From positions 1,301,260 to 1,365,259 of the forward strand of contig CBDFKF010000004.1 in assembly GCA_965248765.1 (NCBI GenBank): a DNA stretch of 64,000 nucleotides. The letters are read 5' to 3'. This document shows, piece by piece, positions 1-64,000 of the stretch. Each line of letters opens with the position of its first letter. The first letter of the stretch is position 1. This stretch comes from Alphaproteobacteria bacterium (GTDB lineage Bacteria > Pseudomonadota > Alphaproteobacteria > VGEJ01). Made by a program: the position numbers and the translations under genes. The notes under the pieces are model-generated. The model did not search any database. It saw only the letters and a program-made list of their open reading frames with translations, and was not told the origin of the DNA.

Positions 1-130
1 CCTCGGCGGCCGTGACCTCCCTTGAGGCCAGGGTTCGGCTGTCGGGTTGGTCGAGCGGCCCCAGCTCCTTCGCAACGCTGCTATCTGATCGACCCACGGC
101 GGCCTCGTGATGGGGCGCCAGGCCGCACGG

Positions 131-502
131 TCAGGTGGCTTCGACCTGATAGCGACCGAGACCAGCACCGTCCTTGGTCCGGACGATCTTGTGGCCGCGC
201 TGGCGCCATCCCGTCAGCGCCGCCCGAACGCTGTGCGCCTGCCAGCCGGTGGCCTCGGTCAGCTCACCGATCGAAGCCCCATTGGGGCGCTCGGCCAGAC
301 TCAAGATCAGAGCGCGTTTGGTCGGACGTTGGCCGGGCCGCGATGCCGCCGCCGTGTCGACCGGGCGCTTCATCGCGCCCCCCGAGCCAGGCGCCCGCTT
401 CCGCATTCTCGTTTGAGCCGGTTTGGCGGCCTCAGTTGCGGCGCGCTTAGCCGCCGCCTTCTGTTGTTGCTTGGATGCCATTTGCAGCCTCCGTTCGGTC
501 AT
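131..502 (-). CDS. DUF3489-like phage-associated protein
   Basis: The 123-aa ORF has normal amino-acid composition. The motif 'GASIGELTEATGWQAHSVRAALTG...RKGHKI' is typical of DUF3489 proteins in Rhizobiales prophages, recalled from memory. Confidence 0.45.
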   Translation of the reverse strand: MTERRLQMASKQQQKAAAKRAATEAAKPAQTRMRKRAPGSGGAMKRPVDTAAASRPGQRPTKRALILSLAERPNGASIGELTEATGWQAHSVRAALTGWRQRGHKIVRTKDGAGLGRYQVEAT

Positions 503-872
503 CGCGCCGGAAGGGCGCTGTCACCGCTCCAAGCCCCGTCGGTCATGGCCGGGTGGGGCTTGGGGTCGCCCGGAGGCTCAACGTCCGGGGCGCAACACGA
601 CTCCATGCACGCTCTGTCCGGCGTTGAAGTCCAGTCCGAAGTCGATAGGCGGGAGGCCTTGGTGGCCGCACGCCGCGCGAGTTCATCCGGGCCCGCGAGA
701 CTTGCGTGGGCGGCTGTTCGATGGCTGCCTCAGGCCGCGCCGGGTGAAGCGACGGCACGACGCGAAGTTGTTTGCGAGATCACCTGGTAGCTGGTGACCC
801 GAATGGGTCGATCGTAATTGGGCGGCCACCACCGCCTGGCTCGAGAGCCGGCATCGCCCAGCGGCCCCCAGT

Positions 873-2333
873 CTAGAGATCGAGGTTCCACGGCGCATCA
901 GGGCGGTGGGCCGCGAGCGGCTCGCCGATCATGAAGTGCTCATCAGTGATCACAACTGGCGATTCCCACCCGAGGTATTGCGAGACGCTATCGATCTGGT
1001 CCCAGTAGCGGCTGTTGGGGAACGGCAGCAACTCGCGCTGGAACTCGTCGAGCCACGGCGCGCTCAGTGGCAGGAACACATGGCCGGCCTCGATCTTGGC
1101 GGTCTGGCCATACATGCGGATAGCCTTGTCGCCCTCCGGTTCGATCGGCTCGATCCGCAAGGCGCCCTGTTGAGGCAGTTCCTGAATCAGCTGGGTGCCC
1201 GAGGCCTTGTCCTCGATCAGAACTGCGCCGGCGTCATACTGCTCAGCCATCTCCACCACGAGCTTCCTCAGCGCCGGATACTCGAGCCGTAGCCGGCGCA
1301 CGTCGAGCAGGTAGTGGTCGTGACCACGGCGCAGCCAGGTGGTGCAGACCGAGTAGCTGCTAACATCGGTGCCCTTGGCCGCCGTATCCCAACTCTGGAC
1401 GATCAGATCGCCCTCGTGCGGCTCGGGCAGCGCCTCATAGAACCTGAACCACGACCACTTGATCAGGCCGCCCTCGAGCGGCATGGGATCCTGTTGGTAC
1501 TGTGCCGAGAAGATGGGCGAGCCTAGCGCTCGGCACAGCTGCTCCAACGTCTCGAGCGGCTCTCGCTCGGGGTGCAGCGCCTCACCCTCGCGCCGGCCGA
1601 CGGCATGGCCATGGCCGAGATCGAACCACTGGTCCTCCTCGGCGATGGCCGGCAGGTTGAGATGGTTCCAGCCGCCCTGCTCCAACAGATGGCCCACTGG
1701 ATCGTCAACGTGGAGGTGTTGCATCACCAGGATGATGACGCCGGTCTTCTTGTCGTCGAGGCGGCTCATGGCGGTATTGACGATCCACTCGACCACCGTC
1801 TGGCGGTGCGCCTCGGACAGGGCTTGATCGGCCTTCATGATGTAGTCGAGGATCAGGAAGTTGCCACCCCGCCCGGTCAGGGTGCCGCCCACCGAGGTGG
1901 CCAAGCGGAAGCCGCGTCGCGTCGTCGTCATTTCCTGCTCGGTGTTCTTGGCTCGATCGAGGCGGGTCCGCGCAAAGCTGTCGCGATACCATTGCGTCTC
2001 CATCACGGCCCGGCAGTCGCGGGCGTGTTTGAAGGCGAGGTCGCTCGAGTAGCTGGCGCAGATCACCCGGGCCGCTGGTTGGTGGCCGAGGATAAAGGCG
2101 GGAAACGCCACCGAGCAGCAGATCGACTTCAGGCTGCGGGGCGGCACGGTAATGATGAGCCGGGTGATCTTCCCATCCAGCGCCTGTTGTAGGCGGTGGG
2201 CGATCACCTCGAGGTGCCAGTTGTGGAGATAGCGCTGCCCCGGCGAGACCGTCTGGTAGGTGCGATGGATGCAGGTCGCGAGGTCGCTGCGCGTAGCCAG
2301 CGCGAGGAGATCCGGTTTACTCGTCATGGTCAT
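873..2333 (-). CDS. phage terminase large subunit
   Basis: The 486-aa ORF has an N-terminal ATPase region ('ITVPPRSLKS', Walker-A-like) and a C-terminal nuclease region, typical of GTA/prophage TerL. Its start overlaps the upstream gene as ATGA. Confidence 0.8.
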   Translation of the reverse strand: MTMTSKPDLLALATRSDLATCIHRTYQTVSPGQRYLHNWHLEVIAHRLQQALDGKITRLIITVPPRSLKSICCSVAFPAFILGHQPAARVICASYSSDLAFKHARDCRAVMETQWYRDSFARTRLDRAKNTEQEMTTTRRGFRLATSVGGTLTGRGGNFLILDYIMKADQALSEAHRQTVVEWIVNTAMSRLDDKKTGVIILVMQHLHVDDPVGHLLEQGGWNHLNLPAIAEEDQWFDLGHGHAVGRREGEALHPEREPLETLEQLCRALGSPIFSAQYQQDPMPLEGGLIKWSWFRFYEALPEPHEGDLIVQSWDTAAKGTDVSSYSVCTTWLRRGHDHYLLDVRRLRLEYPALRKLVVEMAEQYDAGAVLIEDKASGTQLIQELPQQGALRIEPIEPEGDKAIRMYGQTAKIEAGHVFLPLSAPWLDEFQRELLPFPNSRYWDQIDSVSQYLGWESPVVITDEHFMIGEPLAAHRPDAPWNLDL

Positions 2334-2785
2334 GGCTCCTCATGCCGGGTCTTCGTCGATGACCGGGCGGTTTGTTCGGGGGCGTGGAGCCCGATGCGGC
2401 CGTTGCCCCCAGTTTCGCCGACGCCCCGCGCGCGCTGGCGAAGCAGCTCGTAGACCTCCTGGTCCTCCTTGCCGAGCGGTTCGCCGGCCACGGGAGCCTC
2501 GTCGTCATCCAGCAACCGCAACATCATGTTGAGGACCGTGCTGGCAGCACGTTGGTCGCCCTGAATCGCCCTCGCCATTAGCGATTTGACAAGGGCGCGC
2601 TGTTTGCTGAGTGGCACGGCGCGCCCGTCCTCGCGAACCAAGACCCGCTCCTGATGCTCCTCACTGAGATCGGTTTTGAGGTTCTTCGTGCCCTTGGGCC
2701 GCCCGCGCGGGTTGCCCGATTGCCCCTTGGCAAAACGGCCACTACGTGGCGGCTTGCCGTAGCCGACCTCGTAATCACTCGGCAT
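2330..2785 (-). CDS. DUF5681-like phage protein (often encoded next to terminase)
   Basis: The internal Met at 'MPSDYEVGYGKPPRSGRFAKGQSGNPRGRPKG' matches the DUF5681 signature. The start overlaps the end of the upstream methylase remnant. Confidence 0.5.
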   Translation of the reverse strand: MPSDYEVGYGKPPRSGRFAKGQSGNPRGRPKGTKNLKTDLSEEHQERVLVREDGRAVPLSKQRALVKSLMARAIQGDQRAASTVLNMMLRLLDDDEAPVAGEPLGKEDQEVYELLRQRARGVGETGGNGRIGLHAPEQTARSSTKTRHEEP

Positions 2786-3804
2786 CCGCTGCCTCCATCC
2801 GCTCGGCGCGGGCCGCCGGGGCCTCGGCGATCGCATCGAATGACCGTCCGGTCTCGGCGTGCACAGCCGTGTCACCGCGCCACTCTTGCCAGCGGCGGAG
2901 GGCGACATCGACGTAACGGGGGTCCAGCTCCATGGCGAAGGCGCGCCGGCCGGTCTTCTCGGCTGCGATCACCGTGGTGCCGCCGCCGGCGAAGGAATCG
3001 AGGATGAGGCCACCATGACGCGAGCAGTCCTTGATCGCATCGGCGACCAGCGCCACCGGCTTCACCGTCGGATGCAGGGCCAGCTGGCTTCGATCATCCA
3101 CCCCCAGCGAGCTCATGCCAGGATACTCCCACACGTTGCTGCGATTGCGGCCGTGCCGGCCAAGCTCCACATTGTTGATGTGCGGCGCGGTGCCGCTCTT
3201 GAACACCATCACCAGCTCGTGTTGGGAGCGGTAGAGGCTGCCCATACCGGCGTTGTCCTTGGCCCAGACACAGAGGTTCTTGAACTCGGTGTAGGCCGCG
3301 CGCGCGGCCCCGAGCGCCTCGCCGAGGTGACGCCAATCCATGCAGACGAAGTGAATCGCGCCATCGACGCTGTGGGTCCGCCTCGGCTCCGTGGTTCTCG
3401 ATGACGAGGTCGGTCTCGGCGGTGGTGAAGCCGGTGATGGTGAGGTCGAACGCGGTCTCGATCTCCAGCAGATGCTGCGGCTCGATGGCCAGGATCTCGC
3501 GGTCCCAGCCGGCATTCTCGGCAAGCTTGTTGTCGGCCAGGATGTAGGCCCGTCGCTCGGCCTCGCTCAGATGCTCGAGGCGCACCGTTGGCACGTCCTC
3601 CAGCCCCAGGAGCTTTGCCGCTTCGACCCGGCCGTGACCGGCGATGATCCGGTCCTCGCCGTCGATCAGCACCGGATTGTTGAACCCGAATTGATCGATG
3701 CTGTCGGCGATCTGGCGGAGCTGACGGCGCGAGTGCGTGCGTGCGTTGCGCTCATGCGGATGCAGCTCTAGGATGTGCCGGTACTCTATCTTGATAACCG
3801 ACAT
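2775..3804 (-). pseudogene. ParB-like nuclease domain / DNA methyltransferase fusion, internally deleted (catalytic DPPY region missing) and frameshifted
   Basis: ORF 3094..3804 (minus strand) is a ParB N-terminal domain ('IEYRHILELHPHERNARTHS...PVLIDGEDRIIAGHGRVEAAKLLGL'), credible up to '...TGFTTAETDLVIENHGAE'. ORF 2775..3524 (minus strand), in another frame, is credible only from 'DGAIHFVCMDWRHL...NLCVWAKDNAGMGSLYRSQHELVMVF...HPTVKPVALVADAIKDCS...'. About 130-150 aa that normally lie between them (S-AdoMet/DPPY motif) are absent. Confidence 0.65.
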
Positions 3805-3902
3805 AGCCGCCCTACCTTATTTAGTGGCATGGCACATTTGATCATGGATTCGAGACCACCGATTAAGAGGCTGAAAGTCGCGGAAATGCTTGAGTTGGAG
3901 CA

Positions 3903-4292
3903 ATGAGCAGGGGGATGCAGAAGCGCTGTCCGCTCACCGAGGTCCCGCTGGCGCGGCTCGATCGCGTGTCAGAGGAGTGCCTGACTGACGAGGGCTACGT
4001 CGACGTAGCTGAACGGTTTCCGGACAGCAACCTGTTCTGCGTGAGATCAATCGCCGCCGTGGGCGGGTTCCGCGATACCGCGTACTTCCGGGACGTAATG
4101 CTCTCGAACCCCGACTGCCCGATCCACGTCCACCGCCTCGTTCTCAAAGACGAGCTCACGGGGCAGAGCGCTGCCGAGGTCTACGCCACGCACCAGAACT
4201 CGGCGCACTACGGCGGTCAAATGTGGCACAAGCTGCAGCGTGAAGCGGCCCGAAGCAGGGCCACTCAGTGCAATAGCCTTCAGGCGGGTTAG
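3903..4292 (+). CDS. hypothetical protein (orphan, lower-GC neighbourhood)
   Basis: The 129-aa ORF has protein-like composition but no motif I recognise. It sits between the prophage remnant and the IS, and the region 3.78-3.9 kb is visibly less GC-rich. Confidence 0.35.
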   Translation: MSRGMQKRCPLTEVPLARLDRVSEECLTDEGYVDVAERFPDSNLFCVRSIAAVGGFRDTAYFRDVMLSNPDCPIHVHRLVLKDELTGQSAAEVYATHQNSAHYGGQMWHKLQREAARSRATQCNSLQAG

Positions 4293-4389
4293 GCAGGCGC
4301 GACGTCCGCTTTACCGTTCCTGACGTCAGCTTAGCGCCCGGGAGCGGACGTCAAATCACCCCTTCCCGCGAGGCCGCTGTGGGTCTTGG

Positions 4390-5992
4390 TTATGTAAGAA
4401 CGCGGCGGCGTTGGCGGTCGGACGTAGCGGCCCGAGGCTGATGTGAGCGAGCCGTTCCATCTAGCTCAGTGGTCAACCTGAGTCATCTAAGAGAAGCTCG
4501 GGTCGGGCGGTCTGGCGTTTCGTGGGCGTTGGAGCCAGGAAGTTGCGTTTCCTATGCCCTGATGGCCGCGATCAGCAGCCCGGTGCCGAGGATGTTCATG
4601 ACACGGGTGAGGTTATAGGCGAGTACGTGCAGCGCCATCTCGGTGCTGACGCGTTGTGAGCGTCTTCATCAGGAAGTGGGTTGCGCGCCCATCGGGGCTT
4701 TGATCGTGCCGAAGGGATGCTCGACCGTCTCGCGGCGCTGGCGCATCTTCTCCGGATGCTCGTCGAGCCGCCTCTGAACAGCCTCGAGAACATGCTCGTA
4801 CTCGTGATCCGGCGCTCTCTGCCCGTGGTGCAGCGGTGCTTGATGGCGCAGCTCAGACACGCGTTGGTCCAGTAGCGGCGTAAGGCCAGGCCCTTTTCCT
4901 CAGTCGTGTATCGATACCTCAGCCTTTCGTTGGCCGGGCAGATGTAGATGTCCTTTTGCGCCACATAGCGGCCGGAGGTCTGCGGCTTGGGAAGCGTGAC
5001 CGTGATGGCGGCGTCTTCGCACGCCAGGATCTCCGCACTGTTGAAGTAGCCCCGGTCGGCGACGACATCCAAGGTGTCCGCCCCCAGCGTCGCTTTCGTC
5101 TGCTTGGCCATGCGGGCGAGCTGGGACCGGTCGGTGCCGACGTTGGTCACCTCGTGGGCAACGATCAGATGATGCTTGGTGTCGACGGCGGCTTGCACGT
5201 TGTAGCCGACGACGCCCGACCGCTGGTCGCCATCGAGCGAGCGTCGGGATCGGTTAGAGAGATCTGCTGGTCCGGCCTCTCGCGCATCCGCGCCTCGAGC
5301 CCCTTGAGGCGCTGCATCTCTTGCCTGAGCCTGGCAATCTTCTCGTGCAGACGGACCGTCTTGGTCGTGCGTGCCAGAGACGGCTCTTGCCGGTCGGCGC
5401 TGTCCAGCTGGTGCAGGTAGCGCGACACGCTGATCCAGGCGCCGCGTCATCTTGGCTCGCGTGAAGTTCCTGTCTCGGTTGTTCACTGCCTTGAACTTGC
5501 TGCCATCGATCGCAACGCGGGCTTCGGCAAACAGACCGAGCGTGCGGCACAGAGCGACGAACCGGGCACAGACCTGACGGATGGCGCGACCATTGTCCTT
5601 GTTGCGGAAGTCGGCGATCGTCTTGTGATCGGGAGCCAGGCGGCCGGTTAGCCACATCACTTCCACGTTGCGCCCGGCTTCCCGCTCAAGCCGGCGGCTC
5701 GATTGGACCCGATTGAGATAGCCGTAGATGTACAGCTTCAGCAGAACCGACGGATGATACGCAGGCCGGCCGGTATCCTTCGGCGCGACACGGCTGAAGC
5801 CAAGCTCAGCTAGATCCAGCTCCTCGACAAAGACATCGATCACCCGAACCGCATTGTCCTCGCCAATCCAGTCGTCCAAGCACTCCGGGAACAAAGTGCG
5901 CTGCCCGCGATCGGTCCCTTCAACGAAACGCCCCATACGATCTCCCCGCTCAGACCACCGAAGAATCATATCAGGCAAGCGTTCTTACACAG
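4390..5992 (-). mobile_element. IS1182-family insertion sequence (degenerate)
   Basis: The transposase reading frame is split (see next feature). Imperfect terminal inverted repeats 'TGTAAGAACGC' lie at ~4393-4403 and, reverse-complemented, at ~5979-5989. The ~1.6 kb size fits IS1182. Confidence 0.6.
4558..5978 (-). pseudogene. IS1182-family (IS5-like) transposase, multiply frameshifted
   Basis: The main ORF 4596..5978 has the InsH-like N-terminus. The coiled-coil middle ('LHEKIARLRQEMQRLKGLEARMRERPDQQISLTDPDARSMATSGRA') sits in ORF 5165..5428 in another frame. The conserved C-terminus 'ETVEHPFGTIK' sits in ORF 4669..4860, and 'LAYNLTRVMNILGTGLLIAAIRA' continues to ~4558. Confidence 0.7.
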
Positions 5993-6439
5993 CCAGGGTC
6001 ATAAGCGGACTTGGCGATCTCGCGCGCGCCAGTCCGGTTGTGGGTGATTAGCGGACTCGCCGACGTCTGCTCGTGGGCCAGCATAGGGTGGAATCAAACG
6101 CCCTCACCACCAGGGGCGAATTCGGTGATGATTCCCTGTTATTCCCTGCTCCTTATCGTCGCCGACACGCTGCAAACGCGCCGAGAACAAAGGATTCCCG
6201 GCACAGACCAACGCCGCGCACGGCCACGATGCGTCCAAATTCCCTGTATTTTCCCTGCAAAACAGGGAATGTGGATGGAGAGACGAGTTCGCAATGGACT
6301 GCCCGCACCGCCATGATTTGCGTGACTCTCGCTCAATCCGCCGTGCGCGCTGACCCTGCCGCCACGCAGTCCGCCGGCCGCGTAGCCGCCAGCCCAATCG
6401 GTCGACCAGCACCACCGCGCCACCGTGACCGCTTTCCAA

Positions 6440-6844
6440 CTACGTTGGGTCGGCTGGTACGACCGCTGTCGCTTCGATCTCGACTTTTGCACATGCTTCG
6501 AGCAACCCGGCGACCTCAATCAGGGTCATGGCCGGATAGTTGTGGCCGATCAACTCGACATAGATGCGGCCGAGCTCCTGTCGCCGGGTGAGATACTCCG
6601 CTTTATCAACCACATACCAGGTCATGCGGACGAGGTGAGCGGGGGGCGCGTCGGCCTCGGCCAGCACGGCGATAGTGTTGGCGAGCGCTTGACGCGCCTG
6701 GTCCACAAAGTCGTCGCTTGCGAACGTCTCGGTCGACGGGTCCCAGCCGACCTGGCCGGCAACGAACACGAACCGGCCCTCGGCGAGGATGCCGTGGGCA
6801 TAGCCCCGCGGGCGTGCCCAACCGTCAGGTGCAAGACTTCTCAT
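6440..6844 (-). CDS. RidA/YjgF family reactive-enamine/imine deaminase
   Basis: The 134-aa protein has the typical RidA length and motifs ('FVFVAGQVGWDP...', C-terminal 'IEVEATAV'). Confidence 0.8.
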   Translation of the reverse strand: MRSLAPDGWARPRGYAHGILAEGRFVFVAGQVGWDPSTETFASDDFVDQARQALANTIAVLAEADAPPAHLVRMTWYVVDKAEYLTRRQELGRIYVELIGHNYPAMTLIEVAGLLEACAKVEIEATAVVPADPT

Positions 6845-7278
6845 TTCGCGGTCGCCCGTTCGCTCTCGTCCCGCAGGTACCCGGACATCGCCGCGCGTAG
6901 CTCCGTCGGGATGGGGCGCGATCGCATGTCGGCAAGAGAGACGTAGACAAAGACAAGGATGCCCTCAAGCCGCTTCTCATCGCCGCATGTCGCGCCCACG
7001 GATATGGTGACGGCGCTGCCGCCGATCTCCCTAACGCCAAGCGTAAACCGCAAGAGATCGCCCAGTCGGCACGGTTGGAGGAATTCAGCTTCGACGCGTA
7101 CCGCCGGGACCCCGCATCTGAGCTCCCCGTGCAGTTGCCTGAAGCTGCAATCCAATCCCCGGTCGAACCACTCCTCGATCACTTCGTTGAACATCTCGAA
7201 ATAGCGGGGATAGAAGATCAGGCCGGCCTGATCGACATGCGAGAAGCGCACGCGGATATCGACGACGAAAACGGCCAT
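6841..7278 (-). CDS. hotdog-fold acyl-CoA thioesterase (4HBT/YbgC-like)
   Basis: The credible protein begins at internal Met 'MAVFVVDIRVRFSHVDQAGLIFYPRYFEMF...'. The upstream part of the listed ORF is an alternative frame of the ligase gene. Confidence 0.7.
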   Translation of the reverse strand: MAVFVVDIRVRFSHVDQAGLIFYPRYFEMFNEVIEEWFDRGLDCSFRQLHGELRCGVPAVRVEAEFLQPCRLGDLLRFTLGVREIGGSAVTISVGATCGDEKRLEGILVFVYVSLADMRSRPIPTELRAAMSGYLRDESERATAK

Positions 7279-7288
7279 GCGGCGCGCT

Positions 7289-8823
7289 TCAGGTTTGCTC
7301 AGCGTGACCGGGGGCAGCCCTGGCGAGCTCGACCTCGCGCTGGCGTAAGACGAATCGCTGGATCTTGCCGGTGCCCGATTTAGGCAGCGCATCGAGGAAC
7401 TCGACAGCGCGCGGATATTTGTAGGGTGCGATGCGCTGCTTGACGAAGTCTTGCAGTTCAGCCGCGAGGTCCGCATTCGCAGCGCGGTCCTGAGCCGCGA
7501 TGACGAACGCTTTGACGATGTGTCCTCGCTCGGTGTCCGGAGCCGCCACCACGGCGCATTCGGCGACGCCCGGGTGCTCGAGAAGTACTGCTTCAACTTC
7601 CGGGCCAGCGATGTTGTAGCCGGCCGAGACGATCATGTCGTCAGCGCGCGCTTGGAACCAGAAGTACCCGTCCTCGTCCATCCTGTAGGCATCGCCGGTG
7701 ACATTCCAGCCGTCAAAGACGTAGCCTTTTTGGCGCTCATCCGCGAGGTAGCGGCAGCCCGTGGGCCCGCGAACGGCGAGTCGCCCCACCGAGCCGGTAG
7801 GTAGCGGTCGACCGTCGTCATCGAGAACGCGTGCCTTGTAGCCCGGCACAACTCGGCCGGTCGCCCCCGGCCGGATCTCCGACTCGGGCGAGGAGATGAA
7901 GATGTGCAGAATCTCTGTCGCCCCGATGCCGTCAATGATCCTGATGCCGGTCGCGTCCTCCCACGCCTGGAACACTGGTACAGGCAGGGTCTCGCCGGCG
8001 GAGACGCATTTGGTGAGGCTCGACAACTCCGCCGAGCTTGCCTGCGAGAGCATGGCCCGGTAGGCGAGCGGCGTTGAGAAGCAGACCGTCGCCTTGAACC
8101 GGGCGATCGCGTCCGCCAGCAGCTCGGGGCTCGCCCGCAATATCGAGCGCGGAAAACAATCGCAGATCGCCATCACGTCCCGATGGAAATGTAGGGTCCC
8201 CTTGGGCACCCCAGTCGTGCCGGAGGTGAAAGCGATCAGCACCACATCGTCGGAAGCTGTATCGCAGGCGGTGAACGTGCCGTCCTTGGTCTCCATCAAG
8301 CGTTCCAGCTCGGCCTCGGGCCGCCCGAAGGGGACGAGGCGGCTGAGCACCGGCGCGCTCGTCTGCGCCGATGCGAGCTCCTCACACAGGTCCTCATCGC
8401 ACAGCGCCAGTCCGACCTGTGCCTTGTCGATGATCGCGGCGAGCTCGCGCGCGCGCAGAAGCGGCATAACGGCGACAACCACGCCGCCGGCCTTAGCGAC
8501 GGCCAGCCAGCATGCCGCCATCATCGGATTGTTCGCCGATCGGAGCAGAACTCGGTTGCCGGGGACGAGACCCAGATCGTCGACCAGAACGGCGGCGATA
8601 CGGTTCGTATGGTCGAGGAGATCGGCGTAGGTCCAGCTCACGCCGGGTGCCCGCAGACATGGCTTGTCGCCGAGACCCCGCTCAACGGTCCGATCGAGGA
8701 GCTCGATCGCGCAATTGAGCCGGTCTGGATACTGAAGCTCCGGTCGATCGAACAGGAACTCAGGCCACTCGGCCTGGGGCGGGAGGTTGTCGTGTGCGAA
8801 GGTGTCGCGATGGGCACTGGGCG

Positions 8824-8827
<4 letters not shown>
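7289..8827 (-). CDS. aryl-CoA ligase (AMP-binding; 2-aminobenzoate/benzoate-CoA ligase-like)
   Basis: The 512-aa protein has the AMP-binding motif '[10 protein letters not shown]' and a C-terminal 'GKIQR'. It lies next to the ACMR-like gene. Confidence 0.8.
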
Positions 8828-10010
<1,183 letters not shown>

Positions 10011-10014
<4 letters not shown>

Positions 10015-10766
10015 TCGCCCTCGAACACCGGTTCGCGCTTCTCGACAAATGCGCGAAAAGCACGCTCGAAGTCCTTAGTTTGCATGCAGATGGCCTGGGC
10101 TTCCGCCTCGGCGTCAATCGCCGCGTCCAAGGCCATGTCCCACTCCCGGTCGAGCATGGTCTTGGTCATCATGTGGGCGAAGGTGGGCCCGCGGGCCAGT
10201 TGCCGGGCCAGGCTCATTGCCTCGTCAAGAGCCGTGCCCGCCGAGCACAGCCGATTATAGAAGCCCCAGCGCTCGGCCTCCTCTGCCTCCATCATGCGCC
10301 CGGTAAACAACAGCTCGGCGGCACGACCGAAACCGACGATGCGCGGCAACATAGCGCAGGCCCCCATGTCACAGCCGGCGAGGCCGATCCGCACGAACAG
10401 AAATCCGACCCGACTTCCCGCGGCGCCCACCCGGGTATCGCAGGCCATGGCGATAGCCGCTCCGGCGCCGACGCAGACGCCCTCGACAGCGGCGATGATC
10501 GGCTGCGGACACCCGCGCATAGCCTTGACGAGAGCGCCTGTCATGCGCGTGAAATCGAGCAACCCCGGCGTATCGCGCCCGACCAACGGGCCGATGATTT
10601 CGTGCACATCGCCGCCTGAGCAGAAGTTCCCACCGGCACCAGTGACGACCACCGTGCGCACGTCGCTCGCGCCACGAAGTGCTTGGAAACAGTCGCGCAG
10701 CTCGGCATATGAATCGAAGGTGAGCGGGTTCTTCCGCTCCGGTCGATTGAGAGTGACCGTGCCCAC
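10011..10766 (-). CDS. enoyl-CoA hydratase/isomerase (crotonase), N-terminus compromised
   Basis: It has the crotonase motifs '[11 protein letters not shown]' and 'GGDVHE'. The listed ORF starts at a GTG only 5 residues before 'TLNRPE'. An in-frame ATG at 10814 followed by a TGA at 10784-10782 lies upstream (see findings). Confidence 0.7.
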
Positions 10767-10819
10767 GCCATCGCTCAGCGATCATCGGAAGTGCGTCGGT
10801 CTGTAGTCCCGCATGCTTG

Positions 10820-11332
10820 TCATATCATCTCCGCCTCGCCGTGCTGCTCGATCGCCCGCCGTGTCTTGTCCAGCGAGGCGATCAAGTCCGCGACGTCCTC
10901 CTCCGCGAGCGGTCCCAAAAGCTCGCCGATCCACGCCTCGTGCGCCTCGGCCATGGTCGTGAAGGCCGCCCGTCCCGCATCGGTCAGTGCCACGATCGAG
11001 GCACGTCGATCGTGATCGGGCGACCAGCGATGAACCAGGCCGCTCTCGACCAGCCTCGCAATCAGACCGGTGAGATTGCCGTTCGACACCATCAACCGTG
11101 CCGACAGCTCGCCCAGCGTCAAGCCGTCCGGAGCGCGGTCGAGAGCGGCCAGCGCGTCGAACCGCGGCAGCGTCGTGGCGAAGCGCTCCCGCAGCCGCGT
11201 GCGCACCTCGCGCTCAACGAGCGTCGAGCACATCAACAGGCGTAACCACAGCCGTAATCGCTGTTTGTACGCGTCTCGCGCGCCGTCATCGGCGGTCGCC
11301 GCTCGCGCTCCAGTGAGGGATTCGTTCAACAT
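10820..11332 (-). CDS. MarR family transcriptional regulator
   Basis: The winged-helix MarR core is 'LTLGELSARLMVSNGNLTGLIARLVESGLV'. Internal Met 'MLNESL' is preceded by AGGAGG, so it is the likely true start. Confidence 0.8.
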   Translation of the reverse strand: MLNESLTGARAATADDGARDAYKQRLRLWLRLLMCSTLVEREVRTRLRERFATTLPRFDALAALDRAPDGLTLGELSARLMVSNGNLTGLIARLVESGLVHRWSPDHDRRASIVALTDAGRAAFTTMAEAHEAWIGELLGPLAEEDVADLIASLDKTRRAIEQHGEAEMI

Positions 11333-11337
11333 TCCTC

Positions 11338-13588
11338 CTAGATATCGATGGCCATCTCGGCCGCCCGGCGCAGGTTCCGTTCGTACTGCTCGCGGCCGTG
11401 CAGGTAGGGCGCCGGCCATTCGATGCCCTCATATCTCTGCTGTGCCGCCGCGTGCAGCGTCCAATAAGGATCCGCAAGGTGGGGCCGCGCCAGACAGAAA
11501 AGATCGGCGCGGCCGGCAGCGATAATGCTGTTGACATGGTCGACCTCGAAGATATTGCCGACCGCGAGCGTGGGGATGCCCGCCTCGTTGCGGATTCGGT
11601 CGCTTAGCGGTGTCTGGAACATGCGGCCATAAACGGGCTTGGCCGCAATGCTGGTTTGGCCCGCCGAGACATCGATGATGTCGGCGCCCGCGGCCTTGAA
11701 GGCGCGGGCGATGTCCACGGCCTCAGCGGCGTCGACGCCGCCGGTGACCCAGTCGGTTGCCGAGATGCGAACCGACATCGGCTTCTCGGCTGGCCATGCG
11801 GACCGCATCGCAGCAAACACTTCGAGCGGGTAGCGGAGCCGCTCGGCAAGGTTGCCGCCATAGCGATCACGGCGAAGGTTAGTGAGCGGCGTGATGAAGG
11901 CCGACAGTAGATAGCCGTGCGCGCAGTGCAGCTCGATCATGTCAAAGCCACAGCGCTCGGCCATCTCGGTCGCCGTGACGAAGGCGGCGAGGACAACCTC
12001 CATATCGGCGCGGGTCATCTCCCGCGGCACTCGATGCGCCGGCGACCACTGCACCGCCGAGGGGCCCGTCACCTGCCAGTTGCCGGCTTCGAGCGGCTCG
12101 TCCATCCCCTCCCAGCCGAGCTTGGTCGAGCCTTTGGGGCCTGAGTGCCCGAGCTGAAGGCCGATCTTGGCCGGTGCTTGCTTGTGCACGAAGTCGACGA
12201 TCCGGCGCCATCCGGCGACGTGGGCCTCGTCGTACATGCCGGCACAGCCCGGCGTAATTCGGCCGTCGGCGGTGACGCACGTCATTTCGGTGAAAACCAG
12301 CCCGGCACCGCCCTGGGCGCGGGCACCGAGATGCACGAGGTGGAGATCGCCGGGCACGCCATCGGCTGCGCTGTACATCGCCATGGGCGAGACCACGACA
12401 CGATTGTCGAGCTCCATCGACCGGAGCGAGAAGAGCAGAAACATCGGCGGGACAGGCGATTGGCGAGCGCGGCCTGAGGCCTGCCCGCCGAGCCACGCCT
12501 CGACGCCTTCGAGCCACCCCTGATCGCGTAAGCGCAGGTTCTCGTGGCTCACGCGTTGGCTGCGCGTCAGCAGCGAGTAGGCAAACTGAGTTGGCTCGAA
12601 GGTAGAATAGCGGCCGACGCTCTCGAACCACTCGGTGCTGTTGCGCGCAGCATTTTGTAGCCGCAGCACCTCAACGCCCCGCTCGTCCTCGTAAGCGGCG
12701 AACGCTTCGGCGAGCTGGCCATGGTCGGCGAGCTTGTTGGCAAGCGCAATTGCATCCTCGAGCGCAAGCTTGGTGCCTGATCCGATCGAGAAATGGGCGG
12801 TATGGGCGGCATCGCCGATCAGCACGGTGTTGCCGTGAAACCATCGCTCGTTGCTGATGCGCTGAAAGTTGAGCCATGGATCGGCCAGGTGCGGCGCGTT
12901 GCTCATGAGCTCGTGGCCGCACAGGTGTTCCGCGAACAAGTCTTCGCAGAGCCGGATGCCATCCGCTGCGGCCATGCGGTCCACGCCGAGACCGCGCCAC
13001 ACGACCTCGGGGCATTCGACGATGAAGGTGCTCGTGTCCAGATCGTAGCGATAGGCGTGGGCTTTGATCCAGCCGTATGCGGTCTCTTTGAAGACGAACG
13101 TGAAGGCGTCAAAGACACGGCGGGTCCCCAGCCAAACGAACTTGTTGCCGCGGACGTCGATATCCGGTTTGAAGTGTCGCGCACCGGCTTGGCGAACGCG
13201 GCTGTTCACGCCATCGGCGGCCACTACCAGATCGGCGTCCGCGAATGCCCTGAAGTCCTCGACTTCGTGCTCGAACTCGAGCGAAGCGCCTAATGCCCGT
13301 GCGCGCTCTTGAAGGATGTGGAGAAGGCGCTGGCGGCCGATGCCGGAGAAGCCATGGCCGCCCGAGCTAACGACGGTGTCCTTGAAATGGACGTCGATGA
13401 CATCCCAATGAGCGAAGCTGTCGGCGATCTCTTCCGCCGTGTCGGCGTCGTTCGCGCGCAGATTGTCCATGGTCTGATCCGATAACACGACGCCCCAGCA
13501 CGACAATGTCGTGCTGGGGCGCGCGACGCTTCATCGAGATCGCGAAGTAGAGTCCCGCGGGACCGCCGCCGATGCAGACGATTCGCAT
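11338..13588 (-). pseudogene. 2-aminobenzoyl-CoA monooxygenase/reductase-like flavoprotein (salicylate-hydroxylase-type FAD monooxygenase fused to an Old Yellow Enzyme domain), 5' frameshift
   Basis: The N-terminal FAD-binding segment '[34 protein letters not shown]' (ORF 13367..13735, ATG at 13588) is in a different frame from the rest of the gene (ORF 11338..13506, listed with a TTG start). The C-terminal half is OYE-like ('[25 protein letters not shown]'). Confidence 0.6.
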
Positions 13589-13676
13589 CTGTTGGCTCCG
13601 TACAGGTATTTTATACTTGAAATAAATATCTACAAGGGGCGAGGCTCCGTCACATTTTCTCTGTGGTGTTGGCGTC
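13589..13676 (-). promoter_or_regulatory. AT-rich putative promoter/operator upstream of the ACMR-like operon
   Basis: 'CTACAAGGGGCGAGG...TATTTATTTCAAGTATAAAATACCTGTACGGAGCC' is the only AT-rich patch within 10 kb. It lies between the amidase stop and the ACMR ATG, and a MarR is encoded in the operon. Confidence 0.3.
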
Positions 13677-15071
13677 CTAGAGCGCGGGCCGGCGATCGCG
13701 CCACGGCGTCGCGCGCTCGTAGGCGTGGGCGGCACGCAGTACCGCGGCCTCCTCGAATGGGCGGCCGGCGATCTGCATGCTGAGAGGCAGCCCGTCGTCG
13801 GTGAAGCCGCAGCAGACAGCGATCGCCGGGGTCCCGGTCACGTTGAACGGTGTGCTCAACAAGGCCCTGGAGAAAATAGCGTATCCCTTCACCTCTTCGA
13901 GTAAGGGAGCGCCGCCGTAGGTCGCCGCGGTCAACAGGAGATCGAAGCGCTCGTGGGCCCGCAACACCTCGGCGACCAGCTCGCGACGGAAGCGGGTCGC
14001 CTCGAGGTAGTCGGCGGCGTCGATGATGCCGCCGGGAATCAGCTTCTCGCGCATGATCTGGCCGTACTCGCCCGGCCGCTCTTCGAGCCAGGTGCGGTGC
14101 GCGGCGAACCCCTCGGCGAGGAGAATGACCATGCAACACGCTTGATAATCATGCAGGCTGGATAGACCGACGTCATCGACCCGCGCGCCCAGCTCCTGAA
14201 ACTTGACGATCGCGGCGTCCATGGCATCGATCGTTGCGTCGCTGGCCCGCTCGTCCTCCTCATAGAAGTGACGGACCACGCCAATGTGCACGCCGGACAA
14301 ATCCTCGGTCAGGGCGGCGCCGTAGTCGGGTACGGACTGCGTGGCTGCCGTCGGATCACGGGGATCATCGCCCGCAATCACCTGTAGCATCAGCGCATTG
14401 TCCTCGGCGGTCCAGGTCAACGGCCCGGCAGTATCAAGCGAATAGGCCAACGCGAAAACGCCGGCACGGCTGACCCGTCCGTAGGTCGGTTTCAGGCCGG
14501 CGAGCCCGCACATGGCTGCAGGCACCCTGATCGAGCCGCCAGTGTCGCTGCCGAGGGCGCCCATGCACAGCCCGGCCGCGACCGCAGCCCCGGCGCCGGT
14601 GCTCGAGCCGCCGGTGAAGCGCGTCGTATCCCACGGGTTGCGTGCAGGCGGAAACGGCAGGTCGTACGACGGACCGCCGAAGGCGAACTCGTGCATCGCC
14701 AGCTTGCCAAGCAGGACTGCGCCGGCTTCCGCCAATTTGCGTGCCGATGTCGCGTCCTCGGTCGGCACGTGATCCAGCAGGATCCTGGAGTGCCCGGTGG
14801 TCGGAATGCCTTTCGTCTCGTAGAGGTCCTTGAGCGCGATCGGGATGCCATGCAGGGGTCCACGGTAGTTGCCGGCGGCTATTTCCTGTTCGGCCCGCCC
14901 CGCGTCCTCCAACGCCCGATCGGCAGTGACCCGGGCGTAACTGTTGAGCTTGTGGTCGACGGCGTCGATGCGGGCAAGGAAGGTCTTCGTCAGCTCCACT
15001 GGCGAAAGCTCTCCGGCAGCGATGCGGCGTGCAGCGGCGGCGATCGTGAGGTGGTGCAGCTCGGACGTCAT
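13677..15071 (-). CDS. amidase signature (AS) family amidase
   Basis: The 464-aa protein has the '[14 protein letters not shown]' region and the '[13 protein letters not shown]' Ser-cisSer-Lys motif region. Confidence 0.85.
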
Positions 15072-15268
15072 CGCCCCGGCTTCTCTTCAAGGGTGAACAC
15101 GTGCGCCGGCTCATCCTCCAATGGTCGCGGGCGGCGCACTCTCATCACGTACTCCTCGACGTAGCCGAGGACTTCACCCAAGGTCTCCTTCGCCGCGCCC
15201 TCGGTTTCGAGGCCCACGGCCCGCGCGAGTTCCGTCAGTCGCTCGAGCTTTGCCTGCGAGCTCGCCAT
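15068..15268 (-). CDS. GatC-like small subunit (AtzG-type amidase partner)
   Basis: The 66-aa protein has 'LERLTELARAVGLE...LGEVLGYVEE', the GatC pattern. Its stop overlaps the amidase start as ATGA. Confidence 0.6.
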   Translation of the reverse strand: MASSQAKLERLTELARAVGLETEGAAKETLGEVLGYVEEYVMRVRRPRPLEDEPAHVFTLEEKPGR

Positions 15269-15341
15269 CGATGTTCCCTTCTGGTTGAAACAGCAGCCAT
15301 TTGCCGGCGGGCCAGCGCCGTGGGACGACCTTGAGCCCGAC

Positions 15342-16739
15342 CTAGATCGACAGTTTGTTGTGGGCGTCGAGAGCCGCTACCTTGTAGCACTCGGCGAGCG
15401 TCGGATAGTTAAAGACGGCTTCGAGCAGGTAGTCGAGCCCCCCGCCCAATGCAATCACCGTTTGACCGATATGTATGAGCTCGGTCGCGCCGGTGCCGAC
15501 TGCATGCACGGCGAGCAACCGCCTGTCCTCGCGATGCACCAGCATCTTCAGGAAACCGCTGTCGTCTCCGAGGATCTGACCGCGCGCAATCTCTCGGTAC
15601 CGGGCAACACCAGTCTCATAGGGGACTTTTTCCTGAGTCAACGTCTCCTCAGTAGGGCCCACCATCGAGACCTCTGGGACGGCATAGACACCGATCGGAA
15701 AATGCTCGGCCATGTGATTGGCCTCCACGCCGAATGCGTGACAAGCGGCGAGCCGTCCCTGTTCCGAAGACGTGGCGGCCAGGCTTGGGTAGCCGACGAC
15801 ATCACCGCCGGCGAAGATGTGCGGCACCTCTGTGCGAAACGCTGCATCAACCTCCATTCGGCCGCGTTGATCGGCGCTCAAACCAGCCGCCGCGAGGTTC
15901 AGGTCATCGGTCGCGCCGACCCGCCCAATGGCGAACAGCGCCATCTCCGCGACGATTCGTTTTCCGGATTCAAGATGAACCAGGGCGCGGCGGGGGCCTT
16001 CCTTTGTCACTTCGATCCGCGCGACACGTTCGCCCAGTCGAAACGTCACATTGTTGCCGCGCATCTGATGAACAAGCTCGTCGACGATCTCGGTATCGAG
16101 GAATTCGAGTGGGCGATCCCTACCGTCCACCGTCGTGACATCGACGCCGAGCGCGCCGAAGATGGACGCATACTCGATGCCGATGATGCCGCAGCCGATC
16201 ACCGCCAGCGTGCGCGGCAGCTCGCGCATGTGTGGAATCTCGTCGCTGGTGACGACACTTACCCCGTCGATCGGGACATCATCCGGCCGTGCTGCGCTGG
16301 CGCCGACACCGACAAAGATATTCGCACCCGTAATCTCGACGTGACCGTCCACGCGGACGGCGTGGGGTCCGACAAACGAGGCGGTACCGTTGTAGATCGA
16401 GATGCGGTTGCGCTCTAGCTGGTCCTGGATGACTGCCCCTTCACGCTGCGCGATCTCCGCGACCCGATCGAAGAGCTGCTCGGCCGTCGGCCGATTCGCC
16501 TTGCGCATGGATCGACCGGCAGTGAACGGGTTGGCCCCGGCCGTCACGTTCATCACGGCCTCGCGGAACGTCTTGCTCGGCACCGTGCCCGTGTGGATAC
16601 ACACCCCGCCGAGCGTGTCTTTCTCTACGACGGCAACGCGACGGCCAAACTTGGCCGCCTGGACCGCCGCGCGCTGACTGGCGGGCCCGCTACCGATGCA
16701 AATCAGATCGTAGGTGTAGCTCTCAGCCACGACGTTCAA
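15342..16739 (-). CDS. sthA: soluble pyridine nucleotide transhydrogenase (class I pyridine nucleotide-disulfide oxidoreductase)
   Basis: 'YDLICIGSGPASQRAAVQAAKFGRRVAVVEKD..LGGVCIHTGTVPSK', 'GDVVGYPSLAATSSEQGR' and C-terminal 'FNYPTLAECYKVAAL' closely follow SthA/UdhA, recalled from memory. Confidence 0.7.
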   Translation of the reverse strand: MNVVAESYTYDLICIGSGPASQRAAVQAAKFGRRVAVVEKDTLGGVCIHTGTVPSKTFREAVMNVTAGANPFTAGRSMRKANRPTAEQLFDRVAEIAQREGAVIQDQLERNRISIYNGTASFVGPHAVRVDGHVEITGANIFVGVGASAARPDDVPIDGVSVVTSDEIPHMRELPRTLAVIGCGIIGIEYASIFGALGVDVTTVDGRDRPLEFLDTEIVDELVHQMRGNNVTFRLGERVARIEVTKEGPRRALVHLESGKRIVAEMALFAIGRVGATDDLNLAAAGLSADQRGRMEVDAAFRTEVPHIFAGGDVVGYPSLAATSSEQGRLAACHAFGVEANHMAEHFPIGVYAVPEVSMVGPTEETLTQEKVPYETGVARYREIARGQILGDDSGFLKMLVHREDRRLLAVHAVGTGATELIHIGQTVIALGGGLDYLLEAVFNYPTLAECYKVAALDAHNKLSI

Positions 16740-16789
16740 GGGTGCTCAGATCAACGTTGGGCCTTGGCGTCGGCCCCGCGAGACACCAG

Positions 16790-17077
16790 CTAACTCGCTG
16801 CCTCGTTGAAATACGTCCGGGCCACGGCATCTGCGTGGCTCAACATCTCGTCGAGGCCACCCTGTGCCTCCAGCTCGGCGAGAAATTTTTTGTGGGCGTC
16901 GACGGATGACCATTTCTCCAGAAGAATGACTTCATCGGGTTTCGTCGTATTCACATAAACATCCATGCCGGCGAAGCCATCGACATCGTTGTCAGGCGGC
17001 ACCGGCTGTATCAGCTCGCTAAGCGCCTTCCCGTGTCCGGGCTTGCCTGAGATGCGCACTATTAGCATGACGCTCAT
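16790..17077 (-). CDS. ABM-domain (antibiotic biosynthesis monooxygenase-like) small protein
   Basis: It is ~95 aa and 'MSVMLIVRISGKPGHG...ILLEKWSSVDAHKKF' fits the ferredoxin-like ABM fold pattern. Confidence 0.5.
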   Translation of the reverse strand: MSVMLIVRISGKPGHGKALSELIQPVPPDNDVDGFAGMDVYVNTTKPDEVILLEKWSSVDAHKKFLAELEAQGGLDEMLSHADAVARTYFNEAAS

Positions 17078-17238
17078 CTGCATCGTCCTCTGATTTGCGG
17101 TGCTCAACACCTCGGGGACATCGTGGACGGCGCCGGGATGCTGACATACCTTAGCCGCTTCGACAATCGGACACAGGCACTGGGCAGCCGCGTCTCATCG
17201 GCACATCGATGCAAGCCGGCTGAGCCAAAGGGCCGGAA

Positions 17239-17958
17239 ATGAGCGACATCCCCCAACCAGAGCAAAAGATCGTCAGAAAAGGCGATGTAACCGCCCAGTC
17301 TGGCGAACTTCTCGACGTCATCAGTGACGGCGGGATCGCGATCGTCGGCCTGGATGTCACCTACGCCATCGTCGGCCATACCGAGGCCGCGATCCGGCGC
17401 ATGTTCGCGGCCAAGGAACGCAGCTTCGAGAAGCCTTGCGGCATGTTCAGCAACTGGGATCTGTTCAACGAGGTGCAGATCGTGGGACAGCGCGAACGCG
17501 ATGTCCTGCGCAGCGTCATCTTCGATCACGATCTGCCGATGTCGACGGTGGCACCGTTCCGGGCCGATCATCCGATCTTCCGCGACGTGGCACCGTTCGT
17601 CCTCGCGAACTCGACCAAGGCAGGCACCATTGACATGCTGTTCAACGCTGGCGACTTCCACAACGAGATGACCCGGCAGTCGCTCGAGCGGATGACGCCG
17701 ATCTTCGGCTCCTCGGCCAATGCCTCGCTCAAGGGAAGCAAATACCGCCTCGAGGACATCGAGGCGCCTGTGCGCGCCGCCGCCGACATGCTCATCGACG
17801 GCGGATTGTCGAAGTACCACAACACGGATGGCCGGGCGAGCAGCATCATCGACATGCGCACCTTCAAGACCGTGCGTATTGGCGTCTGCTATGAGCGACT
17901 CTGCGAGATATTCAAGAAGGAATTCGCGATCGATCTCCTCGAACTGGGCATGGCCTAG
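17239..17958 (+). CDS. Sua5/YciO/YrdC/YwlC-family (threonylcarbamoyl-adenylate synthase-like) protein
   Basis: 'GGIAIVGLDVTYAIVG...AAKERSFEKP' resembles the YrdC 'GGxxxxPTDTxYG...AKxRxxxKP' motif. The antisense ORF has junk composition. Confidence 0.5.
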   Translation: MSDIPQPEQKIVRKGDVTAQSGELLDVISDGGIAIVGLDVTYAIVGHTEAAIRRMFAAKERSFEKPCGMFSNWDLFNEVQIVGQRERDVLRSVIFDHDLPMSTVAPFRADHPIFRDVAPFVLANSTKAGTIDMLFNAGDFHNEMTRQSLERMTPIFGSSANASLKGSKYRLEDIEAPVRAAADMLIDGGLSKYHNTDGRASSIIDMRTFKTVRIGVCYERLCEIFKKEFAIDLLELGMA

Positions 17959-17963
17959 CCGCG

Positions 17964-19151
17964 ATGAGCCTCCCTCTTGCCGGCCTCAGACTCTTGGCGC
18001 TCGAGCGTTTCGGCGCCGGCCCTTACGGCTCGGGCCACGTCGCCGACATGGGCGCCGATGTTATCCGAATCGAGCATGCCACGGCCGGGCACGATGCCTC
18101 GCGCATCATCGGCCCCTACTTCCTCGGCGAGAACGACTCGCAGTTCTTCCAGGCGTTCAACCGCAACAAACGCTCGCTCTCGCTCGACCTCAAGAAAACG
18201 CGCGGGCGCGAAGTGCTTGAGCGTCTTGTCACCACCGCCGATGGCCTCATCAACAATCTGCGCGGCGATCAGCCGGAGAAGCTCGGCCTGACCTACGATC
18301 ATCTCAAGGGGCTGAACCGCCGCATCGTCTGCTGCCACATATCTGGCTATGGCCGTGACGGCGCACGCCAGAGCTGGCCCGGTTACGACTATCTCATGCA
18401 GGCGGAGGCCGGATTTCTCTCGTTGACGGGCGAGCCGGACGGCCCGCCCGCTCGCTTCGGTCTTTCCATGATCGACTTCATGACCGGTATGACGGCGGCC
18501 TTCGTCCTGGTCTCGGCCATCATGGCGGCGCGCGAAAATGGCGAGGGCCGTGACGTCGATGTCTCGCTCTACGACGTGGCGATGCACCAGCTGTCCTACC
18601 CGGCAGTGTGGTATCTCAACGAGGGGTTGGTGACCTCGCGCGTTCCCCGCTCAGGCCATCCCTATGTCGCGCCATCGCAGCTATGCCGGACGGCGGATGG
18701 TTGGATCTTCATTATGGCCCAGACCCAGAAGTTCTGGGAGCTCCTGTGCGAGCGGCTGGGACGGCCCGAGCTTGCAGACGATCCCCGCTTCAGGAGCTAT
18801 GAGAAGCGGCACGCAAACCGAGATTCTCTGACCGAGGTCCTCGACGAGGTCCTGACGCGCCGCACCACTGCCGATTGGCTCGAGACGTTCGCCGGCGCCT
18901 TGCCGTGCGCGCCGGTCAACGACATCGCCCAGGCGCTCGACAATCCGTACTTTCGCGAACGCGATGGCGTGCAGACGGTCGATCACCCCGACCGGCCCGA
19001 TCTCAAGTTGCTGGCGAGCCCCATCCGGCTGGATGACGCTGTGCCAAATCGCCCCGGGCCCAAGCTCGGCGCCGATACAGACGCGATCCTGGCCGAGCTC
19101 GGCTATGATGACGACGCGATCGCGGCGCTCAAGAAAGAAGGCGCGGTCTAA
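17964..19151 (+). CDS. family III CoA-transferase (CaiB/BaiF)
   Basis: The 395-aa protein follows the typical CaiB N-terminus 'GLRLLALERFGAGPYGSGHVADMGADVIRIE'. Confidence 0.85.
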   Translation: MSLPLAGLRLLALERFGAGPYGSGHVADMGADVIRIEHATAGHDASRIIGPYFLGENDSQFFQAFNRNKRSLSLDLKKTRGREVLERLVTTADGLINNLRGDQPEKLGLTYDHLKGLNRRIVCCHISGYGRDGARQSWPGYDYLMQAEAGFLSLTGEPDGPPARFGLSMIDFMTGMTAAFVLVSAIMAARENGEGRDVDVSLYDVAMHQLSYPAVWYLNEGLVTSRVPRSGHPYVAPSQLCRTADGWIFIMAQTQKFWELLCERLGRPELADDPRFRSYEKRHANRDSLTEVLDEVLTRRTTADWLETFAGALPCAPVNDIAQALDNPYFRERDGVQTVDHPDRPDLKLLASPIRLDDAVPNRPGPKLGADTDAILAELGYDDDAIAALKKEGAV

Positions 19152-19177
19152 GGCACACCCCGTTTTAGGAGAACGCC

Positions 19178-20338
19178 ATGAAGCTCGAGGGAGTTCGAGT
19201 CCTCGACCTCTCGCTCTTCCTGCCCGGCCCATTGCTCACCCAGATGATGGCTGACCACGGGGCCGAGGTCATCAAGCTCGAACCGGCCGGCGCCGGCGAG
19301 CCGACCCGCGAGATCGACCGCAAGCGCGACGGCGTCTCGGCGTTTTTCTCGAACGTCAACCGCGGCAAGAAATCGATACAGCTCAACCTGAAAACGGACG
19401 CGGGGCGCGAGGTCGCCCTCCGGCTCGCCGAGCGTTGCGATGTGATGATCGAAGGCTTCCGGCCCGGTGTCGTCGATCGCCTCGGTATCGGCTATGAACA
19501 GGTGCGGGCGCGGGCACCGCAGATCGTCTATTGCTCGATCTCTGCCTTTGGCCAGACCGGCCCCTATGTGCGCCGGCCGGCCCACGACCTCGCCACCGAG
19601 GCGCTCGCCGGGATATTGAGCATCACCCTAGGCCCCGATGACCAACCGGCCATCCCCGGGATCGCGGCCGCCGACATCTTGGCTTCGACCATGGCGCTGT
19701 CGGCCGTGCTGATGGCCCTCCTGCGGCGCGAGAAGAGCGGCCGCGGGGACTACATCGACATGGCGATGATGGATGCTCTGATAGCTGCGGTACCCAATAA
19801 CATGGGCCCGGTATTGGTGGAGAAACGCGCACCGGTCATCAAACACGAGCGGCCGTGGGGCGGCAACGCCATGTACCGGATTTATGCAACAAAGGACGGC
19901 CGTCACATCGTTCTCGGTGGTGCCGAAATGCACTTCGCGAAGAACGTGCTGGACGCGCTCGGCCGGCCTGACCTTGTCGAGCTGTGCAAGCCGCCCCCCG
20001 GGCCTACTCAGGCCCCGGTCAAGGAATTCCTCACCGAGGCATTCCTGACCCGATCCCAGGCCGAGTGGGTGACATTCTTTGCCGATATCGACTGTCCGTT
20101 TGCGCCGGTCCAGGACATGCGCGAGGCGGTCGATGATCCCCAAGTCCGCGCCAGAGAGATGATCGTCGAGGACGAGCGCGGGTGGGAGCATATTGGGACC
20201 CCGCTGAAGTTCCGCGATGAGCCGGGGCGGCCCAACTTCACATTCCCGAGGCTCGGCCAGCATGGAGAAGAACTCATCCGCGACCTCGGCTTCGACGATG
20301 CCGAGATCACAGCGATGCGCGAGAACGGCGTGTTGTAA
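19178..20338 (+). CDS. family III CoA-transferase (CaiB/BaiF), second tandem copy
   Basis: The 386-aa protein starts 'GVRVLDLSLFLPGPLLTQMMADHGAEVIKLE'. Confidence 0.85.
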   Translation: MKLEGVRVLDLSLFLPGPLLTQMMADHGAEVIKLEPAGAGEPTREIDRKRDGVSAFFSNVNRGKKSIQLNLKTDAGREVALRLAERCDVMIEGFRPGVVDRLGIGYEQVRARAPQIVYCSISAFGQTGPYVRRPAHDLATEALAGILSITLGPDDQPAIPGIAAADILASTMALSAVLMALLRREKSGRGDYIDMAMMDALIAAVPNNMGPVLVEKRAPVIKHERPWGGNAMYRIYATKDGRHIVLGGAEMHFAKNVLDALGRPDLVELCKPPPGPTQAPVKEFLTEAFLTRSQAEWVTFFADIDCPFAPVQDMREAVDDPQVRAREMIVEDERGWEHIGTPLKFRDEPGRPNFTFPRLGQHGEELIRDLGFDDAEITAMRENGVL

Positions 20339-20361
20339 CTCGGCCTGCGGTGCGCTCGCCG

Positions 20362-21249
20362 CTAGGCCTTGCTGACGCCAAGGATGCTGGACGCGACGGT
20401 CTGCGGATCGCGCAGGCTCCAGCGGTCGGCTTCGACCGCCGAAATGAAATCCGCCGCGGCCGCGTTGAATGCATCGGGCTCTTCCAGATTGATGGTGTGG
20501 CCCGACCGCGGCAGGACGACAAGCCCGGCCGCGCGGATGATCCGTTTCAGGAAGATCGCCGGTAGCAAACAGGGCTCGTCCTCGTCTCCCGTCACGATCA
20601 GGATCGGCACGTTTAGGGCACGCAGCTCCTCCTCGAGGTCCCACAAGGAGGGCCGCTCCTTCTGCACCCCGCGCATGGTATTGGCTGACCCGCGCGCCGA
20701 GTGCTCGCCCAGGGATTCGGCAAACTGCTGCCAGCCGCGCCGGTCTTTATTGCGGAACTGTAACCTCGTTGGACCCACCGCGTATGTCTCGGCGAAGGCC
20801 TTGGTGCCCCGCGTCTCTAACAGGACCGCCGTCGCCTCGGCTTCCTCGCGAAAACGCGCGCGCTGATCCGGCTCGGCACCGTAGCCACAGCCAGCGACGA
20901 CTGCCGAGTGGGTGAGTTCGGGAAAGCCCAGCGCGAAGTGCAGAGTGGCGAACCCGCCCATTGACAGGCCGACGATGTGCGCCCGGTCGATGTCCAAGTG
21001 ATCGAGCACGGCCTTGATGTCGTCGCGCGCGTGGGCCTGGGAATACTGCGACAGATCGTCTGGAACGTCGGACGGGGGATACCCGCGCGCGTTGAACGTG
21101 ATGCAGCGATAGTGGGACGCGAAGTGCGCGATCTGCGGCCTCCAGCTGCGCCCGTCGCCGGCAAACTCGTGCACGAAGACGATGGGCTCGCCCGATCCCG
21201 CCTCCTCGTAGTGGAGACGCACTGAGTCCGGGGTTTCGAGGAGCGGCAT
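20362..21249 (-). CDS. alpha/beta hydrolase
   Basis: It has the nucleophile elbow 'GLSMGG' and a C-terminal 'SGHTINLEEP'. The start is taken at internal 'MPLLETPDSVRLHYEEAG'. Confidence 0.7.
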   Translation of the reverse strand: MPLLETPDSVRLHYEEAGSGEPIVFVHEFAGDGRSWRPQIAHFASHYRCITFNARGYPPSDVPDDLSQYSQAHARDDIKAVLDHLDIDRAHIVGLSMGGFATLHFALGFPELTHSAVVAGCGYGAEPDQRARFREEAEATAVLLETRGTKAFAETYAVGPTRLQFRNKDRRGWQQFAESLGEHSARGSANTMRGVQKERPSLWDLEEELRALNVPILIVTGDEDEPCLLPAIFLKRIIRAAGLVVLPRSGHTINLEEPDAFNAAAADFISAVEADRWSLRDPQTVASSILGVSKA

Positions 21250-21374
21250 GAAGGCAACGGTACCGGATGAGGGCGCGCACGCAAAGGTGGCTCCTCCACT
21301 CCGCTTGTCCCGGCCCTGCAGCGGTCCTAGCATCGGCGGAACTTCAGAGACTTCGAGCTACGGGGCGAAATGCC

Positions 21375-22256
21375 ATGACGTCAAAACCGGAACGCAGGGC
21401 CGAGCTTGCGGCGCACATCCGGCGCAAGGAATTCGTGACCGCACCTGGGGTGTTCGAGATGATCTCCGCGCGTATTGCCGACGGATACGGCTTTCCCGCG
21501 CTGTATATGACCGGATACGGAACGGTCGCCTCCCACCTCGGTCTCCCTGATGCGGGCCTCGCCACATACAGCGACATGGTCGGACGAGTTGCCCAGATCT
21601 GCGACATCGTGACAACGCCGTTAATCGCGGACGGCGATACCGGCTATGGCGGCATTCTTAACGTGGAGCACACGGTTCGCGGTTACGAGCGGTCGGGCGC
21701 GGCCGCGATCCAGATCGAGGACCAGCAGTCTCCCAAGAAGTGCGGCCACACACCCGATCGCCCGGTGGTGCCGCTCGAAGACATGGTAGCAAAGATCCGT
21801 GTCGCGGTGGCCTCGCGCGATTCACACGACTTCCTGATCATCGCGCGTACCGATGCGCGCACCAATCACGGCCTCGATGAGGCCCTACGCCGGGCCGACG
21901 CTTTTGCCGAGGCGGGCGCCGATGTGCTGTTCGTCGAAGCGCCGGAATCGGTCGATGAGATGTGCGAAATCGGCCGGCGTTTCGATCTGCCGCTGCTGGC
22001 CAACATGGTGGACGGCGGCAAGACGCCGGTGTTGAGCCGCGCCGAGCTAGAGGATATCGGCTACTCCATCGCCATCTTCCCGGCGACCGGCTTCCTCGCC
22101 ATGGGGGCGGCTTTGCGCGGTGTCTACGGTTACCTGGCGGATGAGGGTTCGAGTGCCGGGATAGAGACGCCGCTCGACGACTTTGGCGCCTTCAGCAAGC
22201 TAATGGGGTTCGACGCCGTGTGGGCGTTCGAGCGCCGCTGGGCAGACGAGAGCTGA
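21375..22256 (+). CDS. isocitrate lyase/PEP mutase family protein (2-methylisocitrate lyase / carboxy-PEP mutase-like)
   Basis: It carries the family signature 'KKCGH', plus 'IADGDTGYGG' and 'VLFVEAP'. The start is taken at 'MTSKPERRAE'. Confidence 0.7.
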   Translation: MTSKPERRAELAAHIRRKEFVTAPGVFEMISARIADGYGFPALYMTGYGTVASHLGLPDAGLATYSDMVGRVAQICDIVTTPLIADGDTGYGGILNVEHTVRGYERSGAAAIQIEDQQSPKKCGHTPDRPVVPLEDMVAKIRVAVASRDSHDFLIIARTDARTNHGLDEALRRADAFAEAGADVLFVEAPESVDEMCEIGRRFDLPLLANMVDGGKTPVLSRAELEDIGYSIAIFPATGFLAMGAALRGVYGYLADEGSSAGIETPLDDFGAFSKLMGFDAVWAFERRWADES

Positions 22257-22275
22257 CGCCGGTCCCGCGGGCGAC

Positions 22276-22899
22276 TCAGGCCGCCTTGCGCAAACGCTGC
22301 ATCACCCGCTCGCTGGCGGCCACGTCCGCGTACTTCTGCTCCATGTCGAACAGGTTCGCTTCGTGGGGCCCGTGGGCGCGGTCGCCCACGCAGTCGCTGA
22401 CGACGATAGTGCGGAAGTTATGACTGCATGAGTCGATGACTGATGCGCGGACGCAGCCCGATGTCGTGCAGCCCGTAACGAGTAGCGTGTCGACCCCGCG
22501 CATCGTAAGCCACGGCGCGAGGCCCGTACCGAAGAACGCGGACGCCTGGGTTTTGCGAACGATGTGCTCGCCCGCGCGCGGGCTCAGCGCTGCAACGATC
22601 TGGCTCGCCTGCGCTGTCTCCGTGAGGGTCTTGAGCGCCGGCACCTTAAGGCAGAACGTCCCCACATCCGATCCGTCATCAGCGTAAACCACGCGGGTGA
22701 ACGCAATCGGTATCCCGACGGTCCGCGCATGCTCGAGGAGTACCTGCGTCCGTTCGATCGCAGCGCCTATGTTGCCGCCGCCGAACTGGTCGGCGTCGGT
22801 GAAGCCGTACGTGAAGTCGATGATCAAAAGGGCGGGCGTCTGACCGAAACCCACCTCGTGAGCAAAGCCCTGTCGGCGATAGATATCTAACTCATCCAC
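22276..22899 (-). CDS. isochorismatase-fold cysteine hydrolase (N-carbamoylsarcosine amidase-like), copy 1
   Basis: 'LLIIDFTYGF' and 'LLVTGCTTSGCVRASVIDS' show the catalytic Cys motif. Confidence 0.75.
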   Translation of the reverse strand: MDELDIYRRQGFAHEVGFGQTPALLIIDFTYGFTDADQFGGGNIGAAIERTQVLLEHARTVGIPIAFTRVVYADDGSDVGTFCLKVPALKTLTETAQASQIVAALSPRAGEHIVRKTQASAFFGTGLAPWLTMRGVDTLLVTGCTTSGCVRASVIDSCSHNFRTIVVSDCVGDRAHGPHEANLFDMEQKYADVAASERVMQRLRKAA

Positions 22900-23049
22900 C
22901 GTGCTCTCCCTGCGCCGGTGTAACCGATACTAGTGCATCGGACGCATCGCGCCCAGATCGGGCGTGCGTGCGATCGATTTGGCATCGGGTGTTGCGCAGG
23001 CTAATTTCCGTCCGCTTCTTTTTTTGTTGCTCACCGCCCGCGAGCAAGC

Positions 23050-24108
23050 ATGGACGATCGATCGACCGTTTTTCTTGAGGTCATGATCGGGATCGCGATT
23101 GTCGGTCTCCTGGCCTTCCTCATCCTGCTCGTGGCGAGACGCGTGGGCGGCTCGTCCGAGCGGGGCAGCGAGCAAGTGCTCGGAGCGCCGCCGTGGTGGG
23201 CGTTTCTCCTGGCGGTCGGCCTGTTGATCATCGTCGCGTTGGTCGTCCTGTGGCAGTTCCCGCCGCTCACCGACGAAGTCGGCGCTGGAGGTTGGCGTGA
23301 AGACACCGGCGCGCTCGTCTTTTTCGTAGTGATGCTGGTGGCCGCCGGCCTCGGCCTGATTACATATCTGGTCTTTCTCTACGCTGGTACGCGCAGGCCG
23401 TTGTCGCGGGACCGAACGGCCGTCGATGCGTCCTCGGACGAGACCACCGCGGCAACGGCTTCGGGAGTAGGGCTCCTGGGCGTGCTCGCGCTCGGTGTCG
23501 CGTTCTTGATCTTGAATTGGGCGTACGTCGCGAGCGACTTGCAATACGCACTGATGCGGAACCTCCTTTACCCCGCGAGCTTCGCCGTCGCCCTGGTCCT
23601 ATTGTTCGACAAGGCGACGCGCGCATGGAGCGCGAAGGGCGGGATCGCTACGGTCCGCGAGTGGCTGCATTGCGACTGGATCGTATTCCTGCTGGTGCTC
23701 GGTTATCTCAACCTCGTGGAGTTCAATAACCCCGGAGAATACGACGCCGTACTCTGGGACATCATCCATCTGGCCCTGTTCTTCCTCGTCTTTTGGCTTC
23801 TCGATCGGACGGTGAGTCGGTACAGATTCCTCGCGGCCCACGGTTATCTGATAGTGCTGCCTGTGCTCCTCCTGATCGCGACGCCGGCGGCCGAGCCCCC
23901 TGCGGAGGACGCAGCGGAGGCGATTGTGGAAGCGGTGTCATGGTGGTCCACCATCTGGCCGTTCTTCTTCTTGGCAGTGATATTCTTCGTCCTCGAGATC
24001 ATCACTTTGGTGGCAAGGAGGGAGGGCCCCGCTGGAGCCGTTTCCCTTGTCAAGGATGTCGTCTTCGTGGGCGTCTACGTCATCTTTTTCATCGTCGCGA
24101 TCCCTTAG
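23050..24108 (+). CDS. polytopic membrane protein of unknown function
   Basis: The 352-aa protein has ~8 hydrophobic helices and protein-like composition. It sits directly upstream of P1 on the same strand. Confidence 0.45.
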   Translation: MDDRSTVFLEVMIGIAIVGLLAFLILLVARRVGGSSERGSEQVLGAPPWWAFLLAVGLLIIVALVVLWQFPPLTDEVGAGGWREDTGALVFFVVMLVAAGLGLITYLVFLYAGTRRPLSRDRTAVDASSDETTAATASGVGLLGVLALGVAFLILNWAYVASDLQYALMRNLLYPASFAVALVLLFDKATRAWSAKGGIATVREWLHCDWIVFLLVLGYLNLVEFNNPGEYDAVLWDIIHLALFFLVFWLLDRTVSRYRFLAAHGYLIVLPVLLLIATPAAEPPAEDAAEAIVEAVSWWSTIWPFFFLAVIFFVLEIITLVARREGPAGAVSLVKDVVFVGVYVIFFIVAIP

Positions 24109-24261
24109 GCGCGGCGACATCGATTGGCGACCCATGACCGTGAATGACGCGGTGGTCAGCGGCCTGAGGAAGATTTGCGTTCCCCGGCGGCAATCGGGTA
24201 GTAAAGCGCTCACCAGTGTCGCTCAGCCGTGCGGACCCGGACCCGAGGGATCTATAGCCAA

Positions 24262-24726
24262 ATGACAGGATGGCAGTGGTTTTGGACGCTGGTCGGCTTC
24301 CTCCTCTACATCATCGCTCTGATTTTCCTGTTCTACTACGAGCCGTTCGAAGAGCTTTTCAATCTCGTCATCTACGGCATCAGCTACGACAGCACGATCT
24401 TCTGGGTCGCTTTGATCGTCGGCATCATCGGCTTCTGCAGCTTCCACTGGCGCGCCTACCGGCTGTACGTCGCGCAACAAAATGCGGTCGAAGCCATGGT
24501 GCTCGCCTCACTGCGCGGCTCGGCGTTCATCGCAATCCTGCTGAGCGCCGGCGCGACGTTGCAGGCGGTCCAGATCCTGTGTATTCACCTCCTACGCGCG
24601 GATACCGTTTTGAACGCGGGTTTTGGTCAGCGCCTTGCCGCAGTGGTGCTCTTGGGGCTTCTGACTGGCGTGTTCTGCGTCATATTCTGGCTGCTGAAGA
24701 TGATCCGCCCCGCTCGCGCCGCTTGA
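24262..24726 (+). CDS. small membrane protein P1 (paralog of 37821..38348)
   Basis: The 154-aa protein has 4-5 TM helices. 'LIFLFYYEPFEELF' and 'STIFWVALIVGIIGFCSFHWRAYR' align to the P2 protein. Confidence 0.5.
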   Translation: MTGWQWFWTLVGFLLYIIALIFLFYYEPFEELFNLVIYGISYDSTIFWVALIVGIIGFCSFHWRAYRLYVAQQNAVEAMVLASLRGSAFIAILLSAGATLQAVQILCIHLLRADTVLNAGFGQRLAAVVLLGLLTGVFCVIFWLLKMIRPARAA

Positions 24727-24827
24727 ACGCGCGCAGCGCCCACGCCGCGAGTGCGAGCGCGCCGGACGCTTCGGCTTGTTAGTCCTCGCCGCCAGCGGCG
24801 GCCGCCCCGCCCCCCCTTACCTCCAGG

Positions 24828-26258
24828 CTAAAAGACCTCGTCTCGCCGATCCGATGGCATCGTTGCGTGCAGGCCGCCGTATGGGCCGCGACGCATGAAC
24901 ATGCCGTCGCCCGCGCGGCCGCCGTACTCCCCTCGGTCGATGATGATCTTGCCACGCGACAGAACGGTCTCGGTGAAGCCCCTAATCTGCATGCCTTCGT
25001 AGGCGTTGTAGTCGATGTTCATGTGGTGGCTTCGGGGATTGTGAAGACTGATCGTCTCCTCATGCTCGGGATCGAAGACCACGATGTCGGCATCGCTGCC
25101 GACGGCAATCGTGCCTTTGCGTGGGAACAGGCCGAAGATCTTGGCCGGAGCGGTCGAGGTCAGCTCGACAAACCGGTTGAGGCCGATGTGGCCGCCGCGC
25201 ACGCCATAATGGTAGATCAGGCTCATCCGGTTCTCGATGCCCGGGCCGCCGTTCGGGATCTTGCTGAAGTCGTCGATGCCCAGCTCCTTCTGGTCCTTCA
25301 TGCAGAACGGGCAGTGGTCGGTCGCGATCACGTGCAGATCGCCAGTGCGCAGCCCCCGCCATAGCTCATCCTGGTTCCACTTCTCGCGGAGCGGCGGCGT
25401 CAGCACGTACTTCGCCCCGTCGAAGTCGGGCTCATCGTAGGCGCTGACGTCGAGTAGCAGATATTGCGGGCATGTTTCGCCATGGGCCATCACGCCGCGA
25501 GCCTGGGCATCCCGGATCTCCTTGAGCGAATCGTAGGCGCTCATGTGCACGATATAGATGGGTGCGCGCGCGACCTCGGCGATGGCCAACGCCCGATGGG
25601 TGCCCTCGGCCTCCAGCCGGGTAGGGCGGGTGGTCGCGTGATACTTGGGCGCGATGTGGCCCTCAGCAAGGGCGATCTTGACCAGCTCGTCGATGACAAT
25701 GCCGTTCTCGGCGTGCATGCATACTAGCGTGCCGTCCTCACCCGCCTTGCGCATCGCGCGGAAGATCGTGCCGTCATCGGAGAGCAACAGGCCCGGATAC
25801 GCCATGAACAGCTTGTAGCTGGTCACGCCTTCGTCAGAGAGCCGGCGCATCTCGTGGGTGCGGGATTCCGGCATGTCGGTGACGATCATGTGGAAGCCGT
25901 AGTCGATAGCGGTCTTGCCGGCCGCCTTCTCGTGCCAGATGTCGAGCGCCTCGAGCGTGGAGGCCCCCTTGGTCTGAATCGCGAAGTCGACGATGCACGT
26001 GGTCCCGCCGAACGCCGCGGCACGGGTTCCGGTCTCAAAGGTATCCGACGTCTTGGTTCCGCCAAACGGCATCTCGAGATGAGTGTGCGGATCTACACCG
26101 CCCGGGATCACGAGCTTGCCCGTAGCATCGATCACGTGGTCCGCCTCGATCACCAAGTCGGCGCCGATCAACGTAACAGTCGATTCATTGATGAAGATAT
26201 CGGCGTGGTAGTCGTCGGTCGCCGTCACCACCCGGCCGCTCTTGATGAGTACGCTCAT
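24828..26258 (-). CDS. hydA: dihydropyrimidinase / D-hydantoinase
   Basis: The 476-aa protein has the metal ligands 'GGVDPHTHLEMPFGG', the carboxylated-Lys region 'SYKLFMAY' and 'ATDHCPF'. Confidence 0.9.
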   Translation of the reverse strand: MSVLIKSGRVVTATDDYHADIFINESTVTLIGADLVIEADHVIDATGKLVIPGGVDPHTHLEMPFGGTKTSDTFETGTRAAAFGGTTCIVDFAIQTKGASTLEALDIWHEKAAGKTAIDYGFHMIVTDMPESRTHEMRRLSDEGVTSYKLFMAYPGLLLSDDGTIFRAMRKAGEDGTLVCMHAENGIVIDELVKIALAEGHIAPKYHATTRPTRLEAEGTHRALAIAEVARAPIYIVHMSAYDSLKEIRDAQARGVMAHGETCPQYLLLDVSAYDEPDFDGAKYVLTPPLREKWNQDELWRGLRTGDLHVIATDHCPFCMKDQKELGIDDFSKIPNGGPGIENRMSLIYHYGVRGGHIGLNRFVELTSTAPAKIFGLFPRKGTIAVGSDADIVVFDPEHEETISLHNPRSHHMNIDYNAYEGMQIRGFTETVLSRGKIIIDRGEYGGRAGDGMFMRRGPYGGLHATMPSDRRDEVF

Positions 26259-26433
26259 GCCGCCGCTCCCTTTTTTTTTTGAGTTCTTGGGCCGAGGATT
26301 CTAAGGTAATATGAAACACAGGTCTCTTGCGGGAAATATCTAGCGATTTCTGCACGATAGCGGCCGAGCGATCGTCCCACGACGTCGTGCGGCCAAGAGT
26401 ACTAGGAACAAAACAATACGGAGGGAGCATCAC

Positions 26434-27720
26434 ATGCGGGTCAAGGAAACGACAAAAAACGCCGGCAAGCGGAAGAACGGGATTAGTCGTCGTCGGCTCA
26501 TGGGCACGACGGCAGCGGTGGCGGCCGCCGGAGCCATCAGCGGATTCCCGAACATCGTGCGCGCCGCCGACGATCTACGCACCGTTGGTCTCGGCGTCAG
26601 CATCATCAACGAGATCCAGGGCCAAGCGTCGGAGGATCTCGGATTCGGTGTGCGCGGGCAGGCGCTGGGTTACGGCGCCATGATCGGCAAGATGCTCAAT
26701 CAGAACGACCAGTACGACATCGCCGAGGGCTACTACAACGACATGGACATCATGTGGCCCGCCGGCGTTTGGCAGCCGATCGATACGCAGCGGATCACGG
26801 AATGGGACAAGATCACGAACCTTTCGAAGACGGGCCGACTCACGCCGGAGTCCAACCCCGGCCAGGGCGATGCGCCATTCCGCCAAATGTGGCTCGACGA
26901 CAACGGCAATCGCGTAGCGGGACCGTCCCGCTACGTCACGATGGTTCCGGGGTGGCACAATGCCGATTCCATTGGCTACAACCCGGACGAGACCGGTCGC
27001 AAGATCGAAAGCTGGGCGGAGCTGTTCAGCGACGATTTCAGAGGCCAGGTGGCGCTTCTGAACGTGCCTCAGATCGGCGTCATGGATGCCGCCTTGGGCG
27101 TCGAGGCGTTGGGCCTGCTCACATTCGGCGACAAGGGCAACATGACCACGGAAGAGATCGATTTCCTGATGGATTTCCTGATCGAGAAGAAGAAGGCCGG
27201 GCATTTCCGGGCCTTCTGGGAGACCTTTGGCCAGTCGGTCAACCTTATGGTCAGTGGCGAGGTCGCACTGGAAAGCATGTGGTCACCGGCGGTGACCGCC
27301 ATCAAGGCCGAGGGCGTGCGGTGCGTCTATGCCTTCCCCAAGGAGGGCATGCGCGGCTGGCACGGCGGTTGCGCCATCTCCGCCGAGGTCACCGGCAAAG
27401 CGCTCGATCAAGCCTATGAGTACATCAACTGGTGGCTGAGCGGTTGGCCCGGTGCGTTCGTGGCCCGTCAGGGTTATTACATGTCGGTGCCCGAGAACGT
27501 GCGGAAGCATGTCGAGCCGGACGAGTGGGACTATTGGTACGACGGGAAAGCCGCCGCCAGGGACCTGCCCGATCCGTTCGGCACCATCATCGTGCCTGAA
27601 GGCGAGATCAGGGACGGCGGATCCTACTGGGACCGGTTCGGCAACATCGCCGTTTGGAACTCGGTGATGGACGAGAACGACTATTTGGTGAAGCGCTGGA
27701 CCGAGTTCCTGACCGCCTGA
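26434..27720 (+). CDS. ABC transporter periplasmic substrate-binding protein (PotD/PotF-like) with Tat signal
   Basis: The twin-arginine signal is 'SRRRLMGTTAAVAAAGA'. It has the SBP fold and is followed by two permease genes. Confidence 0.8.
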   Translation: MRVKETTKNAGKRKNGISRRRLMGTTAAVAAAGAISGFPNIVRAADDLRTVGLGVSIINEIQGQASEDLGFGVRGQALGYGAMIGKMLNQNDQYDIAEGYYNDMDIMWPAGVWQPIDTQRITEWDKITNLSKTGRLTPESNPGQGDAPFRQMWLDDNGNRVAGPSRYVTMVPGWHNADSIGYNPDETGRKIESWAELFSDDFRGQVALLNVPQIGVMDAALGVEALGLLTFGDKGNMTTEEIDFLMDFLIEKKKAGHFRAFWETFGQSVNLMVSGEVALESMWSPAVTAIKAEGVRCVYAFPKEGMRGWHGGCAISAEVTGKALDQAYEYINWWLSGWPGAFVARQGYYMSVPENVRKHVEPDEWDYWYDGKAAARDLPDPFGTIIVPEGEIRDGGSYWDRFGNIAVWNSVMDENDYLVKRWTEFLTA

Positions 27721-27876
27721 TCACACAGCTTTTCGATCTTCTTCACCATGGGACGGACGCGGCTGGGCCGCGTCCGCCCCTGTTTCCTTGAACGCCGCCC
27801 ACTTGCCTTTGCCGCAGGACCTGGGCAGGGACGTTCCCCGATCGGCGATCCATTCCGCTAGGTCCGCCACACGCAG

Positions 27877-28857
27877 ATGACCGAGTCCTTGCACCATTCG
27901 GGCCTCATCGGCACACAACCGCTCGCTCCTGCCGACGTCGCCGCCGCTGCCGGAAAGAAGATCCGACGACAGCCGGGGTTCTCCACGGGCTGGCTGATCG
28001 CGCCGGCAAGCCTATGGCTGCTCGTGTTCCTGGTCGTTCCCCTTGCCAGCATCGCGATTTTCAGTCTGTGGACGTCCACCGATCAGGGCATGTCCGCCGA
28101 ATTCACGCTCGGACACTACGGTGCCTTTTTCGAGGCCGAGGGCTTCTTCGATCCGTCCACGGACGAATTCCTCACCCCGAACGTGTTCAACAGGACGTTG
28201 GCGACCACGGTCATTTTCACTCTCGAGGTCATGGTCCTGTGCCTTCTGGTGGGCTATCCGATTGCTTACTTTCTTGCGATGCAGGTGCAATCGTTCAAAT
28301 GGCAGATGGCGTTCTTCCTGCTGGCCCTAGTGCCGTTCTGGACAAGTTATCTCATTCGCGCTGTTGCTTGGCTACCGATGCTGGGACGACGCGGGCTCCT
28401 CAATAACGTGCTGATCAGCCTGGACATCATCGACAAGCCGACGAGCTTTCTCTTGTATTCGGAGTTCAGTTACACGATGGCGCTGGTCCAGCTGTACGTG
28501 GTGCTGTCCGTCGGCCCGATCTTCTTCTCGCTGGCCAAGATTGATCGCGCGATTCTCGAAGCCGCGCGCGACATGGGCGCCTCGGCCTTCAGCATTTTCC
28601 GCGAGATCATCCTTCCGCTGTCGCTGCCGGGCGTCGCCATCGGCATGGTCTTCATCTTCGTCATGATCATGGGCGAGTTCGCGACGGCGGTCGTGGTGTA
28701 CGGCGGTAAGACCTCGACCACTGGGACCGTCATCCTCAATTACTACGCCATCGCCAACTACCCGTTCGCCGCGGTGAACGCGGTCATGCTGATGCTGGCG
28801 ATGATGATCGGGGTTGTCGTCATCTTGCGTATCGTTGACATCCGTAAGGAGCTTTGA
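27877..28857 (+). CDS. ABC transporter permease (PotB-like)
   Basis: It has 6 TM helices and the EAA-type loop 'LEAARDMGAS..IFREIILP'. Confidence 0.8.
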   Translation: MTESLHHSGLIGTQPLAPADVAAAAGKKIRRQPGFSTGWLIAPASLWLLVFLVVPLASIAIFSLWTSTDQGMSAEFTLGHYGAFFEAEGFFDPSTDEFLTPNVFNRTLATTVIFTLEVMVLCLLVGYPIAYFLAMQVQSFKWQMAFFLLALVPFWTSYLIRAVAWLPMLGRRGLLNNVLISLDIIDKPTSFLLYSEFSYTMALVQLYVVLSVGPIFFSLAKIDRAILEAARDMGASAFSIFREIILPLSLPGVAIGMVFIFVMIMGEFATAVVVYGGKTSTTGTVILNYYAIANYPFAAVNAVMLMLAMMIGVVVILRIVDIRKEL

Positions 28858-28858
28858 G

Positions 28859-29686
28859 GTGGCCCGCTGGTCCCGGGAGAGGAAGCGCAAAGCCGCGGTG
28901 AAAACCGGCTTTAGCGCCTACTACGGGATCTTTCTGGTGTTCATTTACGGACCGATGATCGCCATGTTCATCCTCTCCTTCCAAGGAAAGAGAGGCGGCA
29001 CCAGCTTTCCGATGCGAGGCTTTAGCTTCTACTGGTGGGAGAAGCTGTTTCAGCCCTCGTCGGTCGGCGACCTCCAGGGTGCCATGTTGCGCTCGCTGAT
29101 CCTCGCGCTGGTCGTGATGGTAATCACGGCGTTGTTCTCGACCATGCTGGCGATGGCCTTCCGCAAGCGCTTCTTCGCCTCGGATGTCCTGTTCTACACG
29201 GTCATGGCCGGCCTCATGGCGCCCGGAATCCTGCTCAGCTTGGGGCTCGCAACGCTCTTGCGCGAGCTCGGCATCCCGCCGGCATGGTGGTCCTCGGCGC
29301 TCGGCGTGCACGTCGTGTGGACGCTGCCGTTCGGCTTCCTCGTCATGATGGCAGTGTTCAATCGGTTCGACGCCAGCCTCGAGGAGGCGGCGCGCGATAT
29401 GGGGGCCGATGAGTGGACGGTCTTCAAGGAGGTAACCTTGCCCCTGATCACCCCCGGCATCGTCGCCGCGGGGCTGTTCGGGTTTACGCTGTCCTACGAT
29501 GAGTTCGCCCGCACCACCCTTCTTGCCGGCGAGTACAACACGCTACCGCTCGACATCAACGCATCGATGACCCAGCGCATCCGGCCGACCCTGTTCGCGC
29601 TGGGCACCGCATCGACGCTGTTCTCGCTTTCGATGATCGCCCTGTTCGTGGTGATCTATACCATCCTCTACCGACGCTTCCGCTGA
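28859..29686 (+). CDS. ABC transporter permease (PotC-like)
   Basis: The probable GTG start is right after the upstream stop. It has the EAA loop 'LEEAARDMGADEWTVFKEVTLP'. Confidence 0.75.
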   Translation: MARWSRERKRKAAVKTGFSAYYGIFLVFIYGPMIAMFILSFQGKRGGTSFPMRGFSFYWWEKLFQPSSVGDLQGAMLRSLILALVVMVITALFSTMLAMAFRKRFFASDVLFYTVMAGLMAPGILLSLGLATLLRELGIPPAWWSSALGVHVVWTLPFGFLVMMAVFNRFDASLEEAARDMGADEWTVFKEVTLPLITPGIVAAGLFGFTLSYDEFARTTLLAGEYNTLPLDINASMTQRIRPTLFALGTASTLFSLSMIALFVVIYTILYRRFR

Positions 29687-29689
29687 CGG

Positions 29690-30775
29690 TTATTCATCAA
29701 GCAGCACGCCGGCCTCGGCGGGCCAGCATATCGTCTCTGATTCGCCCATGTCGTAGACGCGATCGGAGATGTTGCGGTGCTGCTCGACATGGACAAAGAA
29801 GCCGGGCGCGACCTCGAAGACGTCGGTTTCGAGCGAGCCACGAAACTCGGTGGTGATGTAGCGCCCTTCCACGCGGTTCGCCATCTGCGGCTGTTCGCCG
29901 GTGTGCATGGAATCCGCCCGCACCGAGAAATACACCTCCTCGCCGCTCCGCACGCGACGGACGTGCTCGGGCACCTGGACGTAGAACAAGTTGCCATCGG
30001 ATTCGACGAACACTATCGAGCCGCTGCGCGATCTAATGGTCCCTTTGATGAGATTGTTGTTGCCAATGAACTCGGCCACGAATCTGGTCCGCGGATTGTT
30101 GTAGATCTCGCGTGAGGTCCCGACCTGCTGGATCAGCGCATCGCTCATGACGATGACTTTGTCGGCCATCGACATCGCCTCCTCCTGGGAGTGAGTAACC
30201 ATGATGAAGGTGATGCCGAGCTCGCGCTGGATCTTCTTGAGCTCGATGATCATGGATTGGCGAAGGTTGTAGTCGAGCGAGCCGAGCGGCTCATCCAGAA
30301 GCAGGACCGTGGGTCTGCTGATCAGCGCTCGGCCCAGCGCCACGCGCTGCTGTTGCCCGCCGCTGAGATCGCCCGGGTGGCGCCGGGCTAACTCCGTGAG
30401 CCCGACCATTTCGAGCATGTCCGAGACAGGCTTGGCTCGCTCATCCTTCGACTGACCCTGCATCTTGAGGCTGAATTCGACGTTCTCGGCCACCGTTCGG
30501 TGAGGGAACAACGCAAAGCTTTGGAACATCATCGAGGTGTCGCGCTGCGCCGGCGGGAGGTCTGTCACGTCCCTGCCGGCGATGAAGATCTTGCCGGATG
30601 TAACCTCCTCGAGTCCGCCGATCATCCGCAGCGTGGTCGTCTTACCGCAGCCGCTCGGGCCGAGCATCGCGACAAACTCGCCATGCTCGATCTCAGCGTC
30701 GAAGTCGATCACCGCCCGGACGTCGCCCGGGAACGTCTTGTTGACCCTGGTCAGAACGACGTCGTATTCGGGCAT
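29690..30775 (-). CDS. ABC transporter ATP-binding protein (PotA-like, C-terminal TOBE domain)
   Basis: It has Walker A 'GPSGCGKTT', the signature 'LSGGQQQRVAL' and Walker B 'LLLDEP'. It is encoded on the opposite strand from its permeases. Confidence 0.85.
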   Translation of the reverse strand: MPEYDVVLTRVNKTFPGDVRAVIDFDAEIEHGEFVAMLGPSGCGKTTTLRMIGGLEEVTSGKIFIAGRDVTDLPPAQRDTSMMFQSFALFPHRTVAENVEFSLKMQGQSKDERAKPVSDMLEMVGLTELARRHPGDLSGGQQQRVALGRALISRPTVLLLDEPLGSLDYNLRQSMIIELKKIQRELGITFIMVTHSQEEAMSMADKVIVMSDALIQQVGTSREIYNNPRTRFVAEFIGNNNLIKGTIRSRSGSIVFVESDGNLFYVQVPEHVRRVRSGEEVYFSVRADSMHTGEQPQMANRVEGRYITTEFRGSLETDVFEVAPGFFVHVEQHRNISDRVYDMGESETICWPAEAGVLLDE

Positions 30776-30793
30776 CGGGCAATCCCGTCCGAC

Positions 30794-33208
30794 CTAGTCC
30801 GCTGTACGCGCCACCGCCCTCAGGAGGCTCCACACCGTCCGGAACGGGACACCCCTTAGGTCGTCCCGCTCGCCGAGGTCCTTCAGCAGACCGACCGCAC
30901 GGATCATCGCCTCGTCCTCGCCGGCCGCCTCGGTCAGGGTCGCGACGGCCTGAGCGAGCGGCACTTCCTGCTCATCTCGACCGCCCATCAACTGGCTCAC
31001 CAGCACATCGAGCTGTTCATAGGCCTGCTGGACGGAGCCGCCATCGTGAGGTCGGCCGAAGATGCCGCGCACGCCATTTGCAGCGAACCGCCGGCGCAGG
31101 CCCTCGGGCATCGACTGCGCCACCCCCTCGAGGACCTCGCCGATGCCGAAGCCAGAGGTGAACATGCCGCGGACGGTATCCATGGTGCCATCGCCGCCAC
31201 CGTACATCCGGATCTGGGCGTTCTGCAGGGCATTGCCCATGGCTTTGGCCTGGTCGATGTGAATGTCCCGCTCAGCCTCGATGTAGAGCTTCGACAGCTC
31301 GAGAAACGTAGCCGCCTCGTTGTATTTCTTGAGCGCGGCTGCCTTGGCCTCCATACCCGTGGCCTCGGCCTCCAACTGGCGCTGGGAGTTTGCTACGCGA
31401 AGCGCTTCCACCTCCATGTCGGCCCGCCCCACGGCCCCCGCCTCGCGTTCGATGCCCTCAGCGCTGATTTTCTGCGCTTCGCTCGTCGCGGCGGCCCTCA
31501 CCCGTGTTGCTTCGGCCTCTAGCTCAGCCGCCTGGCGACGGGCCTCAGCCTGAGTCACCATGTGCATACGGTTGATCTCGGCCTTTCTCTCCTCCTCGAT
31601 ACGCTGCGTGTCCGCGAGCTTCTCAGCCTCGATGCGCTCGATCTCCTTGGCGCGCTCGGCATCGGCGACTGGGCGCACTGATTCCATCTCGTGCTCCGCA
31701 CGCTCCCTCTCGGCGGTGGTCTTGAGACGCTCGGCCTCCGTTTGCTCGAGTTCGCGGGCCTTCTCCACCAGTACTATCTCGCGATCACGCTCCTCAAGCT
31801 CACGGGCAAGAAAGCGCCGGATGTCGACCCTCTCGCGCTCCTGCTCCTTAGCGATAAGAGCGATCTCGCGTTCGCGCTCCTCGAGTTCGACCGCCAGCGT
31901 CCGGCGCACCTCGGCACGCCGTAGAGCCTCCTCCTTGGAGAGCTCCTCCTGTTGCACCTCCCAGCGGCGGTCCAGCACGTAGCGCTGCTTCTCCCCGAGA
32001 ATTCGTGCCTTCTCGTTGGCAACCTCTTGCTCTTGCTGGGCCTCGGCAACCGCCTCGTCCCGGTCCATGTCCAGCGTTGCGAGCGTCGTTTCCAGCTTAC
32101 GCTGCCGCATCGCCAGGGTGGACCCCTCGGTCGCTTCGTGACGAGCGTTGCGCGCCGTCTGTTCCTCGGCGGCAACAGCCGTCGCACGCTGGATCTCGAC
32201 CAGCTCGCGCTCCTTCTCCTTTTGGATGAGCTGGATTTCCTTTTCCTTCCTCTCTTGCTCCAGGGCAAGAGACTTCTGAATTTCGATGGCCTCGCGCTTC
32301 AGTGCTTCTTCCGTCAGCGCAACTTCGCGGCCGGTACGCTGGCGCTCCAGCGCCACGTCATTGCCGATCTCCTGTTCCTCGACCGCCATTCGCTGATTGA
32401 GGACAAAGACCTGCTTCTCGCGCACCTGTTGGGCCTGCTCATTCGATACAGCTTTGTCCTGATTGGCGCGAGCGAAGGCCTCCTGTCGTTCGATCTCAAG
32501 CAGCTCCAGCTGGGTATCCAAGTCCTTTTGGCGGATGGCGACGGCGGTCCGCTTCTCGGTATCGTGCACCACGCGGCGCGCGCTGGACGTGATGTCGGTG
32601 ATGATCTTCAAACCCTCGGCGTCGAACACGTTGTCGGCCTTGAAGTACTCCTTACCGGTTTGTTCCATCGTGACGATCGTCACCTCTTCGAGGATTAGGC
32701 CGTTGGTCTTGAAGCTCTCTAGCACGCCAGCCTTCATCGCCTGGGCAAAAGCATCCCGATTCTCATGGAGCTCGGACAGCGTTTTAGTGGCGGCATAGCT
32801 GCGCAGCGCACTCACCACCTTGGCTTCGAGTAAGTTTCGCACCTGCTCGGAATCGAACGTCTTGTCGCCCAGGGTTCGGCTTGCGGTTAGCAGGTTCTCA
32901 ACCGTGTGTCCGACGTGCGTATAGAGCTCGGCGGTGATATCGACACGGATCTTGTCCGACGTCAGGATCGCCTGATCGCGCGATCGGCTCACGATCAGCT
33001 TGATCGTCTCCAGCGACACCCACGTGATCTCGTGGAAGACCGGAAGAACGATAGCGCCCTGCCCGAGGCACACCTTGGTGCCCAGCGAGCCGGTGCGGAT
33101 GAACCCCATGTTCGATGGCGCCCGCTTGTAGACCCAGATCGAGAGGATGTAGATAATCGCGATAACGATGATCGCGATGACCAGCGCAATGATCACGTAT
33201 TCGAGCAT
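30794..33208 (-). CDS. flotillin-like SPFH/band-7 protein with very long E/A/R/K-rich coiled coil
   Basis: It has an N-terminal TM ('IIALVIAIIVIAIIYILSIWVY') and SPFH domain, then ~450 aa of repetitive coiled coil. The 804-aa length exceeds the typical ~500-560. Confidence 0.75.
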   Translation of the reverse strand: MLEYVIIALVIAIIVIAIIYILSIWVYKRAPSNMGFIRTGSLGTKVCLGQGAIVLPVFHEITWVSLETIKLIVSRSRDQAILTSDKIRVDITAELYTHVGHTVENLLTASRTLGDKTFDSEQVRNLLEAKVVSALRSYAATKTLSELHENRDAFAQAMKAGVLESFKTNGLILEEVTIVTMEQTGKEYFKADNVFDAEGLKIITDITSSARRVVHDTEKRTAVAIRQKDLDTQLELLEIERQEAFARANQDKAVSNEQAQQVREKQVFVLNQRMAVEEQEIGNDVALERQRTGREVALTEEALKREAIEIQKSLALEQERKEKEIQLIQKEKERELVEIQRATAVAAEEQTARNARHEATEGSTLAMRQRKLETTLATLDMDRDEAVAEAQQEQEVANEKARILGEKQRYVLDRRWEVQQEELSKEEALRRAEVRRTLAVELEEREREIALIAKEQERERVDIRRFLARELEERDREIVLVEKARELEQTEAERLKTTAERERAEHEMESVRPVADAERAKEIERIEAEKLADTQRIEEERKAEINRMHMVTQAEARRQAAELEAEATRVRAAATSEAQKISAEGIEREAGAVGRADMEVEALRVANSQRQLEAEATGMEAKAAALKKYNEAATFLELSKLYIEAERDIHIDQAKAMGNALQNAQIRMYGGGDGTMDTVRGMFTSGFGIGEVLEGVAQSMPEGLRRRFAANGVRGIFGRPHDGGSVQQAYEQLDVLVSQLMGGRDEQEVPLAQAVATLTEAAGEDEAMIRAVGLLKDLGERDDLRGVPFRTVWSLLRAVARTAD

Positions 33209-33290
33209 GCTCGCCGTCCCTGTTGGCTTTTTTGGTTAGAACCAGACGTTTCTCAAAGACAATCCAGCGCCCGGTTGCACTTGCGATGCG

Positions 33291-35603
33291 TTAGGCGATC
33301 GGCCACTCGCCGTTCCCAGATGGCCGCTCGCCAAAATCGAAGACCGGTAGGTCCTTGCGATTGCGCTGCATGGTCCTGCGTAGCTCTTGCGTTGCTCTTT
33401 GATCGATGTCAAAGCGGCGGCCAACAAGCACTACGCCATACTCGTTCCTTGCCGTTTCCGACGTCATCAGGTTGCGCGCAACGTCGTTGCGAACGAGCAC
33501 CGAGTCGCGCTCCAGCGCATCGCCCCAACCGCCACCGCCAGCAGTGCGGAAGACGATGCGATCGCCGCGCACCACCGTGACGTTGTCGACCTTGGAGGGC
33601 AGCGGCTCGCGGCTGCCGTCCTCGCGCACCAGCCATTTCTCTGAGCACTGGCCCGGCTTACCCCCGAGAATGCCCCAGGGTTGGGTGAGATGCCGGTCGT
33701 CGTGGATGGAGATCTCGCCCGCCTCGAGCAGCAAGTAGACCTTTTCGATGCCATTACCGCCCCGGTGTTTGCCGGCGCCGCCGGTGTCGGCGACGCTGCC
33801 ATAGCCCTCGATCACCATCGGGTAATAGCTCTCGAGGTACTCGGACGGGATGTTCTCGAACAGCGGCCACCAGGAGTGACCGTCCAGGCCATCGCCAACT
33901 GGGCGGCCGGGGATGCCACCATAGAGAATCTCCATCAGCTGGAAGCTCCGCCCGTCGCGATCGACCCCCGAGTACAGGAAGTGCGGGCTGGAGCCGTAGC
34001 CGGCCGCGGTGGCCATCTCCGGCGCGTGGCGGCTGAGGGCACCGCCCAGCACGTCGAACTGCCGCGAGAGCGCGTGGGTGCGCCCGCCTAGAGCTGCCGG
34101 GAACTTCGGCCGCACGAGCGATCCCTCAGGCATGGTGACGTGGATGAGGTCGTAGAAGCCGTCGTTGAAGAGGATCTGGGGGTCGAACACCATGATCATG
34201 TAGACCCCAATGAACATCTTAAACATGCCCTCGTGGAGGTAGAAGTTGATGGGCCCTGGCGACTGCGCTGCCGTACCGGTCCAGTCGAAATAGGCGTGCT
34301 CCCCCTCGCGCCAGACCGTGAGTTTCATCTTAAACGGCCCGTTGCCGCGGCCGTCGTCATCGACGTAGTCCTCGAACGATTGCGGCTCCTCCGGCAGGTT
34401 CTGGACGATCAGCTGGCGCATGGCGCGGTTGGTACGCTCGAGCAGGGCCTCGCAGGCCTGCATGTAGACCTCTTTGCCAAAGCGCTCGCAGATCTCGACC
34501 ACCCGCCGCTCGCCAGCGCGGCTTCCAGCGATGATCGCCATGAGGTCGCTATAGTTCATCTCCGGCGTGCGGGTGTTGTTCATGATCAAGTTGACCGCCG
34601 AACTGTTGAGCTCGCCCTTCTCGTAAATCTTAATCGGCGGGATCTTCAACCCCTCGCCGAAGATCGAGGTGGCGGCGGTCGGCATGCTGCCCGGCACCGG
34701 TCCACCGACGTCCATGACGTGGCCGAACATGGAGCTGAATCCGACGAGACCCCCTTCGTAGAAGATCGGTATCAACACCATCCAGTCATTGATGTGGCTG
34801 ACCGCCCCGCCGCATTTGTAGGGATCGCTCTGCAGGATCACGTCGCCCGGGTGGAGTTCGAATTGCTCGGCTGCCAGCATCTCCGAGACGTACGAGCCGA
34901 ACTGGCCAACGATCATGCGGCCCTTGGGATCGGTGATCATCGGGAACTCGTCATGCTGCTCGCGGATGACCGGCGACATCGCGGAGCGAAACAACACCGC
35001 GTCCATCTCGTGCCGGGCGTTCCGTAAAGCGTTCTCGACGAGGTCGAGCGTAATCGGGTCCAAACGCCCGCCCCTGCGCGGGCCGGGCTCGGCCGCGACC
35101 GGCGCGGCCTCAGGTCCACCGTTGGTGGGCAACGTCCGCGCTCCGGCCGGTGTGGGCGGCACATCGGTGGGCGCACGCAGCGTGGGAGGATCGCCGAACA
35201 GCTCCGCGCACTTCTTGAGCGCATCCTCAGTTGCGCGCTGCAACGCAGCGCCCTCGTCGCCGTGAATGCGCGCTGATCCGAACTGCGATTTCGTGACACC
35301 GTCGACCTCAAGCTTGCAGAGGACGGTGACCATGCGGCTGTCAGCGCGCCGGTTAACCACTTCGCACGACCAGCCACTGCCGAATTTGGCATTGAGCAGC
35401 GCGGCGACGCCGTTGCTTCCCTCGGTGTCCATTGCCTCGATGCTGGCTGAGGCCAGATCCTGCTCGGTCGGCGGGCGACGCGTGACGCCGAGCAAACCGA
35501 AGTCACGGTTCTGGGCATTGAGGATCTTGTCGAACTGCTGCTTGTTCGCCTTCAGCAGATCGTCGAGCGAGACGCTGCTGGTAGGGGGGGGCACATCCGA
35601 CAT
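33291..35603 (-). CDS. hyuB: hydantoinase B/oxoprolinase-family subunit (HyuB, copy 1) with ~175-aa N-terminal extra domain plus Pro-rich linker
   Basis: The HyuB core begins at 'LDPITLDLVENALRNARHEMDAVLFRSAMSPVIREQHDEFPMI', equal to the start of copy 2. Residues 1-~175 are additional: a globular ~125-aa part plus 'DPPTLRAPTDVPPTPAGARTLPTNGGPEAAPVAAEPGP'. The SD 'AAGAGGAG' precedes the ATG at 35603. Confidence 0.85.
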   Translation of the reverse strand: MSDVPPPTSSVSLDDLLKANKQQFDKILNAQNRDFGLLGVTRRPPTEQDLASASIEAMDTEGSNGVAALLNAKFGSGWSCEVVNRRADSRMVTVLCKLEVDGVTKSQFGSARIHGDEGAALQRATEDALKKCAELFGDPPTLRAPTDVPPTPAGARTLPTNGGPEAAPVAAEPGPRRGGRLDPITLDLVENALRNARHEMDAVLFRSAMSPVIREQHDEFPMITDPKGRMIVGQFGSYVSEMLAAEQFELHPGDVILQSDPYKCGGAVSHINDWMVLIPIFYEGGLVGFSSMFGHVMDVGGPVPGSMPTAATSIFGEGLKIPPIKIYEKGELNSSAVNLIMNNTRTPEMNYSDLMAIIAGSRAGERRVVEICERFGKEVYMQACEALLERTNRAMRQLIVQNLPEEPQSFEDYVDDDGRGNGPFKMKLTVWREGEHAYFDWTGTAAQSPGPINFYLHEGMFKMFIGVYMIMVFDPQILFNDGFYDLIHVTMPEGSLVRPKFPAALGGRTHALSRQFDVLGGALSRHAPEMATAAGYGSSPHFLYSGVDRDGRSFQLMEILYGGIPGRPVGDGLDGHSWWPLFENIPSEYLESYYPMVIEGYGSVADTGGAGKHRGGNGIEKVYLLLEAGEISIHDDRHLTQPWGILGGKPGQCSEKWLVREDGSREPLPSKVDNVTVVRGDRIVFRTAGGGGWGDALERDSVLVRNDVARNLMTSETARNEYGVVLVGRRFDIDQRATQELRRTMQRNRKDLPVFDFGERPSGNGEWPIA

Positions 35604-35615
35604 GGCTAACTCCTC

Positions 35616-37691
35616 TTACGTTCCCGAGGCGACCGAGCGCGGATCGTCCTGGGGGTAGATCAAAATGTTCAAGTACTCGTCGACGTCCCCCACGTGATCG
35701 GGATGGATAACCGTAGTCGTATCATCCTGCAAGATGACCGCCGGGCCCGCCACGCGATTGCCTGCGCCCAGCCGTTTGCGATCATAGATGTTGGCGGTGA
35801 GAAAGCTGCCGTCGAAGTAGACGCGATGCTGATCGACCACCGCCGCTGAGCCATCCTCGGCGTTCTTCTCAGAGCGCGGGATATTGACTTTCTCCACCTG
35901 TCCCGTCCCTACCGCCCGTAGATTGACGAGTTCGACCGGCGCATTTAGCCGGAAACCATAGAGCCGTTCATGCGCGGAGCCGAAGCGACTCTCGACATCA
36001 CCGAGGCCGCCGTTGGTGAGCGCATCCGGGTTGATGTCCAGCGAGAACTCATAACCCTGACGGAAGTACCGCACGTCGACCTGGTATTGCAATTCTTGAC
36101 GGGATTCGTCGACGCCTTCCTCGCGAAGCCACGCCTTCGCCTCGCTGCCGAGCTCCGTCAGCAGCTCGCTCACCTGGCCTGGATTGGTGTCGGCAATGTT
36201 CCGAATGAACGTGCGCGCGAACTCGTTTTTGACATCGGAGTAAAGAAACCCGAGTGCTGACAGGACCCCCGGGGTTGTCGGCACGATGACCGGGAAACAC
36301 CCCGCCAAGCGAGCAACGGCGTTACCGTGCATGGGTCCCGCCCCGCCAAAAGCCACCAAGGCAAAATCACGCGGGTCCAACCCTTTTTGCACGCTGACCA
36401 GGCGTAGCGCGCCCAACATATTCTCGTTGACGATATCGAGGATGCCTTGGGCGGCCTGATAGACGTCAAGGCCGAGCGCGTGTCCGATCTTTGCAACGGC
36501 GGTCTCCGCTGCGCCTGCGTCCAAGGCCATCTCGCCGCCCAGCAAGCTCGGCGGTAGGTGCCCGAGAACGACGTTGGCATCGGTCACCGTGGGCAGCTCG
36601 CCGCCGCGGCCATAGCACGCGGGCCCCGGCACCGCCCCCGCGCTCTCGGGCCCCACTCGTAGCGCACCGGTCATCGGCACATGCGCTATGGAGCCACCGC
36701 CGGCGCCCACGCTGTGCACCTCGACCGACGGGACCTTCACCGGATAGTAGCCGAGCGAGGTCTGACGGGAGATCGTGGGCTTGCCATCTTGTATTAGCGA
36801 GACATCGGTCGAGGTGCCGCCCATGTCAAAGCCGAGGGCGTTCGGCTGGCCCGCCAGCGAGGAGATGAAGGCCGCGCCGGATACCCCGCCCGCCGGACCC
36901 GAAAGCATCGTATGGACGGGAAATTCGCTCGCGCGCTGCACGCTCATCAGCCCGCCGTCGGAGCGTACGATGTTCACATGGGGCGAGAATTGGATCTCGT
37001 TCAGCCTTTGCTCGAACCCCTCCAGATACCGACGTACGCTGGGTCGTACGTAGGCGTTCATCACGGCGACCAACGTGCGTTCGTATTCCCGGAACTCCGG
37101 CAGGATCTCGGACGAAAGAGAGACCGGCAGCTCGGCATCCTGCTCGCGAATCAAGGCCTTCACGCGCTCCTCATGTTGGGAGTCGGCGTAGGAGTGGAGG
37201 AGTGAGACAGTAATCGACTCGACCCCCAATTCGAGCAGTTCGCGGATCGCCGAGCGTGCCTGTCCCTCGTCCAACGGTTTGATGACGTCGCCGCGCGCTG
37301 TTATTCGCTCGGAAACGCCGCGTGTGGCTTCGAGGTCTGCCATCGGCTCGGGCTTGATCATCGTGATCCAACCCGCCAGCGGACCCGGCGTTTGTGAGCG
37401 CGCCAGGTGCAGGACCTGCTCGAAGTTCTCCGTCACCAGCAAGCCGACCCTCGCACCTTTACCCTCGAGGACGATGTTGGTCGAGACCGTGGTTCCGTGT
37501 AGCAGCGTCCGAATATCCGGCGGCGCAACGCCCGATTCGGCGACGATCTTTTTGATGCCCGTGAGAATGCCCACAGACTGATCTTCCGGCGTAGACGGCG
37601 TTTTCAGCAGGTGAATGTCACCGGTGGCTTCGTTGAACAACAAGAGATCCGTGAAAGTGCCACCGACGTCGATGCCGAGGCGGCTGCTCAT
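35616..37691 (-). CDS. hyuA: hydantoinase A / N-methylhydantoinase A-family subunit (HyuA, copy 1)
   Basis: It starts 'MSSRLGIDVGGTFTDLLL' and is 691 aa, the typical HyuA architecture. Confidence 0.85.
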   Translation of the reverse strand: MSSRLGIDVGGTFTDLLLFNEATGDIHLLKTPSTPEDQSVGILTGIKKIVAESGVAPPDIRTLLHGTTVSTNIVLEGKGARVGLLVTENFEQVLHLARSQTPGPLAGWITMIKPEPMADLEATRGVSERITARGDVIKPLDEGQARSAIRELLELGVESITVSLLHSYADSQHEERVKALIREQDAELPVSLSSEILPEFREYERTLVAVMNAYVRPSVRRYLEGFEQRLNEIQFSPHVNIVRSDGGLMSVQRASEFPVHTMLSGPAGGVSGAAFISSLAGQPNALGFDMGGTSTDVSLIQDGKPTISRQTSLGYYPVKVPSVEVHSVGAGGGSIAHVPMTGALRVGPESAGAVPGPACYGRGGELPTVTDANVVLGHLPPSLLGGEMALDAGAAETAVAKIGHALGLDVYQAAQGILDIVNENMLGALRLVSVQKGLDPRDFALVAFGGAGPMHGNAVARLAGCFPVIVPTTPGVLSALGFLYSDVKNEFARTFIRNIADTNPGQVSELLTELGSEAKAWLREEGVDESRQELQYQVDVRYFRQGYEFSLDINPDALTNGGLGDVESRFGSAHERLYGFRLNAPVELVNLRAVGTGQVEKVNIPRSEKNAEDGSAAVVDQHRVYFDGSFLTANIYDRKRLGAGNRVAGPAVILQDDTTTVIHPDHVGDVDEYLNILIYPQDDPRSVASGT

Positions 37692-37820
37692 GACCCGGTT
37701 TGTGCCGCCAAGCACCGAATGCGCGGGGGAAAGCCGCCACGCCCAGCCAAAACGCTTGTCGCGCTCTCGGGCTTTGCTATATTGCCGTTCACCGCGTCGC
37801 CCAGTATAACTGCATCGGTC

Positions 37821-38348
37821 ATGGCACAAGAATCTGTAGGCCTGCGCCCACCAAGATTCCTGATAGTCGTTGTCGGGATCATTATACTATTGATCTTTCT
37901 TTACTTTTATCGTCCATTCGAAACTTATTTTACCGAAAGTATCCAGGACATTGACTCGTCCAACATTGTTTTTTGGTTTGCTTCGCTCATTGGAGTACTC
38001 GGCTATGTCGTCTCCCATTGGCGGTCTTTTCGTCACAACATTTTCCGCAGCGTCACAGACCTCGACATCGAAACTCTCGTCTTCGACACGCTGCAGATCG
38101 CCATTTTGATCGCGGTCATCTTTTGCGCAGGTGCGATCCTTCAAGAAATCGAGATGCTGGCTGAGCACCTCATCGAACGGGGTACCATCATCGGGCCATT
38201 TTTTGGCGGCAGATTGCTGTCAATCATACTGCTGTTCCTCCTAGCGGTCGCCTTCTACCTCCTACACCGCATGGTGCGCGCCTTCCGCATCGGGTGGCGT
38301 CCCGACAGGGTACCCCCGCGGGCTTCCTCCGCTAGCGGCCGCTCTTGA
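37821..38348 (+). CDS. small membrane protein P2 (paralog of 24262..24726)
   Basis: The 175-aa protein has 'LIFLYFYRPFETYF' and 'SNIVFWFASLIGVLGYVVSHWRSFR'. It is divergent from hyuA copy 1. Confidence 0.5.
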   Translation: MAQESVGLRPPRFLIVVVGIIILLIFLYFYRPFETYFTESIQDIDSSNIVFWFASLIGVLGYVVSHWRSFRHNIFRSVTDLDIETLVFDTLQIAILIAVIFCAGAILQEIEMLAEHLIERGTIIGPFFGGRLLSIILLFLLAVAFYLLHRMVRAFRIGWRPDRVPPRASSASGRS

Positions 38349-38397
38349 TCGCGGCCCGGCGACCTGTCGCCAGCGCAGTACGGCGCCGCCATGCCTC

Positions 38398-39501
38398 CTA
38401 GCTAGCCGCGGCGCCCGCCTCAGCCTCGAACGGATGGCGGGCGATGAAGTCGTCGGCGATCTCGTCGAACGTGCACCAGCGGGCCGCGGCGTGGCTCGAA
38501 ATGTACTCGATCATGCGCTCGATCACCGACAATACCTGCGGTCGGCCTGATATGTCGGGATGGATCGTCAGCGTGTACACCGCATAATCCATCTCGCGAT
38601 AGACCCAGTCGAACTGATCGCGCCACCACTCCTCGATGTCGCGCGGGTTCACCCAGCCGTGGCTGTTGGGTACGGTCTTCATGAACATCAGCGGCGGCAG
38701 GTCATCGAGGTACCAACTGGCCGGAATCTGAACCATGGGCACCGTGGTGCCGAGCTCCATCGGCTTCATCCAAGTATCAGCCGGTTTCCCGTAGTCGATG
38801 AGCGTCCACACCTCGTTGATTCGCGTCCAAAAAGGCGTGAAGTCGTTGTGCATCTGGCTGTGGTCGTACTTGATGCCACGATCCAAAAGGAGATGCGGTG
38901 TCGCTTGGCTCATTTCCCACCAGGGTGCGACATTGCCCGTCGGCCGGCGACCAGAGATGTCCGTGATCAGGCCGATGCACTTGTCGAGGATGTCCGCCTC
39001 CTGATCCGGGGTCATCTGCACGGGGTTCTCGTGGGTGTAGCCGTGCAGACCGATCTCGTGTCCTTCATTGGCCACCCGCCGCATCATGTCCGGCCAGGTC
39101 TCTATCGTGTGTCCGGGAATGAACCAACTCGTGCTCAGCTCGTAACGCTTGAACAATTCCAACATGCGCGGGGTACCGACCTCGGCGGAAAAGACGCCGC
39201 GGCCGATGTCACTTGGCGAGTTGCCGCCCCCATACGAGCCGATTTGCCCGGCAACGGCATCGACGTCGACGCCGATGCCGCAGAGAATTTCCTTGGTGCC
39301 GCCGCCGGCCGCAGGCCTCGCCGCTGGCCGCCCTTCCGGCCGGCTTGCACGCGGTCCCGCACCGGCACGCGTCGCCCCAGACGGTGGCGAAGCCGTTGGC
39401 CGCGGGCGGTATCGTTCACCGATGACATCGTCGGGGCTGGACGCCGCGGATGCGGATCGCCGTGGATGCCCACGGAACTCGGAGTCGGAACGATCGCTCA
39501 T
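38398..39501 (-). CDS. polysaccharide deacetylase (NodB-homology) family hydrolase
   Basis: 'WFIPGHTIETWPDMMRRVANEGHEIGLHGYTHE' gives the NodB motifs. The start is at 'MSDRSD', preceded by GGGAGGTGA, and the N-terminus has a low-complexity Ala/Pro/Arg stretch. Confidence 0.7.
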   Translation of the reverse strand: MSDRSDSEFRGHPRRSASAASSPDDVIGERYRPRPTASPPSGATRAGAGPRASRPEGRPAARPAAGGGTKEILCGIGVDVDAVAGQIGSYGGGNSPSDIGRGVFSAEVGTPRMLELFKRYELSTSWFIPGHTIETWPDMMRRVANEGHEIGLHGYTHENPVQMTPDQEADILDKCIGLITDISGRRPTGNVAPWWEMSQATPHLLLDRGIKYDHSQMHNDFTPFWTRINEVWTLIDYGKPADTWMKPMELGTTVPMVQIPASWYLDDLPPLMFMKTVPNSHGWVNPRDIEEWWRDQFDWVYREMDYAVYTLTIHPDISGRPQVLSVIERMIEYISSHAAARWCTFDEIADDFIARHPFEAEAGAAAS

Positions 39502-39712
39502 CGTCTCACCTCCCGTGCTGATCGTTGACTTCTTGGCGCGCCGATCTCGGCTCAGCCCGCCTCCGTTTGATACATCCCGCCCCGGCATCGATCAACCCGG
39601 ATGACGATCGGCTTCGAGGCGTGCCGACCCACGGTGGGCTTCGTTGATCGCCAGCTGACCACCGGCTATCGTCCCCGGGTGCTAGCCAGACAGCGCGCGC
39701 CGGGAGGACGAC

Positions 39713-40441
39713 ATGGACGATTGGCAATCACACACGCGCAGGGACTACGAGCGCAAGGGCTTCGCGGTCCACGCCGGCTACGGTGCCAAGCCGGTCCTAC
39801 TGCTCGTCGATTTCATTAACGGCTTTACCGATCCTGCGACACCGCTCGGCGGCGATCTCACAAGCCAGATCGCGGTAAGCAAAGAACTCATGGCCGCGTT
39901 CCGCGCCAATGGTTTGCCGGTGGTGTACACGACCATCGCTTACAAGCCGGATCTCAGCGACGCCGGCATGTGGATCAAGAAGATCCCGTCGCTGGAAATC
40001 CTGGCGAAGGGCTCGCCCATGGTCGAGATCGACGAGCGGCTCCGTCCCCTGCGCGGCGAGCGCGTGGTGGAGAAAAAGTTCGCGAGCGCCTTCTTCGGGA
40101 CCAATCTCGATGCGTATCTTCGCGGCCAGGGCATTGATACGATCATCATGACGGGGTGCACGACCAGCGGCTGCATTCGCGCCTCGGCCGTGGATTCAAT
40201 CCAGTACGGGTACTACACGATCGTCGTCGGGGACGCGGTCGGCGACCGCACCGAAGGCCCGCACGAAGCCAAACTATTCGATATCGACGCCAAGTATGGC
40301 GACGTTGTCGCCGGTATTGCAGTGTTCGATTACCTGCGGTCACTGATGCCCTCGGGAGCGTTTGCCGCAAGAGCCGACTACGATTTCCGCCGCTGGTGGA
40401 GCGACGATTCAAGCACGGCGGAGGACCGGCGCTATGGCTAA
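39713..40441 (+). CDS. isochorismatase-fold cysteine hydrolase (N-carbamoylsarcosine amidase-like), copy 2
   Basis: 'VLLLVDFINGF' and 'IIMTGCTTSGCIRASAVDS' are paralogous to 22276..22899. Confidence 0.75.
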   Translation: MDDWQSHTRRDYERKGFAVHAGYGAKPVLLLVDFINGFTDPATPLGGDLTSQIAVSKELMAAFRANGLPVVYTTIAYKPDLSDAGMWIKKIPSLEILAKGSPMVEIDERLRPLRGERVVEKKFASAFFGTNLDAYLRGQGIDTIIMTGCTTSGCIRASAVDSIQYGYYTIVVGDAVGDRTEGPHEAKLFDIDAKYGDVVAGIAVFDYLRSLMPSGAFAARADYDFRRWWSDDSSTAEDRRYG

Positions 40442-40970
40442 CGACGCCGACCGGCTGTCCTCCCCGTTCGATGAGATGCTCGCCAACAATCGGGAGCAGT
40501 TCGACGCGCTCTACGGCGGCGAGCAAGGCGGGCTCGCCGGAGCTAGGCGGGTTCAGGCGTCAACCGCCGAGCGCCAAACGGAACGCGCCGGACCTTCCGG
40601 GCAGCAGGCGCCACTCACCGTCCCTTCCTCGGATTTCAATGCACGATCCACCCCATCCGCCGGTGTCCTAGACGAGTGGTTCGGCGATCGTTGGCGTTTC
40701 GAGATCACGGACCAGCGTCGCGATCGCGACGAGATCGTCGTGGTGGGTCGCGTAATCGTCGCGGATCAGGGCATTGAGATGACCGGGATCGGGCGCGCCA
40801 CCGCGGCAGGCGCAACGCCACGAGAGGTGATCGAGGGAACGGTTGCCGGCATCGCTTTCCAAGCCACACCGGGCGGCGGCTTACACAATGCGACCGCCGT
40901 TGATACGGAGGAATCTGGATTCAAGAGAGCCGCCGTGGCAGCCCTGGCGCAGTGCGTGCAGCTACCCTGA
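40434..40970 (+). CDS. hypothetical protein D2, paralog of the HyuB N-terminal extension
   Basis: Its start overlaps the upstream stop (ATGGCTAA). 'FDEMLANNREQFDAL' and 'WFGDRWRFEITDQRRDRDEIVVVGRVIVADQGIEMTGIGRAT' align to 'LDDLLKANKQQFDKIL' and 'FGSGWSCEVVNRRADSRMVTVLCKLEVDGVTKSQFGSAR' of the hyuB copy 1 extension. Confidence 0.45.
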   Translation: MANDADRLSSPFDEMLANNREQFDALYGGEQGGLAGARRVQASTAERQTERAGPSGQQAPLTVPSSDFNARSTPSAGVLDEWFGDRWRFEITDQRRDRDEIVVVGRVIVADQGIEMTGIGRATAAGATPREVIEGTVAGIAFQATPGGGLHNATAVDTEESGFKRAAVAALAQCVQLP

Positions 40971-41039
40971 ACGCCGCTCAGTCACTTCGCCCTTCTGACC
41001 GGTGGTTCCTGCAGCTGAGTGCGCGCGCTACGGGCGGCG

Positions 41040-41888
41040 TTAGCTAGTCTGCTGGTCCGCCTCGATGCGCTGCCAGAGGTCGCGGATCATGTCCTTCATC
41101 ATCAGCGTCTCTTCCCAGCGGTCGGAAAGCTCGTAGCCGTCGGCGCCGGTTATTGCGTATTCGCGCGGGCCTAGCTCGCACAAGAAGGTCAGTGTCGCGT
41201 CTGCGTGCGCGCGTCGCCGCCAGCTGCGGAACCCGTATTCCCACCAATCCATGAACAGATCCACCCAGTCCTTGTGATGGCGGAAGCTGATCTGGATCTG
41301 CACCTGCTCACGGCTGGCGACCCGCCCGTGAAACCCCCAGCAATTGTCGAGGATGCGGTGCATCAGTGCGTGGTTCTCATCGGAGATCGGCCAGGCAAAC
41401 TCACGCCCGACGAGAAAGTGCGAGATATCGCCGGTGAGGCGAAGATCGGGGAAACGATCTAGGAGATGGAGAGTGAAGAATAGATCCGTCGTCATCCGAT
41501 CCCGGTGGGTCTCGATATGCACCGGGAACGGCGCGTCGGCGGCGATGCGCTGCCAGCCCTCGACGATCGGCACCGCCTCTTCCAGGGCATAGGGCTTGAC
41601 GTCAGGTTGCACGTTGAGGTGGTCGATCACAGGTCCGAACGCTGCCACCTGCTCGATCATCGGCTCGAGCTCCTCGGCGGTCTTCGGAAAGCAGAACGCC
41701 GCGCCCGTCATCCCATTCGTCCGTAAGAATTCGGTTACGACCTCTGCTGTCGAGGGATCATGGAAGCCGACGCCGTTGAACCCGGCATCGCGGATCATCT
41801 CAAGCTTCTGATCGAGCGGCCATTCCTCGCCGTCGGGCTGCCGCCGCTCCATCGCCCACATGGATTGATAGACGAGCAATTTCTGCAT
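41040..41888 (-). CDS. sugar phosphate isomerase/epimerase (xylose-isomerase-like TIM barrel)
   Basis: The 282-aa protein has the typical length and pattern 'GFNGVGFHDP...HIETH' for this family. Confidence 0.6.
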   Translation of the reverse strand: MQKLLVYQSMWAMERRQPDGEEWPLDQKLEMIRDAGFNGVGFHDPSTAEVVTEFLRTNGMTGAAFCFPKTAEELEPMIEQVAAFGPVIDHLNVQPDVKPYALEEAVPIVEGWQRIAADAPFPVHIETHRDRMTTDLFFTLHLLDRFPDLRLTGDISHFLVGREFAWPISDENHALMHRILDNCWGFHGRVASREQVQIQISFRHHKDWVDLFMDWWEYGFRSWRRRAHADATLTFLCELGPREYAITGADGYELSDRWEETLMMKDMIRDLWQRIEADQQTS

Positions 41889-41911
41889 GAACTCCTCCCG
41901 CCGCGTGCCGC

Positions 41912-42775
41912 TCAGGCGTCCAGCTCGACCTCTGACTTCGCAGTCAGCGTCACTTGATCGTGGGGATGATCCTCAGGATGCATGAAACGCCTAGCCCTGC
42001 CGGCACGCACGTGACCGCGCTCCTTGACCGCGCTGTCCGGCAGTCTCTTGAGCGGCGTGTAGCGCGGCATGTGGTGCTCTTTGTACGGGTCGTTGCGTGC
42101 AGCGTTGTAGCAGCATAAGAGGACGTCGCGGTTACGATCCGATGTGTTCTGGTCCGAACCGTGCAGCGTGTTGCAGTGCAGGAAGAGCGCATCGCCCGGC
42201 GCAAGCTCGCCATGGACGACATCGAGCATCTTCAGCGCGTGCTCGACGCGCTCCGGGTCGGCCGTGGTCTGCCCTTCCACCAGCATGTGGTCCTGGCGCC
42301 CCATCTGGTGTGAGCCCTTGAGCACCTGCAGACAACCGTTGTCACGGTTGGCATCGGTGATCGCGATCATCACGCTCAACATGTGGGGGAATAGGTTGCC
42401 GTTGAAGTACCAGTAGCCGTAGTCCTGGTGCCAGTTCCACGCACCGCCAGTGCGTGGTGCCTTCAACGTCAGCTTCGAGTGATAGTGGTACACCTCGCCG
42501 CCGAGCAGGAGCCCGACGCCGTCGACCATGCGCTGGCAGCGAGCGATCGCCCCGAAAAGATCATCGCCAGGCTCCGTCCATAGGATGGTGTCCGTGGTGC
42601 GCCCCTGGCCGTCGAGGATCGCCATATTGTTGGCATGATCGCCAATCCCCTCGTCCTCCAAAAGCGCGTGCCGCATCAGCTCGGCTTCTTCCTCATCGAA
42701 GAAGGCCCGCTTGATCAAGAACCCATCCTCATTGAAACGCGCCGCCTCTTCGGCGGTCACCCGGGGATAGCCCAT
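41912..42775 (-). CDS. PhyH-family Fe(II)/2-oxoglutarate dioxygenase (ectoine-hydroxylase-like), copy A
   Basis: 'WNWHQDYGYWYFNGNLFPHMLSVMIAITDANRDNGCLQVLKGSH' is the His-x-Asp...His facial triad context of the PhyH family. Confidence 0.75.
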   Translation of the reverse strand: MGYPRVTAEEAARFNEDGFLIKRAFFDEEEAELMRHALLEDEGIGDHANNMAILDGQGRTTDTILWTEPGDDLFGAIARCQRMVDGVGLLLGGEVYHYHSKLTLKAPRTGGAWNWHQDYGYWYFNGNLFPHMLSVMIAITDANRDNGCLQVLKGSHQMGRQDHMLVEGQTTADPERVEHALKMLDVVHGELAPGDALFLHCNTLHGSDQNTSDRNRDVLLCCYNAARNDPYKEHHMPRYTPLKRLPDSAVKERGHVRAGRARRFMHPEDHPHDQVTLTAKSEVELDA

Positions 42776-42807
42776 AACATCGCTCCCTTGAGGCGCAGCC
42801 GCGCCCC

Positions 42808-43671
42808 TCAGTTTCCCAGCTCAGCCTCCGATTTCACGGTCAGGCTGACTTGCTCGTCGGGGATGCGGTCGGGGTGCATGAAGACCCGAGCGTTGCCAGC
42901 GCGAACATTGCCGCGCTCCATGACCGCGCTGTCGGGCAACTTGTCCAGCCGCGTATAGCGCGGGAAATGGTGCTCCATGTACGGGTTGTTCCGCGCCGCG
43001 TTGTAGCAACACAGGAGCACGTTACGGTTGCGGTCTGAGGTGTTCTGGCCGGAGCCGTGCAGCGTGTTGCAGTGTAGGAATAGCGCATCCCCCGGCGATA
43101 GCTCGCCGTGGACGACATCGAGAACCTCAAGCGCGTGCTCGACACGCTCGGGATCGGCCGTTGTTTGGCCCTCCACCAACATGTGGTCGAGCCGGCCCAT
43201 GTGGTGCGAGCCCTTGAGCACCTGGAGACAGCCGTTCTCACGGTCGGTTTCGCTGATCGCGATCATCACGCTCAGCATGTGCGGGAACAAGTTGCCGTTG
43301 AAGTACCAGTAGCCGTAATCCTGGTGCCAATTCCACGCCCCGCCGGTCCGCGGCGCCTTGAGCGTCAGCTTGGAGTGGTAATGGTAGACCTCGCCGCCGA
43401 GTGCGAGCTCAACGCCATTGACCATGCGCTCACAGCGCGCGATCGCACCGAACAGGTCATCACCGGGCTCGGTCCACAGGATCGTATCGGTGGTGTGACC
43501 CTGGCCGTCGAGGATCGCCATGTTGTTGGCATCGTCACTGATGCCCTCGTCCTCGATGAGCGCCCGCTGCATCAGCTCGGCCTCTTCGTTGTCGAAGAAG
43601 GCCCGCTTGATCAGAAACCCATCCTCGTTGAAACGCGCCGCCTCGTGGCCAGTCACCGTCGGGTAGCCCAT
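42808..43671 (-). CDS. PhyH-family Fe(II)/2-oxoglutarate dioxygenase, copy B
   Basis: It is ~85% identical to copy A over 287 aa. The start is taken at 'MGYPTVTG'. Confidence 0.75.
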   Translation of the reverse strand: MGYPTVTGHEAARFNEDGFLIKRAFFDNEEAELMQRALIEDEGISDDANNMAILDGQGHTTDTILWTEPGDDLFGAIARCERMVNGVELALGGEVYHYHSKLTLKAPRTGGAWNWHQDYGYWYFNGNLFPHMLSVMIAISETDRENGCLQVLKGSHHMGRLDHMLVEGQTTADPERVEHALEVLDVVHGELSPGDALFLHCNTLHGSGQNTSDRNRNVLLCCYNAARNNPYMEHHFPRYTRLDKLPDSAVMERGNVRAGNARVFMHPDRIPDEQVSLTVKSEAELGN

Positions 43672-43877
43672 CGCATCGTCTCCCTGCCGCCAGGCCATCG
43701 AGCGCCGTTGGCAGCGCCCAATGATATCGTGCCGCACGCCACGCTATGACGCAAATTGCCTACGTCACGGCATCGTGGCGAGCCTGTTGTTGACTCTTTG
43801 GCCTTGTTGCGGAACAGTTCGGCGCCGGAATAACCGCTTCGGCAAGGACTTTCATAGGGATGCCCCAGGGAGGGAGT

Positions 43878-45509
43878 TACATGAGCGAACGCACAAGCAA
43901 AATGAAAACCACACGCCGCCAGGCGCTCAAGACCGGGGCCGCGGGCTTCGCGCTCACGGCGGCCGCCGGAATCGCGCCGAAATACCTTCTGCCGCGGGCG
44001 CGGGCTGCCGGTTTGGCGCCGGGCATGGTCGGCGGTCCGACCGGCTTCGAGGGCGCCGAGCGCTATCAGTACGACGAATCGAACGCCGCTTGGCGGGCTG
44101 CCGAGGCGATGCGGAAGCTCAAGGCCGAGGGCAAGGCGCCCGAGAAGATCGTCATGGCGTGCCTCGACGGCGCGGTTGGCCACTTCATCAACCCGAACCC
44201 GCCGGGAGCACCGACCACGCTCGACCTCTGGGAGCAGGAAACCGGCGTACCGGTCGAGGTGGTCGGGGTGTCGCTCGACGACGCGTACGTGAAGATGCTG
44301 CAGGACGTGACGACCGGGGCCGGTCAATACGACATCTACGCCCTGCTCGTGAATTACTATGGCGACTTCTACGACGCCGGCGGCCTCGTTCCGCTCGATG
44401 ACTACGTCGCCAAGCACAAACCGGATTGGCGCGATCCTGAAAGGGGCGTGCCGAACGACAAGGTCTTCGACGTACTCTACAAGTACGATGGCAAGATCGT
44501 GGGCCTGTCGTTCGACGGCGATTTCTACACCTGGGTCCACCGCAAGGACCTGTTCGCCGACGCCCAGCACCAGAAGGCCTTCGGCGACAAATACGGCTAT
44601 GCCTTGCATCCGCCGGACACGTGGGACCAGGCTGATGACGTCGCCGAGTACTTCAACAGCACGGGGATTAATGGCCACACCCAATACATGGGCACGGTGT
44701 GGGGAATATCGACGTGGTTCAAGCGCTTCATCACCATGGACAAGCCCAACCTGTACCTGTTCGACTTGGAAGGTAACCCACAGATCGATACCGATATCGG
44801 CATCGAGGTCACCGAGAAGCACCTCGAGTACGGCAAGTATTCGGGCAACGGCGCCTCCTACACCTGGAGCTGGTTCGAAGCCTACGGCAGCATGGCCGGA
44901 GGCACCTCGGCGATGATGGATTCGCCGCCCAATATTCCCAAATTCGCAGACCTTCCGGAGGACGAAGCGGTGAACTGGTTGCCGACGAAGGTCGGCGGCA
45001 AGCTCGACTGTCACCTGCCAATCGGCCGTCAGTTCGGCGACGATTTGGTGCGGCGGTCTTGTCTCTTCGGCAGCGCTACCATGGGCATCTCGACCCAGAG
45101 CGAATATCCCGAGGCGGCGTACCTGTTCGGTCAGTGGGCGAGCTCAACCACGCTCTATCCGTGGCTCAGCGCCAACCCGGCCGGCTACATGGATCCCTTC
45201 ATGACATCCACGTTGGAGGATCCGCTGATCCGGGAGGCGTATAGGCCCTACGTGGCCGATATCCTGCCGGAAACGATCCAGCGGGCGGCGCCGATGTTGA
45301 AATTGTCAGGGACCGGCGCGATGCACCAGATACTCGATGAGAATCTCCAGCGGTGCTTCGCCGGCCAACAGACGGCCGCGGAGGCGATGAAGGTTGTGGC
45401 CGGGGAGTGGCGGCGGATCATTCGCAAGAAGGGCGAGACCAAGATGATCGATGCGATCATCGCCGACCGCGAGGGCTGGCCGACGATCATCGACAAGATG
45501 CCGACGTAA
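43878..45509 (+). CDS. extracellular solute-binding protein (family 1) with Tat signal, orphan (no adjacent permease or ATPase)
   Basis: 'MKTTRRQALKTGAAGFALTAAAGIA' is a twin-arginine signal, followed by a ~520-aa SBP-like body. Confidence 0.7.
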   Translation, partial: YMSERTSKMKTTRRQALKTGAAGFALTAAAGIAPKYLLPRARAAGLAPGMVGGPTGFEGAERYQYDESNAAWRAAEAMRKLKAEGKAPEKIVMACLDGAVGHFINPNPPGAPTTLDLWEQETGVPVEVVGVSLDDAYVKMLQDVTTGAGQYDIYALLVNYYGDFYDAGGLVPLDDYVAKHKPDWRDPERGVPNDKVFDVLYKYDGKIVGLSFDGDFYTWVHRKDLFADAQHQKAFGDKYGYALHPPDTWDQADDVAEYFNSTGINGHTQYMGTVWGISTWFKRFITMDKPNLYLFDLEGNPQIDTDIGIEVTEKHLEYGKYSGNGASYTWSWFEAYGSMAGGTSAMMDSPPNIPKFADLPEDEAVNWLPTKVGGKLDCHLPIGRQFGDDLVRRSCLFGSATMGISTQSEYPEAAYLFGQWASSTTLYPWLSANPAGYMDPFMTSTLEDPLIREAYRPYVADILPETIQRAAPMLKLSGTGAMHQILDENLQRCFAGQQTAAEAMKVVAGEWRRIIRKKGETKMIDAIIADREGWPTIIDKMPT

Positions 45510-45578
45510 TGCATCGTTCCGCGAACATCAAAGCAGAAAAGGGCGGCGCAAAGCCCCCGCGCCCGGCTCCCCAGACGA

Positions 45579-46571
45579 TCAGCTTGTCGGCTTGAGGCAG
45601 GCGGTGAGTGACTTGGCGAGGTTACGCATCAGCACGAAGTAGGCGTCCGCGCCGGGCTCCAGATCTGCGCCCATGGGGTCGAGAACGCCGGTGCGCGCGC
45701 CGCTCCCCTCGATGACGGTTCGCACGACCGCGGGCCTGAACTCTGGCTCGGCGAACACACATGTCGCGCCCGTCTCGAGGATCTTCTTGCGCACGTCGAA
45801 CAGCTTCGCGGCGCCCGGCATGCGTTCCGGACTGACCGTGATCGAGCCGGCCGGCTTCAGACCGTAGCGCGCGTCGAAGTATGGGTAGGCGTCATGAAAA
45901 ACGATATACGATCGGTCCTTGATCGACGCGAGCTCGCGTTCCAGTGTCACGTCTAGTTCGGCAAGGCGCGCCCGCACCGCGGCCCCATTGGCCTCGTACG
46001 AAGCCGCGTTGGCCGGATCAGCATCGCTCAGGGTCGCCACGATCTGCTCCACAACCGCCATCGCGTTCACGGGATCGAGCCATAGGTGCATGTTGATCGC
46101 GCCGCGCGCGTGTTGGTGATCGCGCGCATCGCCGTGGTTTTGACCTTGGTCCTTGCCACCCTCGTGGCGAAGCTCGTCCCCTTCGTCATGGGCGCGCGTG
46201 CCCCAGTCGTCACCTTCGCGAAACGCTAGTAGCCTGACGCCAGGCACTTCGTGCAGCGCCACCGCGCGGGCGCTGCGCGGAAGCGCCGCCAGGGGCCGTT
46301 CCAGGAAGGTCTCCATCTCCGCGCCGATCCAAAAAACGACGTCGGCCCGTTGCAACGCCGCAGCTTCCGACGGCCTGAGCGCGTACGTATGCGGCGACGC
46401 GCCACCCTTGACCAGTAGTGTCGGCTCGCCAACGCCGGCCATGACGCCAGCCACGAGCGAGTGAACGGCCTTGATGCTCGCGACGACCTCCGGCGTCTCG
46501 GCAGCGGCGGCCTCGACTGCGGACGTCCACAGCGCTAGTCCGGCGCCTATCGCGCAAAACGTTCGGAACAT
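45579..46571 (-). CDS. znuA: zinc ABC transporter substrate-binding protein with His-rich loop
   Basis: It has the ZnuA fold plus the loop 'HDEGDELRHEGGKDQGQNHGDARDHQHARG'. It is divergent from zur-znuCB. Confidence 0.8.
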   Translation of the reverse strand: MFRTFCAIGAGLALWTSAVEAAAAETPEVVASIKAVHSLVAGVMAGVGEPTLLVKGGASPHTYALRPSEAAALQRADVVFWIGAEMETFLERPLAALPRSARAVALHEVPGVRLLAFREGDDWGTRAHDEGDELRHEGGKDQGQNHGDARDHQHARGAINMHLWLDPVNAMAVVEQIVATLSDADPANAASYEANGAAVRARLAELDVTLERELASIKDRSYIVFHDAYPYFDARYGLKPAGSITVSPERMPGAAKLFDVRKKILETGATCVFAEPEFRPAVVRTVIEGSGARTGVLDPMGADLEPGADAYFVLMRNLAKSLTACLKPTS

Positions 46572-46618
46572 TGCGCCTCCCGCCCGCTCCCGTCTTCTTC
46601 GCTGCCTCACCAGGACGT

Positions 46619-46631
46619 GTTATAGTATAAC
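46619..46631. promoter_or_regulatory. Zur box (GTTATA-g-TATAAC) in the znuA/zur divergent intergenic region
   Basis: It is a perfect 6-1-6 palindrome matching the core of the enterobacterial/alphaproteobacterial Zur consensus TGTTATAnTATAACA. The coordinates are approximate to +/-2. Confidence 0.55.
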
Positions 46632-46685
46632 GTCTCAACAGCACTGCGTCGCAGGTCCACCCGCCACGGAACGCGAGGCAACTCC

Positions 46686-47189
46686 ATGCAGCCCTTCTCC
46701 ACCTTTCCGAGCGCGCACCACAACCATCAGAGCTGCGTTGCGGCGATACTCGCCGACGCCGAGGACCTTTGCCATGACCGCAAGGTCCGCTTCACGGCCC
46801 AGCGGCGCCGTGTGCTTGAGGTCGTCGCGGAGAGCCACGCCGCCATCGGCGCATACGAGATCATGGAGCGACTCCCCCACGAGGGACGACGGCCGGCACC
46901 TATCACTGTTTATCGCGCCCTCGATTTTCTAATCGAGCAGGGCTTGGTGCACCGCCTCGCCAGTCTCAACGCTTACGTGAGCTGCCCGCGTCCTGGCGCC
47001 GCGCACGGCGCTCAGTTCCTGATCTGCCGGCACTGCGGCGTAATCGGAGAGCTCACCGATCCGGCTGTCGATCGGGCGATTGCCGGCGCAGCCACTGAAG
47101 TCGGTTTCGAAGTTGCCTCGCCGGTCATCGAGATCGCCGGCGTGTGTGTCAATTGTCGTGGGGATACCGATCGTGGCGCGGCGGTGTGA
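46686..47189 (+). CDS. zur: Fur-family zinc uptake regulator
   Basis: The 167-aa Fur-fold protein has C-terminal CxxC pairs ('CRHCG', 'CVNCRG') and sits upstream of znuCB. Confidence 0.8.
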   Translation: MQPFSTFPSAHHNHQSCVAAILADAEDLCHDRKVRFTAQRRRVLEVVAESHAAIGAYEIMERLPHEGRRPAPITVYRALDFLIEQGLVHRLASLNAYVSCPRPGAAHGAQFLICRHCGVIGELTDPAVDRAIAGAATEVGFEVASPVIEIAGVCVNCRGDTDRGAAV

Positions 47190-48015
47190 GCCGACGTCGG
47201 TCGGACAAGTCGGGGGCGCCGCACCGCCGGCGCTGATCGAGGCGAAAAGGCTCACGCTCCGCCACGACCGCCACACGCTAGTCGATAACGTCGACTTGGC
47301 CGTGGGTCCCGCCACCATCATCACCATCATCGGGCCGAATGGCGCCGGTAAGACAACTTTATTGAAGCTACTGCTCGGCCTGCTCCGCCCCACGGCCGGC
47401 AGCATCCGGCGGCGCGAGGGGCTTCGTGTCGGCTACCTCCCTCAACACCTCCAACTCGACCCGGTCCTGCCGATCACGGTGGCGAGGCTGATGACGCTGA
47501 CGGTGAGGCGCCCGCGGCACCGCGTCGAAACAGCTCTTGGAGAGACCGGCGTCGCCCATCTGATCGATGCGGCTGTCCAATCGCTGTCCGGCGGCGAGCT
47601 GCAGCGCATGCTGCTCGCGCGCACGCTACTCGCCGATCCTGATCTCCTGGTCCTCGATGAGCCGGTACAGGGCGTCGACTTCGCCGGTGAAGCGGCCCTT
47701 TACGAGCTCATCGGTGAATTGCGCCGGCGCCGCAGCTGCAGCGTGATCATGGTCTCGCACGACCTCCACATGGTCATGGCGGCCACCGATCACGTCATCT
47801 GTCTCAATCGCCACGTGTGCTGCGCCGGCACGGCCGATGCCGTGGGTCAGGACCCTGAGTACGTCCGACTGTTCGGGCCACGGGCGGCCGAAGCGCTCGC
47901 CGTCTACACCCACGATCACGATCATACACACACGGTATCGGGCGAGGTCGTTAATCTCGACCAACTTGGCGCCGAGGCCGCAGATACCGATAGCCCGGGG
48001 CGGCGGGGCGCGTGA
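47173..48015 (+). CDS. znuC: zinc ABC transporter ATP-binding protein
   Basis: It has Walker A 'GPNGAGKTT', 'LSGGELQRMLLAR' and a His-rich C-terminus 'THDHDHTHT'. The start is uncertain (no ATG, probable GTG overlapping the zur 3' end). Confidence 0.75.
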   Translation: MARRCEPTSVGQVGGAAPPALIEAKRLTLRHDRHTLVDNVDLAVGPATIITIIGPNGAGKTTLLKLLLGLLRPTAGSIRRREGLRVGYLPQHLQLDPVLPITVARLMTLTVRRPRHRVETALGETGVAHLIDAAVQSLSGGELQRMLLARTLLADPDLLVLDEPVQGVDFAGEAALYELIGELRRRRSCSVIMVSHDLHMVMAATDHVICLNRHVCCAGTADAVGQDPEYVRLFGPRAAEALAVYTHDHDHTHTVSGEVVNLDQLGAEAADTDSPGRRGA

Positions 48016-48821
48016 TGCTCGCCGATTTCTTCGTGCGCGCTCTGATTGCTGGCATCGGCGTGGCCGTCGTTGCCGGCCCACTCGGCTGCTTCATTGTCTG
48101 GCGTCGCATGGCATACTTCGGCGACACGATGGCGCACTCTGCACTGTTGGGCGTCGCCCTCGGCTTTCTGCTTGATGTGCATCTCACTATTGGCGTCGTC
48201 GCCGTAACACTGCTGGTCGCGTTGATGCTGGTCTCGTTGCAGCAGCGACCGTGGCTGTCGGCAGACGCTCTTCTTGGCATTTTGTCTCACGCGTCGCTCT
48301 CGCTCGGGCTCGTCGCCATCGGCCTCATGGCCTGGCTGCGCCTTGACCTCTTGGGCTATCTGTTCGGCGACATCCTCGCCGTCACACGGGCCGAGATCCT
48401 GTGGATCTATGGTGGCGGCGCCGCCGTGCTCCTGGCCCTACTCGCCATCTGGCGGCCACTTCTCGCGGCGACTGTCCACGAAGATCTCGCCCGCGCCGAA
48501 GGAGTGCCGACGTTCCGCGTGAGGATCATCTTCATGGTGCTCATTGCGCTGGTCATTGCGCTCGCCATGAAGCTCGTCGGCATCCTGCTGATCACATCGC
48601 TGTTGATCATTCCCGCGGCCGCCGCCCGGCGTTTCGCGCGCACGCCGGAGCAAATGGCTATCGGCGCCGCGGTAATGGGGGTCATCGCCGTGGTCCTTGG
48701 GCTCCACGCCTCGCTTGTGCTCGACACGCCCTCGGGGCCATCCATCGTGGTCGCGGCTGCCGCTCTGTTTGCCGCGAGCTTGCTTCCCATCCCGCACCGC
48801 CTGGACGGCCGGCGGATGTAG
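48012..48821 (+). CDS. znuB: zinc ABC transporter permease
   Basis: The 269-aa ZnuB-type permease has 8 TM helices and its start overlaps the znuC stop. Confidence 0.85.
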   Translation: MMLADFFVRALIAGIGVAVVAGPLGCFIVWRRMAYFGDTMAHSALLGVALGFLLDVHLTIGVVAVTLLVALMLVSLQQRPWLSADALLGILSHASLSLGLVAIGLMAWLRLDLLGYLFGDILAVTRAEILWIYGGGAAVLLALLAIWRPLLAATVHEDLARAEGVPTFRVRIIFMVLIALVIALAMKLVGILLITSLLIIPAAAARRFARTPEQMAIGAAVMGVIAVVLGLHASLVLDTPSGPSIVVAAAALFAASLLPIPHRLDGRRM

Positions 48822-48914
48822 ACCGCCGCTAAGCGGGGTTGATCGCGCGAGGCGGCGGCGCTGGTGGCGAACCGAGACATGCTCGGCAGGATCGTGCCGA
48901 AACCCTGAGCCCGG

Positions 48915-49175
48915 TCAGCCCAAGACTTTCTTTTCGGCCCGCCTCAGAAAGGCAATCGTGGTTGCGATGGTTTCGTCGGGAGCCTCGACCAGATCGGCAT
49001 GGCCGATGTTGTCGTAAACCTTTAGTTCGCAGTCCTTGATATTGTCGGCCACCCATTGTGCGCCGGCACCGGAGGGCGCCGTGAACATCGGCGTCAACGT
49101 GTCCTTCGCCGCGGTGATGACGAGGGTCGGGCTCTCGATCCGTTTGCTGATCCCGTTGGCTTGAACCTTGGGCAT
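48915..49175 (-). pseudogene. alpha/beta-hydrolase C-terminal fragment (~86 aa) with its own SD
   Basis: 'MPKVQANGISKRIESPTLVITAAKDTLTP...NIGHADLVEAP' is only the last ~85 residues of an alpha/beta hydrolase, including the catalytic His region. There is no nucleophile-elbow part upstream. GGGAGGA precedes the ATG. Confidence 0.45.
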
Positions 49176-49419
49176 GGCGTCCTCCCTCTCTCTCAGCGCT
49201 TGCCGAGCCCTCGTAACCAGCCAGGGATTTCCAAAACCGCCAACCCCCCGGCCCACACGGCATTGCTCACCAACGTGCGGGCGCCCCAGGCCTTGCCAGC
49301 CGGCACGTTGACTCAAGCGGGCAGCGGCTCGATAGTCCAAGCACGTGCTTAGCCCGTTCACGGGTGGTTTCCAGAGGCCGAAACGGCCCTGAGCGCGTGA
49401 TTTGGAGGGAGAATCGGCA

Positions 49420-51477
49420 ATGTCTTATCGTCTGGGTGTCGATGTCGGGGGTACCTTCACCGATCTACTCCTGATCAACGAATCCAGCGGCGCAACCCAC
49501 ATGGCGAAAGTGCCGTCGACGCCCGAGGATTCCTCGATCGGCGTTCTCGCCGGCATCGACAAGGTCTGCCGGACGGCCGGTATCGCTTCCGAGGAGATTA
49601 CCCATGTGATGCACGGCACGACGGTCGCCACCAACACCATATTGACCGGCGCAGGCGCACGCGTGGGTTTGCTCACGACCAAGGGCTACCGCCAGAACTT
49701 GCAGATCGCACGATCGTTCGTACCCGGCGGCCTGGGCGGCTGGGTCATCTACAACAAGAGCGATCCGCTGGCACCGCTGGAACTGACGGTCGAGGCCGAC
49801 GAACGCGTTGGCGCGACAGGCGAGGTCGTGCGCGACCTCGATGAAGCGGACCTCAGGAAGAAGCTGCGGTACCTAAAAATACGCAAGATCGAGGCGCTCA
49901 CCGTCTCATTGATCAATTCGTTCGCCAACGGAGATCATGAACGGCGAGTCCGCGACATAGCCCTCGATGTCATGCCGAAGGTACCCGTGTCTATTTCCTC
50001 GGATGTGGTTCCCGAGATGCAGGAATACGAGCGCACACTAACCACGGTGGCGAACTCGTACGTGCGTCCGGTGGTCTCGGAATATATCAAGAGCTTGCAG
50101 CGCGACCTCAAGCGGCGCATGAAGGACATACAGCTTCATGTGCTGCGCTCTGACGGCGGTCTCGCCTCGGTCGGGGCGGCCGAGAACTACCCGGTAAGCA
50201 TGCTCATGAGCGGACCGGCCGGAGGTGTCGCCGGCGCCCAGTGGATCGCGCAGCAGGCCGGTTTCAAGAACCTTCTCACCTTCGATATGGGCGGCACCTC
50301 GACGGACGTATGCCTGGTACAAAACGGCGTTGCCCGCGCCCGACGGGAGACGACGGTCGGCGATGTAACGGTAAGGGCGGCCTCGGTGGATGTGCGCACC
50401 GTGGGCGCTGGCGGCGGCTCGATCGCGCATGTGCCCGAGTTGACCGGGGCGCTGCGTGTGGGTCCGCAAAGCGCGGGCGCCTCACCGGGGCCCGCGGCCT
50501 ACGGTTGGGGCGGAGAAGAGCCGACCGTGACCGACGCCAACGTCGTGCTCGGGGTCCTGCCCGATACCGCTCGCCTGGCCGGCGAAATGGCACTCAATCG
50601 CGACAAGGCTATTCAAGCCGTACAAAAAATCGCCGATGGCCTAGGACTGCCGCTCAAACTGGCCGCCCAGGGCGTTATCGACATCGTTAACGAGAACATG
50701 TTTGGTGCGTTGAGGTTGGTTTCGGTGGAGCAGGGGTTCGACCCCCGCGACTTTGCCCTCGTTGCTTTCGGCGGCGCCGGTCCAATGCACGCGAACGCAC
50801 TCGGCAAGCTCATCAATTCTTGGCCGGTGATCGTACCACCCTCGCCTGGCGTCCTGTGTGCCTATGGGGATGCGACCACCCGGTTGCGGGACGAAGCATC
50901 GATGACCTTCATCCGGATGTTCAAGGACGCCAGCAATCGCGAGGTCCGGCGGGTCCTCCAGGATCTGCAGAAAAGCGCAGCCAAGGCGCTCGATGTCGAA
51001 AACGTGCCGCGCTCCGACCAGACGGCGCACTTTCAGGTCGATGTCCGCTATCACGGCCAGGGGCTCGTGCTCACCGTCGATGTCGAACTGCAGTCGTTCA
51101 ACAAGAATGGTCTCGAAGCGGTCGCCAAGAGTTTCGACAAAGAGCACACGCAGATGTTTACGTTCGCACTCGATGTGGAACACGAAATCGTCAATTTGCG
51201 TGCGGTGGTGCAGGGAAACGCGACCACAGTCAAAGCAAAGCGAGTCCCGAAGGGCCACGACACGCCGCCAAAGGAAGCCAAGCTGGGCAGCACTGAACTT
51301 TACGTCGAGAGCAAGAACCGAAAGGCTACGGTTTACGATCGCAGCAGGCTAAGGGCCGGCAACAAGATCGTCGGCCCCGCCATCGTCACGGAAATGGACT
51401 CCACGACACTGATCCTGCCCAAGCACTACGGGGAGCTTGATCGTGTCGGGAACATTCTGATTCGGCCGGTTAGCTGA
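49420..51477 (+). CDS. hyuA: hydantoinase A-family subunit (HyuA, copy 2)
   Basis: 'MSYRLGVDVGGTFTDLLL' starts a 686-aa protein paralogous to copy 1. Confidence 0.85.
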   Translation: MSYRLGVDVGGTFTDLLLINESSGATHMAKVPSTPEDSSIGVLAGIDKVCRTAGIASEEITHVMHGTTVATNTILTGAGARVGLLTTKGYRQNLQIARSFVPGGLGGWVIYNKSDPLAPLELTVEADERVGATGEVVRDLDEADLRKKLRYLKIRKIEALTVSLINSFANGDHERRVRDIALDVMPKVPVSISSDVVPEMQEYERTLTTVANSYVRPVVSEYIKSLQRDLKRRMKDIQLHVLRSDGGLASVGAAENYPVSMLMSGPAGGVAGAQWIAQQAGFKNLLTFDMGGTSTDVCLVQNGVARARRETTVGDVTVRAASVDVRTVGAGGGSIAHVPELTGALRVGPQSAGASPGPAAYGWGGEEPTVTDANVVLGVLPDTARLAGEMALNRDKAIQAVQKIADGLGLPLKLAAQGVIDIVNENMFGALRLVSVEQGFDPRDFALVAFGGAGPMHANALGKLINSWPVIVPPSPGVLCAYGDATTRLRDEASMTFIRMFKDASNREVRRVLQDLQKSAAKALDVENVPRSDQTAHFQVDVRYHGQGLVLTVDVELQSFNKNGLEAVAKSFDKEHTQMFTFALDVEHEIVNLRAVVQGNATTVKAKRVPKGHDTPPKEAKLGSTELYVESKNRKATVYDRSRLRAGNKIVGPAIVTEMDSTTLILPKHYGELDRVGNILIRPVS

Positions 51478-51494
51478 TGTAACGGAGAGCGGAT

Positions 51495-53411
51495 ATGCCA
51501 GCCAAGATCATCGAGCACAACAGCAAGAAGTTCAAAAAGGTAAAAGTCGATCCGATCACCCTCGATATCATCGAGAGTTCGCTCAGATCGACGCGCCTCG
51601 AGATGGACGCCGTTCTGTACCGCACCGCCATGTCGCCGGGAATACGGGAACAGAACGACGAATTCCCAATGATCGCCAACCGCGACGGCAAGATGGTCGT
51701 CGGTCAGTTCGGCTCGTTCATTCATGGCTTCAAAAAAGCCTATGACGGCACAATCGAGGAAGGCGACATCATCCTCACCAATGACCCCTACAGTTGCGAA
51801 GCGGCCGTCAGCCACCTTCCCGATTGGCTCGTGCTGTTGCCCGTCTTCAAGGACCAGCGTCTTATCAGTTGGGTCGCGATGTTCGGTCACATGACGGACA
51901 TCGGGGGCAAAGTGCCGGGCAGCCTGCCCACGGACGCTGAGCAGATATACGAGGAAGGCATTCAGATTCCGCCTACGAAGATGTACAAGAACGGCGTCCT
52001 GCAAGAAGACATTCTGAATCTCATCCTGCACAACTGCCGGCTGCCACAGTGGAACCGCAGCGACTTCAACGCCATCGTCGCCGCCTGCCGGTTGGCGGAA
52101 AAGCGTGTGCTCGACCTGGTGGAGCGCTTCGGCGATGACGTCTACCACACGACGCTCGAACTGGTGCTGGACCGTAACAAGCGCGCGATGCGCCACCTCA
52201 TCATGACCAACATCCCTGAGGAGAAGCAGTACTTCGAGGACTACATTTGCGACGACGGCATGGGCATGGGCCCGTACAAGATCGCCTGCACGATGTGGCG
52301 CGAGGGCGAGAAACAGATCTGGGACTTCACGGGCACCGATCCTCAGTCCATGGGTTCGGTGAACTTCTATCTCAACGAAGAGCTGTTCAAGATGTTCGTT
52401 GGTGTCTTCATGATCAAGGTGTTCGATCCTCAGATTCTCTTCAACGACGGCTTTTATGACCTGTTGGAGGTGCGGATCCCAGAGGGGACACTGCTGAAGC
52501 CCATCAGACCGGCGGCGCTTTCGTGCCGCACGCATGCGCTTGGGCGCATTTTCGACGTCATGGGTGGTCTATTGGGCCAAGGCGCGCCCGACTTCCTCAA
52601 TGCCGCCGGGTTCTCAACCAGCCCGCACTTCATGTATTCGGGCTACGACAAGAAAGGCGAGTGGTTCCAGCTCTACCAGATCGGCTTCGGCGGCATACCG
52701 GGCCGTCCCTCCGGCGACGGTGCGGACGGGCATTCGCTCTGGCCCGATTTCACCAATGTGCCGAACGAATACCTCGAGGCCTATTTCCCGCTCCGGATCG
52801 ACACCTATGAGACGATTCCAGACTCCGGCGGGACCGGCCTGCACCGTGGCGGTAACGGTATCACCACCGGCTACCGCTTCCTCGAGCCCGGCAAAATCGC
52901 CATCCACGACGATCGTTGGCTCACCTATCCCTGGGGTGTCAACGGCGGATCGCCCGGGATGCGCAGCACCAAGCTCATGGTGCGGCGTGACGGCAGCCAG
53001 GAGCTCCTGCCTTCGAAATGCGACAACATAACGGTGGAGGAGGGGGACATCCTGTACTTCAACACCTGGGGCGGCGGCGGCTGGGGCGATCCCTATAAGC
53101 GCGAGGCGAACCTGGTCGCACGCGATGTCGACCGCGGCCTCGTCACCGTCGAGGGCGCCAGGCGTTACGGTGTGGTGCTCAACGATGACCTTTCCGTCGA
53201 CAAACAAGCCACCGAGGCGTTGCGGGCCAAGCTGTCGAAGGAGCGCGGCGACCCCAAATTGTTCGACTTTGGCGGAACCGTCGATGAGTTGAAGGCGCGC
53301 TGCAAGGCAGAAACGTCGTTCGATCCGCCGAGCCAGCCCCGGTTCGACCGCCGGGCCACGCGTCTCGCCGGGCAGGTGGCGAGGGACGACTGGGCGAAGG
53401 CGGCGGAGTAA
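51495..53411 (+). CDS. hyuB: hydantoinase B-family subunit (HyuB, copy 2)
   Basis: 'VDPITLDIIESSLRSTRLEMDAVLYRTAMSPGIREQNDEFPMI' starts a 638-aa protein with no N-terminal extension. Confidence 0.85.
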   Translation: MPAKIIEHNSKKFKKVKVDPITLDIIESSLRSTRLEMDAVLYRTAMSPGIREQNDEFPMIANRDGKMVVGQFGSFIHGFKKAYDGTIEEGDIILTNDPYSCEAAVSHLPDWLVLLPVFKDQRLISWVAMFGHMTDIGGKVPGSLPTDAEQIYEEGIQIPPTKMYKNGVLQEDILNLILHNCRLPQWNRSDFNAIVAACRLAEKRVLDLVERFGDDVYHTTLELVLDRNKRAMRHLIMTNIPEEKQYFEDYICDDGMGMGPYKIACTMWREGEKQIWDFTGTDPQSMGSVNFYLNEELFKMFVGVFMIKVFDPQILFNDGFYDLLEVRIPEGTLLKPIRPAALSCRTHALGRIFDVMGGLLGQGAPDFLNAAGFSTSPHFMYSGYDKKGEWFQLYQIGFGGIPGRPSGDGADGHSLWPDFTNVPNEYLEAYFPLRIDTYETIPDSGGTGLHRGGNGITTGYRFLEPGKIAIHDDRWLTYPWGVNGGSPGMRSTKLMVRRDGSQELLPSKCDNITVEEGDILYFNTWGGGGWGDPYKREANLVARDVDRGLVTVEGARRYGVVLNDDLSVDKQATEALRAKLSKERGDPKLFDFGGTVDELKARCKAETSFDPPSQPRFDRRATRLAGQVARDDWAKAAE

Positions 53412-53610
53412 CGTCCGACGACACCGACGGCCTAGCAGTCCTGCGCGGGGCTCAGTCCCGGTACCAAAGCTGGGAGAGTACCAATGATCGGTACAGGCTC
53501 ACACGCGAAGCGGAAGACGTGATAGCGGATGCGAATTCCTCGCTCAGGGAATCGCACCGCAACGGGTTGTGAAGGCGGGGCTGACGCCGAAAGGCGGTTG
53601 CGAGGGGCGG

Positions 53611-54651
53611 TCAGGTCAAACTTTGTTCGGGGCGCCCGCGCACGAGTTGCGACAGCGTTACCGCCATCACCAGCGCGGCGCCGTTGAACAGGTTCTGCAC
53701 GAAGGTGTCGGCGCCGAGGAAATTCAGGCCTGTAATCCCGGTCAACAGGAAAAACACCGCCAGGATTGAGCCCAGCGGGTTGAACCGCCCCGGGACAATG
53801 CTGGTGGCGCCAAGAAACGCCGCCGCGAACGCCGGCAACAGCAGCAAGTTTCCCGATAACGGGTCGGCACCGCCAGTGGTGCCGACATTGAGAATGCCCG
53901 CCATCGACGCAATCAACGACGATGCCGCGAGACTTACGGCCCTGACCCGGCCCACCCGGATCCCGCTGAGCCGCGCGACCTCGCGTCCCCGCCCCACAAA
54001 CATGAGCTGCCGGCCCATCGCCGTGTATTCGAAGATGTACCAAATGACCGCGCCCAGAGCCATGGCGTAGTAGAACGCGAGCGGAATGCTGAACAGCCGC
54101 CGCACGATCACCCATTCGATCAGTGTCGACGAAATCCCGCTGAGAGTCATCGAACTGCTGATCCAGAATGTCAGGCCCTGAAGGACCGACGCGGTTCCCA
54201 GTGTCACGATCAGCGAGTGGATGCGGAAAAAGACGATAAAGAAAGCGTTGATGAGGCCGACCGCCACGCCCACCGCCAGGCACACCAGCATCGTGGGAAT
54301 CAAAGGCCACTCGAAGCCGCCGCCGGTTCGGTTGAGAACAGCGAACAGCATCGCCGAGAAGATCAGGACATTGGCGATGGAAACGTCGAAGTCGCCCGAT
54401 GTCAGCGGAATGATGAGGCCGAGCGTGAGCAGCAGCAGGACTGAGTTGGACCCGAACACGATGGTCGAAAATGTCTGCCATTTCAGGAAGGACTCGGGAC
54501 CGACGATGCTGAAGAAAACGATGACCGCGATCCAGGCTAGGATGAGCCCGTAGCGTTCGGCCTGCGCGACCCAATTGAATCTGGCGCCGCGCCCCTCGCC
54601 AGCGCGCACGGTCGCCGGTACTTCGTTCTGGGACGGCTTTAGCTCCGGCAT
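53611..54651 (-). CDS. sugar ABC transporter permease (RbsC-like)
   Basis: The 346-aa protein has 8-10 TM helices typical of the ribose/xylose permease family. Confidence 0.8.
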   Translation of the reverse strand: MPELKPSQNEVPATVRAGEGRGARFNWVAQAERYGLILAWIAVIVFFSIVGPESFLKWQTFSTIVFGSNSVLLLLTLGLIIPLTSGDFDVSIANVLIFSAMLFAVLNRTGGGFEWPLIPTMLVCLAVGVAVGLINAFFIVFFRIHSLIVTLGTASVLQGLTFWISSSMTLSGISSTLIEWVIVRRLFSIPLAFYYAMALGAVIWYIFEYTAMGRQLMFVGRGREVARLSGIRVGRVRAVSLAASSLIASMAGILNVGTTGGADPLSGNLLLLPAFAAAFLGATSIVPGRFNPLGSILAVFFLLTGITGLNFLGADTFVQNLFNGAALVMAVTLSQLVRGRPEQSLT

Positions 54652-54663
54652 GATTTTTCCGAA

Positions 54664-56247
54664 CTACGCGCTCCTTGCCGACATGCTGAGAAGCGTCGTT
54701 TCGGCGATGCGGTCCTTGTTGACATCGGATCCTGCTAGTTGCTGGACGATCTTGCCACGCGCGAGAATCAGCACGCGGTCGCAAATCGCCGCCAACTGTT
54801 CGTAGTCGGTGCTGGCGCAGATCACCATCGTGCCGCCTTTCGCAGCTTCCGTGATCGCCTTGAACACTTGCTGCCGCGCGCCAACATCGACCCCTTGCGT
54901 CGGCTCGTCGAGAAGCAGCAACGAGGGCTCGGTCTGAAGCCACTTGGCGAACAGCACCTTTTGTTGGTTGCCGCCACTCAGGCTCTGAAACTGCATTTGC
55001 GGCGCGTTAGGCCTGACGTCGTGTTTTGCCCCGAGATCGCGGGTCGATCGCTGCATGGCCCCGCGATCGAGACCAAATCCTCTAAAAAACTTGCGCAGAA
55101 CCGGCAGGGTTACGTTGTCCGAAATCGACAGGTCGCCCACGCCGCCGGCGCCCTGACGGTCGGACGGCAGAAGGGCGATGCCGTTTTTCATGGCAGCTCC
55201 GGGCGACGTGTGCTCAAGGTCGATGGTCTTGCCGTTGAGGCGAAGTACGCCCTCCGTTGCCGGGGTAGCGCCGAACACCAAATAAAGAACATCGTCGAAT
55301 CCCGAGCCGATCAGGCCCGTCAGGCCCAGCACCTCGCCTTTGTGAAGTTCGATGCTTACGTTCCTCACGCTTCCGCCGGTCAGATTGGTGATCGCGATGT
55401 CAACTTCTTGCCCTGTGTGATCGAGGGCCTCCGCCAGAAAGGGTTCGACACGGCGACCCAGGATGGTCTCCACGAAATCCTGTTTCGTCGCGTCCGCCGT
55501 AACCAGCGTTCCCGCGACACGGCCGTCACGCAAGACCGTCGCACGGTCTGTCAGCGCCAAGACCTCGTCAACGTCGTGCGAGACGAAGATCACGCTGGTC
55601 CCCTCCTCGACGATGCCGCGCACCAGATCGATCAGCTGCTCGACACCCTGTTTGGGTAGGAAGGGCGTGGGTTCGTCGAGAAACAGGATGCCCGGGTTTC
55701 CGTGCGCCTCGCGCTCGGCGCGGATGTCCTGGAACGCTCTCACGATCGCCAGCAATGCCCGCTCGACCTGCGGAATTTCGTCGACCCGGACGGTCGGGTC
55801 GATGCTCACCCCGAATCGGGCAAACGTTTCTTCTGCTTTGCGCCTCTCTGCATCCCACGCGATGTGAAGGCTGTTGTGGGACACGAAGTCCCCGATCTTG
55901 AGGTTTTCGAGCACGGTAAGGGACGGCACGAGTCCGAGCTGCTGGTGCACGAAGGCGAGCCCCAATTCGCGGAACCGACCTGGCGCGAGCGGCAGCGGCA
56001 CCGTCTTGCCGTAGATTTCGAGGTAGCCGCCTGGGTCAGGGGCATGAAACCCGGACAGCACCTTGATGAAGGTCGACTTGCCCGAACCGTTCTCGCCCAC
56101 GAGACCATGCACTTCGCCGCGGCGGGTATTAATCGTGACGTCGTCCAGTGCCCGTTCGCCCCCGAAGCTCTTGGACAGATGCCGCGCCAATAGAGCTGGG
56201 GCGCCGGAATCCGGCGCCCCCTCGATGGCCTCGGCCGTGAGGGTCAC
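54664..56247 (-). CDS. sugar ABC transporter ATP-binding protein (two fused ABC domains, RbsA-like)
   Basis: It has two Walker A sites ('GENGSGKST' and a degenerate second) and two signature motifs. Confidence 0.85.
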   Translation of the reverse strand: MTLTAEAIEGAPDSGAPALLARHLSKSFGGERALDDVTINTRRGEVHGLVGENGSGKSTFIKVLSGFHAPDPGGYLEIYGKTVPLPLAPGRFRELGLAFVHQQLGLVPSLTVLENLKIGDFVSHNSLHIAWDAERRKAEETFARFGVSIDPTVRVDEIPQVERALLAIVRAFQDIRAEREAHGNPGILFLDEPTPFLPKQGVEQLIDLVRGIVEEGTSVIFVSHDVDEVLALTDRATVLRDGRVAGTLVTADATKQDFVETILGRRVEPFLAEALDHTGQEVDIAITNLTGGSVRNVSIELHKGEVLGLTGLIGSGFDDVLYLVFGATPATEGVLRLNGKTIDLEHTSPGAAMKNGIALLPSDRQGAGGVGDLSISDNVTLPVLRKFFRGFGLDRGAMQRSTRDLGAKHDVRPNAPQMQFQSLSGGNQQKVLFAKWLQTEPSLLLLDEPTQGVDVGARQQVFKAITEAAKGGTMVICASTDYEQLAAICDRVLILARGKIVQQLAGSDVNKDRIAETTLLSMSARSA

Positions 56248-57375
56248 TTACTCGAGGCCCCACAACTTGCGGAAGCCGACGACGTGTGTGTCTCCGTAGC
56301 CGCGGTCGTAGTCCGCCGGGGTGCCGGCGTCCTTCGCGTTTGCTTCCGTGAACAAATAGAACGGGACGTTCAATTCATCGGGCTCTTCAAGGCCGCACAG
56401 CGTACGCATGTGCGAATCGATAATCGCGCGGCCGATCCAGCCGAGGCTTTCGCCTACGTCCATCTCGACCTCGCCCTGTTGGATCAAGTCGATCACGAAG
56501 GGTGTCCCGTTGAAGGTGGCAATCTTTACGTTTCCACCCCGGCCCGATATGCGCACTGCAGGGACCACGAACTGCGACATCGAATCGTAGATTGGAATGA
56601 TGTAGTTGATGTCCGGGTTTGCGAGCAATGCAGACTGTACGCTCGATTGAATCTTGGTCGACCATTCGGGCACCGGCGCGTTGATGTAGCCAACTTCTTC
56701 GCATCCCGGGCAATTCTTCGCCAGTTCATCCCGGATGCCCGCGACGAAGGGCGCCGTGGGCACGATCTCATCCGAACCGATGATCAGGACGTTGGCATTG
56801 CCGTTGGTCTGGGTGATGGCCCAATTGGCGAGTATCCGTCCCACCCGGTTGAAGCTCAGGGGTACGACGCCATCGATGCCGACGGTCGTGTAGATCGGCT
56901 CTTGGGTAAGGTCATAGAAGTGAGAAGTCTTGACCTTTATGCTGGCGTCACGCGCCGCCTTGATTTGCGGCCCGATCACCTTTGGGTCGACTCCGCCTAG
57001 CAGATCGATCAAGTCGAAGCCTTCGTTGATCGCGAAGTTGATCCCCTGCACCCATTGGGTCGGTTGGGCTTGGTTCTCCCATTCGACTACTTCAAAACCC
57101 ACCTCTTTACCCGCTTCGATCATCGCCAAGGCGATGTTCTTGGTGAACGGATTGGCGCTCGAGACGGGTATGGTCATGATCCGTTTTCCGGCCATGCATG
57201 CCTGGGCGTCGAACGCAGGACCCGGGGCTTGGAATCCCGGCAGGGTTTTGTGGGCCTCCACCATCGCGCGGGCAGCTTCGAGATCAGCCTGCGCGGCGAC
57301 GGGCGCGCTGTGGCCGAACCAAACCGTAGCCGCCACGGCAACCGCGGCAGCCGAACCGATTGGTACTCTGAACAT
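56248..57375 (-). CDS. sugar-type ABC transporter periplasmic binding protein (RbsB-like)
   Basis: It has a signal peptide and the periplasmic-binding-protein type I pattern, and it is first in the operon with the ATPase and permease. Confidence 0.75.
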   Translation of the reverse strand: MFRVPIGSAAAVAVAATVWFGHSAPVAAQADLEAARAMVEAHKTLPGFQAPGPAFDAQACMAGKRIMTIPVSSANPFTKNIALAMIEAGKEVGFEVVEWENQAQPTQWVQGINFAINEGFDLIDLLGGVDPKVIGPQIKAARDASIKVKTSHFYDLTQEPIYTTVGIDGVVPLSFNRVGRILANWAITQTNGNANVLIIGSDEIVPTAPFVAGIRDELAKNCPGCEEVGYINAPVPEWSTKIQSSVQSALLANPDINYIIPIYDSMSQFVVPAVRISGRGGNVKIATFNGTPFVIDLIQQGEVEMDVGESLGWIGRAIIDSHMRTLCGLEEPDELNVPFYLFTEANAKDAGTPADYDRGYGDTHVVGFRKLWGLE

Positions 57376-57792
57376 TGCCTGTCTCCTCTCCTGTATGATT
57401 ATGATTCTGGGCTCCCCAAAGTGTGGTCCGCAACCGCGAACCCCACGAGTGCGTGAGGCATCGTACTGCGCTTCAGGCCCCAGAAGAGGCGGCTTTTTCG
57501 CCTACTTCCATCGTTGACGATAATCTTCTACCGGGCCTCCTCGACTTGAGCCTCGTTTCGGCGCGGAACCCGCGGCACAAGGGCCGGCCACATCGTCGGC
57601 CGGCATGCTCCCTCCCAACCCATCTTGTTGCGAGCCGGAATGGCTGATGCTCTCTCTCTACGGCAAGTTCTCTCACACGGCACGGAGGGTCAACTCCAGA
57701 TTTGCTGGCGCCGCAGCAGATGCCTACTCTAGAGTGACAATTACCGGCTCTGTGACATTCCACCAGTCGGTGTCGCGCGGGCCGCCGGCCTC

Positions 57793-58197
57793 TCACATCA
57801 GGACTCCGAACTCGCCGGCCGTGCCGATCGTTGCCAGAGGGTGGTGCCAGGTCCCCACCGTGTAGTTCACGCCTTGGTGACCCTGGACGATGAAGGCTTG
57901 CAACCGCGACGGATCGGGGGCATCGGCGCCGATTCCCGGGGCGACGATGACGAGATATCGCTCGGCGCGGAGCGGAAAAAAGGTCTGAGACGAAAACGGA
58001 TGGCGTTCCAGATCGGTCACCGTCAGCGGGAACGACGCGGGGCTTGCCCGCACCAAGCACACATTGATCCTGGCCTGATCACGTAAGTTGGCAACCTGCG
58101 CCGCGTGATCCAGCCGGTTGCCATCGCCCGAGCTCTCCAGCACTTGGCCAAACGGGGCGAAGGCTTCCGCGTCGATGGGGTGCGCGACAATCTTCAC
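57793..58197 (-). CDS. allA: ureidoglycolate lyase
   Basis: The 134-aa protein has 'EAFAPFGQVL', 'LERHPFSSQTFFPL' and 'GVNYTVGTWHHPL', which fit the AllA cupin family. Confidence 0.7.
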   Translation of the reverse strand: MKIVAHPIDAEAFAPFGQVLESSGDGNRLDHAAQVANLRDQARINVCLVRASPASFPLTVTDLERHPFSSQTFFPLRAERYLVIVAPGIGADAPDPSRLQAFIVQGHQGVNYTVGTWHHPLATIGTAGEFGVLM

Positions 58198-58275
58198 GGC
58201 CTGTTCCTTCTCAACTCGCGGAGAACCCCATGGTCCTGGCGGGGGCGCAGCGGGTCAACCGTTGACGCCACTGAC

Positions 58276-59672
58276 TGTCACTAACACACGATATGTCCGG
58301 TTTATGTACCAGACGATCTGTCCGGATTTAGAAGCTCTCCAGGCTATGGAGGGTTTGGATGCGCCGGACAGAGCAGTTGCAGGGACTGAGATTGATGAAG
58401 TTCGAGGAGGTTTACGGCCGCACCCATCGGGGTTGCTTGAGCCAAGCCGAGGCGGCGGAGGTTCTCGGCGTTTCAGAGCGCACCTTCCGGCGCTGGCGCG
58501 ACCGCTATGAGGCGGACGGCGCGGAAGGGCTCTACGATCGCCGTCTGGGCCGGGTCTCGGCGCGGCGCGCGGCGGTCGACGAGGTGACGGCGCTGTTGGC
58601 GCTGTTCGACACCCGCTACTGGGACTTCACCGCCAAGCACTTCCACGAGAAGCTGGTCGCGGACTATGCCTTCAAGCGCAGCTACAACTGGGTGCGGCTG
58701 AGCTTGCAGGCCCATGGGCGAAGACGGGCGGCGCCCAGGCGCGGGGCGCACCGGCGCAAGCGGCCGCGCCGCGCGCTGCCCGGCATGATGCTGCATCAAG
58801 ACGGCTCAAGCCACGCGTGGGTCCCCGATCAGTGGTGGGACCTGATCGTCACCATGGACGACACCACCAGTGAGATCTACTCGGCCTTCTTCGTCGCCGA
58901 AGAGGGCACGATGTCGAGCTTTCAGGGGGTGTCCGAGGCGATCCGGGCCAAGGGGCTGTTCTGCTCGCTCTATGCCGACCGCGCCGGCCACTACTGGCAC
59001 ACCCCTGAGGCCGGCGGCACGGTCGACAAGGACAATCCGACCCAGTTCGGCCGCGCCCTGGCCCAGCTCGGCATCGAGCTGATCCCGGCCTACTCGCCCG
59101 AGGCAAGGGGGCGCTCGGAACGCATGTTCGCCACCCTGCAGAAGCGCCTGCCCCAGGAGCTCAGGCTCGCCGGCATCACCGACATGGCCCAGGCCAACCG
59201 CTTCCTCAAGGAGCTCTACCTGCCAGGCCACAACGCCCGCTTCGCGGTGCCGCCGGAAGCCGAGGGCACCGCCTTCGTGCCCTTCGCCGGTACCCTCGAC
59301 GACATCCTCTGCGTGCAGCAGGAGCGCACCGTCTCCAACGACAACACCGTGCGCTACAAACGCCTGGTGCTGGCGATCCCGCCCGACCGCCATCGCCGCC
59401 ACTACGTCAAGGCAAGGGTCCGGGTCCACGAATACCCCGACCGCACCCTCGCCGTCTTCCATGGGCCGCGCTGCCTGGCCCGATACCAGGCCGACGGATC
59501 GCCCATCAACACAAGCCACAGACAGGCCGCGTGATCCGCTTCGACGCGACCGGCCAGTGGATAAGGGGACGGCCCCTCCGCGCCCGACCCCTTATCCACT
59601 GGCCCAACAACCACAACTGAAGCGGTCAATTCATATGGTACATAAACCGGTCAATTCAGTTTGTTCTCGACA
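58276..59672 (+). mobile_element. IS481/ISNCY-type insertion sequence (integrase-type DDE transposase), apparently intact
   Basis: IRL 'TGTCACTAACACACGATATGTCCGGTTTATGTACC' and IRR (reverse complement) 'TGTCGAGAACAAACTGAATTGACCGGTTTATGTACC' are present. The 16-bp direct repeat 'CGTTGACGCCACTGAC' flanks the element at ~58260-58275 and ~59674-59689. Confidence 0.65.
58395..59534 (+). CDS. DDE transposase (HTH plus integrase core)
   Basis: 'MKFEEVYGRTHRGCLSQAEAAEVLGVSERTFRRWRDRYEADG' is the N-terminal HTH, and the integrase-like core has D..D..E spacing. Confidence 0.75.
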   Translation: MKFEEVYGRTHRGCLSQAEAAEVLGVSERTFRRWRDRYEADGAEGLYDRRLGRVSARRAAVDEVTALLALFDTRYWDFTAKHFHEKLVADYAFKRSYNWVRLSLQAHGRRRAAPRRGAHRRKRPRRALPGMMLHQDGSSHAWVPDQWWDLIVTMDDTTSEIYSAFFVAEEGTMSSFQGVSEAIRAKGLFCSLYADRAGHYWHTPEAGGTVDKDNPTQFGRALAQLGIELIPAYSPEARGRSERMFATLQKRLPQELRLAGITDMAQANRFLKELYLPGHNARFAVPPEAEGTAFVPFAGTLDDILCVQQERTVSNDNTVRYKRLVLAIPPDRHRRHYVKARVRVHEYPDRTLAVFHGPRCLARYQADGSPINTSHRQAA

Positions 59673-59868
59673 TCGTTGACGCCACTGACGACCGGCTCCA
59701 TCCTGGTGGGTGTGCGGGCTCGCCTCCAAACGCCAGAGCCTCGTGCGAACCCCGGCTTGCTCGACGCCTTTGTCGGTAGAATTCCGGAGATCACGGCCGG
59801 CGCACGATGCCTCGTCGCGCCTTGTCGCGCGACTTCTGAGCCTTTCGCGAACCGAAGAGGATCCCGCC

Positions 59869-61236
59869 GTGCCAAACGCCCCGACCACCGCGGTTGCGCA
59901 GGCCCGTGCCAACCTCGACCATATCCGGCGTTACAACGAGACGGTCAATGCAATCATGACCGTGACCGAGGATGCGGCCCTGGCCGAGGCCGAGCGGGCG
60001 GACGCTGCCGCCGCCGACGGACGGTGGCTCGGCCTCCTGCACGGCATGACGGTCGCCGTCAAGGACAACATCGATACAGCAGGCGTACGCACCACCAGCG
60101 GCGCGACGTTCCTGGCGGACCGCATACCGAACGCCGATGCCCCGGTCGTCCAGCGCTTGCGCACCAATGGTGCCGTGATCGTCGGCAAGGCCACCATGCA
60201 GGAACTCGCGTTCGGCATCCGCTCCGAGAATCCGGTGGCCGGCGTCTGCCGCAATCCCTGGGCGCTCGACCGCGTGCCGGGCGGTTCAAGCGGCGGGTCC
60301 GGCGCTGCCGTCGCCACGGACATGTGCGTCGGCGCGCTCGGCACCGACACGGGCGGATCGGTGCGCCTCCCGGCCGCGATGAACGGTGTCGTAGGCCTGC
60401 GCCCGACCCACGGACGCTTGTCGATCAGCGGCATCCTGCCAGTCAGCGTAACCCACGATACGGTCGGCCCGATGGCGCGGCGGGTCGAGGACGTGGCTCG
60501 TCTGTTCGCCGCACTGGCGGGCCACGACCCACTGGACGCCCAATCGCAGGACGGCGCGCTGGAGAACTTCCTGCCGAGGCTCGGCGACGGTATAGAGGGG
60601 AAACGCGTCGGGATTCCCAAATTGTTCTATTTCGAGAACTTGGACGCCGACGTGGAACATGCCGTGCGCGCCGCCGCCTCGGTACTTGAAAGCCTCGGCG
60701 CGGTCCTCGAAGAGGTTACCCTCGAGGGAGCCGATCGCGCGCACGCGTGGGCCCAGACGATTATCTATTCGGATATCTGCGCCGTGCACGCGGACAGACT
60801 CGAAAACCATCCCGAGCAGTTTTCGGCTTCGGTCTACGAGCGCATGAAGCCCGGATTGGACTACACCGGTGTCGACTATGCCCGGGCGTTGCGGGCACGC
60901 GAGGCGTGGCGCCAGACCTTGCGGCGCGTCTTCGAGCAGGTTGACATGGTGTTGATGCCGACCACACCGGGCGAACCGCCTCCGCTCGACGATTCACGGA
61001 CCCTCAAGGCCGCTACCCACGACGCTACGCGTTTTACGTATGGCGGCGGCCTCGCTGGAGTGCCGAGCCTGTCCTTGCCCTGCGGCTTCACGAGTGGCGG
61101 TCTTCCCATCGGGGTAATGCTCGAGGCGGCCTTGTGTGGGGAGCCACTTCTGCTGCGCGCGGGATATGCCTACCAGAGCGTCACCGACTGGCACCGGCGC
61201 CGACCGCCGATCCTGGAGGCACGCTCGACCACTTGA
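59869..61236 (+). CDS. amidase signature (AS) family amidase, copy 2
   Basis: It has 'GGSSGGSGAAVAT' and 'GTDTGGSVRLPAA'. A GTG start is preceded by AAGAGGA. Confidence 0.8.
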   Translation: MPNAPTTAVAQARANLDHIRRYNETVNAIMTVTEDAALAEAERADAAAADGRWLGLLHGMTVAVKDNIDTAGVRTTSGATFLADRIPNADAPVVQRLRTNGAVIVGKATMQELAFGIRSENPVAGVCRNPWALDRVPGGSSGGSGAAVATDMCVGALGTDTGGSVRLPAAMNGVVGLRPTHGRLSISGILPVSVTHDTVGPMARRVEDVARLFAALAGHDPLDAQSQDGALENFLPRLGDGIEGKRVGIPKLFYFENLDADVEHAVRAAASVLESLGAVLEEVTLEGADRAHAWAQTIIYSDICAVHADRLENHPEQFSASVYERMKPGLDYTGVDYARALRAREAWRQTLRRVFEQVDMVLMPTTPGEPPPLDDSRTLKAATHDATRFTYGGGLAGVPSLSLPCGFTSGGLPIGVMLEAALCGEPLLLRAGYAYQSVTDWHRRRPPILEARSTT

Positions 61237-61355
61237 AAATGACACTGGTCGCCGGCCTCATCATGAGGGCGTCCGTACCTCCGCACCTGATTGGGGACCA
61301 CTCCCCTATGCGCGAGCAACCGCGTCCTGACCGGTCACCCCGGGGGCTTGCCCGC

Positions 61356-62285
61356 TCAGACTTCGAACTCGTGGTGGTGCTCGTTCCACCAGTTGGCGAT
61401 TTCGAGGCGAGTGGCGAACCAGACGGCCCCCTTTTTCTGCGCATAATCGATGAAATCGCTGAGCGCCGACATACGGCCAGCCTGGCCGATCAGGCGCGGG
61501 TGCAGGCCGATATTCATCATGCGGGGGTACGTCGCGCCTTCCTCCCAGTAATAATCGAAGCCGCGTTTCACGAGATCGTAAAAGTCATTGGGGCCCCCGA
61601 AGCCCTGCGGCATGACGTAGCGGCCGTCATTGTAAGTGAAGGTGTAGGGCAAGATGAGATGCTGCTTGCCTTTGACATCGACGTAATAGGGAAGATCGTC
61701 GTTGTAGGCGTCCGAGTCGTAAACGAAGCCGCCCTCTTCGACCAGCAGTTCGCGGGTGTGAACCGACGGGCCATAGCGGCAATACCAGCCAAGCGGCCGC
61801 TGTCCGCAGGTTTCCTCAAACGATATGATCGCCGCTTCGATGTGGGCCTTTTCTTCTTCGCGCGACAGAAGCCATACTTCTTCCCAGCGCCAGCCGTGGC
61901 TGCACGGTTCGTGGTTGCTGTCGCGCAACCATTGGGCGACTTCGGGGTTGCGTTCCAGCGCCACCGCGGCGGCAAAGAATGTGACCGGAATTTTCTTTTG
62001 GTCGAATAGGCGCTGTAGCCGCCAGATGCCGGCGCGCAGACCGTATTCGTAGACCGATTCCATAGCCAGATCGCGATAGCCCGGAGTCATGGCGTAGGAA
62101 AGTTCCGCCAGGCCGGCCTCATTCTTGCCATCGGCCGCCATGTGAACTTCGGAACCCTCTTCGAAATTGATGATGATATTGACGACGACGCGCGCATCGT
62201 TCGGCCACACAACCTTCGGGATGTTGCGGCCGTACCCGATGTAGTCGCGCCTGGGGCCCGGTATTTCCTTGTCGGCGATCTTCAT
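61356..62285 (-). CDS. puuE: allantoinase, PuuE type (polysaccharide-deacetylase fold)
   Basis: 'RDYIGYG..VWPNDARV', 'AMESVYEYGLRAGIWRL' and 'EEGGFVYDSDAYNDDLPYY' closely match Pseudomonas PuuE, recalled from memory. Confidence 0.8.
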   Translation of the reverse strand: MKIADKEIPGPRRDYIGYGRNIPKVVWPNDARVVVNIIINFEEGSEVHMAADGKNEAGLAELSYAMTPGYRDLAMESVYEYGLRAGIWRLQRLFDQKKIPVTFFAAAVALERNPEVAQWLRDSNHEPCSHGWRWEEVWLLSREEEKAHIEAAIISFEETCGQRPLGWYCRYGPSVHTRELLVEEGGFVYDSDAYNDDLPYYVDVKGKQHLILPYTFTYNDGRYVMPQGFGGPNDFYDLVKRGFDYYWEEGATYPRMMNIGLHPRLIGQAGRMSALSDFIDYAQKKGAVWFATRLEIANWWNEHHHEFEV

Positions 62286-62394
62286 GACCCTCTCCCGGTG
62301 AATGTCGTTTTCGAGCACGTGGGTTCACTTCGGATCGAGTGGGACCTACTTGAACCAAAGCGCCGCATCGCGGCAGGGGACGTCCTGATCGCGC

Positions 62395-63612
62395 CTATAC
62401 GACGCCCTTGTTGGCCAATTCCTTGAGACGGGCCGCGTCGAGGCCGAGCAGATCACCGTAGACCTCGGCATTGTGCTGGCCCAGGCTCGGGCCCAGTCCG
62501 CGAACCTTTCCCGGAGTTTTGGTCAAGCGCGGGACAACGTTCGGCACTTTCAAAGTGCCGACACGCGGGTCCTCCACGGTCAACAAGTTTTCGCGCGCCG
62601 CGTAGTGCGGGTCTTCGAAAATTTCGTCGATCGCATAGACAGGTCCGGCCGGCACCTGTCCCTTGTCGCACGCTGCCAGAATCACATCGCGCGTTTGCGC
62701 GCGCGTCCACTCGCTGACCCAAGCGTCGACTTCGTCCCGCTTGCTCCAGCGCTTTTCGAATGTGCCGTATTTGCCATCACCGGCCACCTCGGGCTCGCCC
62801 ATGGTATCGGCGAGGCGGGCGAAAATCTTGTCGGTAGTGCAAGCGATCGCGACCCAACGCCCGTCGCCGGTGGGGTAATGGTTGTGGGGGCAGACGTTGA
62901 CGGTGCCGGGACCCATTCGCTGGCGCACGAACTTGGTCTTGTCGTAGGCCGGGACGAGCTCGTCGAGGATGCGAAAGATCGATTCATAGAGCCCGATGTC
63001 GATCACCTGGCCTTCGCCGGTACTCTCGCGGGCACGAAGGGCGAGCATCACGCCGTAGGCGCCATAGAGACCCGAGAGATAATCGGCAAGCGTTGCCGAG
63101 CCCGGGATGACCGGGGCCCGGTCGGGGTAGCCCGCCAAGAACGAGATGCCACCGAAGGCGTTGGCGACGCGGCCGAAACCCGGTCGGTCGCGGTAGGGGC
63201 CCGTTTGTCCGTACCCGGAAATGCGCACCATGATGAGGCCGCGATTGGCACTGGCCAAAACGTCGTAGCCGAGGCCCCATCGCTCCATGGTCCCGGGCTG
63301 GTAGTTCTCCACCAACACGTCGGCCTTAGCCGCAAGCTGGCGCAACATTTCGGCGCCATCATCCGTGCGCAAATCGAGAGTCACGCATTTCTTGTTGCGG
63401 GATTCGCTGAGCCAGGGGAGGGTTTCGCCGCACTCGATACGGGTGCCGAAGTTGCGCAGGGGGTCGCCCACACCGGGGAGTTCCACCTTGATGACATCGG
63501 CGCCGAATTCGGCCAACTGGGTGCAGCAATAGGGGCCGGCAATATAATTTGACACCTCGATGACGCGCACGCCGGTCAGAGGCTGGATGATGTCTTCAGG
63601 GGTACCGCTCAT
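62395..63612 (-). CDS. family III CoA-transferase (CaiB/BaiF), third copy
   Basis: The 405-aa protein starts 'GVRVIEVSNYIAGPYCCTQLAEFGADVIKVE'. Confidence 0.85.
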   Translation of the reverse strand: MSGTPEDIIQPLTGVRVIEVSNYIAGPYCCTQLAEFGADVIKVELPGVGDPLRNFGTRIECGETLPWLSESRNKKCVTLDLRTDDGAEMLRQLAAKADVLVENYQPGTMERWGLGYDVLASANRGLIMVRISGYGQTGPYRDRPGFGRVANAFGGISFLAGYPDRAPVIPGSATLADYLSGLYGAYGVMLALRARESTGEGQVIDIGLYESIFRILDELVPAYDKTKFVRQRMGPGTVNVCPHNHYPTGDGRWVAIACTTDKIFARLADTMGEPEVAGDGKYGTFEKRWSKRDEVDAWVSEWTRAQTRDVILAACDKGQVPAGPVYAIDEIFEDPHYAARENLLTVEDPRVGTLKVPNVVPRLTKTPGKVRGLGPSLGQHNAEVYGDLLGLDAARLKELANKGVV

Positions 63613-63618
63613 ACGCGG

Positions 63619-64000
63619 TCACCTCGTCGCTGCCGAACGTTCCGCCGCGGGCGCGGCCGTGTGATGCGCCGTATCGCGCTCAGCCAGCATGTGGGCGAGC
63701 GCGACAATTCGTTCGGCCTTTTCCAAGATGGAATAGTCGACGAAAATGCCATCGACCGTAATCGACGCGGACCCCCGCTCAAGTGCCTCGTTAAACGCCT
63801 CGATCACTCGCCGGCAAAACGCCACTTCGTTGGCCTCCGGTGCAAACAGGCGATTGGCGATCGGGACCTGCGCCGGATGGACGCAGATCTTCCCTTGATA
63901 CCCGAGCTTGCGAGCGACCCGGCAATCCTCTTCGAACTCTTCCGGATCGCGTATCGCCAGATAGGGGCCGTCGATCGGCCGCGGCAATCCGGCGGCACGG
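63619..64000 (-). CDS. HpcH/HpaI aldolase / citrate-lyase beta (CitE)-like acyl-CoA lyase, C-terminal part only (gene continues past the window end)
   Basis: 'DGPYLAIRDPEEFEEDCRVARKLGYQGKICVHPAQVPIANRLFAP' is the CitE/malyl-CoA lyase C-terminal pattern, immediately upstream of a CoA-transferase. Confidence 0.6.
   Translation of the reverse strand, partial: RAAGLPRPIDGPYLAIRDPEEFEEDCRVARKLGYQGKICVHPAQVPIANRLFAPEANEVAFCRRVIEAFNEALERGSASITVDGIFVDYSILEKAERIVALAHMLAERDTAHHTAAPAAERSAATR

Follow-up and report, generated by a model that had tools for sequence, protein, structure and literature searches.

A 32-nucleotide deletion and a perfect inverted repeat in a split salicylyl-CoA/anthraniloyl-CoA hydroxylase gene of an alphaproteobacterium

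The window, the whole 64-kb stretch of DNA that was analyzed, contains a bifunctional hydroxylase/reductase gene that is divided between two reading frames. Nucleotide alignment with three metagenome contigs that are 98–99% identical to the window (L081, L082, and L083) shows that exactly 32 nt of these relatives are absent, and the junction lies within a perfect inverted repeat. This appears to be a genuine deletion that made the gene a pseudogene. It was probably produced by template switching at a quasipalindrome, and it would then have persisted in an operon without purifying selection.

The split gene and the segment that it lost

The gene was identified with the NCBIfam model NF006101, titled bifunctional salicylyl-CoA 5-hydroxylase/oxidoreductase, which is equivalent to anthraniloyl-CoA monooxygenase/reductase (ACMR). 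Its parts are as follows.

13596..13599, minus strand: Shine-Dalgarno-like GGAG, 7 nt 5' of ATG 13588 (sequence reading; conserved in L081–L083)
11338-13588, minus strand: split hydroxylase/reductase gene (NF006101)
13496..13588, minus strand: 5' fragment in frame A, 30–31 residues with the GxGxxG FAD dinucleotide-binding motif (NF006101 positions 1–34)
11338..13497, minus strand: gene body in frame B, 719 residues, Trp codon of the WGVV motif through stop (NF006101, PF01494, PF00724)

Frame A begins at the ATG at 13588-13586 and reaches a stop at 13367-13369 after 73 codons (ORF 13367-13588). Frame B is +1 relative to frame A and is open as a 722-aa ORF with a TTG start (11338-13506). A preliminary description had proposed a frameshifted member of the ACMR/salicylyl-CoA hydroxylase family with its FAD-motif N-terminus, from ATG 13588, in a different frame from its body. 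The NF006101 match, split over these two ORFs, bears this out. The 722-aa ORF scored 1181.9 bits over profile positions 42–763 of 768, above the curated equivalog cut-off of 1078 bits. Since the short ORF covers positions 1–34 and the long ORF 42–763, positions 35–41 are unmatched in both frames.

Both expected domains are represented, PF01494 (FAD_binding_3, E = 4.7e-11) on the N-terminal side and an intact PF00724 (Oxidored_FMN, E = 4.3e-59) on the C-terminal side. The body thus holds the remainder of the FAD monooxygenase domain and a C-terminal FMN reductase domain of the Old Yellow Enzyme (OYE) type. A single frame of about 760 aa that links GxGxxG to the monooxygenase and OYE domains was not found; there are two frames, and 32 nt are absent. 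Among solved structures, VioD (3c4a, E = 3.4e-49) is the nearest to the N-terminal domain. The frame-B body is 96% identical to the homologue P0001, and the frame-A N-terminus is identical in protein sequence to that of P0001 and of P0123, an N-terminal fragment. In the conserved WGVVFSD motif of the window gene, Phe is replaced by Leu (TTA for TTC). A search for near-identical named proteins found none, and the nearest named relatives are alphaproteobacterial MAGs, for example Stellaceae, at about 60% identity.

The missing 32 nt amount to 10 codons plus 2 nt, and in the relatives they encode (L/F)(E/D)RNSPDDTFG. The suggestion that about 11 residues of an ERNxPxDTFG type were missing is therefore upheld by the alignment with the three contigs, as is that of a 3n+2 deletion. 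The lost codons, 31–41, include the end of Rossmann strand beta-2 with its conserved acidic residue, and the loop to the GWGVV strand. In the Rossmann fold, the acidic residue of beta-2 is linked to binding of the FAD ribose. Because of the deletion and the frame offset, the GxGxxG N-terminus is uncoupled from the other 719 codons. On sequence grounds, the lesion is predicted to abolish hydroxylase activity.

It had been asked whether orthologues might naturally lack this segment. Those that were read do not: it is retained in all the intact homologues (7/7), in P0123, and in the VioD structures 3c4a and 8gqr. Among the 120 homologues listed, 116 are 746–779 aa long; the other four (663–678 aa) cover only 92–94% of the query. 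P0001 is short (751 aa) because its OYE domain carries a 27-nt deletion of its own, which leaves the N-terminus unaffected.

A functional product could conceivably persist, either through programmed +1 frameshifting at GTG-CTG-GGG or as a truncated protein (from TTG 13506 or ATG 13470) with OYE reductase activity. Downstream, 719 codons remain open, the PF00724 domain is whole, and gene callers predicted a 710-aa protein from an MDNL start (P0124). However, a frameshifted protein would still lack 11 conserved residues, including the beta-2 acidic residue. The internal starts lie inside the translated upstream frame and exclude GxGxxG, and the TTG start is, as had been argued, not credible for this reason. 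There is no conserved slippery or stimulatory motif, since the junction is unique to the window strain, and the CoA ligase of the pathway is damaged as well. We consider a functional product extremely improbable. Pseudogene is the appropriate annotation for the locus, and the protein calls of 722 aa and 710 aa both lack credibility.

The deletion junction and the inverted repeat

Two features were located at the break.

13496..13500, minus strand: deletion junction (alignments); missing GTTTGATCGCAATAGCCCCGACGACACGTTCG relative to L081/L083 and GCTTGAGCGCAATAGCCCCGACGACACGTTCG relative to L082
13491..13521, no strand: perfect 15/15 inverted repeat with a 1-nt spacer, CGCCCCAGCACGACA-A/T-TGTCGTGCTGGGGCG, made by the deletion (repeat search, folding)

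The frame switch had been placed inside a palindrome, and the junction does fall within the repeat. The inverted repeat itself is real and exceeds the 13/13 first described. The arms CGCCCCAGCACGACA (13491-13505) and TGTCGTGCTGGGGCG (13507-13521) match at 15 of 15 positions. It is the longest perfect short-spacer inverted repeat of the 64-kb window. In random sequence of equal size from a second-order Markov model, repeats with arms of at least 13 nt numbered 0.02, and those with arms of at least 15 nt numbered 0.00. As single-stranded DNA, the present 47-nt hairpin has a folding energy of -22.7 kcal/mol (z = -8). The ancestral type, as seen in the relatives, already forms the outer stem (-20.7 to -22.6 kcal/mol, z about -3). 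The hairpin was also considered as an intrinsic terminator and was rejected, as it has no U-tract and gave no terminator-like prediction. An Rfam search of the window gave no match.

The relatives reveal how the repeat could have arisen. L081–L083 each possess the 15-nt left arm, an adjoining complementary block of 7–9 nt, and a complementary block of 8 nt located 32 nt downstream. The block that was removed is exactly the unpaired stretch between the two complementary blocks. When 20,000 candidate deletions (200 starts, 1–100 nt each) were generated from either ancestor, arms of 15 nt arose from the observed product alone, and the runner-up had arms of 11–12 nt. The perfect 15/15 product is also the sequence dictated by copying the other arm. 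The exact removal of the unpaired block and the unique 15-nt-arm outcome are thus consistent with quasipalindrome template switching.

The steps can be proposed as follows. The ancestral quasipalindrome would have consisted of the left arm CGCCCCAGCACGACA, a T, and TGTCGTG(CT), complementary to the arm's inner half. About 32 unpaired nt would have separated this block from CTGGGGCG, the partner of the outer half. While the gene-sense strand was being made, its nascent 3' end (...TGTCGTG) may have folded back on the new left arm as a stem of 6–8 bp with a 3-nt loop. The polymerase would then have copied the outer arm, producing CTGGGGCG. The 3' end could possibly re-anneal to the identical CTGGGGCG 32 nt downstream on its proper template, so that 32 nt would be skipped and a perfect 15/15 palindrome would be left. 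A switch across the fork would give the same product. The mutation presumably persisted because the operon was no longer under purifying selection in this lineage. The length of the deletion counts against a template switch, as 32 nt is long compared with the 1–10 nt of classical quasipalindrome corrections.

The deletion may instead be real and have arisen by slipped-strand mispairing, or by microhomology-mediated end joining, at short or imperfect direct repeats, with the palindrome being a coincidence. The position of the breakpoint is ambiguous by 1–3 nt of microhomology, G for an ancestor of the L081/L083 type and GCT for one of the L082 type. An immediate ancestor with GTGCTGGAG would raise this homology to 5 nt (GCTGG). 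The ancestor contains an imperfect direct repeat, GCCCCAGCACGACATTGTCGTG versus GCCCC-G-ACGACACGTTCG-G. The end-to-end spacing of this repeat equals the deletion length, so slipped mispairing could yield the same product. BLAST aligns the 22-nt GCCCCAGCACGACATTGTCGTG with the 19-nt GCCCCGACGACACGTTCGG with 16 matches (16/22 positions) and three gaps, and the deleted interval corresponds to the spacer plus the second copy. In addition, direct-repeat deletions occur elsewhere in the operon (108 nt, with 7-nt repeats, in the window; 27 nt in L081/L083). However, no more than G or GCT is shared without gaps at the junction, and pairing is poor at the 3' ends of the repeat copies. The CTGG direct repeats that had been proposed to flank the deletion are found neither in L081/L083 nor in L082. 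Slippage also gives no reason for the sole 15/15-palindrome outcome among the approximately 10,000 distinct deletions tested. Slippage or end joining therefore appears fairly unlikely, and hairpin-templated synthesis accounts for the 32-nt deletion better than junction microhomology does.

Decay of the operon in related strains

The genes downstream of the hydroxylase span 6440..11329 on the minus strand, in the same order as in L081–L083.

10820-11329, minus strand: MarR regulator, 3' of the hydroxylase
10011-10766, minus strand: enoyl-CoA hydratase PRK08258
8824-10014, minus strand: acyl-CoA dehydrogenase
7289..8827, minus strand: benzoate-CoA-ligase-family gene with a 108-nt in-frame deletion (TIGR02262; relatives)
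6841-about 7290, minus strand: 4HBT thioesterase
6440-6844, minus strand: RidA

The ligase deletion removed 36 aa, CADDIFIGSPPLAFTFGLGGLLAFPMRNGASTALLERA, a segment that outgroup ligases keep. It lies between two 7-nt direct repeats, GCGGGCG, of which the surviving copy is at 8132-8138. The window ligase scored 310.6 against TIGR02262, below the cut-off of 375.25, and matched in two stretches. Each of the related strains has lesions of its own. L081 and L083 possess the 27-nt deletion in the OYE domain, and their ligase carries an IS3-family element as well as a frameshift. In L082, an IS1595-family element sits within the hydroxylase, the hydratase has gained 4 nt, and one more IS element is present. 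The pN/pS ratios, which rest on small counts, were 0.5–0.8 for the hydroxylase and 1.2–2.1 for the acyl-CoA dehydrogenase, versus 0.13–0.17 for the adjacent amidase and Pyr_redox genes. The contrast between the operon and its neighbors gave Fisher p = 0.006 and 0.002, again from small counts. The ligase pN/pS against L081/L083 was left out, as it is inflated by alignment across the IS element and the deletion.

Because the operon lesions differ between related strains and pN/pS is raised, the 32-nt lesion is probably genuine and thus would be carried by the cells and not by the assembly alone. The other possibility is an artefact of assembly, consensus, or amplification at a hairpin-prone sequence, through in-vitro template switching or mis-polishing, with the gene being intact in vivo. 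The allele is known from a single public genome record. Its only other occurrence, P0124 (from a 2.94-Mb contig in NCBI/ENA), has the same sequence as the window ORF and probably comes from the same assembly. Exact-protein look-ups with four possible gene calls across the junction found no independent occurrence. Neither the junction nor the ancestral left arm gave any match (0 each) in scans of JGI metagenomes, which is uninformative because the lineage itself is absent from that collection. The ancestral sequence is also prone to structure, and polymerases in vitro are capable of the same switch.

Several observations argue against an artefact. L081–L083 align with the window over about 17 kb at 98–99% identity with very few further indels. 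There are 0–1 indels in the 7,821 nt shared with L081 and in the 10,098 nt shared with L082, so the assembly is not indel-prone. A 32-nt consensus deletion is atypical as a sequencing error. The window operon carries a second, independent inactivating deletion, and other lesions occur in each related strain. The raised pN/pS of the operon and the replaced Phe of WGVVFSD point in the same direction. The preliminary description had offered both a palindrome-mediated deletion and an assembly artefact. The independent lesions across the operon in every related strain favor the former, and we regard the artefact as very unlikely.

Since the operon is decaying independently in each close strain, the locus is best seen as a pseudogene of the ordinary kind in which the mutation has left an unusually clear signature. 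The strain-specific lesions document that the operon is still decaying in this lineage, in which IS elements are active. As the CoA ligase is also damaged, the genome should not be credited with the anthranilate/salicylate-CoA pathway. It can be speculated that loss of the pathway was positively selected, not neutral, in at least three co-existing strains of 98–99% identity from an IS-rich, uncultured alphaproteobacterial lineage, due to a toxic or costly CoA-thioester intermediate or a shift of niche. The 32-nt deletion would then be one of several convergent knock-outs. It would also be a rare case of a long-tract quasipalindrome template switch preserved in nature, in a population of wild bacteria. 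We think selection of this kind is unlikely.

Comparison with known systems

The window gene can be compared with ACMR (2-aminobenzoyl-CoA monooxygenase/reductase) of Azoarcus evansii and SdgC (salicylyl-CoA 5-hydroxylase) of Streptomyces sp. WA46, which we take to belong to the NF006101/PRK08255 family. The architecture is shared: an N-terminal FAD monooxygenase is followed at the C-terminus by an FMN reductase of the OYE type. The surrounding operon is also similar, with an aryl-CoA ligase, an enoyl-CoA hydratase, an acyl-CoA dehydrogenase, a thioesterase, and RidA. The window gene differs in that it is frameshifted and lacks 11 conserved residues, and therefore it is a pseudogene of this family. 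Its substrate class is putatively aromatic-acyl-CoA, either salicylyl-CoA or 2-aminobenzoyl-CoA. The neighboring RidA may point to an enamine/imine intermediate like that of the anthranilate route.

With deletions by slipped mispairing at direct repeats, the lesion shares a short coding-region deletion with a frameshift, and that type is present elsewhere in the operon (108 nt between 7-nt repeats). Here, by contrast, the direct homology is just 1–3 nt and the inverted complementarity is unusually long (7–9 nt plus 8 nt).

The lesion can also be compared with quasipalindrome mutation. A model of template-switch mutation at such sites was reportedly presented by Ripley in 1982, and the thyA hotspot of E. 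coli is a site of this kind. In quasipalindrome mutation, an imperfect inverted repeat is converted to a perfect one through template switching of the nascent strand (PMC7202029). In the E. coli lacZ reporters QP5 and QP6 of the Lovett laboratory, an extra 4 bp in one arm are lost in this way (PMC7202029). As in those systems, an imperfect repeat was perfected here by removal of the extra nucleotides of one arm, junction microhomology is minimal, and the outcome is dictated by the complementary arm. The allele differs in that 32 nt were removed; the reporters lose 4 nt, and natural hotspots typically a few nt. It is also a natural, fixed/assembled allele of an uncultured bacterium, whereas the reporters yield experimentally selected mutants. 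The mutation type is known and this instance of it is new; it is also a clean natural case, for which the ancestral state can be recovered from near-identical strains. Such cases help to calibrate template switching against slippage as a source of indels in bacterial populations.

The split hydroxylase gene and its inverted repeat

The hydroxylase gene (11338-13588, minus strand) is present in two parts that lie in different frames. Translation from ATG 13588 goes out of frame and reaches a stop after 73 codons; in the +1 frame, 722 codons are open, beginning with TTG 13506. The 722-codon ORF scored 1181.9 bits against NCBIfam NF006101 (bifunctional salicylyl-CoA 5-hydroxylase/oxidoreductase; cut-off 1078 bits) over profile positions 42-763, and the short N-terminal ORF corresponds to positions 1-34. 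This family is named anthraniloyl-CoA monooxygenase by JGI. FAD_binding_3 and Oxidored_FMN domains were found by Pfam search. The locus has the profile match and domains of the anthraniloyl-CoA monooxygenase/reductase (ACMR) / salicylyl-CoA hydroxylase family and no uninterrupted frame; judged from its sequence, it is a pseudogene of that family.

13588, minus strand: start codon ATG, GGAG upstream; opens the 31-residue N-terminal stretch
13491-13505 / 13507-13521: perfect inverted repeat CGCCCCAGCACGACA / TGTCGTGCTGGGGCG, arms 15 nt, spacer 1 nt

The frame switch lies inside this perfect repeat, confirming the preliminary description of a gene broken within a palindrome; the arms are 15 nt long, not 13. 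It is the window's longest perfect inverted repeat of its type. For comparison, 100 random sequences with matched second-order composition gave 0.02 repeats per 64 kb whose arms reached at least 13 nt, and none whose arms reached at least 15. The hairpin was considered as a terminator and rejected, as no U-tract follows it and no terminator was called there. Two more perfect inverted repeats, their arms 11 nt and their spacers 1 nt long, are present at 26913-26935 (CGTAGCGGGAC-C-GTCCCGCTACG) and 56198-56220 (GGGGCGCCGGA-A-TCCGGCGCCCC); about 0.3 repeats with arms of at least 11 nt are expected per window by chance.

The missing 32 nucleotides

Protein searches identified a relative, P0001, that is 96% identical to the hydroxylase and has an intact N-terminus. 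Its 90% cluster includes P0123 and P0124. The latter, a 710-aa call starting MDNL on a 2.94-Mb NCBI/ENA contig, is identical to the window ORF and presumably comes from the window's own genome. The metagenome contigs of the closest relatives, L081 (source of P0001), L083 (source of P0121) and L082 (source of P0123), are 98-99% identical to the window across ~17 kb, with 7.8-kb and 10.1-kb stretches that contain 0-1 indels. In nucleotide alignments, exactly 32 nt are absent from the window relative to L081/L083 and L082. The former read GTCGT[ GTTTGATCGCAATAGCCCCGACGACACGTTCG ]GCTGGGG, where the bracketed block is the 32 nt; in L082, the block begins GCTTGAGCGC. As 32 = 3 x 10 + 2, the proposed 3n+2 deletion is borne out, as is the proposed loss of ERNxPYDTFGW-like residues. 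The lost peptide, (L/F)(E/D)RNSPDDTFG, is kept in all homologues that were read (seven intact ones and the fragment P0123), and the closest solved structures, VioD 3c4a and 8gqr, keep the segment as IVEKNxxxxLGWGVV.

In the beta-alpha-beta dinucleotide-binding fold, the ribose of FAD's ADP moiety is bound by the acidic residue at the end of beta-2, and the predicted product would be without this residue even if its frame were restored. With conserved residues gone and the junction found in this strain alone, neither programmed frameshifting nor a useful truncated product is likely. The otherwise invariant WGVVFSD motif also carries a Phe to Leu change (13488; codon TTA, minus strand; TTC in 3/3 relatives), which is consistent with drift after inactivation.

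Decay of the operon

The preliminary description left open whether the gene carried a real deletion or an assembly artefact. Different lesions are found across the operon, which appears to be decaying, and this setting favours a real deletion over an artefact.

7289-8827, minus strand: benzoate-CoA-ligase-family gene; 108-nt in-frame deletion between 7-nt direct repeats GCGGGCG, retained copy/junction at 8132-8138
L081/L083 11661 (window 11934-11960): 27-nt deletion in the Old-Yellow-Enzyme-type (OYE) domain
L081 15281 and 16051-17330: operon lesions
L082 11056-11991, 14403 and 15388-17008: operon lesions

The ligase deletion removes a 36-aa segment, including the FGLGG region, that L081/L083 and five outgroup ligases keep. 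The family score falls under the cut-off and the match is in two pieces; the ligase is probably inactive, though its ORF looks intact. The lesions differ between the related strains. L081/L083 have their own in-frame deletion in the hydroxylase (AERCGFDMI, just before the HCAHGYL motif), which is why P0001 has 751 aa rather than ~760, and their ligase is both frameshifted by 1 nt and interrupted by an IS3-family insertion. In L082, an IS1595-family element splits the hydroxylase, a 4-nt insertion splits the enoyl-CoA hydratase, and IS3-family elements interrupt the dehydrogenase/ligase region.

Nei-Gojobori pN/pS, from small counts, was 0.13-0.17 for two neighbours, the genes for an amidase and a pyridine-nucleotide-disulphide oxidoreductase; it was 0.5-0.8 in the hydroxylase and 1.2-2.1 in the acyl-CoA dehydrogenase (pooled Fisher tests, also on small counts, p = 0.006 and 0.002). 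JGI metagenome scans matched neither the junction nor the ancestral arm; the latter makes this result uninformative on the deletion.

Further features were noted. At 6841-6845, the 4HBT thioesterase and RidA genes are separate and their stop and start codons overlap (ATGA), an arrangement shared with outgroups L040 and L070. In L081 and L082, 5 nt (AATGA) are absent, and the two genes are joined in one reading frame as a result; L083, unaligned at this site, codes for a single 273-aa 4HBT-RidA product. An IS1182-family transposase ORF (4596-6022; 304.8 bits) seems to be in another frame over its C-terminal third. It adjoins the point, 6022, at which L081-L083 cease to be syntenic with the window; beyond it, the relatives instead carry a TPR gene together with a Transposase_mut element. 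A DDE_3 (IS630-like) element of L081 (1183-2265) is absent from the window. A phage terminase large-subunit domain (TIGR01630, E = 1.3e-17) in an ORF at 873-2339 (minus strand) points to a prophage, or what is left of one, at the window start. Two separate caprolactamase / acetophenone-carboxylase-like (hydantoinase A/B family) subunit gene pairs are located at 33291-37886 (minus strand) and 49393-53411 (plus strand); all score well under equivalog cut-offs.

Origin of the deletion

The CTGG direct repeats that had been proposed are absent from the relatives' sequences at the junction. Exact junction homology amounts to no more than G for an L081-type ancestor and GCT for an L082-type one. The relatives instead have a quasipalindrome, consisting in order of the 15-nt left arm, one T, TGTCGTG(CT), a ~32-nt block and CTGGGGCG. 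TGTCGTG(CT) pairs with the inner 7-9 nt of the left arm and CTGGGGCG with its outer 8 nt. The block between these half-arms lacks a complement in the left arm and is exactly what the deletion took out. When 20,000 deletions were enumerated (200 start positions, lengths 1-100 nt), only the observed one gave 15-nt perfect arms with either ancestor; the next best gave 11-12. By single-strand folding, the ancestor already has the outer stem (-20.7 to -22.6 kcal/mol, z about -3), and the derived 47-nt segment is a perfect hairpin (-22.7 kcal/mol, z = -8).

Slipped mispairing between imperfect direct repeats remains a rival. A direct repeat does exist in the ancestor, imperfect and gapped (GCCCCAGCACGACATTGTCGTG versus GCCCCGACGACACGTTCGG), and its copies are spaced as the deletion would require; slippage between them, however, does not predict a perfect palindrome. 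Most likely, the 32 nt were deleted by quasipalindrome-associated template switching. In such an event, the growing strand turns back on itself, is extended along its own complementary arm and then rejoins the original template, leaving a perfect repeat. Here, the nascent sense-strand end ...GTCGTG could have primed at CACGAC, extension would have produced CTGGGGCG, and re-annealing would have followed at the identical octamer 32 nt downstream. Apart from the arm length, the CTGG repeats and the weight given to an artefact, the earlier interpretation was essentially right.

The ancestral repeat is imperfect and the product is dictated by the other arm, as in a quasipalindrome mutation. In the E. 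coli lacZ QP5/QP6 reporters, a template switch removes an extra 4 bp from one arm (PMC7202029). The likeness is that extra bases of one arm are lost, whereas the window deletion is 32 nt. From its sequence features, the mutation would be best filed as a long-tract quasipalindrome template-switch deletion. It is a tidy new instance of known phenomena, with little novelty.

Follow-up and report, generated by a model that had tools for sequence, protein, structure and literature searches.

The first of two hyuB genes in a 64,000-nucleotide stretch of alphaproteobacterial DNA (the window) encodes a natural fusion in which an N-terminal helix, a degenerate segment, a small Rad52-like core, and a Pro/Ala-rich tether precede the enzyme subunit HyuB. 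The core is very probably a diverged and truncated homologue of Rad52/Rad22. As to what the added module does, the best reading, which we hold tentatively, is that it has been exapted for assembly or tethering, with the mechanism, tethering or scaffolding, inferred from the features described below.

The fused hyuB ORF (positions 33291 to 35603, minus strand) encodes 770 aa, and a 770-aa ORF is likewise called in a near-identical ENA contig (P0175). On the minus strand its start region reads ACG TAA GAGGAG TTAGCC ATG: the hyuA stop (35616-35618) overlaps the Shine-Dalgarno sequence AAGAGGAG and the ATG lies 6 nt beyond, which agrees with the strong ribosome-binding site and the start right after the hyuA stop described in a sequence-only reading of the window. 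The motifs quoted there for the extension were also found in the ORF. About 178 in-frame residues (nucleotides 35070 to 35603) precede the Hydantoinase_B domain, which spans residues 182 to 695 and covers positions 1-518 of the 519 in the Pfam profile. This full-length domain constitutes the C-terminal 592 residues of the protein, and hyuA adjoins it. Copy 2 of HyuB (51495 to 53411) had been said to start directly at the VDPITLD motif, which is nearly right; a 17-residue leader (MPAKIIEHNSKKFKKVK) comes first.

The nearest solved structures to the HyuB core were an N-methylhydantoinase (7hk5; E 3e-70), followed by a "Hydantoinase" chain (6yra_B; E 1.7e-59) that we take to belong to the caprolactamase CapAB. 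NCBIfam equivalogs scored far below their cut-offs (CapB, 243 bits against 1000; ApcD, 119 bits against 1500), and neither these scores nor those against the PDB allowed us to assign a characterized specificity (caprolactamase, N-methylhydantoinase, or acetophenone carboxylase) to the fused protein. The HyuB part is an ordinary catalytic subunit, which partners HyuA in a predicted ATP-dependent hydantoinase or lactamase.

Table 1. Features of the fused hyuB gene and its neighborhood, in window coordinates
Feature	Position	Strand	Evidence
Solute-binding protein and two ABC importer permeases, convergent	26434..29686	+	Pfam SBP_bac_8, two BPD_transp_1
ABC importer ATPase (PotA/UgpC-like, TOBE), last gene of the operon	29690..30775	-	Pfam ABC_tran, TOBE_2; NCBIfam; 43 loci
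Flotillin-like SPFH/Band_7 protein, 804 aa, directly downstream of fused hyuB	30794..33208	-	PF01145, E 2.3e-14
HyuB catalytic core (Hydantoinase_B/oxoprolinase family)	33291..35069	-	PF02538, E 7.6e-148
Pro/Ala-rich disordered linker, residues 139-178	35070..35189	-	pLDDT <60
Rad52-family core, residues 64-138 (75 aa, beta-beta-beta-alpha)	35190..35414	-	
Poorly ordered segment with conserved RP.T..DL.SAS motif, residues 37-63	35415..35495	-	AF2, pLDDT 43-71
Conserved N-terminal amphipathic helix, residues 13-34 (SLDDLLKANKQQFDKIL...)	35502..35567	-	AF2, pLDDT 87-89
Start codon (35601-35603) and Shine-Dalgarno GAGGAG overlapping the hyuA stop	35601..35617	-	Direct sequence reading
hyuA, partner subunit	35616..37691	-	Pfam Hydant_A_N, Hydantoinase_A, Hydant_A_C; 50/50 related loci
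Small multipass membrane protein, 175 aa, divergent from hyuA	37821..38348	+	Same position in 48/50 loci
Polysaccharide-deacetylase-family hydrolase, distantly PuuE allantoinase-like	38398..39588	-	PF01522; 44 loci
Isochorismatase-family amidohydrolase (BiuH/RutB-like)	39713..40441	+	PF00857, E 2.6e-36; NCBIfam; 39 loci
Free-standing paralogue of the extension, 178 aa	40434..40970	+	tblastn; hmmsearch (E 1.2e-45 to family profile)

The extension had been described as a single globular domain of ~125 aa; it does exist, but the folded domain covers only ~75 aa and is one of four parts (Table 1). The N-terminal helix has a hydrophobic moment of 0.52, a value attained by 1% of shuffled sequences, and its residues L17, N20, Q23, F24, and D25 are invariant when the fused forms are compared with the free-standing paralogue of the window and with P0026, a near-identical relative of the latter. 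It is kept even by relatives devoid of the Rad52-like core, the helix-only variants including P0183, P0180, P0272, and P0288. Residues 37 to 63, predicted as coil or helix, sit where the beta-hairpin of Rad52 would be; R43 is invariant in the fused forms, and P44, T46, D49, L50, S52, and S54 are nearly so. The core is predicted by AF2 at high confidence (pLDDT 94-98) as a helix (64-74), three strands (78-88, 91-100, and 103-112), and a second helix (117-136). The linker of ~40 residues evolves fast, and its length and sequence differ among relatives.

We then examined the relationship of the core to Rad52. PF04098 (Rad52_Rad22), the sole Pfam family matching the N-domain, aligned residues 64-138 with profile positions 35-128 at 20.3 bits, a score equal to the gathering cut-off of 20.3 (E 5.6e-4), and five of 20 relatives matched it at an E value of 1 or below. 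In the opposite direction, a profile of the domain family reached PF04098 proteins at E 1e-11 to 1e-12 in a search of 1.84 billion proteins, and the close homologue P0196 bears a precomputed PF04098 match. The core is 28 to 37% identical to PF04098 proteins, with six invariant positions and two common motifs, LN..FG..W.(F/S)E(V/I)V and AL(K/R)KCA; several positions of the core are invariant, among them a Cys common to Rad52-like proteins. The predicted core also contains a three-stranded beta-sheet crossed by an alpha-helix (beta-beta-beta-alpha), and the top 15 PDB matches in a Foldseek search with the N-domain were all RAD52 or Mgm101. The Pfam match, the profile search in the opposite direction, and the Foldseek result all bear out the Rad52/Sak resemblance put forward in the sequence-only reading. 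The family is not a new one, as that reading had suggested among other options, although Pfam barely catches it. Sequence searches of the PDB, with a single sequence or with a 20-sequence profile, returned nothing relevant for the N-domain, and a PHROGs search gave only a weak match (E 0.012), to a family of unknown function. A merely convergent likeness, in which the core would be a generic alpha-beta-beta-beta-alpha fold of the dsRBD, S5, or HPF-like kind, is very improbable given that the profile matches and common motifs are independent of the fold, and that, among the high-scoring folds, identity was 20 to 23% to Rad52 proteins versus 16% or less for nearly all others; dsRBDs (dsrm and relatives) were not the best structural or sequence match for the core.

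A search for other HyuB homologues with an N-terminal extension showed that the N-domain runs in frame into HyuB at 44 of 49 species-level genome loci, all from metagenome-assembled genomes (MAGs). Thirty-eight of these 44 are complete ORFs of 747 to 784 aa, the other six being further loci with an in-frame junction. The holders of the fusion are a clade of uncultured Alphaproteobacteria together with SAR324 and Acidiferrobacteraceae MAGs. Of the 120 closest HyuB homologues, about 100 reach 740 aa or more, and ~18 (680 to 723 aa) have the helix and the linker, with the core lost and the cluster otherwise intact. The dN/dS ratio was 0.09 for HyuB and 0.10 for both the helix and the core, as against 0.21 for residues 37 to 63 and 0.51 for the linker, so that purifying selection acts on helix and core as strongly as on the enzyme. 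Because of the in-frame junctions and of the contrast between helix or core and linker, the extension is not a chance ORF, and the frame kept across variable linkers, with selection on helix and core matching that on the enzyme, upholds the earlier claim that it is expressed. Short forms do occur in some public annotations (P0262, 605 aa; P0186; P0189), but an ORF-calling artefact with translation from the HyuB core is hardly credible in view of these data, of the strong Shine-Dalgarno sequence ahead of the long start, of the uninterrupted ORF at the P0262 locus, and of the split gene that yields P0189.

Several apparent exceptions were discarded. In P0262 the start was called too late, the locus having an intact ORF of 791 aa with the domain inside, and P0189 represents the second, downstream part of a split gene and shares its contig with P0004; neither is an unfused relative. 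The stand-alone N-domain proteins P0001 to P0025 are fragments or frameshifted calls of error-prone long-read assemblies and were not taken as evidence of a separate gene; at locus L001, hyuA and hyuB are also split, and the ORF tail corresponds to RLDTVSLDL read in the +1 frame. In public metagenome data the fusion is widespread, and many annotations either conceal the domain under the plain label "N-methylhydantoinase B" or remove it by calling a late start.

The closest known proteins to the core are bacterial and phage Rad52/Rad22 single-strand annealing proteins (SSAPs; PF04098, with Sak of the lactococcal phage ul36), eukaryotic Rad52, and Mgm101; PF04098 proteins of ~190 to 250 aa were found here as P0155, P0144, and P0167. 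Compared with these, the fused core lacks the beta-hairpin, of which neither AF2 model shows any next to the sheet (a hairpin forming solely in the oligomer could escape prediction), and it lacks the GxGLxLY segment after the helix, the following helices, and the rest of the N-terminal DNA-binding domain. It stops at ...CAELFG and passes at once into the Pro/Ala linker; paralogues end in ...CAEML. The IKQRxGxGG..L.YVE motif of bacterial Rad52-like proteins is missing from the aligned fused forms. A K/R pair in the helix, which we assign to K152/R153 of human RAD52, is basic at both positions in 11 of 11 Rad52-like proteins and only partly conserved in the fused domain, where 76% of the sequences have a basic residue at the first position and about 30% at the second; the fused protein of the window itself has KK, and among paralogues 23 of 31 carry Ala at the first. 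Elsewhere in the fused forms, R123 is conserved in 86%, position 130 is basic in 76%, and R43 may match R55 of Rad52. What the fused family has in addition to the SSAPs is the conserved N-terminal helix. With the hairpin and the post-helix segment missing and the basic helix residues partly kept, the N-domain does not amount to a full annealing protein. Net charge was dropped as an argument, since that of the core fails to separate the fused family from true Rad52-like proteins.

We then looked into the genetic neighborhood of the fused gene, which has a constant order (small membrane protein/HyuA-Rad52L::HyuB-flotillin-like SPFH protein-ABC ATPase) and is accompanied by the ABC permease and binding-protein set, two more hydrolases, and often the free-standing paralogue (Table 1). 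The Band_7 gene lies downstream of fused hyuB in 44 loci, that is, in every locus long enough to show it, and is also present in L052, L058, L059, L060, and L062, the last from a divergent clade. Three HyuAB paralogues lacking the extension were seen (window copy 2, L052, and L060), and none of them has a Band_7 neighbor. Locus L062 has the same binding-protein/permease arrangement and two copies of the small membrane protein, a protein without any Pfam or NCBIfam match. Core-deleted lineages keep the helix, the linker, the membrane protein, HyuA, HyuB, and the Band_7 and ABC genes. The TIGR03212 score of the polysaccharide-deacetylase-family hydrolase is far below the cut-off. Pfam and NCBIfam revealed no repair or recombination genes in the cluster, and no bacterial microcompartment (BMC) shell or encapsulin families occurred among the neighbors in the window or in related loci. 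Relatives of the N-domain were absent from IMG/VR viral contigs, phage records, and plasmids, and the PADLOC defence models matched neither the N-domain nor the paralogue, the flotillin-like protein, or the small membrane protein. The context of the cluster is metabolic (catabolism and uptake) and not phage. The link between the flotillin-like gene and fused hyuB is correlative.

The free-standing paralogue has the same N-terminal helix, disordered segment, and Rad52-like core, the latter with an insertion of ~30 aa; the amphipathicity of its helix is not significant. It begins within the end of the isochorismatase-like gene, with an 8-nt overlap of start and stop, and its start is preceded by a Shine-Dalgarno sequence (GGAGGA), the two genes being translationally coupled. 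The paralogue gene also occurs in L004, L016, L018, L028, L034, L035, L045, L052, and L053. Several other stand-alone paralogues lie on contigs of about 1 kb, which say nothing about their neighborhood. No copy of the paralogue lies within 10 kb at the helix-only locus L058 or at L062, the divergent locus, so hetero-assembly with the paralogue cannot be obligatory; a second helix-only locus, L060, comprises only ~2.8 kb of upstream sequence and is uninformative on this point. A word-indexed search with the paralogue returned just one 98%-identical copy, and the family becomes visible by exhaustive profile search. An isochorismatase-paralogue fusion (P0098) was set aside as Rosetta-stone evidence because it reads like frameshifted sequence.

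We propose that the Rad52-like module no longer anneals DNA and may have been exapted for protein-protein assembly and tethering. The N-terminal helix would be the docking element and would probably bind either the flotillin-like scaffold encoded in the cluster or the small membrane protein beside the importer, a link favored by the constant Band_7 gene downstream of fused hyuB and by its absence next to extension-less HyuAB. We regard the helix as the key element because its invariant residues are common to the fused forms and the window paralogue and because it persists where the core is deleted. The Rad52-derived core would let the protein associate with itself or with the free paralogue, in the way that Rad52 cores build rings and filaments, and HyuAB copies would gather on a flexible leash at the membrane, close to the point of substrate entry. 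A tether is favored by the disorder and variable length of the linker. A non-annealing role is favored by the absence of the hairpin, the loss of the IKQRxGxGG..L.YVE and GxGLxLY elements, and the partial conservation of the K/R pair, and a role away from DNA is favored by the hydrolase, flotillin-like, and importer neighbors and by the lack of relatives in viral, phage, and plasmid data.

Among other functions, an action within the HyuAB complex itself, as an autoinhibitory or gating lid, a chaperone of alpha2-beta2 assembly, or a channel to the next hydrolase, is unlikely, though the least so. A leash of ~40 residues could reach the active sites of HyuA and HyuB, the extension is co-conserved with HyuA, and enzymes of this type are heterotetramers whose subunits must communicate, as exemplified by caprolactamase (PMC8453981). 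On the other hand, a paralogue with the same helix is encoded beside a different enzyme gene, other HyuAB enzymes, including window copy 2, work without the extension, and the extension goes strictly with the genes for the flotillin-like and membrane proteins, not with any special HyuA.

It is less likely again that the domain still binds single-stranded nucleic acid, either coupling the enzyme to DNA or RNA or autoregulating its own mRNA. The domain shares true homology with an ssDNA-binding fold and keeps R123, the basic position 130, and the invariant R43; the closest solved relative of the enzyme is an N-methylhydantoinase, and hydantoins are known to form in DNA by guanine oxidation (PMC12623156). 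Yet the beta-hairpin, without which SSAPs cannot bind or anneal DNA according to Al-Fatlawi et al. (PMC11783212), is not predicted, and the corresponding motif is gone. The second basic helix position is unconserved and the first is mostly Ala in paralogues, the cluster combines a solute importer with small-molecule amidohydrolases in place of repair or recombination genes, and some lineages have lost the core and kept the helix. The more specific idea that an ssDNA- or RNA-affine domain directs the hydantoinase to hydantoin lesions of guanine or thymine in ssDNA, in RNA, or in breakdown fragments of either is a long shot; candidate lesions are guanidinohydantoin, spiroiminodihydantoin, and 5-hydroxyhydantoin.

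We also doubt, somewhat more strongly than for nucleic-acid binding in general, that the helix alone is functional and the core a relic or inert spacer left by an ancient fusion. The ~18 core-deleted homologues fit such a scenario, but a dN/dS equal to that of the enzyme and five times below that of the linker, a confidently predicted fold with several invariant positions including the Cys common to Rad52-like proteins, and the retention of the core in separately encoded paralogues all argue against it.

With characterized HyuA/HyuB-type enzymes, namely, N-methylhydantoinase (7hk5), CapAB (PMC8453981), and 5-oxoprolinase, the fused protein has in common a full Hydantoinase_B domain and a HyuA partner. 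Unlike it, these enzymes and window copy 2 have no N-terminal extension, and the downstream flotillin-like gene is unique to the fused clade among HyuA/HyuB-type lactamases. As an analogy of mechanism only, targeting peptides of BMC cargo likewise consist of an amphipathic N-terminal helix and a poorly conserved flexible linker ahead of an ordinary enzyme, with one helix common to more than one protein of a locus. The differences are that shell and encapsulin genes are missing here, the candidate partner being the SPFH/flotillin protein instead, and that a folded Rad52-like domain is inserted between helix and enzyme.

In the literature library searched, we found no paper pairing Rad52, flotillin, or SPFH proteins with a hydantoinase, in keeping with the earlier statement that no such fusion was known. 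Surveys of more than 10,000 Rad52-fold members treat the fold as a dedicated single-strand annealing module (PMC11783212). Here, in dozens of uncultured soil and marine bacteria, a stripped-down Rad52 core under strong purifying selection is fused to, or encoded beside, catabolic enzymes in a metabolic context. Should the module serve assembly, a DNA-repair fold would clearly have been exapted to organize enzymes, and it would offer one of the few ways to test which partners are recruited by flotillin-like proteins of bacteria. If nucleic-acid binding has persisted instead, an ATP-dependent hydantoinase would be linked to nucleic acids, which would be even more unexpected, and were lesion targeting true, it would represent a new enzymatic route for hydantoin lesions and the first Rad52-fold domain to deliver a metabolic enzyme.

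HyuB copy 1 is encoded by an ORF of 770 aa in which a complete Hydantoinase_B domain occupies residues 182 to 695 (Pfam, E 7.6e-148), so that about 178 residues precede the catalytic core, which opens with the conserved LDPITLDL. On the coding strand, the sequence around the start codon is ACG-TAA-GAGGAG-TTAGCC-ATG, in which a strong Shine-Dalgarno sequence, overlapped by the hyuA stop, lies 6 nt 5' of the ATG, and HyuB copy 2 has a leader of only 17 residues before VDPITLD; the sequence-only reading was thus correct in placing an N-terminal extension on copy 1. A pattern scan covering one genome per species recovered relatives of the extension at 49 loci, every one in a MAG (Xanthobacteraceae, many uncultured Alphaproteobacteria, Rhodospirillales, one Ruegeria, and one Acidiferrobacteraceae). 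A single unbroken ORF of 747 to 784 aa spanned the N-domain and the HyuB core in 38/49 loci; six more were in frame, with the gene interrupted by a contig end or a later frameshift, one was uninformative, and four were frameshifted, in long-read assemblies with hyuA or hyuB broken too. Among the 120 nearest HyuB-core homologues (identity of 79% or higher), 81 were 760 to 779 aa long. Nei-Gojobori dN/dS (339 pairs from 34 coding sequences) was 0.10 for the N-terminal helix, 0.21 for residues 37 to 63, 0.10 for the folded core, 0.51 for the linker, and 0.09 for HyuB. Together, the junction survey and these ratios indicate that the extension is translated and under selection, as had been claimed against an ORF-calling artifact, and that the linker is a genuine spacer. 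A miscalled start, with translation beginning at the HyuB core, is extremely improbable: the 605-aa HyuB record of a SAR324 MAG (L059, 1622..3997) is a short NCBI call from an internal Met over an intact ORF of 791 aa that also encodes the Rad52-like domain, and its late start leaves a 555-nt "intergenic" gap. In this SAR324 domain, Ala replaces a Cys that is invariant elsewhere.

Frameshifts in long-read MAG assemblies (L001, L010, L030, L045, and L046) split the fused gene, and also hyuA and hyuB, and have left spurious "stand-alone" N-domain proteins in databases (affected records P0003, P0010, and P0011). Separate small N-domain proteins from the first homologue search were rejected as fragments of frameshifted genes; in L001, the ORF tail ...NSTRFRSI, followed by a stop, is the +1 frame of RLDTVSLDLI.

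Two mutually consistent AlphaFold2 models, from alignments of 20 and 41 sequences, predict a helix (residues 13 to 34; pLDDT 87 to 89 in the better model), a low-confidence segment (residues 37 to 63), a core (helix to residue 74, strands 78 to 88, 91 to 100, and 103 to 112, and helix 117 to 136; pLDDT 94 to 98), and a disordered stretch from about 140 to 178. The initial description of a ~125-aa globular domain with a Pro/Ala linker thus stands as to a folded domain followed by disorder and falls as to size, the predicted folded part being only ~75 residues. The helix of fused forms is amphipathic: its hydrophobic moment, 0.52, was attained by only 1% of shuffles.

The sole family match of the extension above noise was PF04098 (Rad52_Rad22), at 20.3 bits, a score equal to its gathering threshold (E 5.6e-4); only 5/20 relatives matched it at E<=1, and the Pfam evidence is marginal taken alone. 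A reverse search, with a profile from 13 trimmed family members against 1.84 billion cluster representatives, returned 682 proteins at E<=1e-3, including fused HyuBs and stand-alone relatives. The profile also matched, via positions ~62 to 137, proteins of 175 to 320 aa at E 1e-11 to 1e-12, and 12/12 of those tested were bona fide PF04098 members (Pfam, E down to 7e-18). Alignment of the core with Rad52-like proteins showed 28 to 37% identity, common motifs (LN..FG..W.(F/S)E(V/I)V, K.QFG, and AL(K/R)KCA), and invariant L70, W78, V94, G109, A124, and C132. The Pfam match, the reverse profile, and the alignment show the core to be a divergent homologue of Rad52/Rad22 proteins and, by sequence and predicted fold, a member of their family, which bears out the likeness to Rad52/Sak first noted by eye; convergence on a dsRBD-like fold is, next to these matches, highly improbable. 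A further non-SSAP architecture for such a core was seen in P0147 (L057, 93..956), a 287-aa marine-metagenome protein that lacks the N-helix and carries a C-terminal Cds6_C NTF2-like domain.

Among the 120 closest HyuB homologues, about 18 (680 to 723 aa) keep the N-terminal helix and Pro/Ala linker and lack the beta-beta-beta-alpha core, and their loci still hold the membrane protein, HyuA, HyuB, Band_7, and ABC ATPase genes. Within the extension, it is thus the helix that persists most. That the core is a relic and the helix alone functional would accord with these variants; set beside the low dN/dS of the core, we consider it quite unlikely.

In bacterial Rad52-like proteins, the core is preceded by a beta-hairpin with the motif IKQRxGxGG..L.YVE, and the helix is followed by a GxGLxLY segment. 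Both motifs were missing from the extension when it was aligned with these proteins, and its predicted structure has no beta-hairpin. Al-Fatlawi et al. (PMC11783212) name the hairpin and the sheet together as the motifs that annealing requires. The helix carries a K/R pair in 11/11 Rad52-like proteins compared; among fused forms, a basic residue occupies the first of these positions in 76% and the second in ~30%, and 23/31 stand-alone paralogues have Ala at the first. Core net charge did not separate the extension family from Rad52-like proteins. The invariant R43 might, from the alignment, be what is left of the hairpin arginine. On balance, these features make a loss of DNA binding in the core likely. 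Retained nucleic-acid binding, including a speculative targeting of hydantoin-type base lesions (chemistry summarized in PMC12623156), would accord with the partly kept K/R pair and R43, and with the hairpin absent it is unlikely. No phage-like gene was seen in the cluster, searches of IMG/VR contigs, GenBank phages, and PLSDB plasmids yielded no relative of the domain, and PADLOC matched no defense model to the N-domain, paralogue, flotillin-like, or membrane proteins. Lacking the hairpin, the post-helix segment, and the gene context of SSAPs, the core is not classed as one.

The genes around the fused HyuB are highly conserved among related loci.

Features of the window and of related loci (rows without coordinates are not in map order)
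Feature	Coordinates	Strand	Related loci	Remarks
PotA/UgpC-like ABC ATPase			43	
SPFH/Band_7 flotillin-like protein	30794..33208	-	44 (every locus long enough)	804 aa (800-990 aa across loci); between hyuB and ABC ATPase
HyuB copy 1 (fused)	33291..35603	-		
HyuA			50/50	
175-aa membrane protein	37821..38348	+	48/50	Multi-pass; divergent from hyuA; motif LLIFLYFYRPFETYF
Isochorismatase-like hydrolase			39	
Paralogue (free-standing second copy of extension)	40434..40970	+		178 aa; own GGAGGA Shine-Dalgarno; 8-nt overlap with stop of isochorismatase-family gene
282-aa ORF	41040..41888		Not conserved	Without family; near paralogue
Two tandem PhyH-family (phytanoyl-CoA dioxygenase-like) paralogues	41912..43737	-	Not conserved	Near paralogue
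Polysaccharide-deacetylase-like hydrolase			44	
CobW			Often present	
ZnuA-like zinc-binding protein	45579..46610	-		
Binding protein and two permeases			Window and L062	Convergent
Second hyuA/hyuB pair	49402..53411	+		Without extension or flotillin-like neighbor
HyuB copy 2	51495..53411	+		
ORF downstream of second pair	53432..54943	-		No Pfam match

The paralogue has the N-terminal helix of the fused forms, with L17, N20, Q23, F24, and D25 invariant across these, the paralogue, and its near-identical relative P0026, followed by a disordered stretch and the same core bearing a ~30-residue insertion. In all related loci for which the sequence retrieved extends far enough (L004, L016, L018, L028, L034, L035, and L045, plus L052 and L053), it comes directly after the isochorismatase-like gene, and none was found within 10 kb in the divergent locus L062. 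An isochorismatase-paralogue fusion in protein databases (P0098) was rejected as spurious, reading as a product of frameshifted long-read MAG assemblies. The membrane protein matched no Pfam, NCBIfam, or PADLOC family; its gene is present in two copies in L062 (19754..20263). The flotillin-like protein of the window has a very long Glu/Ala/Arg-rich coiled-coil, and the placement of such a gene within a hydantoinase operon looks unusual and is conserved across related loci; a Band_7 neighbor was found in 0/3 extension-less HyuAB pairs (window copy 2 and the second pairs of L052 and L060). CobW-type metallochaperone genes lie within many related clusters (e.g., L001, L052, and L062) and, with the ZnuA-like gene, hint that some cluster hydrolase needs delivered zinc.

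The enzymatic portion is a HyuB of the usual kind; its equivalog scores, far under NCBIfam cut-offs, assign it no specificity. Among solved structures, N-methylhydantoinase and the 6yra "Hydantoinase" chain, which we take to be the caprolactamase, are closest to it. Public records name the fused proteins "N-methylhydantoinase B" or "hydantoinase B/oxoprolinase family protein," and one has a precomputed PF04098 match.

HyuB copy 1 therefore bears a conserved helix together with a truncated domain of the Rad52 family that is tethered and under selection, and it lies within an uptake-plus-catabolism cluster that includes a flotillin-like protein. An intramolecular regulatory or assembly role of the extension would fit a tethered domain and, beside partners that co-occur with it, seems rather unlikely. 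We tentatively propose instead that the Rad52-like module has been exapted for assembly or tethering, a mechanism that as a whole we rate somewhat short of an even chance. The helix would dock on a co-encoded partner; strict co-occurrence makes the flotillin-like scaffold and the small membrane protein the best candidates. Rad52 cores self-associate in rings and filaments, and the Rad52-derived core may provide self-association or association with the paralogue; docking and association would then concentrate HyuAB at the membrane next to the importer. The N-helix-linker-enzyme layout resembles microcompartment encapsulation peptides in mode of working, but, unlike those systems, the cluster is without shell genes. 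Within the literature library searched, no paper paired Rad52, or flotillin/SPFH, with a hydantoinase, in agreement with the earlier statement that no such hydantoinase/oxoprolinase fusion was known. The Rad52 fold and the HyuB enzyme were already known; what is new is an undescribed, conserved architecture and its context.

Follow-up and report, generated by a model that had tools for sequence, protein, structure and literature searches.

The small protein encoded directly after an isochorismatase-fold amidohydrolase gene in the 64,000-nucleotide stretch of DNA analysed here (the window), called D2, belongs to an undescribed branch of the Rad52/22 single-strand-annealing-protein (SSAP) superfamily, by homology as well as by fold. 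D2 is a real gene under selection, and in it a core of recombinase type appears to have been recruited, in a non-catalytic capacity, to a pathway that degrades nitrogen heterocycles. The gene and the end of its upstream neighbour are organized as follows.

39713..40441, + strand: isochorismatase-fold amidohydrolase of 242 aa, N-carbamoylsarcosine-amidase-like, with the D33, K121/122 and C154 motifs (Pfam PF00857, E 2.6e-36)
40376..40399, + strand: C-terminal tail motif DYDFRRWW of the amidase, residues 222-229 (alignment)
40420..40425, + strand: GGAGGA, Shine-Dalgarno-like hexamer of putative function, read from the sequence, 8 nt before the D2 ATG and within the amidase coding sequence
40434..40441, + strand: ATGGCTAA, the D2 start overlapping the stop of the amidase gene (sequence)
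40434..40970, + strand: D2 gene, free-standing Rad52-core protein of 178 aa, stop codon included (ORF, sequence)

The D2 ATG occupies 40434-40436 and the TAA stop of the amidase ORF 40439-40441, the junction reading ATGGCTAA, in agreement with the initial annotation, which had described the D2 start as overlapping the hydrolase stop. The 'MAN...' start of D2 is kept in orthologs, and the gene shows a dN/dS of 0.23-0.40. Also, D2 evolves faster than its neighbours, with identities of 49-55% compared with 76-86% between the window and a related locus (L012). Scans against Pfam and NCBIfam gave no match for D2, and promoter, terminator and Rfam scans of the 37-42 kb region found nothing, with no obvious structured RNA. 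Along the protein, five segments can be distinguished.

40458..40517, + strand: N-terminal helix motif, residues 9-28 (SSPFDEMLANNREQFDALYG), common to D1, the HyuB extension described below (AF2 helix 11-28; D1-D2 alignment)
40518..40640, + strand: low-complexity linker, residues 29-69, predicted disordered (pLDDT <50 in both models)
40641..40802, + strand: Rad52-like core, residues 70-123, with a helix at 74-83 and strands at 87-97, 100-109 and 114-123 (FGDRWRFEI...)
40803..40892, + strand: D2-specific insertion, residues 124-153, with a G[ST]xxG[IV]xF motif and a predicted extra beta-hairpin, 133-137 and 140-144 (alignment, AF2)
40893..40961, + strand: C-terminal long helix, residues 154-176 (..ESGFKRAAVAALAQCVQL), equivalent of RAD52 helix 3 (AF2 helix 155-176)

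Conservation between D1 and D2 is highest in the N-terminal helix, whose motif is confined to the N-terminal ends of D1-HyuB and D2 proteins; the linker that follows differs in length and sequence across the D family. The core is predicted with confidence (AF2 pLDDT ~90). The insertion has no counterpart in D1 or in D3, the third form of the domain, and is kept in most D2-type proteins; its hairpin is seen in the model built on the D2-type alignment, with pLDDT block means of 83 for residues 131-140 and 66 for residues 141-150. The C-terminal helix is predicted with block-mean pLDDT values of ~86-92 and the protein stops 2 residues after it, which fits the earlier remark that D2 ends in a helix like that of D1. 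Moreover, L171 and C174 of this helix are invariant in the D family alignment. The protein as a whole is acidic (pI 4.7, net charge -8), and D2-type proteins conserve an RRR patch in the first hairpin. The D2 of the window shows every trait of its subtype: a free-standing protein of 140-200 aa encoded directly after an isochorismatase-fold gene, with an SSxFDxMLxxNRxxFD helix, a disordered linker, the core, the G[ST]xxG[IV]xF insertion and an end at ..ALAxCAxLL. It departs from the consensus at a few positions, being VVVGRV for VLCKL and GIGRA for QFGRA, as does a 54%-identical relative (P0199).

The relationship with Rad52 is evident when profiles are compared. A profile built only from D-type proteins matches 38 bona fide Pfam Rad52_Rad22 proteins among 1.8 billion proteins, with E values of 1e-11 to 1e-15, and HHalign of the D2 family against 23 canonical Rad52 members gives 99.3% (E 2.9e-20). 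Also, the top BFVD matches are phage Rad52, Sak3 and Erf proteins, and the D2 core has the helix, three strands and long helix of the superfamily. The existing Pfam model PF04098 barely detects this branch: at its gathering threshold of 20.3 bits D2 has no match and D1 falls short (16.5 bits, E 0.008), and weak matches appear in only 5 of 52 D-type members, the best with E 3.8e-4. A search of PDB sequences with the D profile gave no match. The identity of this region as a truncated Rad52 annealing-protein core was absent from the initial annotation.

The function of Rad52/22 SSAPs involves a ring of about 10-11 subunits and a strand-annealing activity, and R55 and Y65 of the human protein, in the N-terminal hairpin segment, line the inner ssDNA groove. 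The equivalents of these two residues are invariant in the canonical bacterial Rad52 members compared, and no counterpart of the segment is detectable in D2, where AF2 places the N-terminal helix and the disordered linker instead. Derivation of the D1/D2 N-terminal helix from the canonical 'PFxxxxIKxR' segment was considered and rejected, the HHalign value (0.4%) being no better than the reversed control. The long helix of D2 aligns to residues ~140-158 of human RAD52, with A-Q at the positions of K152 and R153; in D2-type proteins the first position of this pair is A or M and the second R, K, Q or N, D3 keeps R-K and D1 varies. Moreover, the GVGLxLY motif and the helices following it are absent from D2, all sequence beyond the long helix being gone. 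Phage or recombination neighbours (exonuclease, SSB, replication genes) were not found around D2 in the window or in 13 related loci. Taken by its residues, D2 may have lost DNA binding. D types and canonical Rad52-like proteins cannot be told apart by the net charge or pI of their cores, which are therefore uninformative, and since a K/R-K/R pair is often kept in D1 and D3, and the RRR patch in D2-type proteins, some residual nucleic-acid binding may persist.

The domain is also present on the opposite strand of the window, fused to a hydantoinase subunit.

35184..35603, - strand: D1, paralogous domain (helix, linker, Rad52 core), the N-terminal 140 aa of HyuB (alignment to D2; weak Pfam Rad52_Rad22 match)
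33291..35183, - strand: Pro-rich linker and Hydantoinase_B body of HyuB copy 1 (Pfam PF02538, E 7.6e-148, residues 182-695)

The initial annotation took D2 for a free-standing paralog of this HyuB extension, and both BLASTP (E 0.002, 22% identity over 168 columns) and Smith-Waterman comparison bear it out, the latter scoring 74 against 32-33 ± 5 for shuffled sequences, a score reached by none of 2 x 2000 shuffles (z 7.5-8.1); the two alignment blocks that it had quoted were reproduced. Across the family, three forms are found: D1, fused to the N-terminus of HyuB; D3, at either end of a second HyuB type (HyuB-X); and the free-standing D2, of which 35 or more clusters (50% identity) exist, none of them named and all metagenomic. 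Among 102 matches of the D family, the only co-occurring Pfam domain is Hydantoinase_B. Fused D1-HyuB ORFs of 754-775 aa are called in three related loci (L012, L018 and L020), and the full length of D1-HyuB is matched by tblastn in four more (L002, L003, L005 and L010). D3 is C-terminal on HyuB-X in L002-L005 and N-terminal in P0142, P0145 and P0160; therefore, the D domain is position-independent and linker-tethered. The HyuB of L017 has helix and linker with the core absent, and a free core protein is encoded nearby. In L016 an insertion-less D-type gene overlaps the stop of a small membrane protein gene (memb), not that of the amidase.

D2 shares with D1 and D3 the invariant core residues (G84, W87, E90, V103, L171 and C174) and the clustering or fusion with HyuAB and amidase genes, and with D1 the N-terminal helix motif and the helix-linker-core layout. 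It differs from both in being a separate polypeptide, in its hairpin insertion of ~30 residues, in terminating just past the long helix, in the loss of the basic pair and in the coupling of its gene to that of the amidase and not to HyuB. Two other views of the family were discarded. D2 looked like an orphan, one 98%-identical copy being returned, because a word-indexed search is not very sensitive; the family came to light in profile and exhaustive searches. Also, many D1 matches that looked free-standing have Arg-rich or HyuB-like tails, or lie by a split HyuA/HyuB (L001), and correspond to frameshifted or truncated fusions.

Around these genes, the window encodes the following neighbours.

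30794..33208, - strand: SPFH/Band_7 (flotillin-like) protein of 804 aa, immediately downstream of D1-HyuB (Pfam PF01145)
35616..37829, - strand: HyuA copy 1, longest ORF, the real start probably near residue 47 (Pfam Hydant_A_N, Hydantoinase_A, Hydant_A_C)
37611..38348, + strand: memb, conserved small multi-pass membrane protein, the real start probably internal (synteny)
38398..39588, - strand: polysaccharide-deacetylase-fold enzyme, divergent from the amidase-D2 pair (Pfam PF01522; PDB 3qbu, E 9.5e-127)

Like the window, 13 distinct related loci carry an orthologous amidase gene directly before D2, the intergenic distance ranging from -11 to +43 nt and mostly being +10 or less. The association with an isochorismatase-fold gene proposed from the window is thus general among these relatives, and D2 is conserved beside the same enzymes in related genomes. 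Its neighbours in these loci are the amidase, the deacetylase-fold enzyme (syntenic in all long loci), HyuAB, CobW, membrane proteins and Band_7. All loci sampled represent a rather narrow set of uncultured soil Alphaproteobacteria, and part of the synteny may reflect shared ancestry. A second HyuAB pair is also found downstream of D2 in most relatives, so that HyuAB might be the partner of D2 just as well as the amidase. The window does not encode the D3-bearing HyuAB-X; the second HyuAB there (49402-53411), considered as a D3 carrier, was rejected, being a closer paralog of copy 1 (49-54% identity) with no D domain. Relatives have a small Cys-rich ORF after D2, which the window lacks as well.

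The best solved relative of the amidase is an N-carbamoylsarcosine amidohydrolase (PDB 26st_A, E 8.4e-66; also 1nba, E 4.7e-40) and that of HyuB is an N-methylhydantoinase (PDB 7hk5_A, E 2.7e-70), which lends support to the route from hydantoin through N-carbamoyl-amino acid to amino acid that had been guessed before, and makes an N-methylhydantoin-like compound a candidate substrate. The amidase reached no NCBIfam equivalog cut-off, the HyuAB subunits scored far below the NCBIfam cut-offs for acetophenone carboxylase and caprolactamase, and memb has no Pfam or NCBIfam match. The tail of the amidase extends past the end of the solved homolog, and its DF-x-x-WW motif, invariant in the window amidase and 11 orthologs, may serve as a docking element.

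Based on these data, the leading reading, a tentative one at somewhat below an even chance, is that D2 no longer acts on DNA and that it connects the amidase with the HyuAB enzymes as a subunit for assembly or tethering, devoid of catalysis. The D branch has kept only the helix, three-strand and long-helix core, and has a family-specific amphipathic N-terminal helix and a long disordered linker where the ssDNA-binding segment would be, D2 having in addition the extra beta-hairpin. The same core is tethered by flexible linkers to HyuB, at the N-terminus in D1 and at either terminus of the second HyuB type in D3. D2 and the N-carbamoylsarcosine-amidase-like hydrolase are made from one transcript. 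In the proposed mechanism, D2 would bind the amidase, perhaps via the amidase tail, and its core and helix would bind the homologous modules on HyuB. In this way the ATP-dependent ring-opening HyuAB and the downstream amidase would be held in one complex, its subunits produced in matched amounts, and the N-carbamoyl intermediate of an N-methylhydantoin-like substrate would be handed on directly. Loss of DNA binding, contacts of D2 with other proteins, the identity of its partners, channelling and the substrate are inferences. A more elaborate version, which we regard as a long shot, is that a phage-type Rad52 was domesticated for multi-enzyme assembly, with the core as a hub, possibly ring-forming, and the separable docking helix on long flexible tethers gathering two different HyuAB and the amidase, perhaps anchored to the SPFH scaffold and the small membrane proteins. 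If true, it would represent a hitherto unknown type of device for clustering enzymes in bacteria, made out of a recombinase fold.

It is possible, if unlikely, that D2 serves as a partner of the amidase with no physical link to HyuAB, stabilising, activating or inhibiting it, or carrying a labile N-carbamoyl or carbamate intermediate. Adjacency of amidase and D2 is the most conserved feature of the 13 related loci and the window, the DFxxWW tail is specific to partnered amidases and the hairpin insertion of D2 is missing from the HyuB-fused copies. Moreover, the pair occurs in L008 with no HyuAB within 10 kb and, as the lineage of the window also has no HyuAB-X after D2, D2 may serve the amidase alone. 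However, this does not account for the HyuB fusions of the same clusters, which carry a homologous core and the N-terminal helix of D2, or for the coupling of the insertion-less D-type gene of L016 to memb.

Recruitment to the membrane appears doubtful as the main role of D2. According to this proposal, the helix and core modules would be adaptors docking HyuAB and the amidase on memb and/or the SPFH/Band_7 protein, so that catabolism takes place at a membrane microdomain beside an uptake system. A memb paralog does lie beside each D-bearing HyuAB, and the L016 D-type gene overlaps a memb stop. Also, Band_7 directly follows D1-HyuB in every locus reaching that position, being 82% identical in L018 where HyuB is 54% identical, and a second multi-pass membrane protein comes after HyuB-X whether D3 is N- or C-terminal. 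Nonetheless, all of this is synteny, the pair of amidase and D2 is seen in L008 and several short contigs with none of these membrane genes in view, and no membrane-binding feature is evident in D2, with its acidic pI.

Retention of nucleic-acid binding is very unlikely to be the explanation, that is, that D2 binds ssDNA or structured RNA through its Rad52/dsRBD-like surface and controls the operon, for instance through feedback of D2 on translation of the amidase-D2 mRNA. No equivalent of the R55 and Y65 segment, part of the canonical ssDNA groove, is detected, the D2 of the window has A-Q in place of K152/R153 and is negatively charged (net -8), the region holds no Rfam element or obvious structured RNA, and covalent fusion to a metabolic enzyme at either end is hard to square with a regulator. 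Finally, a decaying phage annealing gene or a spurious ORF with a chance likeness to the HyuB extension, suggested by the nearest recognisable relatives being phage or bacterial Rad52-type proteins, by the lack of a Pfam or NCBIfam match and by the single close homolog of the first word-indexed search, is refuted in practice by the shuffle controls (4000 in all), the dN/dS, the 35 or more family clusters with conserved length, start and motifs, the fixed non-phage neighbourhood and the confidently predicted core.

Returning to the tethering model, the earlier view of D2 as a selected, pathway-linked module rather than a stray phage gene has gained ground from the dN/dS, from the co-occurrence with Hydantoinase_B and from a third copy fused to the second HyuB type, and D2 is best regarded as a putative accessory module. 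To our knowledge, annealing proteins of Rad52 type have been described only in DNA repair and phage recombination. The D branch comprises hundreds of sequence clusters, has no name, is not covered by any Pfam or NCBIfam model or any paper, and forms part of catabolic operons through HyuB fusion or translational coupling to the amidase. If the assembly role is true, it would be a clear example of a recombinase core re-used for metabolism and would give a testable handle on how HyuAB-type enzymes pass labile carbamoyl intermediates onward. It would also draw attention to a conserved cluster of uncultured soil Alphaproteobacteria that contains HyuAB, the amidase, an HpPgdA-like deacetylase, CobW and an SPFH protein. 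For annotation, a 'Rad52-like' match need not signal a prophage.

In comparison with known systems, the Rad52/Rad22 SSAPs of PF04098 (human and yeast Rad52, Mgm101, phage Sak and bacterial Rad52-likes) have the groove Arg/Tyr segment and the GVGLxLY motif with its following helices, whereas D2 lacks these and the K152/R153 pair, has its own N-terminal helix, disordered linker and hairpin insertion, and is of a type fused to or encoded beside metabolic enzymes and never seen in a recombination or phage context. The dsRBDs and the N-terminal domain of ribosomal protein uS5 score below RAD52 and give no sequence signal; D2 does not show the dsRBD pattern (helix, three strands and helix in ~65-70 aa with a dsRNA-binding sequence signature) and, unlike either, has a long C-terminal helix and sequence motifs of Rad52 type. 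Acetone carboxylase gamma and the extra subunits of acetophenone carboxylase are small polypeptides encoded with HyuA/HyuB-family enzymes. D2 would resemble them only in its proposed role, as a non-catalytic protein beside an ATP-dependent HyuAB-type enzyme; they are not Rad52-like, and no sequence or fold relationship was detected. Literature searches linking Rad52 with hydantoinase, oxoprolinase or isochorismatase, or addressing the cluster or pathway, returned nothing relevant, and a Rad52-like component of the N-methylhydantoin/creatinine route was not described in the literature searched. That route, formed by N-methylhydantoinase and N-carbamoylsarcosine amidohydrolase, is close on the enzymatic side, its enzymes being the best solved relatives of those flanking D2, with the difference that the solved N-carbamoylsarcosine amidohydrolase lacks the DFxxWW tail and the window amidase has it.

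D2 (178 aa) and residues 1-203 of the HyuB ORF that carries D1 as its N-terminal extension (33291-35603, minus strand) are aligned by BLASTP with an E value of 0.002 and 22% identity, and the two blocks of similarity quoted in the initial annotation are both recovered. This likeness is not due to chance, the Smith-Waterman score between D2 and D1 being 74, compared with 32-33 +/- 5 for shuffled sequences (z of 7.5-8.1), and none of 2 x 2000 shuffles reaching it. Also, the overlap of the D2 start with the stop of the upstream amidase gene is present as had been read: the ATG (40434) lies 5 nt ahead of the amidase TAA in ATGGCTAA, with GGAGGA 8 nt 5' of this ATG.

39713-40441, plus strand, isochorismatase-fold amidase ORF (242 aa), preceding D2
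40376-40399, plus strand, DF-x-x-WW tail motif of the amidase (D222-W229)
40434-40970, plus strand, D2 ORF (178 aa)

A Pfam scan of D2 gives no match, and no Pfam or NCBIfam model covers it. For D1, Rad52_Rad22 alone appears, below threshold (16.5 bits, E 0.008, versus a gathering score of 20.3), and independent lines of evidence establish that this weak signal is real homology. A profile search with an alignment of D-type sequences only (A4) against 1.84 billion representative proteins gives 777 proteins at E <= 1e-3, of which 177 reach E <= 1e-10. The matches listed include a group of proteins 190-240 aa long with the consensus of a textbook Rad52-like annealing protein of bacteria or phages, 38 of the 47 scanned from it passing Pfam Rad52_Rad22 (best E 6.8e-18). 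Moreover, HHalign comparison of the D2-type family (alignment A6) with 23 purely canonical members gives a probability of 99.3% (E 2.9e-20, 87 columns), and a Foldseek search of a library of viral structures ranks phage Rad52/59/22, Sak3, Erf, and RAD52-like recombinases highest. By homology and fold, D2 is a member of the Rad52 superfamily, an identity stated with high confidence.

Three forms of the domain were defined from the second and third homolog searches and an exhaustive search. D1 consists of helix, linker, core, and Pro-rich linker, followed by HyuB; uninterrupted D1-HyuB ORFs of 754-775 aa are called in the related metagenome loci L012, L018, and L020, and the window fusion is matched by tblastn over its full length in L002, L003, L005, and L010. 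Many apparently free D1 proteins proved to be frameshifted or truncated fusions. D3 is the core alone, located at the extreme C-terminus of HyuB-X, a second and more distant HyuB type, in L002-L005 (about 14,900-15,200), and at the N-terminus of this type in other lineages (proteins P0142, P0145, and P0160); a further D3 lies at 135-420 of L019. The HyuAB-X pair is not in the window. D2 is the free-standing form, with at least 35 representatives at 50% identity among the top 150 matches, and Hydantoinase_B is the sole Pfam domain co-occurring with the family (102 matches). In L017, HyuB (1334-1604, minus strand) has retained the N-terminal helix together with a linker of about 100 aa but has no Rad52 core, and a free D1-like D2 without the insertion is encoded 3' of the amidase; since helix and core are encoded separately there, the helix looks like a separable module. 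All named members are hypothetical proteins from metagenomes or MAGs, labeled only as uncultured Alphaproteobacteria, Xanthobacteraceae, or Bradyrhizobiaceae.

The proposed coupling of D2 to an isochorismatase-fold gene is borne out by 13 distinct related loci (L001/2, L003-L005, L006-L010, L011, L012/13, L014, L015, L017, and L020/21), in all of which D2 is immediately preceded, in the same orientation, by an ortholog of the window amidase (55-76% identity). The distance from the amidase stop to the D2 ATG is -8 nt in the window, -11 in L012, +1 in L011, +5 to +10 in L002, L005, L006, L007, L008, L014, and L015, and +43 in L017. D2 is obligately paired with one amidase subfamily, L016 being the one exception, where a D-type gene lacking the insertion overlaps the stop of, and is translationally coupled to, a homolog of memb (a small multi-pass membrane protein) at the place where the amidase would stand. 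The conserved order in the longer loci is Band_7 (a flotillin-like SPFH protein) <- D1-HyuB <- HyuA, memb ->, deacetylase-fold enzyme <-, amidase -> D2 ->, with (<- CobW, <- small ORF) between memb and the deacetylase-fold enzyme. In L001-L005 and L010, the next genes 3' of D2 are a small and strongly conserved ORF on the opposite strand and, beyond it, HyuA-X; L002-L005 extend as far as the genes for HyuB-X-D3, for two membrane proteins, and for an ABC importer, and the L001 and L010 contigs stop inside the HyuAB-X genes. HyuAB-X is absent from the window and from L012/13, the nearest relative of the window (D2 54% identical), both of which carry PhyH genes 3' of D2 instead.

The amidase contains an isochorismatase domain (E 2.6e-36) with the Asp33, Lys121/122, and Cys154 motifs; among solved structures, its best relatives are N-carbamoylsarcosine amidohydrolases (26st_A, E 8.4e-66; 1nba, E 4.7e-40). 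The solved amidohydrolase (221 residues) ends where the alignment ends, whereas the amidase continues with a tail of about 30 extra residues bearing DF-x-x-WW, invariant in the window and all 11 aligned D2-partnered orthologs (among L002-L020); this tail is possibly a docking peptide. For HyuB, the best solved relative is the N-methylhydantoinase 7hk5_A (E 2.7e-70). The deacetylase-fold enzyme (38398-39588, minus strand) is very near H. pylori HpPgdA (3qbu, E 9.5e-127), a protein with a debated physiological substrate; here the enzyme bears a low-complexity extension (about 100 aa) at its N-terminus, stands within a hydantoinase/amidase cluster and, in relatives, adjoins a CobW (COG0523) GTPase gene. 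None of these three proteins reaches an NCBIfam equivalog threshold. Judged from sequence, an N-methylhydantoin-like route would be plausible for the cluster.

We lean, tentatively, toward D2 being a non-catalytic subunit that tethers the amidase and the HyuAB enzymes to each other. On the amidase side, binding may be by the DFxxWW tail of that enzyme or by the D2 hairpin; on the HyuAB side, D2 would meet D1 and D3 in core-core or helix-core contacts. The stoichiometry would be fixed by translational coupling, and the likely gain would be direct handover of the N-carbamoyl product. That D2 is a partner of the amidase only seems unlikely. In favor of this reading, L008 (4.8-Mb contig) has the amidase-D2 pair with no HyuAB within 10 kb; against it, flexible linkers tie D2 paralogs to one HyuB end or the other in the same clusters. 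Somewhat more doubtful is a membrane or flotillin recruitment adaptor, favored by the persistence of the memb and Band_7 genes across loci and by the coupling in L016, the sole exception to the amidase pairing.

Several other features stand in the neighborhood. The memb protein, with no family assignment, lies beside each D-bearing HyuAB (window 37611-38348, plus strand; L016 64-585; L003 16407-16871). Band_7 (30794-33208, minus strand; 804 aa) has a long Glu/Arg/Ala-rich coiled-coil region, is always 3' of D1-HyuB, and is better conserved than HyuB between L018 and the window (82% versus 54% identity). A Cys-rich 79-aa ORF (CxxC...C...C) on the opposite strand just past D2 is 78-95% identical between loci and therefore probably a real gene; the window has no copy. 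At 45579-48821, 5 kb from D2, the window has a locus for zinc uptake (ZnuA / Fur-family (Zur-like) / ZnuC / ZnuB), and relatives carry a CobW-type putative zinc chaperone within the cluster, which hints at a link to zinc supply. A second HyuA/HyuB pair in the window (49402-53411, plus strand) shares 49-54% identity with copy 1 and lacks a D domain; the HyuB of this pair bears a tail of about 100 aa beyond the Pfam domain. Converging on D2 are a tandem pair of PhyH-family dioxygenase paralogs and an ORF of 282 aa without a family match, and in another sub-lineage an AhpC/TSA peroxiredoxin gene lies directly 3' of the D-type gene on the same strand.

Window 41912-43737 and 41040-41888, minus strand, genes converging on D2
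L001 2938-3177 (plus strand), L007 5415-5651, L009 1331-1513, L010 10527-10763, Cys-rich ORF
L015 767-904, L016 1039-1176, L020 10553-11011, AhpC/TSA peroxiredoxin

Purifying selection acts on D2 (dN/dS 0.23-0.40, nine pairs), which evolves quicker than the adjacent genes; it is a selected gene, and a decaying phage gene or artefact is highly improbable. Full-text literature searches for Rad52 paired with hydantoinase, oxoprolinase, or isochorismatase, and for the gene cluster or an N-methylhydantoin pathway, gave nothing relevant.

Finally, the D domains were aligned with human RAD52 (the sequence used is identical to PDB 1kn0_A) and match its residues about 66-160. The canonical N-terminal segment LxxPFxxxxIKxRxGxxGxxLxYVE bears the equivalents of human R55 and Y65 (hR55 and hY65) of the inner ssDNA groove; neither residue varies among the canonical bacterial members shown in the alignment. 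Because the D sequences in this alignment were trimmed to the core, the N-terminus was compared separately. Unlike canonical Rad52, D1 and D2 have their own helix, SSxFD[DE][LM]LxxN[KR]xQFD, and after it a disordered linker of 40-60 residues, rich in Pro and Ala; HHalign of helix and canonical segment gives 0.4%, equal to the reversed-sequence control, with no detectable relation between them, and AF2 predicts helix and disordered linker here, with no hairpin. Also absent from the D domains are the LLGVGLxLY motif and all sequence beyond the long helix, D2 and D3 ending a few residues past it. At K152/R153, canonical members have K/R-K/R and D3 keeps R-K, whereas D1 is variable; in D2-type proteins the first position is A or M and the second is R, K, Q, or N (A-Q in the window). 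D2 is a Rad52-derived core in which neither a counterpart of the hR55/hY65 segment nor the K152/R153 pair is found. Since it lies below the curated Pfam threshold and lacks the DNA-groove features and genomic context of Rad52, annotation of D2 as an annealing protein should be avoided. Residual nucleic-acid binding or a regulatory role has a low probability, slightly below that of the membrane adaptor; the domain would rather have given up DNA and now work in protein-protein assembly. D2-type proteins have gained a conserved insertion, G[ST]xxG[IV]xF, predicted from a D2-rich alignment as an extra beta-hairpin (pLDDT block means 83 and 66). The Cys of ..ALxxCA.., invariant across all D types, is inherited from the bacterial Rad52-like consensus (DALKKCA) and is therefore no new catalytic feature. 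D2 would represent a known fold family in a new, non-DNA and enzyme-associated role, unexpected to a specialist in Rad52 and annealing proteins or to a HyuAB enzymologist.
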